This document shows, piece by piece, positions 1 to 44,764 of a DNA stretch of 44,764 nucleotides. Each line of letters opens with the position of its first letter. Within the stretch, counting starts at the first letter, position 1. Below the pieces are notes generated by a model. It did not search any database. It was not told where the DNA came from and saw only the letters and a program-made list of their open reading frames with translations. Made by a program: the position numbers and the translations under genes. The DNA comes from a virus (Duplodnaviria > Caudoviricetes), in IMG/VR virus record IMGVR_UViG_3300025267_000026, positions 1-44,764 of that record; one strand, 5' to 3'.

Positions 1-8
1 AAGATTTA

Positions 9-3000
9 ATGGCTTTGTACTATACTCCTTCTCCCACTGACCCCTCTAATGCTAACCATATTAATAATCCACAGCAGTATCCACGTGCTTATTGGACGGA
101 TTTAACCCGTACCATAGTGGATGGTAATACTCACTTTGTAACTCCTCAAACTGCGCAAGATACAGCAACTCCTGAGTCCGCCGATATCCTCTATTTTGGT
201 TCAAATAGTAAATTTGATGGACTTCGGTACACTTTTGTAACTCGTGGAAGTACCATTAGTAATGGTACCTATGCAGGCACCCTCCAGTGGCAATTCTGGA
301 ATGGTACTGCGTGGACAAATTTCACTCCTACCGTGGATGCTAAGTTTGGAGTAGATTCTAGCAAGATTTATGGTACGACATATTGGACTGTTAGTAATTT
401 AACGAATTGGGGTAAGCGAGATTTAGGCACCACGCCGGATATGCATACGGATAATGATGCTACACAAAGCTGGGCAGCACCGTGGGCCACTTCAGGAACT
501 ACTTTACCTGAAGATGTGGATAGTGCAGCCATTTCAAAGGTAGATCATGGGGATGATAGACGTAATACCAATAGATATTGGGTTAGAGTGTATGTTCGTA
601 CCGGAAGTATAACTATAGGTAAGGTTCTTACAGTAGAGTTATACACTAAACCTAATTTATTCCATGATTTCAGGTGTGAAGACCCACAATATTTCCATGA
701 AGTATGGAAATATGTTCATAATACTGCTGGAAGTGGTTGGACAGCAGGACGAGATGGTCCAGGCGGTACTTGGACTGCCTTAAATATGACAGGCGGTAAT
801 GATGGTAGTGAAGTATCATTATTATGGAATGCGCATGAATTTGCCACTAATTTTGTAGATAATGCGGCTACTACCTATTATTTTGGATTTGAATATCCTT
901 TTAATGGAGTACAATTTCATGCCCATCAGTTCAATACACCCAATTATTCAAATGTAAAGTTCGTTTGGCAGTGGTATAGCAACTATTATGCGAATGCTGC
1001 GTCGGAACCATGGCAAACTATCTCTGGTTTAACTATATCAGCTAATACTGTTGCCAATCCTACAGTAATTACTACCGAAAGACATCATCTAACCACTGGG
1101 GATTCCGTCATGATTACGGGGTCTAACTCCACTCCTGCTATTAATGCTACATATACCGTTACGGTACTTAGTGATACTACTTTTTCTGTCCCGGTTAATG
1201 TCACTACGGCGGGTACTGCCGGACATGTAGTCTGTAATAATCGCATCACCGCATCAGAATCCATGTCCAATACTGGAAATGCTGCTTGGATGTCGGATCT
1301 TGGGGCCGTTGATATGAATGCGGGGGATTATTATCTGGATGTGCGATGGGATACTAGTAAAGAACTAGGCACTTTCGTTATGAATAGGCCGCAACAAGAA
1401 TATGATCGGTTGCATATGCTAGATAATTATCCATATATGGATATGGTCTCTGGGCGATCTGCGAAATTTGTTAAAAAGGTAGTAAATAAAGGAACTAACA
1501 GTATTTCTGCGGCCAATCCTACTGTCATCACATCAGCCGATGCAGCGGGAGGCACTACTGAGAATCATAATCTTAAAACTGGCGATAAAGTTAATATATA
1601 TAGTTCTAATTCCACTCCATCGGTAGATGGCATTCATACGATTACCCGCATCAATGATACTACGTTTAGTATTCCTATAACGGTTACCACGGCTGGAACT
1701 ACCGCAAGCATTGAAGCATTTACACCTCCGCCTAGTAGTCGTGTTTTATATTGGGTGCGTTGTTATATAACGACGGGTACGCCTACTAATGTTGCGGTAC
1801 TTCGTGATGTTAAGACGGCTCCTGTCGGCGCACTCAAGTATTTTGATCGGGGTAAAGAGCCTTGGGTCTATAACGCTAATAGAACTGTACAAGGTAGTAC
1901 GGCTACACGTGAGCTTCAGTATTGTTATCGATATGATACTTCAGCAAGTGCTGGGTCTAAATTTACAGATTATAGTGCTGAGATTAGTTCTACTACTTCT
2001 GGTGCTACGAATCTACGAATAACCGGCAATACAGTTGCTAATCCAACTGTTGTTACTACTGATGGGCCAAGTTTTACTATTAGTTCTAATACCGTTGCAG
2101 CATCTACGGTAGTTACTACTAGTGCTGCGCATGGATTAGCTACCGATGATTTAGTGACCATTACGAATTCCAATTCGACTCCGACTATTAATGGGATATA
2201 TGAAGTTACCGTCCTTAGTACGACTACTTTTAGTATTGATGTAAATGTAACTACTGCTGGAAGTCAGGGTACGGTAGTTCCGATTGTAAAACATGGACTT
2301 ACGACCGGGCATAAAGTCGTTATTACTAATAGTAATTCAAGTCCAAATATCAATGGTACGCATGTAGTTACTGTATTGACGGATACTACTTTTTCTGTTC
2401 CTGTGAACGTCACTACGACAGCGGGTACAGCGGGTACTGTGGTGCCTGAAAAGGTATATGCAATAGATAATGGACAAATCGGAGATGCTGTTTATTTTGG
2501 AATGGATGAGCCGTTCTCAGCAATACGATTAAATGTTACGGACGCTTTGAGTTCGTCATCAGCGGGACTTTCTGCCATTACTTATGAGTATTTTGTTGGC
2601 GAAGGAACAGATAACTGGGCTACTATTACCACTCTCGATGAAACAGCAGACTTTAGGACTACAGGTATTGCAGAAATAACTTTTGATAAGCCGTTTAATT
2701 GGAAGACGTGTCAGCCAGGTATTAAAGAAGCTAATGCTACAGACCAAAGTTTCGGTAAAACGGCTTATTATGTTCGTGCTAGATTAGCTTCTGTGTCTGG
2801 TAGTCCAGTTACATCTGCGGCTAAGTTTAGTCAGGGACAAGTTGGGCCTAATTACTGGCATCCAGGTATGGAATCAGGAACGATTACTGGTGTAACTTCT
2901 GTACGACATTCTGATCCAGTTACATATGGTTTAACGTTAGTAGAACATGATACGGGTACAAACCAAAGTCAAACCATAGTGGCATATGCTTTAGCGGATA

Positions 3001-4628
3001 AACCTGTAGATTTTGTTAATAAGGTTAGTGTGCGTGGACGTAGTGGCGCATATGGTATTGCACAAGATACTACGAGTATTGATACTTATGGATTAGTTAA
3101 AGAACGAGTAGTGGATGATTCTACATTAACTAATTCATTACAATGCGAAATTAGAGCACAAGCCTTATTAGAGCAATTAAAACCTACCGCATCTACGAGT
3201 TTTAGAGAATGTAAGGTTAGAATAGGGAATGCCCCTGTCTATTCTATGTTGAATCGTCCTCAATTATTAAGGGCTGGTGATAGAGTTAATGTAAATATTA
3301 ATACTGTTACTATTGATAATGAGACGTGGTTGGTTTACTCAATTCATTGTAATTACAATGACGAGACTGGATGGACTTGTGACATTACGCTATTTAGAGA
3401 TATGACTACTGTCGCTGAACCAGGCTCTGCTGAACGTCGTATGATTAGAGATTTATCTACCAGAACACGGGAAACGGCTAATGCTATTTTCCAACCAGTA
3501 GATAAAGCTGTCGTAGGGGGTCTAGATTTCTTGCCCGAAGGACCAGGACGGACAGTAGGTAGGGAAGAATATGGTGCTGTCGGCACAGATTGGGGTATTT
3601 ATCCTACAGGCGGTGGAACATTAGGTAACTATACTAGTGAATTCCGTTGGACTAAGAAATTATATTCTAACCATAATACGAAAGAGACACTTGATACGGA
3701 TTTGATGCGTATTGAACATACCGGCATCAACCCTGAAGAAGATGGTGTGGCGCAAGGTGGTGCTGGGTTAGGTTTTATCGCTAGAGATAAACGGGGTAGT
3801 GGTACTCCTGATTTTCACCCTGGTACTGATGAAGCCACTCTATATCTGCGTAATTCGGCTACTGTTACTGAAGGTTCAGGGCTATATCTAGCTCATAGAG
3901 ATATTTTTAATAGTGGTGCCACTTATGATGAGTGGGTTACTGATACACCTAAGATAAATGCAGAGGTAATGACTGGATTCACTGGCTTTGTTACGGGAGC
4001 AGACCTTAGTAGTGGTACGTTTAATATTGCTTTACCTAATTTAGACTCTGCTCCATTGATTTTTGCTTCTATATGTGGACATGAGGCAAAAAGCGGCTAT
4101 AGTGCATCTAACTGGACTAATGCTATATGCCAACTTTATCGATGGACTACTAGTGGTGGTAAATATACCAATGCTCAGATGCGAGTTACGCGATTTTCTG
4201 TTGGAGTCGCTACGGGGGCTGGATTCTATACGTTAACAGCTATTTCAGCCGCTAACCCTACTGTGATTACTACAACTGGCAATATGCCTAACGGCAGGGC
4301 TGTATGGATTGGAGAATCTAATTCTACGCCAGTAATTGATGGTCTATATACGGTCTCTAATAAGGCTGGAAGCAGTCCATATACTTATACATTGACTGCT
4401 TTTGCTAATACTTCGTTTCCTGTTAACGTGACTACGGCTGGTACTGATGGAAAGTTATACTCGATGGGTAATACCCGTTCTTATGACCGTGCGGCCAATT
4501 GGACTGATGCAAACTATGATACTGACAACCAAAATATTGGTATCATGTATGCCGTTATCTTTAATTCGGGGAAAAATACTAGTGGCTTAAATTCACACTT
4601 CAGTCAAAATCACTTAAGTCATCCGTAG
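9..4628 (+). CDS. Large tail/baseplate-hub-like virion protein with five FCCH-like repeats and three beta-sandwich repeats
   Basis: 1539 aa, rich in T/S/G/N. Repeats of ANPTV(I/V)TT..HxLxxGD.V.I..SNSTP.I(N/D)G.(Y/H).VT....TTFS..V.VTTAG. The segment FVNKVSVRG..QDTTSIDTYGLVKERVVDD..LRAGDRVNV..WLVYSI resembles the C-terminal part of baseplate hub/tail-tip proteins. Confidence 0.7.
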   Translation: MALYYTPSPTDPSNANHINNPQQYPRAYWTDLTRTIVDGNTHFVTPQTAQDTATPESADILYFGSNSKFDGLRYTFVTRGSTISNGTYAGTLQWQFWNGTAWTNFTPTVDAKFGVDSSKIYGTTYWTVSNLTNWGKRDLGTTPDMHTDNDATQSWAAPWATSGTTLPEDVDSAAISKVDHGDDRRNTNRYWVRVYVRTGSITIGKVLTVELYTKPNLFHDFRCEDPQYFHEVWKYVHNTAGSGWTAGRDGPGGTWTALNMTGGNDGSEVSLLWNAHEFATNFVDNAATTYYFGFEYPFNGVQFHAHQFNTPNYSNVKFVWQWYSNYYANAASEPWQTISGLTISANTVANPTVITTERHHLTTGDSVMITGSNSTPAINATYTVTVLSDTTFSVPVNVTTAGTAGHVVCNNRITASESMSNTGNAAWMSDLGAVDMNAGDYYLDVRWDTSKELGTFVMNRPQQEYDRLHMLDNYPYMDMVSGRSAKFVKKVVNKGTNSISAANPTVITSADAAGGTTENHNLKTGDKVNIYSSNSTPSVDGIHTITRINDTTFSIPITVTTAGTTASIEAFTPPPSSRVLYWVRCYITTGTPTNVAVLRDVKTAPVGALKYFDRGKEPWVYNANRTVQGSTATRELQYCYRYDTSASAGSKFTDYSAEISSTTSGATNLRITGNTVANPTVVTTDGPSFTISSNTVAASTVVTTSAAHGLATDDLVTITNSNSTPTINGIYEVTVLSTTTFSIDVNVTTAGSQGTVVPIVKHGLTTGHKVVITNSNSSPNINGTHVVTVLTDTTFSVPVNVTTTAGTAGTVVPEKVYAIDNGQIGDAVYFGMDEPFSAIRLNVTDALSSSSAGLSAITYEYFVGEGTDNWATITTLDETADFRTTGIAEITFDKPFNWKTCQPGIKEANATDQSFGKTAYYVRARLASVSGSPVTSAAKFSQGQVGPNYWHPGMESGTITGVTSVRHSDPVTYGLTLVEHDTGTNQSQTIVAYALADKPVDFVNKVSVRGRSGAYGIAQDTTSIDTYGLVKERVVDDSTLTNSLQCEIRAQALLEQLKPTASTSFRECKVRIGNAPVYSMLNRPQLLRAGDRVNVNINTVTIDNETWLVYSIHCNYNDETGWTCDITLFRDMTTVAEPGSAERRMIRDLSTRTRETANAIFQPVDKAVVGGLDFLPEGPGRTVGREEYGAVGTDWGIYPTGGGTLGNYTSEFRWTKKLYSNHNTKETLDTDLMRIEHTGINPEEDGVAQGGAGLGFIARDKRGSGTPDFHPGTDEATLYLRNSATVTEGSGLYLAHRDIFNSGATYDEWVTDTPKINAEVMTGFTGFVTGADLSSGTFNIALPNLDSAPLIFASICGHEAKSGYSASNWTNAICQLYRWTTSGGKYTNAQMRVTRFSVGVATGAGFYTLTAISAANPTVITTTGNMPNGRAVWIGESNSTPVIDGLYTVSNKAGSSPYTYTLTAFANTSFPVNVTTAGTDGKLYSMGNTRSYDRAANWTDANYDTDNQNIGIMYAVIFNSGKNTSGLNSHFSQNHLSHP

Positions 4629-4635
4629 GGGTTTT

Positions 4636-4845
4636 ATGAGTAGCGATTTAGGTGGAGAAGTAAATCTTCTAGCAGGCGAATATGATTTTATAATTCGTAC
4701 TTCTGATGCCTCTAATTTGAAGATATATTATGTCATCCATGATTCTAAGAAGTACACCATAGTGGCTACTAGTTATGAAGAGGCATTAGCCACTGCAGGG
4801 TTTGAAGCAGAGGACACTATCAAGGATGCTGAAGGGGTATATTAG
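4636..4845 (+). CDS. Hypothetical protein (69 aa)
   Basis: Short ORF filling the gap after the tail gene, with GGGG upstream of the ATG. Confidence 0.6.
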   Translation: MSSDLGGEVNLLAGEYDFIIRTSDASNLKIYYVIHDSKKYTIVATSYEEALATAGFEAEDTIKDAEGVY

Positions 4846-4860
4846 GCATAAAATTGCCTA

Positions 4861-4889
4861 TTGACTTAGTAATTCAAATCTGCTAAACT
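4861..4889 (+). promoter_or_regulatory. Sigma70-type promoter for the replication operon
   Basis: TTGACT-N17-TAAACT with extended -10 (TGc), 46 nt before the helicase ATG. Inverted repeat TAGGCA-N6-TGCCTA (4843-4860) abuts the -35. Confidence 0.65.
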
Positions 4890-4935
4890 GGGATTCCAGT
4901 CAAACGATTGGGAGGTCAAAAATTTAGAGGAACGA

Positions 4936-6207
4936 ATGTTACCTGAAGACATAGAACGCATACTTATTAGTTCATTAAAAACACCAGAACATCTAAATAT
5001 ATTAAGACAAAAATACAAGCTCTCCCCCCGGCACTTCCCTTACCACCCCGAACCTGCTGCATTCATTTGGGATTTTATAGTTCAGTGGGGTAAAGCCCCT
5101 GATCTTACGCATATCAATGCGCGATTTCCCGATTTTCAGTATGCTCCTACTAATGACTTTGATTATATTGCTGAAGAGTTTCGGAAGGATTTTGTAAAGC
5201 GTAGTATTTACATGAGTATGGAAACTCATGCTAAATCTATTGAAGCGGATGCCGAAGCTGGCATTGTAGGATTGATTAGTCAACTACAGGGGCTACAGCG
5301 TAATGATGAAAGCCATCAGGTTGTTGTTGATAAAGATCCTATTAAAAGGTTAGAGGAATATAAACTACGGGCAGATGGTATTGCGGAACAACGTCTGTGG
5401 TGGGGCATAGAGCCATTCGATAATTTTCCAGTGATACTGACTCGTGGTCAGTTCGTTGGTATTATTGCGAACACTAAAATCGGGAAAAGTTGGTTAGGGT
5501 TAAAGATAGTTTTAGCTAATTATATGCGGGGATTGAAAATCAGCATCATTTCCCCTGAACTTAATAAACTATTTTTAAATGCTAGAATTGATACCATTCT
5601 TGCTTATGAAATGGGGTTTCCTATCTCTAATGAGAAGCTGGTGTATGGTGTACCTGGTATTGAAGAGAACTATGCTAAGTTCTTGAGCACTAAAGAGATG
5701 GAACGGGGCGAGTTACGGTATCGCTTGCATAATCCATCAGATAGATTTACCGTGTCTAGTGTGGCAACCGTAGTTAAATCAGAGAAACCTGATGTAGTGT
5801 TAATAGATGGTATCTATCTGATGCAGGATGAAGAACATGGTGCTCAATCATGGGAACAGATTAGGAATAAGTGTCGAGGTTTAAAAACATTAGCTACTGA
5901 ATCAAATATTACTCTAATAGTTACAAATCAATCAGGCAGGGAAAGAGGGTCAGATGAAAATTCGTCAACGCCTGCTGCAGCGTCTAACGTTGCCTACGGT
6001 TACGATTTCAATAGATTTGTTGACGTACTGGTTAGCATCGGTGGGGCTGCGAATAATCCTAATGTGCGCGAGGTCGCTATACCTCTTATCCGTTCTGGCC
6101 GTGCAGTTACGGGGACTTATCCGATTTCTTTTGACACCGATATGGGCGATATTGGGCGTACCGTTGGTCAAGTCACTCCAATGTCTATGGCTAATATCGA
6201 CTTTTAG
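4936..6207 (+). CDS. dnaB: DnaB-like (SF4) replicative helicase
   Basis: Walker A-like IIANTKIGKS, ISPEL, Walker B VVLIDGIYLM, LKTLA..NITLIVTNQ. RBS GAGG. Next to the primase. Confidence 0.85.
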   Translation: MLPEDIERILISSLKTPEHLNILRQKYKLSPRHFPYHPEPAAFIWDFIVQWGKAPDLTHINARFPDFQYAPTNDFDYIAEEFRKDFVKRSIYMSMETHAKSIEADAEAGIVGLISQLQGLQRNDESHQVVVDKDPIKRLEEYKLRADGIAEQRLWWGIEPFDNFPVILTRGQFVGIIANTKIGKSWLGLKIVLANYMRGLKISIISPELNKLFLNARIDTILAYEMGFPISNEKLVYGVPGIEENYAKFLSTKEMERGELRYRLHNPSDRFTVSSVATVVKSEKPDVVLIDGIYLMQDEEHGAQSWEQIRNKCRGLKTLATESNITLIVTNQSGRERGSDENSSTPAAASNVAYGYDFNRFVDVLVSIGGAANNPNVREVAIPLIRSGRAVTGTYPISFDTDMGDIGRTVGQVTPMSMANIDF

Positions 6208-6367
6208 TCTGTATATCGCTGTTAATGCTGGATTTGCATATGGGGGGTATCGCATAGCGGAATATTCCACATACTTGGGAATATGGGCAGGGGTTATAGC
6301 CTGTGCGTTATTTACCACAATAGTTTTATATTTCGCATTGCAAGTGGCACAACAAATTAAACGATAA
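6152..6367 (+). CDS. Small membrane protein (start uncertain, TTG assumed)
   Basis: 3' part of track ORF 5954..6367. It fills the helicase-primase gap, has two hydrophobic segments and stops 2 nt before the primase ATG. Confidence 0.4.
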   Translation: MGVPLVKSLQCLWLISTFSLYIAVNAGFAYGGYRIAEYSTYLGIWAGVIACALFTTIVLYFALQVAQQIKR

Positions 6368-6369
6368 CT

Positions 6370-7272
6370 ATGACAATAATAGAGTTTTTAGAAGATGCTG
6401 GTTTAATCTTCACCAAAAAGACTGGTGAAGAGGTAGTAGCCTATTGTCCGTGGCACGATGATCGGAATGCGTCTCTAGCTATCAATATACATAAAGGTGC
6501 GTACCACTGCTTCAATGGATGTATTAAAGGCCGTGATGGTATGAAGCGGTTGCTAGAGAAGTTAGACCCTAATCGTAATTTGTATCAAATACTAATCGAT
6601 AGGTTTCCAGAGTTATATATTCGTAAGTATATTGATGCTACGCCTATACCAGAGAATGTAGTGAAGTACGATGTTACACAGCTATCGTATGCTGTTGATA
6701 ATCCATATTTGATGACACGAGGCATCACAAATCAAACAATTATTGATTTTGATATTAAATACCATGTAAGTTTCGATAGTATTATCGTACCAATCTATCA
6801 AAAGGGTGAATTATTAGGGAGCGTTCAGCGTAATATATCTGGTAATCCGAAATACATTAATTCTCCAGGCATGGATAGGGATAAAGCAGTATTTCCACTG
6901 GATAAAGTAGAATGTGACGATAAAGTTATTATCGTTGAGGGATTATTCGATTCTATAAATGCACATCAATGGGGGGTGAAAAACACAGTATGTACGTTTG
7001 GCGGTAATGTATCGCATGAACAGGCTAAGATTTTAGCGACTTTAGCTAGGACAGTAGTTATCTGTCCTGATAAAGATGCCAGCGGTATTAAGATGGCTTA
7101 TAAAACCACTGATACGTTGATGAAACTAGGTCTGAATGTGGAGTATACGTTCCCGTCAGGAAAAGCCAAAGATTTTGGCGATATGACCGATTTTACACGT
7201 TTAGAATATCATTCCTATTGGAAACTCAAGGCCATACAAAAAGATTTAAATTATATGATGGAGAGATCTTAA
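6370..7272 (+). CDS. dnaG: DNA primase (CHC2 zinc finger + TOPRIM)
   Basis: CPWHDD..YHCFNGC zinc finger, PKYINSP, IIVEGLFD, CPDKDASG (DxD), KDFGD. Confidence 0.92.
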   Translation: MTIIEFLEDAGLIFTKKTGEEVVAYCPWHDDRNASLAINIHKGAYHCFNGCIKGRDGMKRLLEKLDPNRNLYQILIDRFPELYIRKYIDATPIPENVVKYDVTQLSYAVDNPYLMTRGITNQTIIDFDIKYHVSFDSIIVPIYQKGELLGSVQRNISGNPKYINSPGMDRDKAVFPLDKVECDDKVIIVEGLFDSINAHQWGVKNTVCTFGGNVSHEQAKILATLARTVVICPDKDASGIKMAYKTTDTLMKLGLNVEYTFPSGKAKDFGDMTDFTRLEYHSYWKLKAIQKDLNYMMERS

Positions 7273-7273
7273 A

Positions 7274-8068
7274 ATGCCGTTAATAAGTAAGGGTACGTAC
7301 CAAGCAGCCGGGTCAGATGGAACGAGTAGCGAATTTCGCAATCCTAATTCAATTTGGCGTAATACTGTTCGTATTCGTCCTGGTGAACATGCAGTTATTA
7401 GGTTTATCACTGATTTCATTAATGGGGATATGTCTCGTTTTCACGGGATTCCTGGCATGACGACTAAGGGACAACAGTTTACGTCCTATGAATATTGTTC
7501 ACGCATTAATGTTAATGAGTCAGGGCGGGTGATTGAGAAGGATTGTGAACATTGTTTGTCTGCGGATGAACGTATTGCTAAAACCACTTCTCGTTATCTT
7601 TCATGGGTAATGCATTATGGAACGTACCATGTAGACCAAAATCCATTCCTTGATCGAGATGGTCAAGAGGCGTGGAATCAAATTAAAATTGGTAACCGAA
7701 CCTTCTATCGAGAAACCGTAAAAAAGCCACAGTTGTTGAATACGTCGTTCACTCTTTTCAAGAATATTGAAGAGAAGTATGACCTCTTTTCTACACTGTT
7801 AGGACGTACCTTTGATTATCGGTCTAGTCGTCCTTCTAATATCACACAATACTCTTTAGAAACGTCCGACATTCAATTGTCGAATGATTATGCGCAAGAG
7901 ATTCTGGACATGGAGAATAATCTCCCTGATTTAGAGATGATTGCTGCTAAATTAGTTACAGAAGTAGAATTGCCTACTTTTGGTGACGATGATACTAAAG
8001 AAACGATTACTAAAGATCAGGTGGATGCGGCTTACGCTAATATGGCTAATTTAGATGAGGATTTATAA
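7274..8068 (+). CDS. Single-stranded DNA-binding protein (gp32-like)
   Basis: Follows primase. AVIRFI..H..C..CEHC putative zinc site and an acidic C-terminal tail (NLDEDL). Confidence 0.6.
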   Translation: MPLISKGTYQAAGSDGTSSEFRNPNSIWRNTVRIRPGEHAVIRFITDFINGDMSRFHGIPGMTTKGQQFTSYEYCSRINVNESGRVIEKDCEHCLSADERIAKTTSRYLSWVMHYGTYHVDQNPFLDRDGQEAWNQIKIGNRTFYRETVKKPQLLNTSFTLFKNIEEKYDLFSTLLGRTFDYRSSRPSNITQYSLETSDIQLSNDYAQEILDMENNLPDLEMIAAKLVTEVELPTFGDDDTKETITKDQVDAAYANMANLDEDL

Positions 8069-8071
8069 ACG

Positions 8072-8380
8072 ATGGCTAAAGTAAGTGTGGAACTAGGTTT
8101 AACACTCAAAATGGCTACAGGTGGGGGATATAATTTCTTTCGCCCGTCCATTACTATTGCCGATATTGATACTAATGAAGAAGCCAAACCTCAAATTGAT
8201 AGAGCATTAGAAGTTGTAAAGGAAGCATGGTCTGAGCTTGAAGAGCATATGGGCAATGTTATTACGGCTACTGATGTTACAGAAAATGAATCGCTACTAG
8301 TTGAACTTGGTAAACGCATGTCTGCTATGGAAACTAAACTTGCCGCCGTAGCGAATGGTAAAGTTGTTACAGGGTTTTAG
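8072..8380 (+). CDS. Hypothetical protein (102 aa)
   Basis: Tightly packed ORF within the replication operon. Confidence 0.7.
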   Translation: MAKVSVELGLTLKMATGGGYNFFRPSITIADIDTNEEAKPQIDRALEVVKEAWSELEEHMGNVITATDVTENESLLVELGKRMSAMETKLAAVANGKVVTGF

Positions 8381-9462
8381 TGGTTAGTGTTAATCGTAGT
8401 ACGTTAGAGCGGAAGTTGACTACAATCACTTCCGCTCTACGTTCTAAGTCAAACCTTCCGCTTCTTGGAGCCAATGTCAGTGGGCAGTTAAGTTTTTGGC
8501 AAGATAGCTATATGCCGATTTGGGATGGCATTGATTCTGAGGGCAAGGATGAATTTACATTTTCAGTCGATTCATCACTATTACGCAATATTGTAAATGG
8601 GTTTAAAACTGAATATATAGATATCAGTATTAATACCAAGAAGGCTATGGTTATCAAATCTGATCAATCTAAGATAACTGTGCCGTATTTGGCTGGTCCT
8701 TATGATGAAATACCTGATAAACCTTTGATGCAAGTAAGTTGTACGGTCGAAAGAGATTTTCTACGTGCATTAATGAAGTCGAAAGATTTTGTTTCGAAAA
8801 CATATGAAAATATGGGATTAACTTATACATATTTAGGTAATAAGGATGAGAAATTCTTTATTTCAGGGGCCGGTTCTATGTATCAGTATGCCATTAGTAT
8901 CCCCTTCTCTGGAGAAACGTTACCTGCTATAATAATGCCGCCTGAATATGCTGCAGTCGTGGGTAGGCTGTTCTCTAATACTAATCTTCAAGTGGGCCTT
9001 TCAGAGCGTCAACAGATTCTCATGTCGGATGGGCCAACTCTAATAGCAACACGGACAGTAAATGAAACATACCCTAATATTGTTTATGAGATGGCAGACG
9101 CAGATGGGGAGTTGTTATTCGTTGCTAATAAACAGAAATTATTGGAATCTCTTAGACTAGCGGTACAGACTACGAAGGATGATGTGGTGGGGCTTAGTAG
9201 TCGTACTGACGAGTTAAGTGGTGTAGCAGGATTAGATGTCTACATACCTAATGCTGTTATTGAGGCAGAATTATTTGTTGAAGTTGATGTCGTAAAAGAT
9301 TTTTCTTGTACGTATTTTTCACTTCCTTTTTTAATCAAGTGTATATCGACGTTTGAAGATGACATGATTTATGTAGAACGTTTAAATCAGTTTAATGGAG
9401 CTTTTAGAATTGGTACAGGCACCGAAGAAATTACCGTCTTACAACCTATTCGATACGACTAA
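8380..9462 (+). CDS. dnaN: Beta sliding clamp-like protein (DnaN family)
   Basis: 360 aa, the typical size. N-terminus VNRSTLERKL...SNLPLL and the segment IATRTVNETYPNI match DnaN patterns. Overlaps the polymerase gene. Confidence 0.72.
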   Translation: MVSVNRSTLERKLTTITSALRSKSNLPLLGANVSGQLSFWQDSYMPIWDGIDSEGKDEFTFSVDSSLLRNIVNGFKTEYIDISINTKKAMVIKSDQSKITVPYLAGPYDEIPDKPLMQVSCTVERDFLRALMKSKDFVSKTYENMGLTYTYLGNKDEKFFISGAGSMYQYAISIPFSGETLPAIIMPPEYAAVVGRLFSNTNLQVGLSERQQILMSDGPTLIATRTVNETYPNIVYEMADADGELLFVANKQKLLESLRLAVQTTKDDVVGLSSRTDELSGVAGLDVYIPNAVIEAELFVEVDVVKDFSCTYFSLPFLIKCISTFEDDMIYVERLNQFNGAFRIGTGTEEITVLQPIRYD

Positions 9463-11158
9463 CCTAGATAACGTTAGAGATTCAATCTTAAGTAGTAACG
9501 ACCACTTTGTTGCTGTTGATACGGAAACAACAGGACTTGATTGGACAACGGATCAAGCATTTGGCGTATCGTTGGCGTGGGATAATCAAGGAATATTCAT
9601 TCGTAATACCGATTATGGCACTAACAATATCGGTATGTTAATGAATGCTTTATTTGCAGCCAACCACAAGACTTTTGTGTTTCATAATGCCGAATTTGAT
9701 TTGCATATGTTGAGAGCAACATATGGTGCAGGTATGCCGACGAATATAGTAGATACATTGAGGTTAGCATATCTGAAGAATCCTGCTGAATCGCATGGAT
9801 TGAAAGATTTAGGCGAATTAGAGTTTGGTGCTGCTGCTGGGGCTGCGGAAGATACGATTAAGGCATATATCAAGCAATACAGGCTTAAATCATATATTCA
9901 GGTTCCATCAGAATTTATGGATCCATATGCGGTGTTAGACACTGTTTTAACAAAAGCATTAGCGCATTTGTATATCGATGAGGTCATGGCCGATAGTTTA
10001 TTTTTGTTTAAAGTTGAACATAAATTGATTCCTATCATCGTAAAAATGGAAGAAGAAGGACTTCGGGTTGACACGGAATATATTAATCAATTATTAAAAG
10101 AATTTCGTGTGGAACAACGAGTAATTCAAGAGTCTCTCTATGAGATTATCGGTAAACATGTGGATATTGCATCTACTAAACAATTGCAGGAATACTTTTA
10201 TGACCGTCTACGGATTACTCCCCCTGCGGAAACCGAGACTGGACAGCGTAGCGTTAATGAAAAATCATTGGAGAAGATTAAACATCCTATCGGTACTAAA
10301 GTTGCTGAGTTAGTTTTACGATGGCGTAACCTCAATAAGTTAGCTAGTACCTACCTGGAACCATATAAAGACTTAAACGGTCGGGTACATCCACATTGGA
10401 ATGCGACAGGTACTCGTACTGGTAGATTTAGTAGTAGTAATCCTAACTTGCAGAACATACCGAAGGACGATAAAATTCGACGGATATTTATTCCTGATAA
10501 TGAGTTTTTTGATTTCGACTTCTCTCAAGTGGAGCTACGTATAGCAGCCGATATTTCTGGACAACGTAATATGATTAAAGCATTTCAAGAAGATGCTGAT
10601 ATGCATACCTATACGGCAGCTATGGTATTAAGTAAGGAAATGGGAGATGTGACTAAAGCGGAACGTCAGATTGGTAAGCATTTAAATTTCAGTGTGATTT
10701 ATGGATCCGGCAGTAATGGTATTCAACAAAAGCTAGGTATGACCAAAGGTCAAGCTGATCAGGTACTCAACTATTTTCACACAAGTTTTCCACAACTTCG
10801 TGCTCAGTCTAAATATCTACAACGACAAGCGGAACGTGACGGTTATGTTCGTACTCTTTTTGGGCGTAAGTTGCCTGTGAATCCTGAGAAAACATTTACG
10901 GCTGGCAATTATGTAGTACAAGGTTCTGCTGGTGATATTTTGAAGATTGCCTTACTTAAGACTGCCAAATATGTTGATAGTGTTGGCGGTAAAATGCGGA
11001 ATACGGTTCATGATCAAATTCTATTTGATAATGTAGATGAAACGCATGGTGAAGAGATAAGAAATATTATGCAGGACTTTAAACTGGCTTCGGATATTCC
11101 ACTTAAGGTAGATTTACAGCGGTCTAAGGTATCATGGGGGGATTTGGTACATGACTAG
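9395..11158 (+). CDS. polA: Family A DNA polymerase with 3'-5' exonuclease, no 5'-3' exonuclease
   Basis: ExoI VDTETTG, ExoII FHNAEFD, ExoIII YAVLD, TRTGRFSSSNPNLQNIP, motif A DFSQVELR, motif B RQIGKHLNFSVIYG, motif C VHDQ. The start could be TTG 9410 after GGAG. Confidence 0.95.
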   Translation: MELLELVQAPKKLPSYNLFDTTNLDNVRDSILSSNDHFVAVDTETTGLDWTTDQAFGVSLAWDNQGIFIRNTDYGTNNIGMLMNALFAANHKTFVFHNAEFDLHMLRATYGAGMPTNIVDTLRLAYLKNPAESHGLKDLGELEFGAAAGAAEDTIKAYIKQYRLKSYIQVPSEFMDPYAVLDTVLTKALAHLYIDEVMADSLFLFKVEHKLIPIIVKMEEEGLRVDTEYINQLLKEFRVEQRVIQESLYEIIGKHVDIASTKQLQEYFYDRLRITPPAETETGQRSVNEKSLEKIKHPIGTKVAELVLRWRNLNKLASTYLEPYKDLNGRVHPHWNATGTRTGRFSSSNPNLQNIPKDDKIRRIFIPDNEFFDFDFSQVELRIAADISGQRNMIKAFQEDADMHTYTAAMVLSKEMGDVTKAERQIGKHLNFSVIYGSGSNGIQQKLGMTKGQADQVLNYFHTSFPQLRAQSKYLQRQAERDGYVRTLFGRKLPVNPEKTFTAGNYVVQGSAGDILKIALLKTAKYVDSVGGKMRNTVHDQILFDNVDETHGEEIRNIMQDFKLASDIPLKVDLQRSKVSWGDLVHD

Positions 11159-12122
11159 TATTGATATTAATAGCGTAGTTTCTAGTATTAATAAAGAGCT
11201 TAAGACTAATCTAGTGGTGGGGGATGATGATGCCTTAAATACTGTGCGTATTCCTACTGGTATGCCAGCCCTAGATAGGATGTTAGGTGGGGGAGTACCT
11301 AGACGGGCGGTCACGGAACTCTTTGGGTACCAATCATCAGGTAAAACGTACATCAGTCAACGTATCATTGCACATGCCCAGACGTTGGGCTACACCTGTG
11401 GTTTTATTGATGCTGAATTTTCTTATGATCCTGAGTGGTCAGCTAATATAGGTATTGTTACCAAGGATTTGATAGTATCGCGTCCAGATACGGGAGAACG
11501 GGCCTTAGATGTTTTACTGGCCTTATGTGAACAAGGCATTGATTTAGTAGTTCTTGATTCCATAGCTGCTTTATTGCCTACGGCTGAAGCCAAAGAAGGT
11601 ATGGATCATTTGAGTATTGGTTTACAAGCAAGATTAATGAATCAACTATTTCGAAAGTTGGCTCCTTCTAATGACAATACTGCTGTGATATTGATTAATC
11701 AGATTAGAGCGGGTATCGGTGGTTATATTACTCGTGACGCCCTCCCTGGCGGTAAGGGGCAAGAATTTTTCTCTCGTATTATAGTCCGTGTGAAAAAAGG
11801 TGAGACAATTGGAGAGCAAAAGGATCCTCAAGGATTCTTTATTGAGATGAAGGCTGAGAAAAATAAGACGTATACGCCCTTATTAACCTCCAGTGTGCCT
11901 TTTTACTATACAGGTTTATCTAATCCCATCTATGAAGCATTCATGCTGGCCTCAGATTTAGGAGTTATTGTTCGCAATGGGCCTCAATATACTTACCCTG
12001 ATAAAGAAACTGGTGAAATTCTTCATAAAGCATTGGGTAGAGAGAAATTCTTACAATTGATGAAAGATGATGAAAGTCTTAGAACATCTATTGAGGATGA
12101 AATAAGGAGCAAAGGGTTATGA
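11151..12122 (+). CDS. recA: RecA/UvsX recombinase
   Basis: IPTG..LDRMLGGGVPR, ELFGYQSSGKT, FIDAE, VVLDSIAAL, GLQARLM, INQIR, PGG. Confidence 0.95.
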   Translation: MTSIDINSVVSSINKELKTNLVVGDDDALNTVRIPTGMPALDRMLGGGVPRRAVTELFGYQSSGKTYISQRIIAHAQTLGYTCGFIDAEFSYDPEWSANIGIVTKDLIVSRPDTGERALDVLLALCEQGIDLVVLDSIAALLPTAEAKEGMDHLSIGLQARLMNQLFRKLAPSNDNTAVILINQIRAGIGGYITRDALPGGKGQEFFSRIIVRVKKGETIGEQKDPQGFFIEMKAEKNKTYTPLLTSSVPFYYTGLSNPIYEAFMLASDLGVIVRNGPQYTYPDKETGEILHKALGREKFLQLMKDDESLRTSIEDEIRSKGL

Positions 12123-12583
12123 CTGCACCACAGTCAGTTGGTACATTAGCGGGTGATTTAGATAGTATTCTTAGAAGCTTTGCGAGCATGCTTGAGGGTA
12201 TTTATCATATAGATGAAGAATTAGCTGCTGATATGGCAGAGAAGTTTTCTAATAAGCTACGTGAGAATGCTAGGGCTATATATGCTGAAATGACGGCTGA
12301 AATTAGTGAAGGATTGAAGAAGCCCCCTAAAAAATCACGTAAACGCAAAGTTAAAGCTGAAATTATAGAGTACGACGAATTAATTGATTCTCCCGACCGT
12401 GCTATTGGTCAAGAAGAATTACCAGAGAATGAGAATACGTTATTGCATGCTGATGATCCTGGTGATGTTGATATGTTGGCCGAACGATTACTGAGCAATA
12501 CTCGTCTTACTGACCGTGCTGGTGGCTCAACTACTTCTAGTTGGGATACTAATAATCCTACTATGCGACGTATTAATACATGA
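12119..12583 (+). CDS. Hypothetical protein (154 aa)
   Basis: ATGA-coupled to both neighbours. Contains a basic patch followed by an acidic region. Confidence 0.7.
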   Translation: MTAPQSVGTLAGDLDSILRSFASMLEGIYHIDEELAADMAEKFSNKLRENARAIYAEMTAEISEGLKKPPKKSRKRKVKAEIIEYDELIDSPDRAIGQEELPENENTLLHADDPGDVDMLAERLLSNTRLTDRAGGSTTSSWDTNNPTMRRINT

Positions 12584-12900
12584 GACCCGAACCTCGTAAG
12601 AAAGATACTCCAGAGCAGTTCTTAATGGCTTCTTGGGTTAAAGAAGCTGGCTTTGGCAGTATATTAGAGCAAGACTTTGAGCCGTATGTAGTGGATATAT
12701 ACATCCCTGATTTAGCTTTAGCCTTAGAGATTGATGGCCCATACCATATGACTCGTAGGGATGAATATCGGGATGTATATATTCGAACTCATTATGATAT
12801 TGACATATGGAGGTATCCGCTAAAGATTGTTAAACCATCTTTTAAAATCGAATTTATAGATAATTTATTAAAGTATGCTCAGGAGCAAATAAATGCCTAA
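12580..12900 (+). CDS. DUF559/Vsr-like endonuclease
   Basis: TPEQ..QDFEPYVVDIY..LALEIDGPYH..RDEYRD pattern. Confidence 0.8.
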   Translation: MRPEPRKKDTPEQFLMASWVKEAGFGSILEQDFEPYVVDIYIPDLALALEIDGPYHMTRRDEYRDVYIRTHYDIDIWRYPLKIVKPSFKIEFIDNLLKYAQEQINA

Positions 12901-13612
12901 GCTAAGTCAAATCTTAGATACTAGGGATCGAACCTTAAATAAGCATTGGATTGAATCTACATTCGATGAGTATGATTTAACACATCAACGCCCATCATAT
13001 AAACGAACTCATTTTAGTCCTTCGCAAGCGCATTTATGTCCACGAGCCTTATATTATTACATGTTAGGATACAACCAAGATTCAATAGCTCCTCAGCAGT
13101 TACGACGTATGAGCATAGGTACTGTCTTTCATGAATTCATAGAGAAGAAGTTAGTGGAAACTGGACTCATGGTATCCTCTGAACAAGAAATTATGTATGA
13201 TGACCCACCTATTAGAGGATTCTATGATGCAATCATTAAACGTCCATCTGATGATAAAGAAATTTTATTAGAATTGAAAAGTATGGCGGAACCGAAGCCG
13301 GTTGGTAAAAAGGATCATGGGTATGAGACATTTTTACCCAGGCATGATCATCTGATTCAGTGGAATCTGTATTCATTGATGACAGGAATTGATGAAGGAG
13401 TTATTTTTTATATTGTTAAGAATACCCAAGAATATATCATCTGTGAGACAGAACGTAATCAATCTATTATTGATACGACATTAGAGAAGTTTCGCTTAGT
13501 ACAAGAATATCTTGATAGTGGTGAACATTTTCCATATCAACCAGATTGGAGACATGATTGGTGTAACTATCAAGTTACATGTGAAAAAGATTATTTTATA
13601 AAAGGAATTTAA
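12893..13612 (+). CDS. Cas4-like PD-(D/E)xK exonuclease (solo, phage recombination type)
   Basis: SPSQ..CPRALYY, GTVFH, RGFYDAII, LLELKS, QWNLY, C-terminal WCNYQVTC. Confidence 0.8.
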   Translation: MPKLSQILDTRDRTLNKHWIESTFDEYDLTHQRPSYKRTHFSPSQAHLCPRALYYYMLGYNQDSIAPQQLRRMSIGTVFHEFIEKKLVETGLMVSSEQEIMYDDPPIRGFYDAIIKRPSDDKEILLELKSMAEPKPVGKKDHGYETFLPRHDHLIQWNLYSLMTGIDEGVIFYIVKNTQEYIICETERNQSIIDTTLEKFRLVQEYLDSGEHFPYQPDWRHDWCNYQVTCEKDYFIKGI

Positions 13613-13613
13613 C

Positions 13614-14093
13614 ATGGTTAAAGTATCTACATTTTTAGCTAAGGCAGCGGAATTACATAACGTTGATATCACATACCCAATACCAGAACGACCTGAAGGT
13701 AACCATCATTACACTTTTCCTATTAATGCCGACCGTTTAACGGATGTTGAAATAGATAATTGGCTTTTATTTTTAGGCGCATGGCGAAGTTATCTCAATT
13801 ATCAGATATCTCGGCTAGATGGTGAGTATTCGGTTCTTTCGGAAGGTTATGATTTACTTTTATCATCTAAAGTTGCAGTTTTAGAAAAGGAATCAGAGAA
13901 ACGTCTTCTTAAGGATTCTCTAAAAGGGCAAGCTCTTGCCGACGATGATCAATTACAACAACTTAAAATTCGGACTATCGAACTTAATGGTGAATTGAAA
14001 TTATTGAAAGGCCGTTTGAGCCTATATGATTCTCAATTTGATACCCTCAGTCGTGTAATCACACGACGTGGACAAGAACGTTTCAAGCTATGA
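13614..14093 (+). CDS. Coiled-coil protein, possibly a UvsY-like recombination mediator
   Basis: Helical heptad pattern ending LSRVITRR, between the exonuclease and the resolvase. Function inferred from context. Confidence 0.45.
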   Translation: MVKVSTFLAKAAELHNVDITYPIPERPEGNHHYTFPINADRLTDVEIDNWLLFLGAWRSYLNYQISRLDGEYSVLSEGYDLLLSSKVAVLEKESEKRLLKDSLKGQALADDDQLQQLKIRTIELNGELKLLKGRLSLYDSQFDTLSRVITRRGQERFKL

Positions 14094-14551
14094 GTATCTT
14101 GGGGCTAGACATTAGTACCTCGAAAATAGCCATCGCAACCCTTTCCTTAGATGGTTACCATGTGGTAGAATTGATCTCTAAATCTAGATCATGGGAAACG
14201 AGACTTAAAGAGTTATATGCCCAGTTTCTTCCGTGGGTAGCCACAAATGTTTCCCCAAACGATTTGGTTTGTATTGAGGATATTCCTCTCGTTCAGAATC
14301 GTCAGTCTTTGATTAAGTTGATTCATGTATTAGCCATGTGTCGTGTTGTATTTATGGAACATGACATGGATGTCTTCACAGTCAATGTGAAGACGTGGAA
14401 AAAGGATGTCATTGGTGATGGTGGAGCCGATAAGGATAAGGTAAAAGCGATGGCTATTAAAATTTTAGGTGATGATATTGGTAAACTATCACAAGATGCT
14501 ATTGATGCATTAATGATAGCTAAATGGGGCGAGTTACGTGTATCTCCATAG
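14090..14551 (+). CDS. ruvC: RuvC-like Holliday junction resolvase
   Basis: ILGLDIS, VCIED, WKKDVIGDGGADKDKV, DAIDALMIA. Confidence 0.88.
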   Translation: MSILGLDISTSKIAIATLSLDGYHVVELISKSRSWETRLKELYAQFLPWVATNVSPNDLVCIEDIPLVQNRQSLIKLIHVLAMCRVVFMEHDMDVFTVNVKTWKKDVIGDGGADKDKVKAMAIKILGDDIGKLSQDAIDALMIAKWGELRVSP

Positions 14552-14581
14552 TGGAATAAAAATTTATAGATTCTGGTAATT

Positions 14582-14629
14582 AAACGGCTTCTGGTTAGTA
14601 TCTGAGGCACCGAAGCCGTTTTTTATTTT
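14582..14629 (+). terminator. Rho-independent terminator closing the replication/recombination operon
   Basis: AAACGGCTTC (14582-91) pairs with GAAGCCGTTT (14612-21), extended by GGT/ACC, followed by a T-tract. Confidence 0.75.
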
Positions 14630-14644
14630 GTAAAAAAAAATGGA

Positions 14645-17600
14645 GTGAGGAAAGTGAAAGCAGCTACATATAACCTGACGGATAACGCTTCTAAAATTTT
14701 AGAGAGGAGGTATTATCTGAAAGATGAGCAGGGAAATCTTATTGAAGATGCTGAAGGTATGTTCAATAGGGTAGCCCGTACTATGGCCGAGGTTGAATAT
14801 AAGTATGGGGCTACCGAATATCAGGTCAAAGAATTGGAAGAAACATTCTTTGATGTGATGTGGGCTTTGGATTTTGTTCCGAATAGTCCTACTCTTATGA
14901 ATGCGGGTACTGGTCAAGGAACTATGTCTGCCTGCTACGTTATGGATATTCCAGATAGCATGGAAGACATTATGCGTGTGGCGCATGATCAAGCCATGAT
15001 TGAAAAATTTGGCGGGGGGATAGGATTTAGTCTTTCAGCAGTACGTCCGAAAGGACACGGAATTTCTACTACGCAGGGTAAGGCATGTGGGCCTATTCAA
15101 GTATTAAAGGTTCTTTCTCAAGTTGGTACCATGATTACTCAGGGTGGAAAACGTGATGGTGCGCATATGGCTATCATGGAAGTTTATCATCCCGATATTG
15201 AAGAATTTATCCATTGTAAAAATACGGAAGGCTCCGTCACTAATTTCAATATTTCGATAGGTGCTGATAGTAATTTCATGGAGGCGGTTAGGCAAGATAA
15301 ATATATACGTTTAGCTTGGCCTCTTGATCATCAGTTTTATGAAGTACCGGATGCTACGATGGATGGTCGTTTTGTAAAAGCTAATGATCTCTATAGTGAA
15401 ATTATTAAAGGTGCTTGGATGAACGGTGAGCCTGGAATGGTATGGCTTGACCGCATTAATCAGGATAATACTACGCCTGCATTAGGTCAGATTAATGCAA
15501 CTAACCCATGTGTTATTAAGGGAACACTCGTTAATACTCCCTTTGGCTATAAACCTGTAGAAATTATTAAAGAAGGGGATTATATAAGCACTCTATTAGG
15601 GTCAGAACCTGTAAAAACAGTTGAAAGACATGAAGCCATTAATGTCTACCGAGTTAAATTTTCGGATGGGGGAGAACAAACAGTTACAGCGGCCCATCAA
15701 TATCACGCGATTAGAAAGGGTAGTGAACGTAAGCACACCCAAAAAATTAGATTAGATGAGTTGAATGTGGGGGATTATGTTCAGGTTTCTCCTGCTACCT
15801 TTACGGATTATGGGATTGACCAATATAAGGATGGGCTTAAATTGGGAATCTTGTTGGGGGATGGAAATTATATGAATTTAAATAGATCCATAAAAATTGC
15901 CTCCTCCTCCGAAGATGGGGAATATAATCATCTAATACAAGAATTGTTTGGTTTGGATGCTTTCAACAAACCTTCTTTGGCATATGATGGCAGTAAATCT
16001 ATGAATATGCTTATGTCTAAAGCGGCTTCTACTGCTGTCGCTACTAAATTAGAGTTAGCCGAAGCGTATTCCTATGAAAAAACATTAGATATTGTTCAGG
16101 TCAGTAGTAATGTGAGTATGGCTTTAGGCGTATTAGATGGATTCTTAGCTACTGATGGGGACATTAATTTAAGTACTAATCATCCACAAATTAGATTTAC
16201 CACTACCTCGCACACATTAGCTCAACAGATTCGTTTATTGCTTCTGGGATTAGGAATTCATGGACGTATTACTAATTCTTTTGATAAGGGCGGCGTGGTA
16301 AATGGTAGGGAAATCATACGGAAGCACACGAAGTATACGGTTAATGTGTCTGGGGCATCAGCCGGGGCATATGCTAGACAGTCTCGACTCGAAGAAATAC
16401 ATCCTGTAAAGGCAGAAAAATTAAAGCAATTACAAACAGATTGGTTGGTGACGGGTAATACATGGAAGACATCTATTCTTTCCATAGAACCTGTTGGAGT
16501 CGCCGAGGTATATGACCTGTATTGTGAAGCATCGGATACGTGGATTACGGAAGGCTATGTGCAACGTGGTTGTGGTGAGCAGCCGCTCCTGTCAGGAGAG
16601 TCCTGTAATCTAGGTAGTATCCATATTGGTAATTTTATTAAACATAATTATTTTGATGAAGAACGTTTTGCCAAAGTTGTAGGTATCTGTACTCGTTTCT
16701 TGGATAACGTTGTTGATGCTAATCAGCATCCTACGGAATACACTACGTTGATGAATCAAGCTACTCGCAAGATTGGTTTGGGAATTATGGGATTTGCTGA
16801 TTTATTGGTGCGGCTTAATATTCCTTATGATAGCGATAATGCATTAACGTTAGCCGATAGGATAGGTTCGATTCTTAAAGCGGAAGCTGATAAGACTTCA
16901 TCTGTAATAGCGCAGCATAAAGGGAATTTTCCAGCATTTGATAAGTCTCCTCTGAATAAGATTAATGGTGGTATGTGGGATACTATGCGTAATGCGTGGA
17001 GGTTATCTATAGCTCCCACGGGTACTATCAGCATGATTGCTAATTGTTCTAGCGGTATTGAGCCTCTATTTGCATTGGCATATAAGAAGCATAATATGTC
17101 TGCTGCATTAGAAAATATGGAACTTTTTTATATCAATGATGATTTAAAGAAAAATCTTGGTATGTCTTACGATGATGTTGAACAATATCTTAACGATGGA
17201 CATAGTATTGACAGTCTAATGGATCCGCAGCTTCGTTCTGTATTCATAGTTAGTGATGAAATCGGATATGAGAATCACATTAAGATGCAAGCAATTTTCC
17301 AAAAATATGTGGATTCAGGCATATCTAAAACTATTAATTTACCTAATGAAGCCACTGAACATGACATTGCTATGGCCTATAGTCAGGCATGGGAATCGGG
17401 GTGCAAAGGCATCACCGTATATCGACGTGGATCTAGAGAACGTGAAGTTCTAGTTTCGACGGCAAATAATACATCTGAATCTATGTCTCCATACGTCTCC
17501 ATTAAAGCTAGGGCTACGAAGTTAGTTGGGGCTACTACTTCATTGAGTACGGGGCATGGCAAAATGTATGTCACCGTTAATTATAATAAAGATCAAATTT

Positions 17601-17977
17601 ATGAGGTTTTGGCCCAAACAGGGAAAACAGGCAAATGTCAGGCAGCTAATACCGAAGCTATGGGGCGTTTGATTTCTACAGCGATTCAGTATGGTGTTCC
17701 AGTAGATGTCATTATAAAACAATTATTAGGAATTACTTGCTGTCCGATATGGAATAACGGTAAAATGGTATTGTCACTTGCTGATGGGATAGGACAGGTG
17801 CTAGCAGACTCTAGTGGGGTTTCTATTCATGCTAATGGGCATGGGGATGCTACTACCTTAGAGAATTTTAGCGAAATAATAGTGGGCGGATCACGTTGTC
17901 CCGAATGTGATGGGTCTCTATTTATGTCCGAAGGATGTTCTTCTTGCATGGAATGTGGTTATTCTAAATGCGGGTAG
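14645..17977 (+). CDS. nrdJ: Class II (adenosylcobalamin-dependent) ribonucleotide reductase with intein, C-terminal TSCPD-like domain and zinc ribbon
   Basis: PNSPTLMNAG, SACYV, GGGIG, QGGKRDGAHM, ATNP|CGEQPL, CNLGS, RKIGLGIMG, IAPTGTIS, SGISKTINL, CKGITVYR, CPEC..CSSCMECGYSKC. No nrdB in the window. Confidence 0.93.
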   Translation: MRKVKAATYNLTDNASKILERRYYLKDEQGNLIEDAEGMFNRVARTMAEVEYKYGATEYQVKELEETFFDVMWALDFVPNSPTLMNAGTGQGTMSACYVMDIPDSMEDIMRVAHDQAMIEKFGGGIGFSLSAVRPKGHGISTTQGKACGPIQVLKVLSQVGTMITQGGKRDGAHMAIMEVYHPDIEEFIHCKNTEGSVTNFNISIGADSNFMEAVRQDKYIRLAWPLDHQFYEVPDATMDGRFVKANDLYSEIIKGAWMNGEPGMVWLDRINQDNTTPALGQINATNPCVIKGTLVNTPFGYKPVEIIKEGDYISTLLGSEPVKTVERHEAINVYRVKFSDGGEQTVTAAHQYHAIRKGSERKHTQKIRLDELNVGDYVQVSPATFTDYGIDQYKDGLKLGILLGDGNYMNLNRSIKIASSSEDGEYNHLIQELFGLDAFNKPSLAYDGSKSMNMLMSKAASTAVATKLELAEAYSYEKTLDIVQVSSNVSMALGVLDGFLATDGDINLSTNHPQIRFTTTSHTLAQQIRLLLLGLGIHGRITNSFDKGGVVNGREIIRKHTKYTVNVSGASAGAYARQSRLEEIHPVKAEKLKQLQTDWLVTGNTWKTSILSIEPVGVAEVYDLYCEASDTWITEGYVQRGCGEQPLLSGESCNLGSIHIGNFIKHNYFDEERFAKVVGICTRFLDNVVDANQHPTEYTTLMNQATRKIGLGIMGFADLLVRLNIPYDSDNALTLADRIGSILKAEADKTSSVIAQHKGNFPAFDKSPLNKINGGMWDTMRNAWRLSIAPTGTISMIANCSSGIEPLFALAYKKHNMSAALENMELFYINDDLKKNLGMSYDDVEQYLNDGHSIDSLMDPQLRSVFIVSDEIGYENHIKMQAIFQKYVDSGISKTINLPNEATEHDIAMAYSQAWESGCKGITVYRRGSREREVLVSTANNTSESMSPYVSIKARATKLVGATTSLSTGHGKMYVTVNYNKDQIYEVLAQTGKTGKCQAANTEAMGRLISTAIQYGVPVDVIIKQLLGITCCPIWNNGKMVLSLADGIGQVLADSSGVSIHANGHGDATTLENFSEIIVGGSRCPECDGSLFMSEGCSSCMECGYSKCG
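15509..16570 (+). mobile_element. Intein (354 aa) with LAGLIDADG endonuclease and atypical C-terminus (QRG)
   Basis: Splits NP|CGE. Starts CVIKGT, block B TAAH, LGILLGDG and LDGFLATDG motifs, block F VYDL, ends EGYVQRG before the +1 Cys. Confidence 0.9.
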
Positions 17978-17982
17978 TGGCG

Positions 17983-18078
17983 ATGCATGAAAACATTTTA
18001 GTTTATGGAATGATTATAGCAGCGGTAGCCGATGTGGTTACCGCTGTCGCATGCTGGTTGCTTGTTTTCACGATATAA
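17983..18078 (+). CDS. Possible 31 aa membrane peptide
   Basis: My translation is MHENILVYGMIIAAVADVVTAVACWLLVFTI. It fills the gap after nrdJ and contains a 12-bp hairpin (18019-18047). Confidence 0.35.
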   Translation: MHENILVYGMIIAAVADVVTAVACWLLVFTI

Positions 18079-18087
18079 AAGTGTGAT

Positions 18088-21000
18088 ATGTCTGTTGATT
18101 TATCAAAACTTCTAGCTCTTGAAACAGCTTTAGAGTACATGAGTAAAGCTACTCTTGGGGAGAAACTTGAATATTTAAAACCGGGAGAAAAGGCTCCTGG
18201 TGATACCAAGATTCATACTACTCCTCGTGGAGCTAAAGGATATTACCCTTCTGAGGTTTCTCGTAAAAAGGAGGCTGAACCATCTGCTAAGTTAGCACCG
18301 GATGAAGAAAAAGAAATCGAAGTAGTGCAGGCTCCTGAAATTAAGACTGAATCAGCGTCTGAATATCCTAAAAGCGTATTTGACTCTACTACAGAGCAGT
18401 ATCTTAATATAGTAGTTCCTGAGGATTCTAAGGTATATGGTATAGAAGCTGGGATACATCGGTTATCACAGCCACACGGTGCTCCTGTACGTGGTACACC
18501 TATATCACTCGACGATTCTAGGATCCCCGATACTGTTTACCATATGACTACCAATGCTCCAGCAGTAAGAGAATCTAAAAAATTGATTGCTGGTGGTGTT
18601 GGAGGGTTAGGGGGTGATGATAGAGATAAGATTGTTTCTTTAACTATTAATAAAGAGATTGCACATCAATTAGCGGACGATACTAAACTTGCTTCTGAGA
18701 TTAGTCGGATGGGGGGTGGAAAATATAAGTCTTCAGAACGTATAGAGGAATCAAGAGCAATAATTAAACGTTTGATTCAAGAGATGGAGAAAGAAGGGTG
18801 GGATAGTCCTAGATTCCGTGAGTATGATGACAATCATTTTGAATATATGCATGAGAGCTATAATCCTAAAGAATGGCTCTCTCAGTATTTTTCTGTTAGG
18901 GCTAGGGCTACTTCAAATTTAGGGAAAGAAAAACGTAATCCGTTATTTTTTACTGATTCAGAAGTTCTAGCTAAGGTAAATCCTGAAAATATAGATGTAA
19001 TTGAGATTCCTAAATCAGCCCTTCGTACTGGAGCAATGCTTACTGATTTGGATCTAGATAATCCATATGGCTTACAAGAAATAAGAATATATGGTGATAT
19101 TCCCATAGAAGCTACAATCGACCCTAAACGGTCTACTGATAAAGCTTCGTCATATAAAATGCCCAAATACGATATGAGTTGGGAAGCTCTCGTTGAAGCC
19201 GAGTTTAAAAATAAGGAACTTAATTTTATTCCTATTACTGATAAGATGCGTACTACAGGATATATTTCTAATCTAATTGAGGACACCGATAATGTAGTTC
19301 TTCGTATCGGTAATAGTATATATTTTGGGGAATCTGAAGACGATGTAAAGGATAAAGTACTTAAAGAATATACTGAAGGTAAGTATGGTTCTTCCTATCA
19401 TCCACCTAGATTAACTCCTAAACCAGAGTGGGCTACGGATGAGAATAACCCATTCCCTGACATTCCATCTGACATTAAAGAAATTCATTATGATGATATA
19501 CCTGAATTTTATAAAAAGCATAAATACGGGGATGCTTTACAACAGTTTAGTTCTTTGAAAGGAATTTCTAGAAAAATATCTAAGGTGGCTGGAATGCATT
19601 CTGAGCCATTTTATGAGGCTCTTGAGTGTGTTGATGGAGATCTTGATTATGAACATACTGCGGATGTTTTTTCACAAGAGTTAGAGGAGAGTGTTACCGA
19701 AAAACAGGCTAAATTAGCTCTGAATAGATTAAGGGATATGACTCAGAAATCCTTAAAGCATCGAGGATTGCCTGAAAAGTTTTATGTCTTTCGTGGTGGG
19801 AAGATTCATAATGAAGATCGTCCTATGCCAACATCTTTGAGTGCTGCCACGGCTGCGGAAAGCTATTTCTCTCAAAAAGGTGGGGAGCCATATGTAGCGA
19901 TGTATGAAGTGAATAGAAATGATGTTTTATTAGATATGAACTCTATGAAATCGGAAGCGCAAGGGGAAGAAGAACTTATCATTCTAGGTCGAAACTTAAA
20001 GAACCCACGTATGATTCGACTTTCTAATCAAATGGTTACGAATCCAGAGTTTCATAAATCTAAGTCTAATAATCTATTAAAACTTTTAGCTCTTGAAACA
20101 GCTATCGAGGTTCTTCTTAAAGTTAATCCTAATGAAGAACTTGAATATATTGATAGTGAGAGTGAATTACCTGAAGACACTAGGTTAGTGCGCACTCGAC
20201 GGGGGGCAATAGGCTATTACCCCTCAGAAAAGGGCCAACAACCTACATCTGATCAGATGCGTGACGATGTACGAGGTGAGCAGGACGTTCCCATAGACCG
20301 TCCTGAATTAGAACCTGATGACGAGTGGGAAATTTCGGCAGTAACAGCTCCTGCCTCCCCAGAATCCACGTCAGATGAAGTCGTAGACCACACAGACCGA
20401 TTACCTAATACTGATGAGTTTGATTGGTTTTCTGAACATTCAGAAATGAAATCACCGCATCAGATTAATAGTTATTTTGAGGAAGTTTCTTTATCTTTAG
20501 ATTCTCATCTGCAACAAACAAAGGGTTCTGATTTTAAGTCATTTTTAGGTAAAGGTATTAATCCAGCTCGTTTGAGTATTGATAATGCTACGAAGGCTGG
20601 GTATACAAATGGAAGTATAGAAGGGACTGGAATGCCTCCGGGGTTAGGCATTAATTCACTGTCTAACTGGACGATGACTATTGATGATAAACCTTTTATT
20701 TATAAATTAGTTTACGGTGAGAATCAGGCTGAGATATTCTCATATTCAATCGACAGAGCATTAGGATTAAATATTGTTCCATATAACAAACAACATTCTA
20801 TTGATGTCGATGTATTGAAGAGTCTTATAGAACGTACTCATAATGTTGATGACAGTATTAAAGATTTCGACATGGATATACATGCCGATGTAGGTAGAGG
20901 TAATAAAGCTGGAGGGCATTTTCAAGAATTTTGTACTAACTGTTTAGAACGTGAAGACCATAGGCAAGCAATAGGAAAAATGTTGTCTTCTGAAGAGGGT

Positions 21001-21618
21001 AGGGAAGAATTTTTTAAGATAATACTCTTAGACTTTATTACAGGCAATGATGATCGACATTCAGGTAATTATTTAATTACGGACGAACATAAAATAGTTG
21101 CTATTGATAATGGATTCGCTGGCTATGGCCGTGCTCATCAGGCTCATCAAGAGATGAAATCCGTGAATCTTTTAGAGCACGACAACTTATGGATAAGACG
21201 ATTAGAGATGGTTTTTCCATTTGGGGTAGCTGGTGTATTACGCAATGAAGTTGGCTATGAACGTGTAAGTGAGATAGCGGATCCACAAGCACTAGAACGC
21301 GAAGCTGAAGCAGTGTTTGACAAATATTTTACTCCTGCTAATAAAAACATATTAAATAAAGCATTACGTATGTCTAAATGGCAGATAAAGGTAGGCGAAG
21401 GTAGAGTATCTGATTTTGCTAAGTTGAAAAATCAATTTGTTTCCCATGCGGCGTCGAATTTACAAAGAGGAATAATTGGATACGGAACAGCAATGGATTC
21501 CATTCCTGAGGAATCGGAACCAATGGGACAGACAACGGCTGAAAAGGTTTTCTTTTCTATCGACGAAAACGCACTTGAAGAAGCTGGTTTAGAAGACGTT
21601 AGTTTAGGGAATAGATAA
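18088..21618 (+). CDS. Modular polyprotein: leader module, two ADP-ribosyltransferase-like domains, second leader module, HipA/PI3-4-kinase-like domain
   Basis: ART1 VYHMT..VSLT..QEIRIYGDIP. ART2 VFRG..PTSLS..GEEELII. Kinase GLGIN..IYKL..E..GHFQEF..DFITGNDDRHSGNYL..AIDNG. Leader at 18106-18255 and 20080-20229. Confidence 0.75.
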   Translation: MSVDLSKLLALETALEYMSKATLGEKLEYLKPGEKAPGDTKIHTTPRGAKGYYPSEVSRKKEAEPSAKLAPDEEKEIEVVQAPEIKTESASEYPKSVFDSTTEQYLNIVVPEDSKVYGIEAGIHRLSQPHGAPVRGTPISLDDSRIPDTVYHMTTNAPAVRESKKLIAGGVGGLGGDDRDKIVSLTINKEIAHQLADDTKLASEISRMGGGKYKSSERIEESRAIIKRLIQEMEKEGWDSPRFREYDDNHFEYMHESYNPKEWLSQYFSVRARATSNLGKEKRNPLFFTDSEVLAKVNPENIDVIEIPKSALRTGAMLTDLDLDNPYGLQEIRIYGDIPIEATIDPKRSTDKASSYKMPKYDMSWEALVEAEFKNKELNFIPITDKMRTTGYISNLIEDTDNVVLRIGNSIYFGESEDDVKDKVLKEYTEGKYGSSYHPPRLTPKPEWATDENNPFPDIPSDIKEIHYDDIPEFYKKHKYGDALQQFSSLKGISRKISKVAGMHSEPFYEALECVDGDLDYEHTADVFSQELEESVTEKQAKLALNRLRDMTQKSLKHRGLPEKFYVFRGGKIHNEDRPMPTSLSAATAAESYFSQKGGEPYVAMYEVNRNDVLLDMNSMKSEAQGEEELIILGRNLKNPRMIRLSNQMVTNPEFHKSKSNNLLKLLALETAIEVLLKVNPNEELEYIDSESELPEDTRLVRTRRGAIGYYPSEKGQQPTSDQMRDDVRGEQDVPIDRPELEPDDEWEISAVTAPASPESTSDEVVDHTDRLPNTDEFDWFSEHSEMKSPHQINSYFEEVSLSLDSHLQQTKGSDFKSFLGKGINPARLSIDNATKAGYTNGSIEGTGMPPGLGINSLSNWTMTIDDKPFIYKLVYGENQAEIFSYSIDRALGLNIVPYNKQHSIDVDVLKSLIERTHNVDDSIKDFDMDIHADVGRGNKAGGHFQEFCTNCLEREDHRQAIGKMLSSEEGREEFFKIILLDFITGNDDRHSGNYLITDEHKIVAIDNGFAGYGRAHQAHQEMKSVNLLEHDNLWIRRLEMVFPFGVAGVLRNEVGYERVSEIADPQALEREAEAVFDKYFTPANKNILNKALRMSKWQIKVGEGRVSDFAKLKNQFVSHAASNLQRGIIGYGTAMDSIPEESEPMGQTTAEKVFFSIDENALEEAGLEDVSLGNR
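18106..18255 (+). repeat. Shared leader module, copy 1
   Basis: KLLALETALEYMSKATLGEKLEYLKPGEKAPGDTKIHTTPRGAKGYYPSE. Confidence 0.9.
20080..20229 (+). repeat. Shared leader module, copy 2
   Basis: KLLALETAIEVLLKVNPNEELEYIDSESELPEDTRLVRTRRGAIGYYPSE. Confidence 0.95.
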
Positions 21619-23594
21619 TGCCTGCTGTTTTAATTTACAATCAAAAGAATTTAGAGTACGTTGTTTTATCTAATCGACGAATCTTTGGTACTAATAAAGA
21701 TTTAGTTGAGCCTATTACTGCTGCTGAGCGGCATCCTCTTTGGACACGACCTGAACTTCGTAAGAGTCTTCAACGAGAAGGAGAACGTTTCTTTAAGACG
21801 CATGAAGAGAAATTAGGCACTTCTTTGAATATGAATACTGATGGCGATAAGATGTCGCCTGGATTCTTCCTATATCTCACATTTTGTCGCTTTCAGAATC
21901 AACAATATCAAGCATCGATCATACCTCTTTCTGATTTGCCTAGTGTAGTAGGTAAGAAATTACAAAAGAGTGATGATAATTTAGCTAAATTATTAGCTTT
22001 AGAGACTGCTATAGAATATTTAATTAAAGCTAATCCCCAGGAACAACTTGAATATATAGATAGTGAAAGCGAGCTACCTAAAGATACTCGATTAGTGCGT
22101 ACTAAGCGAGGAGCGATTGGGTATTTCCCTTCAGAGATTGGTCAACATCAACCAGGTCGTATAGAAGAAGACATAGGTGGTAAACCAGAACCTGATGCAG
22201 AACGTGAAATTAGCGGTATTCAGGCTCCTGAGTTAGATGACGACGATGATGATGAAGATGAAGGGCAAGGTATTATTGGTGATAAGATTGATGCCAAGTC
22301 TTTTATCAAAAAGATGGAAGATAGTCAGTATCGATCTTTAGCGGATTTACTTAACGAATTACCTAGAATTTCTGTTGATGAGAAGAAAGAATTAGTTAGA
22401 CAAGCTGCGTTAGAAGGTAAGGGTCCACAAACTGATGCTGTTCCTATTAAGCCTAATATTGCAGTTGTTAATGATGAAGGTCGAGTAGTTCAAATATCTA
22501 CTGCTGATGGACAATTACAAGCGGTACAAGAGTTTGACCCAGAGAAACCAGAACGTGGGGGGAAACGACACCTATTCTTCAGTACTAATGCTAACGATAA
22601 GATTCAAGTAGCTTGGCTTGATGGACTAGGCCGACCACATGCTGGATATAGTGCTAAATATACCAAGAGCCAAGCTATTAAGAAATTTGATAAGATTAAG
22701 CAATTAGCTAAGGTTATTTCGAAGATTGAGAAACAGTGTAAAACTGACATTACTAGTAATTCTAAAAATAAAGAGGCAGCTTTAGCTATAGCTTTAGTCC
22801 ATAATACGTATCGTCGTATTGGTAGTGGTAGTTCTAAAGTTACATGGGACGGTGAGGAAGGACGACCTGGCCCTAAGAAAGATAAAGAAGGTGCATTTAT
22901 TAGAGACTATGTTGATACTTTTGGTGTAACTAGTTTCCAAAATCAACATCTCATAGTTAAGGGCAATAAAGTTCACCTTAATTTCTTAGGTAAATCAGGA
23001 AAATTAAATTATGTGGAAGTTACAGATTCTTTAGTTAAGAAAGAATTAATTGCTCGTAAGAAGGCAGCAGGTAAGGATAAAACCGCTGTTATTATAAATA
23101 TTAATCCTCCGGCTGTTAACGCATATTTAAAGCAAGCATCAGGCGGAGACTTTAGTGTAAAGAATTTCCGTACTTATCATGCTACTAGATTAGCCGCAGA
23201 TTTGATTGCTAAGACTAAGACTCCAAAGTTGAATAGAGTTAAATTTGATGGCTTTATGAAGCGACGGGTTACTGCAGGTAAAATTAAAGATGCTACGCAG
23301 TGGAAAGAAGAAGCCTTTTTATGGGTCTTAAAAGAGAGAAATAAACTTAAATTAGATGTAATTGGTGAGCCGATTTCCAATAAATTAAGTAATACTAAAG
23401 CTGTTTGTATAGCTCAATATATTGATCCTCAGTTATTTAAGAATTGGGATTTTTCATTTGATGGAGAGGCGGATGGTATGTTACGTTCTCGTCCACCTGC
23501 AGCCAATAAACTCAAAGATGCCGTAAAGAAAGCGGCAGCAGCAGCGAAGAAAGTTAAAAATCCACCCAAAGCTAAAAGAAAGAAAAAAACATAA
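21618..23594 (+). CDS. Type IB DNA topoisomerase (bacterial/poxvirus-like) fused to a ~115 aa N-terminal domain and the leader module
   Basis: Catalytic set intact: RIG (R at 22815), FLGKSG (K at 22992), KNFRT (R at 23169), LSNT (N at 23391), QYIDP (Y at 23418). Also IQVAWLDGLGR..Y and TFGVTS. K/A-rich tail. Confidence 0.9.
   Translation: MPAVLIYNQKNLEYVVLSNRRIFGTNKDLVEPITAAERHPLWTRPELRKSLQREGERFFKTHEEKLGTSLNMNTDGDKMSPGFFLYLTFCRFQNQQYQASIIPLSDLPSVVGKKLQKSDDNLAKLLALETAIEYLIKANPQEQLEYIDSESELPKDTRLVRTKRGAIGYFPSEIGQHQPGRIEEDIGGKPEPDAEREISGIQAPELDDDDDDEDEGQGIIGDKIDAKSFIKKMEDSQYRSLADLLNELPRISVDEKKELVRQAALEGKGPQTDAVPIKPNIAVVNDEGRVVQISTADGQLQAVQEFDPEKPERGGKRHLFFSTNANDKIQVAWLDGLGRPHAGYSAKYTKSQAIKKFDKIKQLAKVISKIEKQCKTDITSNSKNKEAALAIALVHNTYRRIGSGSSKVTWDGEEGRPGPKKDKEGAFIRDYVDTFGVTSFQNQHLIVKGNKVHLNFLGKSGKLNYVEVTDSLVKKELIARKKAAGKDKTAVIININPPAVNAYLKQASGGDFSVKNFRTYHATRLAADLIAKTKTPKLNRVKFDGFMKRRVTAGKIKDATQWKEEAFLWVLKERNKLKLDVIGEPISNKLSNTKAVCIAQYIDPQLFKNWDFSFDGEADGMLRSRPPAANKLKDAVKKAAAAAKKVKNPPKAKRKKKT
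21987..22136 (+). repeat. Shared leader module, copy 3
   Basis: KLLALETAIEYLIKANPQEQLEYIDSESELPKDTRLVRTKRGAIGYFPSE. Confidence 0.95.
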
Positions 23595-23731
23595 TGGCTC
23601 CTACAAGTTGGAAAAAGTGTCAGAAATGTGGACGTAAGCAGTCGAAACGACATCTGCCTGTATTGTGTGGAGCATGTGACGCCAATAAGCGTAGAAAGGA
23701 ACGACGGGCAGCTAGAAAAGTATTGACATAG
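23594..23731 (+). CDS. Small basic zinc-finger protein (45 aa, not in ORF track)
   Basis: TAATG-coupled to the topoisomerase gene. MAPTSWKKCQKCGRKQSKRHLPVLCGACDANKRRKERRAARKVLT. Confidence 0.65.
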   Translation: MAPTSWKKCQKCGRKQSKRHLPVLCGACDANKRRKERRAARKVLT

Positions 23732-23752
23732 GCTCGGTATTTTTAGTATACT
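23723..23752 (+). promoter_or_regulatory. Sigma70-type promoter
   Basis: TTGACA-N18-TATACT, followed by GAGG and ATG at 23770. Confidence 0.65.
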
Positions 23753-23769
23753 ATAAAGTAGAGGTTAGG

Positions 23770-23982
23770 ATGACACAAAATAATAAAGCGTTACAGGATG
23801 TCTTTGAAACCACCCATTATTCGCAAGAACTAGTCGATACTAGTGCTGAGGAAGATGAGGTTGATCCTGACGATGATGAAGATTATGAGCCGGAACTCAC
23901 TCTTGGACAACAACTAGGAATGATGACAGATGAAGAGTTTGAGGAATTTCTAGATACACGTCGTGACGGTAAAAATATATGA
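23770..23982 (+). CDS. Small highly acidic protein (70 aa)
   Basis: EEDEVDPDDDEDYEPE..DEEFEEFLD. Has an RBS and promoter, and is ATGA-coupled to thyX. Confidence 0.7.
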   Translation: MTQNNKALQDVFETTHYSQELVDTSAEEDEVDPDDDEDYEPELTLGQQLGMMTDEEFEEFLDTRRDGKNI

Positions 23983-25904
23983 TTGTAGAACCACAAGTTT
24001 TTTTAATTGGTGAGTCGGTAGTTAATAAGGAAGGTCTTAGTGCCTTCCTTACTCATTTAGGCGTACCAGAGTGGGAATCTAATGCCCCTACGGATATAGA
24101 GCTTCTAACTGAGGTTTATGGTAGGGCATGTTATAAGTCATTTGGCACGGAGTTGAATCCTAATCTTACTCGTGTTCGTGGCTCTAATGAAGCTTATATT
24201 TCTAATGTTATAGAAAAAGGCGATGGCTCGGTATTAGAGCATGGTGTCGCCAATTTCTTCTTCTGTGATGTTAGTAGAACATTCACCCATGAGTTAGTCC
24301 GGCATCGCGTCGGCACTGCGATATGTTTAACCGGTGATACGTTAATTTCATCGGAACACTATGCTAATGGTGCATTAAATAGAGTGCCGAAACGTAGATT
24401 AGATTATTTGTATGGTTTAACTAAAACACCACAGGGACGTTCTAGAATTCCTTTATTGAGGTTGAGAGTTTTAGATGAGGGTTCAGGAAAATTTACATCT
24501 ACTCGTCATGGGGTAAAATCAATTGTCTATACGGGAAAACATCCTGTTTTTGAAGTTACCTTAGAGAACGGATACAAATGTAAGATGACTAAAAACCATA
24601 AAGTTTTAACATCGACGGGATGGAAAACGTTAGAGAATGCTGTTCAATTTTTAGAGGTTTGGCCGTCAGGTAAGGCGTATTATGGATTAAATCCGGTTTT
24701 TATTGCTACCAATGGTTATCGTATTTCGGAGACAGCTATTCTCAATTCTACAGGTATTCCATTGTATAGAGATAAAGATTGGTTAGAGGGTCAAATTAAA
24801 GAGGGAACTTCTTTTGAGGAGATAGCGATTAAGGCGGGAGTATCCGTTAATACAATTAAAACATGGAAAACCAAACATGGCTTGGGAGGTATTCGTAGAG
24901 CAAATTCTTCTCTTTGGGCGAAGCCCGGTAATAAAGGTAAATCTTATAAATTACGACCAAAAACTGAATCTGAAAAGCATGCTATTTCAGTTAGAATGAC
25001 TGGCTCTAATAATCATAGATGGAAAGGTTTAGGTGGCCGTAAAAATAGATTATTACCTTATGCTCTACGTAAAGAAATTTTAACTAGAGATAATTTTAAA
25101 TGTGTTCTTTGTGATAATAGTAGATGGGAATGGAACGGTAGAAAAATTAGATTAGAAATACACCATATTGATCCCTGGGAACTGGATAAGCCTACTAATC
25201 TAGAGCCAACCAATTTAATTGTGTTGTGTAAACTATGTCATACAGAAGTTACTAATAAAGAACAACAGTTTGCGGATTTATTTTTTTCCCATACTACTAA
25301 TAATAGTTTTACGAAAGCCATTACTATTCCACCCCGCAATTACGGTGGAGTTAAACCTAAATATACTAAAATTATTGGCATTACATATCGTGGAATAGAG
25401 GATACTTACGACATTATTATGAATGACCCCCATCACAATTTTGTGGCTAATGGTTTGGTTGTTCATAATAGTCAGGAATCACTTAGGTTTGTTCGGTTAA
25501 CGGATTTAAATTTTTATGCACCATTATGTATACAAGAAAATGATGAAGCTATGACTCTCTTTACCAAAACATTTGAAGAACTATCTTCTTTGCAGAAAGA
25601 AATGGCAGAACTTTTTGATGTAGACCGCCTGGATTCTTTTCACAAGAAAAAAGAAATTACATCGGCGATGCGACGACTAGCTCCTATCGGTTTAGCGACG
25701 AATATCGGTTGGAGTTGTAATATGCGTACTTTACGTCATGTTATTGAGATGCGGACTGATCCAGGGGCTGAAGAAGAAATTCGTCTTGTTTTCGCTAAAG
25801 TAGCTGATATTGCGATTGCACGCTGGCCGAATTTATTTGCTGATTATTCGGTAGAGATTATCGATGATTTCCCCTCCTTTAAAACCATGAATAAAAAAGT
25901 GTAA
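23979..25904 (+). CDS. thyX: Flavin-dependent thymidylate synthase with intein
   Basis: GRACYKS, SVLEH, VSRTFTHELVRHR..|SQESLRFV, NMRTLRHVIEMR..AEEEIR. Confidence 0.93.
   Translation: MIVEPQVFLIGESVVNKEGLSAFLTHLGVPEWESNAPTDIELLTEVYGRACYKSFGTELNPNLTRVRGSNEAYISNVIEKGDGSVLEHGVANFFFCDVSRTFTHELVRHRVGTAICLTGDTLISSEHYANGALNRVPKRRLDYLYGLTKTPQGRSRIPLLRLRVLDEGSGKFTSTRHGVKSIVYTGKHPVFEVTLENGYKCKMTKNHKVLTSTGWKTLENAVQFLEVWPSGKAYYGLNPVFIATNGYRISETAILNSTGIPLYRDKDWLEGQIKEGTSFEEIAIKAGVSVNTIKTWKTKHGLGGIRRANSSLWAKPGNKGKSYKLRPKTESEKHAISVRMTGSNNHRWKGLGGRKNRLLPYALRKEILTRDNFKCVLCDNSRWEWNGRKIRLEIHHIDPWELDKPTNLEPTNLIVLCKLCHTEVTNKEQQFADLFFSHTTNNSFTKAITIPPRNYGGVKPKYTKIIGITYRGIEDTYDIIMNDPHHNFVANGLVVHNSQESLRFVRLTDLNFYAPLCIQENDEAMTLFTKTFEELSSLQKEMAELFDVDRLDSFHKKKEITSAMRRLAPIGLATNIGWSCNMRTLRHVIEMRTDPGAEEEIRLVFAKVADIAIARWPNLFADYSVEIIDDFPSFKTMNKKV
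24324..25469 (+). mobile_element. Intein (382 aa) with HTH and HNH endonuclease
   Basis: Starts CLTGDT, block B TKNH, ends NFVANGLVVHN|S. Internal RDNFKCVLC..LEIHHIDP..NLIVLCKLCH. Confidence 0.92.
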
Positions 25905-25927
25905 GTATGTTATAGTACTGGTGTATT

Positions 25928-26254
25928 TTGGTGGGAATTGGGGGGTCTGTGCCACGTAATATTAAAGAAGTTGAACTTACGCTTACGGATATAGAAAATA
26001 TTCTTTGTCATATATTGGAGACCATATCCGTATATGAATATCCAACCCCTTCTATATTTTCGGCGTTAACACGATTGAGCATTGTTTCATATCTTAGGGG
26101 TCGTGGTGTCCAAAAGGATATTGAGGTCATTGCTATCGATGTTTTTAGGCAGCTAAGTGAAGTAGCACAATCATTTTCTAAATATATGTGGTTCACTGAT
26201 TGGTCACGAAAATTAGTTGAAACGGTAAAAGAGAAGAAGGTCGAGGCCGAATGA
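25928..26254 (+). CDS. Hypothetical protein (108 aa)
   Basis: ORF preceded by an extended -10-like TGtTATAGT (25908-25916) and ATGA-coupled to the next gene. Start uncertain. Confidence 0.6.
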   Translation: MVGIGGSVPRNIKEVELTLTDIENILCHILETISVYEYPTPSIFSALTRLSIVSYLRGRGVQKDIEVIAIDVFRQLSEVAQSFSKYMWFTDWSRKLVETVKEKKVEAE

Positions 26255-26676
26255 TTTTTTGTAATATCACAGATTGTAAGAATTGGGTTCCATTACAAGA
26301 AGTAAAGCATATGGACCATAAACCTGGATTCACGCCGTTTGGGAAGACCGGTGAATATTACGGGCGATGTGCGTTTAAAGCTATTAAAATGGAATCTACT
26401 ACAGCCCATAGTCAGCATACTAAACAAGTTTTAGCGGTCTGCGGTAGTTATAATTCAGACGAACCTACTGAATTTCAGTGTTTAGAAGAGCGGTGTCAGG
26501 CTTTTGTAGACCCTACAATGTGTGACAAGATTAAATATGATGAGAATTTATACGTAGGCTGGACAGTAGTGTTTGATGGTTTTGAAAAAAGGGAGGTTCC
26601 CCGGTGTAAATCCTTTGCTCATCGTAGACGGGAAAATGCATTTAATTGGGGAAATGCAGCGCAAGGGATATTTTAA
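26251..26676 (+). CDS. Cys-rich protein with two tandem C-x4-C...C...C-x-S-(Y/F) units (DUF1540-like)
   Basis: CNITDC..GRCAF..VCGSY and CLEERC..MCDKI..RCKSF. Confidence 0.6.
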   Translation: MIFCNITDCKNWVPLQEVKHMDHKPGFTPFGKTGEYYGRCAFKAIKMESTTAHSQHTKQVLAVCGSYNSDEPTEFQCLEERCQAFVDPTMCDKIKYDENLYVGWTVVFDGFEKREVPRCKSFAHRRRENAFNWGNAAQGIF

Positions 26677-26691
26677 AATTCAATATTTAAA

Positions 26692-26721
26692 TTTACATAA
26701 ATACTTTAAATTTGTTATAAT
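26692..26721 (+). promoter_or_regulatory. Sigma70-type promoter with perfect extended -10
   Basis: TTTACA-N18-TATAAT with TGn, then GGAG and ATG at 26733. Confidence 0.6.
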
Positions 26722-26732
26722 GGAGATAGAGA

Positions 26733-27077
26733 ATGGCTAAATACCCTGACTATGGCGATGATGATTTTTCGTTAATGGTAGATCCATTTACGGGAAGAGT
26801 TGCATTAGTATGCCCCGCACCTATAATTGCATTCGATGACATTCGTGAATTTCACGAGTGGGTTAATGGATTATTAGAGGCTATTCCACATATTACTCGT
26901 TCTTTGCAGAGTAATATGACTAATGAGCCTCCTATCAATAAAGACTATGCTGCAACGGTGATAGATATATGGCAGGAACAAATAATGGCGAATATAGAGG
27001 CGGCCCCAACGAAGACTGGACGGAAAAAATCCGTGAAGAAGCAAAAAAGCTCTATGAACGAGGATCAGAACTCTTAG
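26733..27077 (+). CDS. Hypothetical protein (114 aa)
   Basis: RBS GGAG. Overlaps the terminase small subunit gene. Confidence 0.65.
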   Translation: MAKYPDYGDDDFSLMVDPFTGRVALVCPAPIIAFDDIREFHEWVNGLLEAIPHITRSLQSNMTNEPPINKDYAATVIDIWQEQIMANIEAAPTKTGRKKSVKKQKSSMNEDQNS

Positions 27078-27550
27078 AGATTAGTGAGCAACTTGGGGTA
27101 CCGCTTGAATTGCTCACTACTTGGTCATTCACGGGACAATGGGATGTTGCTTTACCAGATACGTTAGTGATTGGTGATAATGCTTTTCCTAGTGCTATAG
27201 AAAAAAGTGCTATAGAAAAAAAAGCTCCTATCTATGACGTAACTGCCGCAGATCTTAAGCAAGAAGCCAATGATACACTTTTAGCCGGTTATAAATTAGT
27301 CGGTAATGTCGCTCAAGAAGCATTACTGAACGAGAATATAAAGTTTAAAGATAAGAAACAAGCATCTGACGCTCTTATCGAAAGTCTAAAAGGACAAGTT
27401 TCACTTCTAGGGGCTGATTTATCTCAGCAATTTCTACTAGATGTGGCAAAAATAATACGTGAAGAAATCGCAGACCAAGAAATCCTTCAAAGACTCGGCG
27501 TCAAACTCACCGCCCTTGGTAGACTTTACAATACTAGGATCTCTGCTTAA
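26969..27550 (+). CDS. terS: Probable terminase small subunit
   Basis: N-terminal HTH (REEAKKLYERG..EISEQLGVP..LTTW....WD) with a helical C-terminal part, directly upstream of terL. Confidence 0.65.
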   Translation: MAGTNNGEYRGGPNEDWTEKIREEAKKLYERGSELLEISEQLGVPLELLTTWSFTGQWDVALPDTLVIGDNAFPSAIEKSAIEKKAPIYDVTAADLKQEANDTLLAGYKLVGNVAQEALLNENIKFKDKKQASDALIESLKGQVSLLGADLSQQFLLDVAKIIREEIADQEILQRLGVKLTALGRLYNTRISA

Positions 27551-30500
27551 CGATAGTAGTATTGATTCTACGGAAGATATTGCAGAGTTAGCGTCTGACG
27601 ACCGTTGGGAATTTATTCCAGTTGATTTAGAAACTTTTCTTTATGGAGAAGAGTATCTCAATCTTACGATGCGACTGTCTGCTCCCCAGCTTGAGTTTGT
27701 TGATAATACCTCTAATATCTTTAATCCACCGTTTTTCACTGAAAGTGTATTAATGGCGGGGCAAGGTTCGGGTAAAGATACGTGTTCTATCTTGATAGGT
27801 TTACGTATTGTTTATCTATTACAATGTTTAAAGAGTCCACAAGCATATTTTGGGATGGACACTAATGGATTCATCGATTCAATTAATGTGGCTCAGAACG
27901 CAGACATCGCCAGGAATATCTATTTCAGTACTCTTTCTAATATTCTACGTAGTTCTCCTTTATTCGTTGACGATTCTTTACCTCATTATATTTCCCCTCG
28001 TATTACTCAACAGACTGTTGTATTTCCTAAAAATATACGCCTTATTTCGGGTAACTCTGAAAATGAGTCTTGGCAGGGTTATACGCCTATTTTGATTATT
28101 CTTGATGAGATTGATGCATTTAAGAGTGAGCAGGAATTACAACGTAGCCATTCTTTACGTAGTGAAGGAGCTGAGGGGGTATATAACACCGCTAAGGCTT
28201 TGATTCAGTCTCGTTTTCCTGGGGTGGGTAAAGTTATTTGCTTGTCTTGGCCTAGATTTAAAGGTTCATTTATACAACGACGGTTCACTAATGGAAAATT
28301 AGAAGACCGTACTTTTGTTTCATGTAAGGAAGGGGGGCTTCCTTTTACTACGTGGGAATTTAATCCTTCTAAGAAAGAATCTGATTTTATAGATTTCTAC
28401 GAAACTGATCCTGTTCTAGCGCGTGCTCGTTTTGAATGCTTTGATGGGGATACTCTTATAATTAGTGAAGAAGGGACTAAACCCATTAGAGATGTCATTA
28501 TTGGTGACCGTGTTTTAAGTCATCAAGGACTTAATAAGGTTATTCGAAAATTTGAAAAGAACTATACTGGGGATATATTGGAGATTACTCCTTGGTATCA
28601 TCGTCCGATAAAGATAACTCCTGAGCATCCTATTTTAGCGATTAAGCAGAGTGGTAATTGGAGAAAATTTTATAAACATAAATTGGCCGACATCACACCA
28701 ACTTGGATACCGGCCAATCAGTTAACCAAAAATGATATTGTGTTGCTGAAAATTCCTGAAGATTGTGAAGATGTAAAATCTATTGATTTATCTGATGGTT
28801 TAGAAAAAGATAGTTTTATTGAGGAAGAAAATTATCTTTGGGCATCTCAAGTATCTAAATTGAATAATGGCGGCGTCAGTGTACAAAAACATCCTTTTGC
28901 ACACAAGTTGAGTAAATATATCGATGTTAGTAATGAATTATTATTTTTAAGTGGACTATATCTAGCTGCAGGTACCCTCGGTACAAAACTGCGTGCTATG
29001 ACCTTTTCGTTTGATAAACATGAACGATCATTAATTGACAACACTAAAAAACTAGTTGACCAAGTTTTTGGTATATTTCCTGTTGAATACAACGTACTCA
29101 CTGTAACTGATGTGCTTGTCTGTAATACGATAATAAGTCATTTTTTTGCTCAATTTGGTAAAAGAGCTACGAACAAACGTATTCCTGAATGGATCATGAA
29201 TCTACCCCCAGAAAAACAACAACATCTATTAGATGGATATTTTGAGAGTGATGGTCATGATGATATAAAGGGTAAAGGGGTCACTACTGTTTCGAAAGAA
29301 TTAGCATATCAAGTTAAAACTATTGCTTTGCGCTTGGGAATGCCTGCGAGTGTATACCATCGTCCTATGGCATCGACAGGCGTGATGGAGGGGCGAACTA
29401 TCAATCAAAGTCCTGCTTTTAGGACTAGAATTTACAAGAATCCCTACTATCAGTTAATTAAAGATGGTTTTTGGTATGTACCTGTACGTAAAATACAATC
29501 TTTTAAATATGATGATACCGTCTATAATTTAGAGGTAGAGTCCGCTAATTCTTACACAACCGAATCTTTTACTGTACATAACTGTGACCCACCATTTGCT
29601 CGTGATGCCTATATCAAAGACCCACTTCCTATTTTACGTGCTTTTGATGCTGAGGTAGATGAAGTTGGACAGATAACGTGGGGACGTCTTAAAGAGCATA
29701 GGGATGAATCAGGATTACATATTGGAACCAAATATTATATTCATGTGGATTTAGGATTACGACATGCTAATGCTGCCGTATGTGTAGCACATCAAGGAGA
29801 TGAGCATGTTGTCATCGATGTGATTAAGATTTGGGAACCTGAACCTGAATATGATGTAGATTTTGCCAATATTGAGAATTTTATACTAGGATTACGTGAT
29901 AAAGGGCACAGAATCGTTAGTGTGACGTATGATAATTATCAATCAGTCAGTTCATTACAAAAATTAGCTAAATTTGGTATTCCGGCTAAGTATAAATCTA
30001 TAGGTAGAAGTAGTAAAGAAGCTTACGATACGTTTAAAGATTTACTCTATCAGGAAAAATTAGATGGTTTTTATGATAAAGAGACAATAGAAGAGCTTTT
30101 AAGTTTAGACGTAGTATATGGCGATAAAATTGAAGCTCGTCCTGGTATGAAAAAGGATAGAGCGGATGCGGTAGTCGGCGCAGTACATGGCGTTTTAAAA
30201 GAAAAAGGTACAGTAACAGGTCTGCGGAATATGGGCGGAATTAACACACTTTTTGAAAATCGCAACAATCCACAAACAACTGCGAATGAAAAAGCTAAAA
30301 ATCCGTTAAAAACCCCTACTAATTCAGGTTGGGGGCGAGATGCCGTCCAAGAACGCATTGTTAGTAGTAGTTCTGATGTATGTGTTGTGTGTAACCGTGT
30401 TGGTGGTATAGAATATACTGATGAATTAAATAATAGAGTATTTGATGATGATGGGGCATATTGGCGAATATGTCTAGTTTGTGCGTCTAAATGGGTAAAA

Positions 30501-30572
30501 GAAGGTACCAATTGGGTTATTTGTAGAGCACCGGACGATTATTCAATGCAAGAAATTATAGGGACGATTTAA
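27459..30572 (+). CDS. terL: Terminase large subunit with intein and C-terminal Cys-containing extension
   Basis: Walker A GQGSGKD, Walker B IILDEID, LSWPR, nuclease IHVDLG, TYDNYQS, KDRADAV. Followed by portal. Start uncertain. Confidence 0.92.
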   Translation: MKKSQTKKSFKDSASNSPPLVDFTILGSLLNDSSIDSTEDIAELASDDRWEFIPVDLETFLYGEEYLNLTMRLSAPQLEFVDNTSNIFNPPFFTESVLMAGQGSGKDTCSILIGLRIVYLLQCLKSPQAYFGMDTNGFIDSINVAQNADIARNIYFSTLSNILRSSPLFVDDSLPHYISPRITQQTVVFPKNIRLISGNSENESWQGYTPILIILDEIDAFKSEQELQRSHSLRSEGAEGVYNTAKALIQSRFPGVGKVICLSWPRFKGSFIQRRFTNGKLEDRTFVSCKEGGLPFTTWEFNPSKKESDFIDFYETDPVLARARFECFDGDTLIISEEGTKPIRDVIIGDRVLSHQGLNKVIRKFEKNYTGDILEITPWYHRPIKITPEHPILAIKQSGNWRKFYKHKLADITPTWIPANQLTKNDIVLLKIPEDCEDVKSIDLSDGLEKDSFIEEENYLWASQVSKLNNGGVSVQKHPFAHKLSKYIDVSNELLFLSGLYLAAGTLGTKLRAMTFSFDKHERSLIDNTKKLVDQVFGIFPVEYNVLTVTDVLVCNTIISHFFAQFGKRATNKRIPEWIMNLPPEKQQHLLDGYFESDGHDDIKGKGVTTVSKELAYQVKTIALRLGMPASVYHRPMASTGVMEGRTINQSPAFRTRIYKNPYYQLIKDGFWYVPVRKIQSFKYDDTVYNLEVESANSYTTESFTVHNCDPPFARDAYIKDPLPILRAFDAEVDEVGQITWGRLKEHRDESGLHIGTKYYIHVDLGLRHANAAVCVAHQGDEHVVIDVIKIWEPEPEYDVDFANIENFILGLRDKGHRIVSVTYDNYQSVSSLQKLAKFGIPAKYKSIGRSSKEAYDTFKDLLYQEKLDGFYDKETIEELLSLDVVYGDKIEARPGMKKDRADAVVGAVHGVLKEKGTVTGLRNMGGINTLFENRNNPQTTANEKAKNPLKTPTNSGWGRDAVQERIVSSSSDVCVVCNRVGGIEYTDELNNRVFDDDGAYWRICLVCASKWVKEGTNWVICRAPDDYSMQEIIGTI
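28437..29582 (+). mobile_element. Intein (382 aa) with LAGLIDADG endonuclease, first motif degenerate
   Basis: Starts CFDGDT, block B TPEHP, motifs SGLYLAAG and LDGYFESDG, ends VYNLEV..FTVHN|C. Confidence 0.92.
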
Positions 30573-32422
30573 TGGGATTAGTTGATTCATTAGCGAACGT
30601 ATTTGGAGCCGATGTTTCTCAATCTTCCTCATTAGCTAGTCGTAATATTGCTGGTGGGGAAGTTCCTAGTAATCTCGACCAATACTCACGCGTTAACGGA
30701 TTATTAGGTACTCTTGATTCGCTAGTTAAGGCTGCGGAAACGGCTCAAGGTGCAAATGGGGCCACGGGGCGTATGTCTCCGTTGGGTCTTGATGCAATTA
30801 TTCAAGACTGGGTTCGTCAGCAATTCATATATCGACGTAGTATCTTACAGGACTTATATGTTCTCGCATATCAAGTCACAGAGATTAGGTCGGTAGTATT
30901 AGCGATTTTACGTGAAGTCTTTAGAAAAGGCTTTTCTACGTGGCAACAAAGGTATGTTCGTAAATGTGTTCAATGTGAAAAAGAATTTGATGACGAAGAA
31001 GATGAACATTGTGATGATTGTTTCGTATTTGAGGTTGTAGACCAAGATGTATTTGATGCTGAATACGGGGAGATTATTAGTAAAAAGGTACGTAAATATA
31101 AAAGAGATAGCAATGGCGAAAAAATACCTGTAACAACCTCTATTCCTGATTTTACTCAACAGAAAGTATTTGATGATTTAATAAGCAATGGCAATAGTTT
31201 CCATCAGTCTCTAGAATCTATTCTTCATGAATTTATGACGGATATCTTGATTGCTGATGATGGATTCTTGTTACTTAATAAAGAGTATCAGATAGATTCA
31301 GTGTCAGGCAAAATTAGTAAATCACAGATTTTTGAGGTTACTAGATTACATCCCGCATTAACTGAATATGACATAGATAGGAAAGACGGATTACCAGAAC
31401 GTTCTCATTTCTTATGCCCGATTCATCGAGAACAACAGACTCATACATCGCCTGGTAGATGTGACGTAATCGCTACAGAAGGGTTTAGATGTAATGCTAG
31501 ATTACTACCCGCTATGTATCGATACTATTGGCGTGGACGTTATCGTTACTATTTAGCTGATGAGATATGTCACGCCTCTTTCTTTAATCCGTCTAAAACT
31601 TATGGTTATTCTCCTGTTCTTACTGTCTTTGAGAAAGTTCTGTCTATAGTAGGAGCAGACCGGACACTCTATAGATACTGGTATGAACGGCGAATTCCAC
31701 CCGGATTATTGATTACTTATACTGATGACCCTGAATCCTTGGAAACAGAGATTGAACGTGTTAAGACGCAAATGCTTAATGACCCGAACACGTTCCCATG
31801 GGTTGCAGCATCCGCTAGAAATAATCGTGGTAAGACTGACTTTGTTAAGTTAGCGTATACCTTCCAAGAATTGGACTATCTACCGGTTAGGCAGGAGATT
31901 CGTGACCGTGTAGCTATGTTATGGGGCGTCACCCCTCTATTTTCAGGAGATGCGTCTAGTGTTGGCGGTTTGACCAGAGAATCTGCTCAAACTGATATGC
32001 ATAATAAATTAGTGGAATCGTATCAAAACGTAATTAATCATAATGTTATTCCGTTCATGTTACAGCAATTAGGGATAACTGATTGGGAAATACACTTACA
32101 GCCTCCACAGGAGGAGACTGAGGAGATTCAACTAACTGTAGAAAAAATGCGTCTGGAGAACGCTAATATGATGCTGCAGTTAGGGTATGAAGCTATTAAA
32201 GAAAAAGGTAAAGAGATTAGGTTTAAATATAAGAAGATGGACCAACCACCAGGTATGACTGGTGCTCCAGGGATGGAAGGTATGCCGCCTGGTGGTGGTA
32301 TGCCGGGAATGGAACAACCTCCTAGTGGGGGTGAACCAGCTGGTGTAGACCAATTACCTCCTCCCCCTCCCATAGAAGGACCAGAGATGTCTGAAGCTGG
32401 CGTACCCCTTTCTGAAGAATAA
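30572..32422 (+). CDS. Portal protein with Cys-rich insertions
   Basis: Directly after terL. DILIADDGFL, YGYSPV, RYWYERRIPPGLL, RVAMLWGVTP..GD..GGL. P/G/M-rich tail. Confidence 0.88.
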   Translation: MGLVDSLANVFGADVSQSSSLASRNIAGGEVPSNLDQYSRVNGLLGTLDSLVKAAETAQGANGATGRMSPLGLDAIIQDWVRQQFIYRRSILQDLYVLAYQVTEIRSVVLAILREVFRKGFSTWQQRYVRKCVQCEKEFDDEEDEHCDDCFVFEVVDQDVFDAEYGEIISKKVRKYKRDSNGEKIPVTTSIPDFTQQKVFDDLISNGNSFHQSLESILHEFMTDILIADDGFLLLNKEYQIDSVSGKISKSQIFEVTRLHPALTEYDIDRKDGLPERSHFLCPIHREQQTHTSPGRCDVIATEGFRCNARLLPAMYRYYWRGRYRYYLADEICHASFFNPSKTYGYSPVLTVFEKVLSIVGADRTLYRYWYERRIPPGLLITYTDDPESLETEIERVKTQMLNDPNTFPWVAASARNNRGKTDFVKLAYTFQELDYLPVRQEIRDRVAMLWGVTPLFSGDASSVGGLTRESAQTDMHNKLVESYQNVINHNVIPFMLQQLGITDWEIHLQPPQEETEEIQLTVEKMRLENANMMLQLGYEAIKEKGKEIRFKYKKMDQPPGMTGAPGMEGMPPGGGMPGMEQPPSGGEPAGVDQLPPPPPIEGPEMSEAGVPLSEE

Positions 32423-32424
32423 TA

Positions 32425-35400
32425 ATGACTACTGTCGATAGCATTGTACATAAATTAGATTTGCTAACAAAAGAGCAGGAAGAGCATTGGACGCTCCCTG
32501 CTCTTGATGATGTTATTAATCAATTTGAAGCTGCGTTTATAGTTCCGTATTCCGAAGCAGGGATTCCTTTATTAACCGAGTATTTCGATAAAGCGGCTAA
32601 ACCTAACAAAACCATATTAACTAAAAAGGGAGAAGAGTTAGCCGATGCCGATGATGCCGAATTAAATCCTGAAGAACAGAAAAGAGCAGCGTTTGCTAGG
32701 GGTGTTCGAAAAAACTATAACAGTGTTAAAAAAGAACATGAGAAATATGAAAATATAGATATGGAGCTACTAAAGCCCTATTACAATGAAATGATGCAGG
32801 GATTAATGGGAAGTAACCCTGCGGTAGAGGGCGGTGGACGTAGACAACGTACTTCAGGAACACTTCCTAAAGCTGCCAAACAGTTAATGAGTGCTTTTGC
32901 TCAACAAGCCGATGATGTAGCTCAAGCCATTGCAGATGGGAAATCCGAAAAAGAGATATTAGGTGCAGCTTTTCCCCGTAATGGTTTACGAATGAACATG
33001 ATTGGTGATGCGGGAGTTGATATACAAGTTCGTGTCAAAATGAATACGGACGGTAAATCCTTTAGCGTTGCACAACGTACTGGTGGTAAAGGTAAATTCA
33101 AAACTATTAAAGGTGGCGAAAACGTTAAGAATTTTGGCCGTGCCATAAAACATGGGGAAGATGCGATTCTTGCTAAGGCTAAGGGCCGACAGGCTCAGTT
33201 TGGTGGCGTTGATATAGGTAAAAACCGTCGTCAAAACAGAGCTTGGCTTAATGCTAATGTACGCCAGGATTTTGGTGGGCCAATGACTAATCTGGCCCCC
33301 AAGCCAAAAGATAAAGAGAAATATGCTAAAGAATATGAAAAAAATATTTCTCAACAATTAGAAGATGCTGGCATAGATGACGAATTTATGGTAGAAGCTG
33401 CTGAATTAGGTGGCGACGACATTATTGATGGTGATGCTGCCGAAGCACTTCCTTCGATTATCGATAATGCGCCTAATTTAGCCCTTTCATCTATTTTAGC
33501 TAGTGTAGCTAGTGGATACATCACTAGTCCGAATCAATTACGTAGGACTCTTAGAGAAACTAGTAAAAAGATTTCCGAGAATTCACAACATGGAGCCGAT
33601 AGTTCCAATAATGATAAGCCTGGGTCTGTTGGATGGGGTGGTAAGTCTGAAGCTAAAAAAGGTATAGGTGGAATCTTTTCTGAGTGGGGCAAGGCTTTTT
33701 CATCTGGTTGGAGTGAAGGCTGGGAAAAGGGTCAACATTTTGGTGCGCATACTTTAGGAGGCGTGAAATATCGTGCTCCTGATAGTGAGCAATATAAGCG
33801 TGATCCTCGTGGTTATTGGGCAGAACGTGGGAAATTAGCCACTATGTTAGCTAGGGCTGACAATCAGTATACCGATGATGTTGCTGCGGCTATGGCTATG
33901 GGAGAAGTCTCGATAGATTCAGACGGTACGGTTAAACAACGAGAAGTTTCTTTTGTTGATGCTGACGGCAATCGTCAGAAATATATGAAGAATATTAATC
34001 CTCGTGAAGATGCCTTGGAAAGTGCTTTAGTCAAATTTGCTAAAGCTGAAGATAAAATTGAAGCTATGGCTTCTGATAATACTGGGTCATCATTAGAAGC
34101 GATAAGAGAACACGTTGATCAGATTAGAGATGGCAATAAAAATGCTATGCCTCCCAGTGAGAATTGGCCTAATAGAGATGGAGGATGGCAACGTCGTAGA
34201 CAATTAGAAAAGAATATCGAATTAGTTCCTGCTAAGCCTGCGGGTAGTAGAGTCTCTAGTGCTGCTGAAGCGTTGATGGGACCACGAGGACGAGAAAAGA
34301 AAGCATCGGGAGAAGCGGGAGGTATTGCCGAAGGTGAAGTAGGAGATGCAAGACAAACTCAACAGAAACGTCCTAAATTAGTTGATGAAATAGTACCTCA
34401 ATTAGATGCGGAAGGTAATATTGTTTTAGATGAACAGGGACAACCTGTACCTCAATTAGATGAAGCAGGCAATCCTGTTACTAGACCAATGGTAGACCCT
34501 GAAGGGGGTAAGTATATTGGCGCAGTAGATGCTCGTGCCGACCGTGAATATTTAGATCCAGGTGAACAACCTCCTGAAGGTGTTAAAGAATATACCGCTG
34601 AACGACGTGGTAAAGAGGGTAAACGTGCACGGTATTATTCTCGTAAAGAAGCGGCTGCTGTTCGTAATAAACAACAGAATGGTGGTAAGGATACGGATGA
34701 AAGGGACACAAGTAGTAATGGAAGTGATAGCGATACTAGCAGCGATACTAGTAGTGGTACTAGGAGCGATACTAGTAGTGATACTACTAGGAAGAAGAGG
34801 GCGACTGCTGAAGATGAAGAATACTTACGCGGACGTAGAGAAGGTGGACGACGAGCAGCTAGACAAGTACGTGAAGAGTCTGATGACCCAGTAATAGAGA
34901 AAGCCGGAGAACATGAGATGGCACCAACAAATGCCCCCAAAACACCGCCAGATGCACAAGCTGATCAATACCAGAAAGCTATGGAGAATGAAATAGCAGG
35001 TGCGAAGCGTGTGCAACAGCAGTCTAAGGCTCGTTCTGCGAAAGCACAGGCTCGTGTAGCTAAAGCTAGGGCAGATGAAGCTGAAGTTAAAGCTCGACGA
35101 GCAGAAGACGACCGTGAAGTACATATTTCAGAATTACTCCATAAATTAGATAGTAATATTAATACTTTAACTATCACTTCTAATCCTGAAATAGTGGGTA
35201 TATATCAGCATTTAGAAAAGACTATCGGTGAGCTTGAGAAAGGCGCGGGTGGTCGTATTGATAAACAAGGGAATCCCTTCGCTTCCTTGGCGGGGCATAT
35301 GAGTGCCGCTTTTAGAGAAGCAGGGAAATCTAAGAAAAAGTCTACTACTCCACGAACCCAGGCGAAACCATCATTACCTGAATATGACCCACAACCTACT

Positions 35401-35472
35401 CCTGATAAACCAGCCCCTAAGACTAGTACTACCGCTCCAATAACTGGTGCAGGCTCAGCAGGTGGAGCTTAA
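32425..35472 (+). CDS. Large low-complexity protein, probable internal head/ejected protein
   Basis: 1015 aa rich in charged, G and A residues, directly after portal. Contains a leader-like EYLDPGEQPPEGV..RYY segment, DxxG(N/Q) repeats and SDTS repeats. Confidence 0.6.
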   Translation: MTTVDSIVHKLDLLTKEQEEHWTLPALDDVINQFEAAFIVPYSEAGIPLLTEYFDKAAKPNKTILTKKGEELADADDAELNPEEQKRAAFARGVRKNYNSVKKEHEKYENIDMELLKPYYNEMMQGLMGSNPAVEGGGRRQRTSGTLPKAAKQLMSAFAQQADDVAQAIADGKSEKEILGAAFPRNGLRMNMIGDAGVDIQVRVKMNTDGKSFSVAQRTGGKGKFKTIKGGENVKNFGRAIKHGEDAILAKAKGRQAQFGGVDIGKNRRQNRAWLNANVRQDFGGPMTNLAPKPKDKEKYAKEYEKNISQQLEDAGIDDEFMVEAAELGGDDIIDGDAAEALPSIIDNAPNLALSSILASVASGYITSPNQLRRTLRETSKKISENSQHGADSSNNDKPGSVGWGGKSEAKKGIGGIFSEWGKAFSSGWSEGWEKGQHFGAHTLGGVKYRAPDSEQYKRDPRGYWAERGKLATMLARADNQYTDDVAAAMAMGEVSIDSDGTVKQREVSFVDADGNRQKYMKNINPREDALESALVKFAKAEDKIEAMASDNTGSSLEAIREHVDQIRDGNKNAMPPSENWPNRDGGWQRRRQLEKNIELVPAKPAGSRVSSAAEALMGPRGREKKASGEAGGIAEGEVGDARQTQQKRPKLVDEIVPQLDAEGNIVLDEQGQPVPQLDEAGNPVTRPMVDPEGGKYIGAVDARADREYLDPGEQPPEGVKEYTAERRGKEGKRARYYSRKEAAAVRNKQQNGGKDTDERDTSSNGSDSDTSSDTSSGTRSDTSSDTTRKKRATAEDEEYLRGRREGGRRAARQVREESDDPVIEKAGEHEMAPTNAPKTPPDAQADQYQKAMENEIAGAKRVQQQSKARSAKAQARVAKARADEAEVKARRAEDDREVHISELLHKLDSNINTLTITSNPEIVGIYQHLEKTIGELEKGAGGRIDKQGNPFASLAGHMSAAFREAGKSKKKSTTPRTQAKPSLPEYDPQPTPDKPAPKTSTTAPITGAGSAGGA
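34546..34650 (+). repeat. Diverged copy of the second half of the leader module
   Basis: EYLDPGEQPPEGVKEYTAERRGKEGKRARYYSRKE compared with EYLKPGEKAPGDTKIHTTPRGAKGYYPSE. Confidence 0.65.
34729..34788 (+). repeat. In-frame 12-bp tandem repeat, five copies (SDTS-like)
   Basis: agcgatactagc/agcgatactagt/agtggtactagg/agcgatactagt/agtgatactact. Confidence 0.9.
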
Positions 35473-35487
35473 TTACGAGGAAGTTCG

Positions 35488-37746
35488 ATGACTACTCCAT
35501 TTGAAGTTGCTAATAAGATTGATAATTTTGCGGTAGAAGTATCTATCGCAGATATTTCTTTACTTACTAATGGCTTATTGCAATTACAGCATGCTAGATA
35601 TCCTCATTTAGTTCCTATGTATAGAACTGTTCATCGAACTAAACCTCGTGCAATGGTACTTCGTGCTATTCGTTGGGTTAATCCTAAACGAATGTTTCCT
35701 GGGGCTGGCAAAACTAGAGCTGAAATGGAAGGTATGTCTAGTGATGACTTAGAAAAGTTAATCGTTGATTTAAATGAGTATCGTGGTGAAGCCCACGTTA
35801 TTCACAATCGTTACAATCAGATGATTGATTTAATTAATATGGGTGAGCTTCCCTATTTCATTCCATATGCAGGGTTTAAACAAGATAAATGGAACATGCT
35901 GGCAGATTATATGGATCGTGCGCAGCGTTTGAAAGATGGTACTGAACAATGGGAGCAGGTTCTTGACCGACAGGCATTGGAAATTCGTAATATTTTATTA
36001 AAACGTGATGGTGCTGATAAACGCCGTTTAGATGATATTAAAGGATTATGGGTAGATGCTAAAGGTCAGCCAGCGGCTCCAAACTTCATGGATATTAAGA
36101 AGGGTAAAGAAAAGAAAATTGCCCTACGAGCGAATCGTATTTCCGCTGATGGTAAACGTGTTAAGCACAGACAAAAGATTTATGTACGTAAATTTATTGC
36201 AGTAGCTCCACAAGAACACAGAAGGGGTGAACAGATACGATTACCTGCAGGAGGTAATGTTCGCCGTCCTGGTAGGAATAATCCTGTTGCACGTAAAATA
36301 TTTGATGAGCATGGTGGGGCAGCGGAGCATCTGGTGCGTATGCCCAGAGGTTGGGCGCAGGGTACGAACAACCCTGAATTACGTGAAAAAGGGAATATGA
36401 TTACTATGCCTGCTGGTCGTAAGGATCCAAGGATTCTAACATTTGAGGAATTAGATTTTGATGATGTAGCTAATCGTAGAAAAGCTCGCTGGACACAGCC
36501 AGACCCATTAGGTAAGCGTGGTGTTGTTCCTCATCGAGGCGCAGCGTCACAAGACGGACATCCAACTGAGGATCAACGTAGATTTCCGCGTCCTGATATT
36601 GGCATAAGAGAAGCCAAACGACAGGAAAATCGTGCGGCAGAGATTCGTCGTCAGCAAATGGAAGTGGAGGCGCGTCAACGACAACGGCAGGAGAATATTA
36701 TTCGTCCCCTTTCTACCCAAATAGAACAAGCTAAACAGATTAATAAAGAATTTATGGATGCCGCTAATCAGTTATGGAATCAATACAATGTTGATTTAAC
36801 TCATCTGAATGAGATGAAAAATATTAAACCGGAAGATGTTGAGAGCGTTAATCGGTTAGGGGGTGGTATTAACGCAGGGGATGGTGTGGTTTTAGCACTG
36901 ACATTAAAGAATAATGCTCAATATGTCTATAAATTGGTTGCGAATGAACAAAAATCTGAACAAATAAATTCTGTTATCGATAAAATATTTGGTTTAAACA
37001 TAAATGCTGATACGATTCAATTTAATAATATCGATGCGGATGCCTTAAAAAGGTTAGGAGTAACAACGAATAGAGATGTATTACAAAGTGCAATAGATTT
37101 CGGTGGTGGACATCTTCAAGAATTTTGTGAGCCTAATTGTCTGGAAGCGAGGGACGCTCATCGGCAACGTGGGCTAGACTTATATAATAGTGATGCATAT
37201 CGTGGCGATTTGCATAGAATGTTTATTAGTGATTGGTTATCGGGTAACTGGGATCGTCATGAAAAAAACTGGATGGTTACTGCCAATAATCGAGCCGTAC
37301 AAATAGATTCTGGTTTTGGTTATGGTTTTGCGAAAGTTGGGGGAATTACAAAAGATGTTGTTAGACCTCCCATAACGAATCGTGGAACTTTATTCAATAC
37401 CGATTCTTCACGAGGTGGGGCCGATAATCGCAGACAGCATCAACCTTATGCAAAGCATTTGCCGGGAAACTCGACTGCGGAAAGGCGGATGAATGTTCAG
37501 CAAGAACTGGAAGCGGTATTTGATTATCATGTTTCAACCGAGAAAATTGATGCTTTACAAAAAGCTTTTGGTATGCAAAATAATTTAGAAGGCTCTTCTA
37601 TTGAAGAATATAAAAAAGATTTTATGAAAAAAGCTGGAAGAGTATGGGGTATGACTTTTGATGAGCCTCGTCCTATTGGTGAAGTACAGGTTGATTATGT
37701 AAAGAACTTATTAGGGAACATATCAAGCGGTGACGACACGAATTAA
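35488..37746 (+). CDS. Arg-rich protein with C-terminal HipA/PI3-4-kinase-like domain
   Basis: LGGGIN..YVYKL..E..GGHLQEFC..NCLE..DWLSGNWDRHEKNWM..QIDSG, paralogous to the kinase in 18088..21618. RBS GAGG. Confidence 0.75.
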   Translation: MTTPFEVANKIDNFAVEVSIADISLLTNGLLQLQHARYPHLVPMYRTVHRTKPRAMVLRAIRWVNPKRMFPGAGKTRAEMEGMSSDDLEKLIVDLNEYRGEAHVIHNRYNQMIDLINMGELPYFIPYAGFKQDKWNMLADYMDRAQRLKDGTEQWEQVLDRQALEIRNILLKRDGADKRRLDDIKGLWVDAKGQPAAPNFMDIKKGKEKKIALRANRISADGKRVKHRQKIYVRKFIAVAPQEHRRGEQIRLPAGGNVRRPGRNNPVARKIFDEHGGAAEHLVRMPRGWAQGTNNPELREKGNMITMPAGRKDPRILTFEELDFDDVANRRKARWTQPDPLGKRGVVPHRGAASQDGHPTEDQRRFPRPDIGIREAKRQENRAAEIRRQQMEVEARQRQRQENIIRPLSTQIEQAKQINKEFMDAANQLWNQYNVDLTHLNEMKNIKPEDVESVNRLGGGINAGDGVVLALTLKNNAQYVYKLVANEQKSEQINSVIDKIFGLNINADTIQFNNIDADALKRLGVTTNRDVLQSAIDFGGGHLQEFCEPNCLEARDAHRQRGLDLYNSDAYRGDLHRMFISDWLSGNWDRHEKNWMVTANNRAVQIDSGFGYGFAKVGGITKDVVRPPITNRGTLFNTDSSRGGADNRRQHQPYAKHLPGNSTAERRMNVQQELEAVFDYHVSTEKIDALQKAFGMQNNLEGSSIEEYKKDFMKKAGRVWGMTFDEPRPIGEVQVDYVKNLLGNISSGDDTN

Positions 37747-37783
37747 TTAACTATTTACTTCGATAGTTAATTTATGGTATACT
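37745..37783 (+). promoter_or_regulatory. Sigma70-type promoter overlapped by an inverted repeat
   Basis: TTTACT(37754)-N18-TATACT with TGn. Inverted repeat AATTAACTAT-N8-ATAGTTAATT (37745-37772). Confidence 0.55.
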
Positions 37784-37812
37784 ACAGGTGTAGTATAGTT
37801 AAGGAGATAATC

Positions 37813-38109
37813 ATGGCAAATGATATTTTTGTTTTAGTAACTCCCGATTTTGCTAATGCGGGAGTTGCCAAAGACATACAAGGAGTAGTTCTACCTAGTA
37901 AAAAAACTCTTGGTAGGGATAAAGATTTTCTAAAAATACAAGTAGATGAAGCACAACAATATTGGCAAGAGGATGGCAATTCAGGAGATATACCCACTGA
38001 TGTTCTTTATCGTTATTTATCACAGATGAATATGAGTGCATATCGTGCTGGATGGGTACTTCCTGTTGATGAAGCTAGAGAATTAGTTAAGAAAAGTGGG
38101 GGTCTATAA
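37813..38109 (+). CDS. Small protein resembling the N-terminal domain of the topoisomerase IB fusion (candidate kinase partner)
   Basis: Start reassigned to ATG 37813 after AAGGAG. VVLPSKKTLGRDKDFL resembles VVLSNRRIFGTNKDLV, and YRAGWVLPVDE resembles YQASIIPLSD. Confidence 0.65.
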   Translation: MANDIFVLVTPDFANAGVAKDIQGVVLPSKKTLGRDKDFLKIQVDEAQQYWQEDGNSGDIPTDVLYRYLSQMNMSAYRAGWVLPVDEARELVKKSGGL

Positions 38110-38522
38110 TGACTGATGAATTATTGATTAAAGCTGAAGAAGCTAACGATGAGGACGAAAAGGATGAAGATCAATATCCTGAAATGTGGTTTATTACGGA
38201 TGGGGTAGGTACTCATTTAGGAATGATTGCTGAGAATGCTACCGGCAACTTCCATGCTCAACTTACTAAAAATGAGCGCAATGAGTATTTTGAAGAGATG
38301 TTTACATTTCTTCGTCCGTTAGGTTCTGATGCCAAGGAACTATCACATAGTGCGGTCATAATCGATGTAGATAAAGAAGAAGCTTTAGATGCTGTGACTG
38401 GAGCGGGGTTTATAGCACGAAAGGCCACAGACACAGATCACCAAGAAATCATTCGTGAATTAGATAAATTGCAGACGATTAAAGGCGGGGAAAGTAAACG
38501 CTATTCTCGTGCTAAATCGTAA
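38109..38522 (+). CDS. Hypothetical acidic protein (137 aa)
   Basis: TAATG-coupled. Begins MTDELLIKAEE. Confidence 0.7.
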   Translation: MTDELLIKAEEANDEDEKDEDQYPEMWFITDGVGTHLGMIAENATGNFHAQLTKNERNEYFEEMFTFLRPLGSDAKELSHSAVIIDVDKEEALDAVTGAGFIARKATDTDHQEIIRELDKLQTIKGGESKRYSRAKS

Positions 38523-38533
38523 TAGGAAGTTGT

Positions 38534-38689
38534 ATGTTAGATAAGATTCGCCCACAAGCGTTTCTAGCCGTAGTGATTTTAGGTGCAGTGGCTGGGTATG
38601 CTATGTTCATGAGTCAAAATGAGATAGCAGCGGGAGCTACTGGTGGTATTATCGTATTAGTCAAAGACATTATTCAAACGGATAAGTAA
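38534..38689 (+). CDS. Small membrane protein (51 aa, not in ORF track)
   Basis: MLDKIRPQAFLAVVILGAVAGYAMFMSQNEIAAGATGGIIVLVKDIIQTDK. RBS AGGA. Fills the gap. Confidence 0.65.
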   Translation: MLDKIRPQAFLAVVILGAVAGYAMFMSQNEIAAGATGGIIVLVKDIIQTDK

Positions 38690-38699
38690 ATTAAATTAG

Positions 38700-40235
38700 A
38701 TGCAATCAGTTGATCGTACATTATTAAAACTGGATTACTTCCTTGTTAAACACGAGGAAGTAAAGCCAGGATATGATCGTCCTGAAGCAGCCGATGATCC
38801 ACGGGCTGCAACGCACCAAGTAGAAGAAAAGGCACCAGGTGAAAAGAATTTACCTGAACTTCCTACTGGTAAGGTAAGGACGAAGATATATGAACTTGTC
38901 CATCGTGGCGGACGTACCTTTGAACGGGCTAGAACAGCGTGGGTTAATCCTAAAGTTGCGGAACATTTAGACCAACGTAAAAAAGCTACAGATTGGATTA
39001 GGACGTTAGGGAATTATCTTCCTATTTATTTTGTAGGTGGGTATGTTAGAGATAAATTCTTTAAGAAAGTATCTAAAGATTTAGATTTAGTTGCGACTGT
39101 TGATTTAGAACAAGCTAAGAAAATCTTAACGCAGCTAAATATTCAATTCAAAGAGAAAAATAATTCTCATGCTCGCATATCTTTTATGGTAGGAGGAATT
39201 CGGGTTGATTTAATATCAACTACTGGCGAGGAGTTACTTAATAACCTTAGAAGTAGGGATTTTACTATTAATGCTATCGCTCAATCTGTAACTGGTCAGT
39301 TTTATGACCCGACAAGAGGATTAGAAGACGTAAAACAGAAATGGTTACGCTCTCCGAATAATGATAGTGTTAAAGCTTTTGAATCCGATCCTATACGTAT
39401 CTTACGTGCTGCGCGATTTTTAGCTGATTATCCACTAAAACCTCATCCTACTGTTCTATCAGCTATTAAAAAGACTAAAGATAAGTTAGGTCAGAAGAAA
39501 AAACGGCGCATCGGCTATGAATTAGTTAAGATAATGCAAACCGCAAAGCCGTGGGTAGCTATGAAATTCTTATCTGATCATGATTTGGTACAATATATTT
39601 GTTCAGATTTAAATAAAATGATTGGATTTAAACAACGTGGGCCAACACACAAGAAAGATGTGTGGGGACATACACTAGAAGCGATGAAAAATGCGAATAG
39701 TGATGATGTTGTATTAAATTTATCAATACTATTTCATGATGTAGGTAAACCACAAACTGCTACTGATAATCAAAAATCATTTCCTGGGCATGATAAAAAG
39801 GGAGCCGTAATAGTTAAATCTACTCTTACGAAATTAGGAATTCCTAAAAATATAATTAAACGTGTAACTAATATGGTAGAAAATCATCTTTTTATCAGTA
39901 AAGTAGGAACTAACGGACAGCCTGAAGAGTATCGTAAGTTAGCCTTAACTTTAGGCGCAGATGTTAATAGATTCTTTAAATTAGTAGAGGCAGACACTGC
40001 GGCACATAAGACAGATGATTTTGATCTTGAATTAGCTGATAAAGTTAAAGCGTTAGTTACCAAGGTTAAAGGTACGCCGCCGGTGGTAGCAGATACAAAA
40101 GATGATGCTGAATTAGAAAAATCTATTGATATAGAACAGATATTAATTGAAGATTCGTTGAACATTCTGTTAGGGCATGATGTAGGCTTAATGGATATCG
40201 ATTATATGTTGGAATTGGTGGATGTGAATGGGTAG
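38700..40235 (+). CDS. cca: Class II tRNA nucleotidyltransferase (CCA/CC-adding-like) with HD domain and ~95 aa N-terminal extension
   Basis: YFVGGYVRD..KDLDL, RSRDFTINAIA, DPTRGLED, DPIRILRAARF. HD domain VWGHT..LFHDVGKP..GHD..NHL..AD. Confidence 0.9.
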   Translation: MQSVDRTLLKLDYFLVKHEEVKPGYDRPEAADDPRAATHQVEEKAPGEKNLPELPTGKVRTKIYELVHRGGRTFERARTAWVNPKVAEHLDQRKKATDWIRTLGNYLPIYFVGGYVRDKFFKKVSKDLDLVATVDLEQAKKILTQLNIQFKEKNNSHARISFMVGGIRVDLISTTGEELLNNLRSRDFTINAIAQSVTGQFYDPTRGLEDVKQKWLRSPNNDSVKAFESDPIRILRAARFLADYPLKPHPTVLSAIKKTKDKLGQKKKRRIGYELVKIMQTAKPWVAMKFLSDHDLVQYICSDLNKMIGFKQRGPTHKKDVWGHTLEAMKNANSDDVVLNLSILFHDVGKPQTATDNQKSFPGHDKKGAVIVKSTLTKLGIPKNIIKRVTNMVENHLFISKVGTNGQPEEYRKLALTLGADVNRFFKLVEADTAAHKTDDFDLELADKVKALVTKVKGTPPVVADTKDDAELEKSIDIEQILIEDSLNILLGHDVGLMDIDYMLELVDVNG

Positions 40236-40605
40236 GGCAGGGCGTCCTAAATTATTACAAAAAGACGGCCATCATCGACATGATGGCTATAGTCGTTGGC
40301 ATGCGATAGATCAGGTTCATCGTCCTGATTTACATATGGATTTGCAAAAATCTGATGTACTTGATGTGAGTATTGGCTATAATTCTGGACCTGCATCGGA
40401 TCTTTATAATTTAATATTAAGTTTAGAAAAGATGGAGTATGGTAAAGCTCTATTATTTGAACTTCAAAATACTATTCAAACTTTAATACAGAATAGGAAA
40501 TTACAGGAAGAGTCCCGTCCCAAGCGGGAAGATCGAAATGAACAGTCCGCAATCGGCGGTGAAGATGCTGAAGATAGAGAACCCAATACATATGGATTAC
40601 CGTAA
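40228..40605 (+). CDS. Hypothetical protein with His-rich N-terminal motif
   Basis: GHHRHDGYSRWHAIDQVH. Overlaps the cca stop codon. Confidence 0.65.
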   Translation: MGRAGRPKLLQKDGHHRHDGYSRWHAIDQVHRPDLHMDLQKSDVLDVSIGYNSGPASDLYNLILSLEKMEYGKALLFELQNTIQTLIQNRKLQEESRPKREDRNEQSAIGGEDAEDREPNTYGLP

Positions 40606-40720
40606 TGAAACTTTGTTAGATAGCCATAATATCTAATATCTAATAGTAAATGTAGGACGTATGGTGTATATGGTAACTAGACTTATCATAAAAAAATAGA
40701 TAAAATAAGTCTAGGTTAAA

Positions 40721-41167
40721 ATGGTAAGGAGAAAGGTTATGGTATCGAATGATGAGATCCAGGATGAGGTAATCGTACAAGATGCGACAACAGGTCCAGG
40801 CTGTGTAGAGACTTCTACACTCTATGTTCCCGTTACGGATGATACTAAACGGAGGCGGGGTCGCCCTGCCGGTTCGACTAGTAAAGCTAATGGAGAGGTA
40901 GCTGAACTTAGAAAAGAACTTGAGATACTTAAAAATAAAATAGCTACTCTTGATTCGGGCACAACTAATGGTCAAGTTGATCATAGTGCGGATGAATTTC
41001 TGGCAAAGCTGGACTTACGAGTTAGTATCCTCCAACAATGGGTAGAAATGTTTCACATGTTCTTAACGACTAACCGTATCACCAACTCAGCCGATAAGAT
41101 GGCGGAAGATGAGTTAACTATTGTTGTCTCTAAATTCCCCGAACAGAATCATCCTCTATTTATATAA
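40721..41167 (+). CDS. AT-hook plus coiled-coil protein
   Basis: KRRRGRPAGS followed by heptads. The start may be ATG 40739 after AGGAG. Confidence 0.6.
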   Translation: MVRRKVMVSNDEIQDEVIVQDATTGPGCVETSTLYVPVTDDTKRRRGRPAGSTSKANGEVAELRKELEILKNKIATLDSGTTNGQVDHSADEFLAKLDLRVSILQQWVEMFHMFLTTNRITNSADKMAEDELTIVVSKFPEQNHPLFI

Positions 41168-41170
41168 TAG

Positions 41171-41605
41171 GTGAGTATGCCGAAGCCCACTAAACGGCAT
41201 ACTACCGCAAGTAAACCTAGAAAGAAACGATCGATAACTAAATCAGCGGCTTTCTGGGGCAGATTATCCCGACAAGAGCCAAACAATGCGGAAATGACTC
41301 TATTCGGGATAATGTGTTATTTGGGGTTACCGTATAAATATACAGGTAATGGGCAATTTATTTTAAGTGGTATGTGTCCAGATTTTGTACATCTGAATAA
41401 TCGTAAAATTGTTGAAATGTATGGAGAACGATGGCATCTCCCGCAAGAAGAACAGGAACGAATAGAACTTTTTGCTCGAAGTGATTATCAGACCCTTATA
41501 ATTTGGCATAAGGAATTGACTCCGAAGAAGGATAGTAGAAAAAAGTTGTACAAACGTTTGTTAGAGTTTGAAGCATTGCCTGATGTTAGATCAACTTCTT
41601 CGTAG
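41171..41605 (+). CDS. Vsr/DUF559-like endonuclease
   Basis: PNNAE..CPDFV..IVEMYGERWH..TLIIW. Basic N-terminus. Confidence 0.75.
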   Translation: MSMPKPTKRHTTASKPRKKRSITKSAAFWGRLSRQEPNNAEMTLFGIMCYLGLPYKYTGNGQFILSGMCPDFVHLNNRKIVEMYGERWHLPQEEQERIELFARSDYQTLIIWHKELTPKKDSRKKLYKRLLEFEALPDVRSTSS

Positions 41606-41771
41606 GCATCCGTGTCATAAATGTCGGGGATTTATACAAGTAGATTATGGTAGACTACCAGATAATACTTATGAAATTTATTGTCTGAACTGTGGAAATC
41701 GTTCATTTCCGACGGAATTAGTTGTAACCGTGAATATGTTAATAACATTAAAGAGAGCTAAAATCACATGA
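41583..41771 (+). CDS. Small zinc-ribbon protein
   Basis: CHKCRG..YCLNCGNR. ATG 41583 chosen within track ORF 41568..41771. Confidence 0.6.
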   Translation: MLDQLLRRHPCHKCRGFIQVDYGRLPDNTYEIYCLNCGNRSFPTELVVTVNMLITLKRAKIT

Positions 41772-42190
41772 ATCCCGAAATACTATCAATTATTGGAGCA
41801 ATTTCTGGGATTTTAGCTGTTGCCGGAATTGTATATGGTTTTGGTGTTAAATTTTCACGGCTAGAAACTAAAGTTACATTGATTTGGAGTGTTTTTGTAG
41901 AAGATTCTTTACGTCATCAAGTTAAATTAGGAATGTTAGCTCATCATTCTCCTTATCAACGAACTGAGATGAGCAATCATCTAGGAGAATTAGTTCCATC
42001 TAGTACTATTTCTAAACTTATACGAAAACATATTACTAGTGATGATGTGTTAACGTCTGCTCTTATTAAAGAAATGGGCTATCCGGCGGTAGTTGAAGAA
42101 AGTAGAAAACTGAACATCGATGTACAAGAATTTTTAGCACTTAGTGTAGGTACGATACGTGATATAGAATCCCAGCAAAATGACGGATAA
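41768..42190 (+). CDS. Membrane-anchored protein (one N-terminal TM helix)
   Basis: ILSIIGAISGILAVAGIVYGFGV followed by a soluble domain. Confidence 0.65.
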   Translation: MNPEILSIIGAISGILAVAGIVYGFGVKFSRLETKVTLIWSVFVEDSLRHQVKLGMLAHHSPYQRTEMSNHLGELVPSSTISKLIRKHITSDDVLTSALIKEMGYPAVVEESRKLNIDVQEFLALSVGTIRDIESQQNDG

Positions 42191-42419
42191 TGGGACTTTC
42201 GATGATAACAATACTTCAATGGGAGGTTTAGTTTTAGATTGTTCCATCTGTCACAGATTAATGATTTACCCCAGTCACCGTGAAGAATGTGTAAAAGATT
42301 GGAATCGACATGGGCGGATGTGCCTAAAGTGCATCATTCAATATAAATATACCGATTTAGGATTAGACGGTTATATTTTAGAAGCACAGGTATCTGCCAA
42401 ATTGTTTAGTACTATTTAA
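42180..42419 (+). CDS. Small zinc-finger protein
   Basis: CSIC..CLKC. Confidence 0.55.
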   Translation: MTDNGTFDDNNTSMGGLVLDCSICHRLMIYPSHREECVKDWNRHGRMCLKCIIQYKYTDLGLDGYILEAQVSAKLFSTI

Positions 42420-42498
42420 GGGATACTCATGAACAGAGATATTCGGACACCACGTGTATTGTGGGATGCAGAATATGCCACTAAACTATGGAGATATA

Positions 42499-42789
42499 AT
42501 GGGACGTAAAACTATTCTTAAACAGCTTGTTGATATTGTTTTGATGTTGAAACAATTTTCAGAAGAAGGCGATACAGCAGGCATAAAACGACCTAGTAAA
42601 TATTATGATGAGGATAGAGGAGTTAGTGTACCAACTGGTGATGAAACTCCTCTACGTCCTTCACCATTATTTCCCAACGTGGGTACAAAAAACTATGCAC
42701 CTGCGTCTACATCAGCAGACCATACGGTTCGTCGTCAAGCACAGCGAAAACGTACTAGTAAACCGGAAAACAGAATTCCCAGAGGATAA
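42499..42789 (+). CDS. Hypothetical basic protein
   Basis: Start reassigned to ATG 42499 after GGAG. Amphipathic N-terminal helix ending MLKQ, then a P/R/S-rich tail. Confidence 0.55.
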   Translation: MGRKTILKQLVDIVLMLKQFSEEGDTAGIKRPSKYYDEDRGVSVPTGDETPLRPSPLFPNVGTKNYAPASTSADHTVRRQAQRKRTSKPENRIPRG

Positions 42790-42833
42790 AATTCCGAAAG
42801 GTGCTGTGTGTGAAGATTGTGGTGGAGATTTAC

Positions 42834-44504
42834 CTATTTAGCTAATTCAGATAGTAGTTCGTTAATAATGCTCTCGCCTCGATCTCTACTTTTCTCTCCA
42901 TCAAGAATTTCATCGAGTACGACTCGTTTATTATCTACTAGCTTATCCATTTTTTCGTCTAGACTGCCCTCTATCAACATATAATGCACTAGAACCGCAT
43001 TAGTTTGCCCAATCCGATGTAGACGGTCTTCCATCTGTTCTTCTATCCCTGGCGTCCACTGACGTTCTACGAATAGCGCATTCGACGCTGCAGTAAGCGT
43101 TATCCCCATTCCCATAGCGGTAGAGGCTACGAATACCATACAGTCTGGGTCTGTTTGGAATTTATCTATAGCTATTTGTCTAGCAGGGCCATCCGTTCGT
43201 CCATCTACAGCTACATGCGATATTTTATCTTTAGTTAGATAATCGTCGATTAAGTCCATGACATCATGGTGATGGGCGAAAACTACTAATTTCTCTCCCG
43301 CATCTACAAAGTTTTTAATTATCTCTTGGGCTTCTTCTGCTTTTGCCAAGCCTACTATGTGGCGTAGGTAGTTCAGCTTAGATAGTAACCACATTCTATT
43401 GTCTTCATATTCATCAGATACTTTACCTGACGGCAGACCACGTAGTGTTTCTATGAGATTATTCTCTGCTGCCACATAGTCCTGGTAATATTTTCCTGGC
43501 ATATCAATGAATATGGTTCGGCGACTTTTAGCTGGAAGTTCTGTAAGTACATCGTTCTTAAGTCTACGTATCATTAGAGGCTGTATCTGTTCTCGTAGTT
43601 CATCCACATGCGACGACCCCTTGAACACATAGCCAAAGCCATTGTGATACCCATTACAATATCGCATTCCGAATTGGAAATGTGAACTAAATTGCTTAGG
43701 AGATATTAAATTTAATATATTATAAAATTCTATAGGCCGATTGAGGATTGGTGTTCCAGATAGACCTATAGTAAATTTCGCTTTACGACCTAATTTCTTA
43801 GCCGATTTCGTCCTTTTTGCGGATGATTCTTTAATTGACGTAACTTCATCATAAACAACTACGGGGAATTTACGTTTAAGTAGCTGTTCTTCAATCTTCT
43901 TGCGCCAGATAAGGTCATAATTAATGAGAACTATATCCGCATCGTTATCTAGAATGTCTTTGCCTTGGTCAAGCATCTGTACTTTGGTATCTGGCATCCA
44001 TTTTTCTATTTCTCGATACCAGTTACGTTTAATAGATGCTTGCGTAATTATCAGAGCAGGCAGTTTAGATGAGTTTAAGGATAGCCATGCCAGTGTTTCT
44101 ATGGTTTTACCTAGTCCTGGCTGGTCACCTATCAATGCACCTTTTCCGTCCTGTATACGAGTCTCTAAAAATGCCACTGCTATTTCTTGATAGGCATATA
44201 GGTCATATGGCATACGTAGACGGTCTTTAACGTCTTGTACGGCTTCTTGACTATATCGCACGTCGAGTTCGTTAATATCTTTTGCTGTGGCAATATTTCC
44301 TAAATCAGGTTTAGGGTTAGTGATAGTGTGGAAATCTCTAACCATATCCGCAATATTAGGATAATAGTCCTGAATAATGATAGCGGCCATAGGTAAGAAC
44401 TGGTCAGGAATATCCCAACCCCGTTCATTAGGATTGTATTTCCTGCCCGGTATATTCTTAATCTCTTCGATTAATTCTTTATTATATGGAAATTTAACTA
44501 GCAT
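42834..44504 (-). CDS. SNF2-family helicase with N-terminal HARP-like domain
   Basis: LYAYQ, GDQPGLGKT, INYD, YDEVT, LSGTPILN, MIRRLK, KLVVFAHH, GITLTAA, QMEDRLHRIGQ. N-terminal KFPYNKELIEEIKNIPGRKYNP..W. Confidence 0.92.
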   Translation of the reverse strand: MLVKFPYNKELIEEIKNIPGRKYNPNERGWDIPDQFLPMAAIIIQDYYPNIADMVRDFHTITNPKPDLGNIATAKDINELDVRYSQEAVQDVKDRLRMPYDLYAYQEIAVAFLETRIQDGKGALIGDQPGLGKTIETLAWLSLNSSKLPALIITQASIKRNWYREIEKWMPDTKVQMLDQGKDILDNDADIVLINYDLIWRKKIEEQLLKRKFPVVVYDEVTSIKESSAKRTKSAKKLGRKAKFTIGLSGTPILNRPIEFYNILNLISPKQFSSHFQFGMRYCNGYHNGFGYVFKGSSHVDELREQIQPLMIRRLKNDVLTELPAKSRRTIFIDMPGKYYQDYVAAENNLIETLRGLPSGKVSDEYEDNRMWLLSKLNYLRHIVGLAKAEEAQEIIKNFVDAGEKLVVFAHHHDVMDLIDDYLTKDKISHVAVDGRTDGPARQIAIDKFQTDPDCMVFVASTAMGMGITLTAASNALFVERQWTPGIEEQMEDRLHRIGQTNAVLVHYMLIEGSLDEKMDKLVDNKRVVLDEILDGEKSRDRGESIINELLSELAK

Positions 44505-44528
44505 AGTTCATTTAACACAAATACTCTA

Positions 44529-44672
44529 TTTCATTTTGATTCATTCTACATGTTTGGTATGTTCCATCAATTTGATTCATTCTACGTATTGGGTACTTTC
44601 ATCTATGATGATTCATTCTACGTGTTTGGTACGTTCTATTAATTTGATTCATTCATGTTCGTTGATACTCAC
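44529..44672 (-). repeat. Array of eight 18-nt units alternating two types (36-nt period)
   Basis: On the minus strand, GAATGAATCA-N8 (four copies) alternates with GAAnnTACC-like units. Confidence 0.9.
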
Positions 44673-44682
44673 GGGTAACATA

Positions 44683-44728
44683 ATTAAAGCCCTATACTGG
44701 CCCTGAGAGGCCCGTACAAGGCTTTAAT
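44683..44728 (-). other. Long imperfect hairpin
   Basis: Minus strand ATTAAAGCCTTGTACGGGCC-TCTCAG-GGCCAGTATAGGGCTTTAAT. 20-bp stem with two G-U pairs and one mismatch. Confidence 0.7.
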
Positions 44729-44764
44729 AGTCTACTAGGTATCTTTAGACGGTTTGGACGGGTG

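Follow-up and report, generated by a model that had tools for sequence, protein, structure and literature searches.

Why would a phage place the same segment of about 50 residues before several unrelated enzymes, once at the start of a polyprotein and twice inside reading frames? The question is raised by a 44,764-nt stretch of DNA (the window; IMG/VR record IMGVR_UViG_3300025267_000026), which stems from a large uncultured marine phage and contains two consecutive open reading frames, ORF A and ORF B, with three such segments, here called tags. The original prediction had taken them for the traces of formerly separate tagged genes fused into cleavable polyproteins. The relevant features are:

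18088–21618, plus strand: ORF A, a 1176-aa polyprotein (tag 1, ART-like domain A, ART domain B, tag 2, PI3K/HipA-like kinase)
18100–18255, plus strand: tag copy 1 (helix at 18100–18147 ending Met-Ser-Lys20, then mini-domain)
18298–18336, plus strand: acidic ‘VQAP’ box behind tag 1
18400–19110, plus strand: cargo domain A, a candidate with an ART-like His...Glu pattern seen by eye
19660–20040, plus strand: core of cargo domain B, likely an Arg-Ser-Glu-type ADP-ribosyltransferase (ART)
20074–20229, plus strand: tag copy 2 (helix end Leu-Leu-Lys678, then Val)
20314–20352, plus strand: ‘VQAP’ box behind tag 2
20395–21615, plus strand: PI3/PI4-kinase-like (HipA/SCO1664-like) kinase cargo
21618–23594, plus strand: ORF B, 658 aa (120-aa N domain, tag 3, topoisomerase IB)
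21618–21962, plus strand: N domain of ORF B, without family match
21981–22136, plus strand: tag copy 3 (helix end Leu-Ile-Lys137, then Ala)
22191–22229, plus strand: ‘VQAP’ box behind tag 3
22260–23591, plus strand: topoisomerase IB cargo, catalytic motifs present
27459–32422, plus strand: large terminase (27459–30572) and portal (30572–32422), for context
34543–34620, plus strand: helix-less fourth mini-domain copy within a 1015-aa gene after the portal (23 bits)

The tag is conserved at the protein level

The three 50-residue copies that had been claimed were all recovered by a gap-free alignment, at 18106–18255 and 20080–20229 in ORF A and at 21987–22136 in ORF B. Copies 2 and 3 are identical at 42 of 50 residues, copies 1 and 2 at 27, and copies 1 and 3 at 28, far above the best identity of at most 15 obtained from 60 shuffles of the two proteins. 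As also predicted, the near-identical copies 2 and 3 differ at many synonymous positions, with 111 of 150 bases in common and different codons at 23 of the 42 identical residues. A dN/dS-type comparison of this pair revealed a strong synonymous excess (pS 0.75, pN 0.12; Fisher p = 5e-12): the tag copies are under purifying selection on their protein sequence.

Nor did the module prove to be a known family with an unrelated function. Isolated copies gave no profile match in PHROGs or NCBIfam, and whole-protein scans of ORFs A and B gave no Pfam match in the tag region. An ESM Atlas search with the tag was uninformative (best score only 0.76), annotated phages searched with copy 1 of the window returned a single chance match (E 8), and no cellular or prophage copies were found in genome contigs. 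We found no published description of the tag in a literature search that covered mostly non-subscription papers.

Contigs from other public runs span the copy-2 and copy-3 junctions with zero differences; the fusions are therefore not assembly errors, and the same proteins also occur in L001 and P0013. Joints skipping a cassette were absent from the four runs available as contigs. Internal translation starts were rejected as well: of 17 internal copies, three have a ribosome-site-like word and a single one has a start codon in frame within the last 8 codons, the two internal copies of the window having neither.

Different enzymes follow the tag

Among the enzymes predicted behind the tags, topoisomerase IB exceeded its Pfam cut-off (PF01028, 74 bits versus 23.7) and matched the Deinococcus-type solved structure 2f4q (E 3e-8); its catalytic motifs were located as well. 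The kinase gave a weak PI3/PI4-kinase match below the Pfam cut-off (E 1.6e-4). ORF A had no sequence match among solved structures.

Copy 1 precedes two domains, A and B, with no tag separating them, and both had been predicted to be ARTs. The second gained tool support: cargo B carries Arg-Ser-Glu motifs and, with no Pfam match of its own, has Atlas neighbours assigned to PF03496 (20% and 94% of members) and PF26816 (100%), at scores of 0.91–0.94 and with 130–151 of 256 features in common. It is likely an ADP-ribosyltransferase. The first could not be confirmed as an ART; a His and a Glu are invariant across 11 homologs of cargo A, its low-confidence model (pLDDT 55) returned no Foldseek match, and a profile comparison with another His-type domain, that of L006, was not significant. 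The N domain of ORF B bears a weak likeness to a small gene following a second kinase and is possibly a kinase partner or inhibitor.

The tag consists of two separable parts

Closer inspection revealed a 16-residue helix ending in hydrophobic-x-Lys and a mini-domain of ~30 residues that is predicted to fold (tag model pLDDT 90). Relatives yielded 85 distinct copies in 67 proteins, 23 of them N-terminal and 62 internal. The helix-terminal Lys is present in 79 of the 85 and absent in six; of 74 matches scored with helix position 16 left out, 68 carry it there. It is followed, in 61 copies, by Ala (44), Val (10), Met (3) or other residues (4). The Lys-Ser sites that had been noted upstream of the internal copies do exist (FHKS and LQKS), but a hydrophobic-x-Lys-Ser precedes only 25 of the 62 internal copies, which rules it out as a conserved site. 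The conserved candidate cut site would instead be the Lys that closes the helix, inside the tag.

The tag is not one unit, because its halves occur separately. P0033 has the helix without the mini-domain, while in P0052 and P0053 the mini-domain stands behind a replaced leader still ending in Ile/Leu-Ser-Lys-Ala. In other phages, the homologs of cargo A have a Gly-rich leader of a different type (P0064, P0065), which in P0064 is preceded by Thr-Leu-Lys.

Cassettes are exchanged within the tag helix

ORF A and its relatives, 500–2100 aa in length, are mosaics in which several unrelated enzymes per chain are shuffled as units. Across the relatives, the domains found behind tags are kinase, topoisomerase IB, ART-like, GNAT and zincin domains. 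Two of 29 proteins from the profile search (P0047 and P0054) were repeat-protein false positives and were dropped. Related phages also encode units as separate genes: tag plus kinase in L002, L004, L018 and L020, tag plus the first ART-like domain in P0045, tag plus a GNAT-like domain in P0044 and tag plus zincin in P0041.

The DNA breakpoints of cassette gain and loss lie within the tag helix. Gain or loss of cassettes thus proceeds through crossovers at the helix, which suggests that tag copies recombine with one another and makes mere loss of a stop codon less likely. The original prediction is partly supported: tagged units do exist as separate genes, and cleavage would be the likeliest purpose of the arrangement, but the Lys-Ser sites are not the conserved feature, and inter-tag recombination appears more likely than simple fusion. 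Tags of one genome are more alike than positional counterparts in another lineage (22–27 versus 15–18 of 30 residues).

A putative head protease and motif-rich scaffold in a complete relative

Evidence on protease and scaffold comes from the complete relative G001, the window being a fragment without a protease gene. The head protease of G001 appears HK97-like from weak matches to TIGR01543 (E 2e-4) and PF04586 (E 0.0015), both below curated cut-offs, and to phrog_23555 (E 5e-5); a search of the genome for PF14550 gave no match. Across five head-operon proteins, hydrophobic-x-Lys accounts for 48 of 125 Lys residues, where 26 would be expected (p 9e-5). For the scaffold-like protein the figures are 13 of 21 versus 4.5 (p 2e-4), as compared to 492 of 1647 versus 450 expected in the remaining proteome. 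The motif also marks the capsid leader.

With a matrix derived from tag helices, the N-terminal helix of the scaffold ranked 2 of 1893 other Lys sites, and all 20 relatives retain both its Lys residues. Against a cut-site reading, motif Lys residues in the scaffold are not better conserved than other Lys residues (0.88 versus 0.95). The best non-tag match of the matrix was an unrelated 125-aa ORF, top-scoring helix sites showed only slight enrichment when the head set was widened to 13 genes (p 0.04–0.42), and a profile comparison of the tag with the scaffold N-terminus was weak (probability 0.8%, E 0.067).

The mini-domain recurs in haloarchaeal viruses

A profile of the mini-domain matched HVTV-1 gp115 and gp116 and HCTV-5 gp114 (Druskaviridae) at 9–22 bits (reversed control, at most 4.4), with four of the six matches preceded by hydrophobic-x-Lys. 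As in the marine phages, the mini-domain follows a hydrophobic-x-Lys helix and heads shuffled enzyme cargo, and the major capsid proteins are related (31% identity over 163 residues). The haloviruses differ in having a helix of their own and a second leader type, in archaeal hosts, and in polyprotein genes that lie inside the head operon, between portal and protease/capsid genes. The available text of PMC4284463 states the role of these zeta-toxin/ART polyproteins to be unknown.

A fold search with the tag model returned, at ranks 1–4, 6, 7 and 9 and with weak E-values (0.036–0.96), three uncultured archaeal virus entries, two from HVTV-1 and two unnamed; the archaeal virus matches include an XkdF-type protease, and one unnamed entry has the length of HCTV-5 gp114. 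In the PDB, neither Foldseek nor VIA-align (best Z 2.2) matched the tag, which does not imply a new fold, and the HVTV-1 capsid protein had no sequence match among solved structures. The fourth mini-domain copy of the window is likewise matched in its G001 ortholog (22 bits).

A probable signal for head loading and cleavage

On balance, we favour the reading that the two-part tag is a capsid-loading propeptide with a head-protease site, heading swappable enzyme cassettes. The helix would draw the tagged protein into the assembling head, and the phage head protease would cut after the last helix Lys. The mini-domain would stay attached to every enzyme so released and serve in its retention or ejection, the least supported step of the proposal. 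Single enzymes would be released and injected with the DNA, ART and kinase to modify host proteins and topoisomerase IB to relax the incoming genome. We infer packaging, cleavage after hydrophobic-x-Lys, release and injection from the conserved helix Lys, mostly followed by Ala; from the persistence of hydrophobic-x-Lys where the halves separate (P0052, P0053, P0064); from its enrichment in the head operon and scaffold of G001; from the HK97-like protease match there, the HK97 protease cutting the scaffold domain of its own capsid protein at K103/S104 (PMC10275583); from the recurrence of the mini-domain in halovirus head-cluster genes, also by fold search; and from the precedents of the T4 capsid-targeting sequence, head-packaged ARTs and polyvalent proteins. 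In SPN3US, 13 of 14 mapped cuts remove N-terminal propeptides and ~80% of head proteins stay uncut (PMC10052503), so internal cutting into separate enzymes has no precedent there.

The variable residue behind the Lys, Val in copy 2 included, and the six copies without Lys speak against a cut site and would suit an uncut capsid- or scaffold-binding repeat, with polyproteins packaged whole and the Lys serving in binding or helix capping; in N4, the virion RNA polymerase enters the head without processing (PMC5512222). We nevertheless consider this unlikely, for hydrophobic-x-Lys outlives helix replacement in P0052 and P0053, stands before a different leader on the cargo-A homolog P0064 and is over-represented in the scaffold, and scaffold proteins are usually digested. 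The location of ORFs A and B, amid DNA-metabolism genes, with ribonucleotide reductase and ThyX on either side, ~4 kb upstream of the terminase and outside the head operon, argues against head loading and for a tag that gathers enzymes into a complex or site within the infected cell, where replication could profit from topoisomerase IB; the within-genome likeness of tags would be expected of any shared partner. Such a role unrelated to the virion seems quite unlikely, given that further mini-domains lie in the gene behind the portal and in halovirus head-cluster genes, to which the fold search adds an XkdF-type head protease.

Packaged proteins could also be processed by another protease, either a cargo zincin, as present in two loci (L011, L023) and two database proteins (P0018, P0041), or a protease of the host acting once they are injected; a scheme of this kind was put forward for polyvalent proteins by Iyer et al. 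(PMC5512222). This we judge improbable: ORFs A and B and the tagged G001 kinase gene retain their Lys sites although searches of them revealed no zincin, and the same motif occurs on scaffold and capsid leader. The idea of a mere recombination joint or neutral linker maintained by cassette shuffling can draw on the breakpoints within the helix, but the excess of synonymous change largely refutes it already, and it strikes us as exceedingly improbable, since synonymous sites near saturation with the protein kept are the opposite of a DNA-level repeat, and the mini-domain is predicted to fold.

Relation to known systems

The T4 capsid-targeting sequence is an N-terminal peptide of ~10 residues, cut after Glu by the prohead protease gp21. 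It directs diverse internal proteins to the prohead core, as laid out in the accessible text of PMC3012670. The tag resembles it as a conserved leader on unrelated cargo, its 23 N-terminal copies preceding kinase, ART-like, GNAT and zincin domains, and in its ART cargo, which recalls T4 Alt (PMC9503650, available portion). Unlike that sequence, it spans ~50 residues in two parts, contains a candidate-site Lys and is mostly internal, and the G001 protease resembles the HK97 family instead of gp21. What sets the tag apart from T4 internal-protein leaders is, on our best reading, its repetition inside polyvalent proteins.

Head-packaged ARTs and polyvalent proteins are described in the accessible parts of PMC9503650 and PMC5512222, where packaging and injection are proposed for both polyvalent proteins and MuF-fused effectors. 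The chains studied here resemble the polyvalent proteins (Iyer et al. 2017, PMC5512222) in joining unrelated enzymes (ART, kinase, GNAT, zincin) variably between relatives; unlike the MuF-fused effectors (Iyer et al. 2022, PMC9503650), ORFs A and B have no MuF domain detectable with Pfam, PHROGs or NCBIfam. Within those same parts, the two papers describe no repeated inter-domain tag, propose zincin or assemblin-like domains for processing and do not name topoisomerase IB as cargo. HK97 (Peptidase S78, TIGR01543) is akin in the weak family match of the relative's protease and in a candidate site after Lys; repeated cutting of multi-enzyme cargo does not feature in the available text of PMC10275583.

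A wider version, tentative and in our view rather doubtful, would make the tag a portable address-cut-eject module common to bacterial and archaeal tailed viruses: the helix would load, a Lys-specific protease would free, the mini-domain would steer the enzyme out with the DNA, and the tag would be the crossover point for swapping an injected arsenal that includes a virion-delivered topoisomerase IB.

If the loading and cleavage reading is true, the injected enzyme set of these phages could be read from sequence and the reshuffling of their arsenal would become visible, the tag being both processing signal and crossover point. It would also assign a function to the HVTV-1 and HCTV-5 polyproteins, so far unexplained; these viruses are cultured, and the idea is therefore directly testable. 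A short portable loading tag could aid protein delivery by phage heads, and a head-carried topoisomerase IB would be an unusual cargo.

A repeated tag with separable halves

Two ORFs of the window carry the ~50-residue tag, a 16-residue helix ending in hydrophobic-x-Lys followed by a ~30-residue mini-domain:

18088-21618, + strand, ORF A (tag 1, cargo A, cargo B, tag 2, kinase), tag copies at 18106 and 20080
21618-23594, + strand, ORF B (N domain, tag 3, topoisomerase IB), tag copy at 21987

The three copies align without gaps, confirming the original observation of a 50-residue module in triplicate, and the repeat is real: contigs from other runs span the internal junctions of the copies without change, and none of 60 shufflings of the proteins exceeded 15 identities. 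Copies 2 and 3 are identical at 42 of 50 residues, yet have only 111 of 150 bases in common, and the synonymous excess noted between them was borne out (pS 0.75, pN 0.12, Fisher p 5e-12). With relatives included, 24 ungapped copies gave a pN/pS of 0.33 for the helix and 0.44 for the second half, and pS was close to saturation.

AlphaFold, run on 36 copies, predicted that residues 2-16 form a helix, which a linker connects to a small beta mini-domain at ~24-52 (pLDDT 90, pTM 0.56). The two halves occur apart in nature. The helix is joined to shorter Gly-Pro-Arg-Gly variants in database protein P0009 and in L012, a locus in a relative, and lacks the mini-domain in protein P0033; the mini-domain lies behind another leader in proteins P0052 and P0053, still ending in hydrophobic-Ser-Lys-Ala, and is helix-less in a gene 3' of the portal gene, in the window and in the complete relative genome G001 alike. 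Cargo A homologs in other phages (P0064, P0065) bear a different, Gly-rich leader at the equivalent position. A third small repeat, an acidic VQAP box, follows each tag (18298-18336, 20314-20352, 22191-22229), and similar boxes precede most cargo domains of relatives, tagless ones included.

Tag scans returned 10 viral and 15 metagenome loci, counts that include repeats of the same contigs and the window itself, and zero loci across 185,579 prokaryote genomes. Protein searches yielded 38 matches and 29 representatives, two of the latter being discarded as repeat-type false positives. In total, we collected 85 distinct copies (23 N-terminal, 62 internal) in 67 proteins, 15 of which hold at least two; close strains are included, so these are not independent events. 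No curated family in Pfam, PHROGs or NCBIfam matched the tag, and our literature search, of limited coverage and confined to main texts, returned no description of it.

Cargo domains and cassette exchange

Topoisomerase IB downstream of copy 3 was upheld, with a structure match to 2f4q, and the kinase after copy 2 corresponds, through a weak match, to a PI3/PI4-kinase-like domain. Behind copy 1, where ART domains had been named, lie two domains. Cargo B is probably an ART because its ESM Atlas neighbours bear PF03496 or PF26816; a Pfam scan of it gave no match. Cargo A is a tentative ART: a His and a Glu are invariant among 11 homologs, but its predicted model was of poor quality and matched nothing in a structure search. 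Further cargo in relatives comprises DUF192, GNAT and zincin domains. DUF192 recurs in L007, L009, L011, L012 and L023, often immediately 5' of a tag copy. The N domain of ORF B (21618-21962) weakly resembles a small gene (37813-38109; probability 83%, E 9e-6, 35 columns) downstream of a second kinase (35488-37746); since each comes after a kinase, both may be kinase partners or inhibitors.

In line with the proposal that the units were once separate tagged genes, four relatives (L002, L004, L018, L020) encode a tag-initial kinase gene at the same locus. Two genome pairs show that tag DNA doubles as a crossover point at which cassettes are gained or lost. The match of the window to L002 and L018 ends at 18135, inside helix 1, and resumes at 20092, inside helix 2, so that helices bound the putative ART cassette. 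L023 and L011 are 99.6-99.9% identical apart from one tag-headed 469-codon unit with its junction in the helix; the short form recurs in L024 and L025, whereas a single contig shows the long one. Kinase and topoisomerase mini-domains of one genome are alike at 22-27 of 30 residues, versus 15-18 of 30 when each is set against the corresponding domain of the L004 lineage. The window's copy 1 belongs with that other lineage's type (20/30 to L004, 15-16/30 to its neighbours), which suggests that the cassette was acquired from another lineage.

A candidate cut site and a proposed head-loading model

Helix position 16 is Lys in 68 of 74 matches obtained with the helix scored without its last positions, and helix-end Lys is present in 79 of 85 copies of the larger set. 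In 61 copies chosen for bearing this Lys, it is followed by Ala 44 times, by Val 10 times, by Met 3 times and by some other residue 4 times. Hydrophobic-x-Lys precedes 85 of 88 mini-domain matches, a partly circular figure, as the profile was built from Lys-bearing copies. The upstream Lys-Ser originally named as the cleavage site fared poorly, preceding 25 of 62 internal copies (29 with Ala and Gly permitted).

The helix would draw the precursor into the prohead, the head protease would cut past the helix Lys, single enzymes would be released with the mini-domain at each N-terminus and, as the weakest step, the freed enzymes would leave the head together with the DNA. We lean slightly towards this whole chain of helix loading, cleavage, release and ejection. 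In mode of working, the tag is likened to the T4 capsid-targeting sequence (PMC3012670), and the tagged proteins fit the polyvalent class (PMC5512222, PMC9503650); membership tests placed the tag outside T4-type leaders and the tagged proteins outside MuF fusions. P1 DarA is a head protein trimmed by a prohead protease (PMC12810830). Against the mechanism count the position of the tagged genes amid DNA-metabolism genes and the cuts mapped in SPN3US, nearly all N-terminal (PMC10052503).

G001 (141 kb, terminal repeats, two tag copies) has a head operon (L033:983-6306) encoding a protease, a scaffold-like protein and a capsid protein. The protease matches HK97-family models with scores under their cut-offs; the HK97 site is K103/S104 (PMC10275583). 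In the G001 protease, some 790 residues lie N-terminal to the catalytic domain. Five head-operon proteins, selected after their sequences had been viewed, have 125 Lys, 48 of them in hydrophobic-x-Lys where 26 would be expected (p 9e-5), with 13 of 21 in the scaffold-like protein (p 2e-4); elsewhere in the proteome the motif is hardly enriched (492/1647 versus 450 expected), and a wider test was marginal (p 0.04-0.42). The scaffold's first helix ranked 2 of 1893 by the tag-helix matrix; scaffold-tag profile comparison was weak. Motif Lys conservation was not discriminating in the scaffold (0.88 versus 0.95 for other Lys) and only modestly discriminating in the protease (0.83 versus 0.68) and the gene 5' of it (0.78 versus 0.53).

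Phage setting and haloarchaeal viruses

The 44.8-kb window is a fragment of a large tailed phage encoding DnaB, DnaG, DNA polymerase A, RecA, RuvC, ribonucleotide reductase, ThyX, terminase and portal; the bacterial type of its replication genes suggests a bacterial host. Five of 21 listed runs, those with at least half of the window's words, are marine metagenomes, two of them possibly its source. Ribonucleotide reductase (14645-17977), ThyX (23979-25904) and terminase (27459-30572) contain inteins with homing endonucleases; their L004 orthologs are shorter and intein-free. The 1015-aa gene 3' of the portal gene (32425-35472), which carries the helix-less mini-domain and had no family match, has several hydrophobic-x-Lys sites kept in G001. 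Leaders ending in this motif also head a small acidic protein (38109-38522), the portal (30572-32422) and a tRNA nucleotidyltransferase (38700-40235), in G001 too; the last may be further head cargo.

The G001 capsid protein is nearest to haloarchaeal viruses, yet the replication genes are bacterial-type; its annotated phage matches were eight Haloarcula virus records and no others. PMC8651126 places Druskaviridae capsid proteins in a mostly marine clade. A divergent tag copy in L026 matches zeta-toxin proteins of Haloarcula viruses (best E 1e-3), in which zeta-toxin is fused to ART or, per annotation, ParB domains and whose genes lie between the portal and protease/capsid genes; PMC4284463 states the role of Druskaviridae zeta toxins as unknown. 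The mini-domain profile found six halovirus copies (9-22 bits; reversed controls ≤4.4), four after hydrophobic-x-Lys and two as tandem second copies. In a separate fold search of viral models with the tag, three proteins of uncultured archaeal viruses, one of them bearing an XkdF-type protease annotation, ranked top, followed by proteins of the cultured haloarchaeal virus HVTV-1, with high probabilities and weak E-values. Besides the common mini-domain, halovirus polyproteins (L037:9453-13394, L036:8986-12867) carry a second repeated leader, Trp-rich, behind Lys-ending helices.
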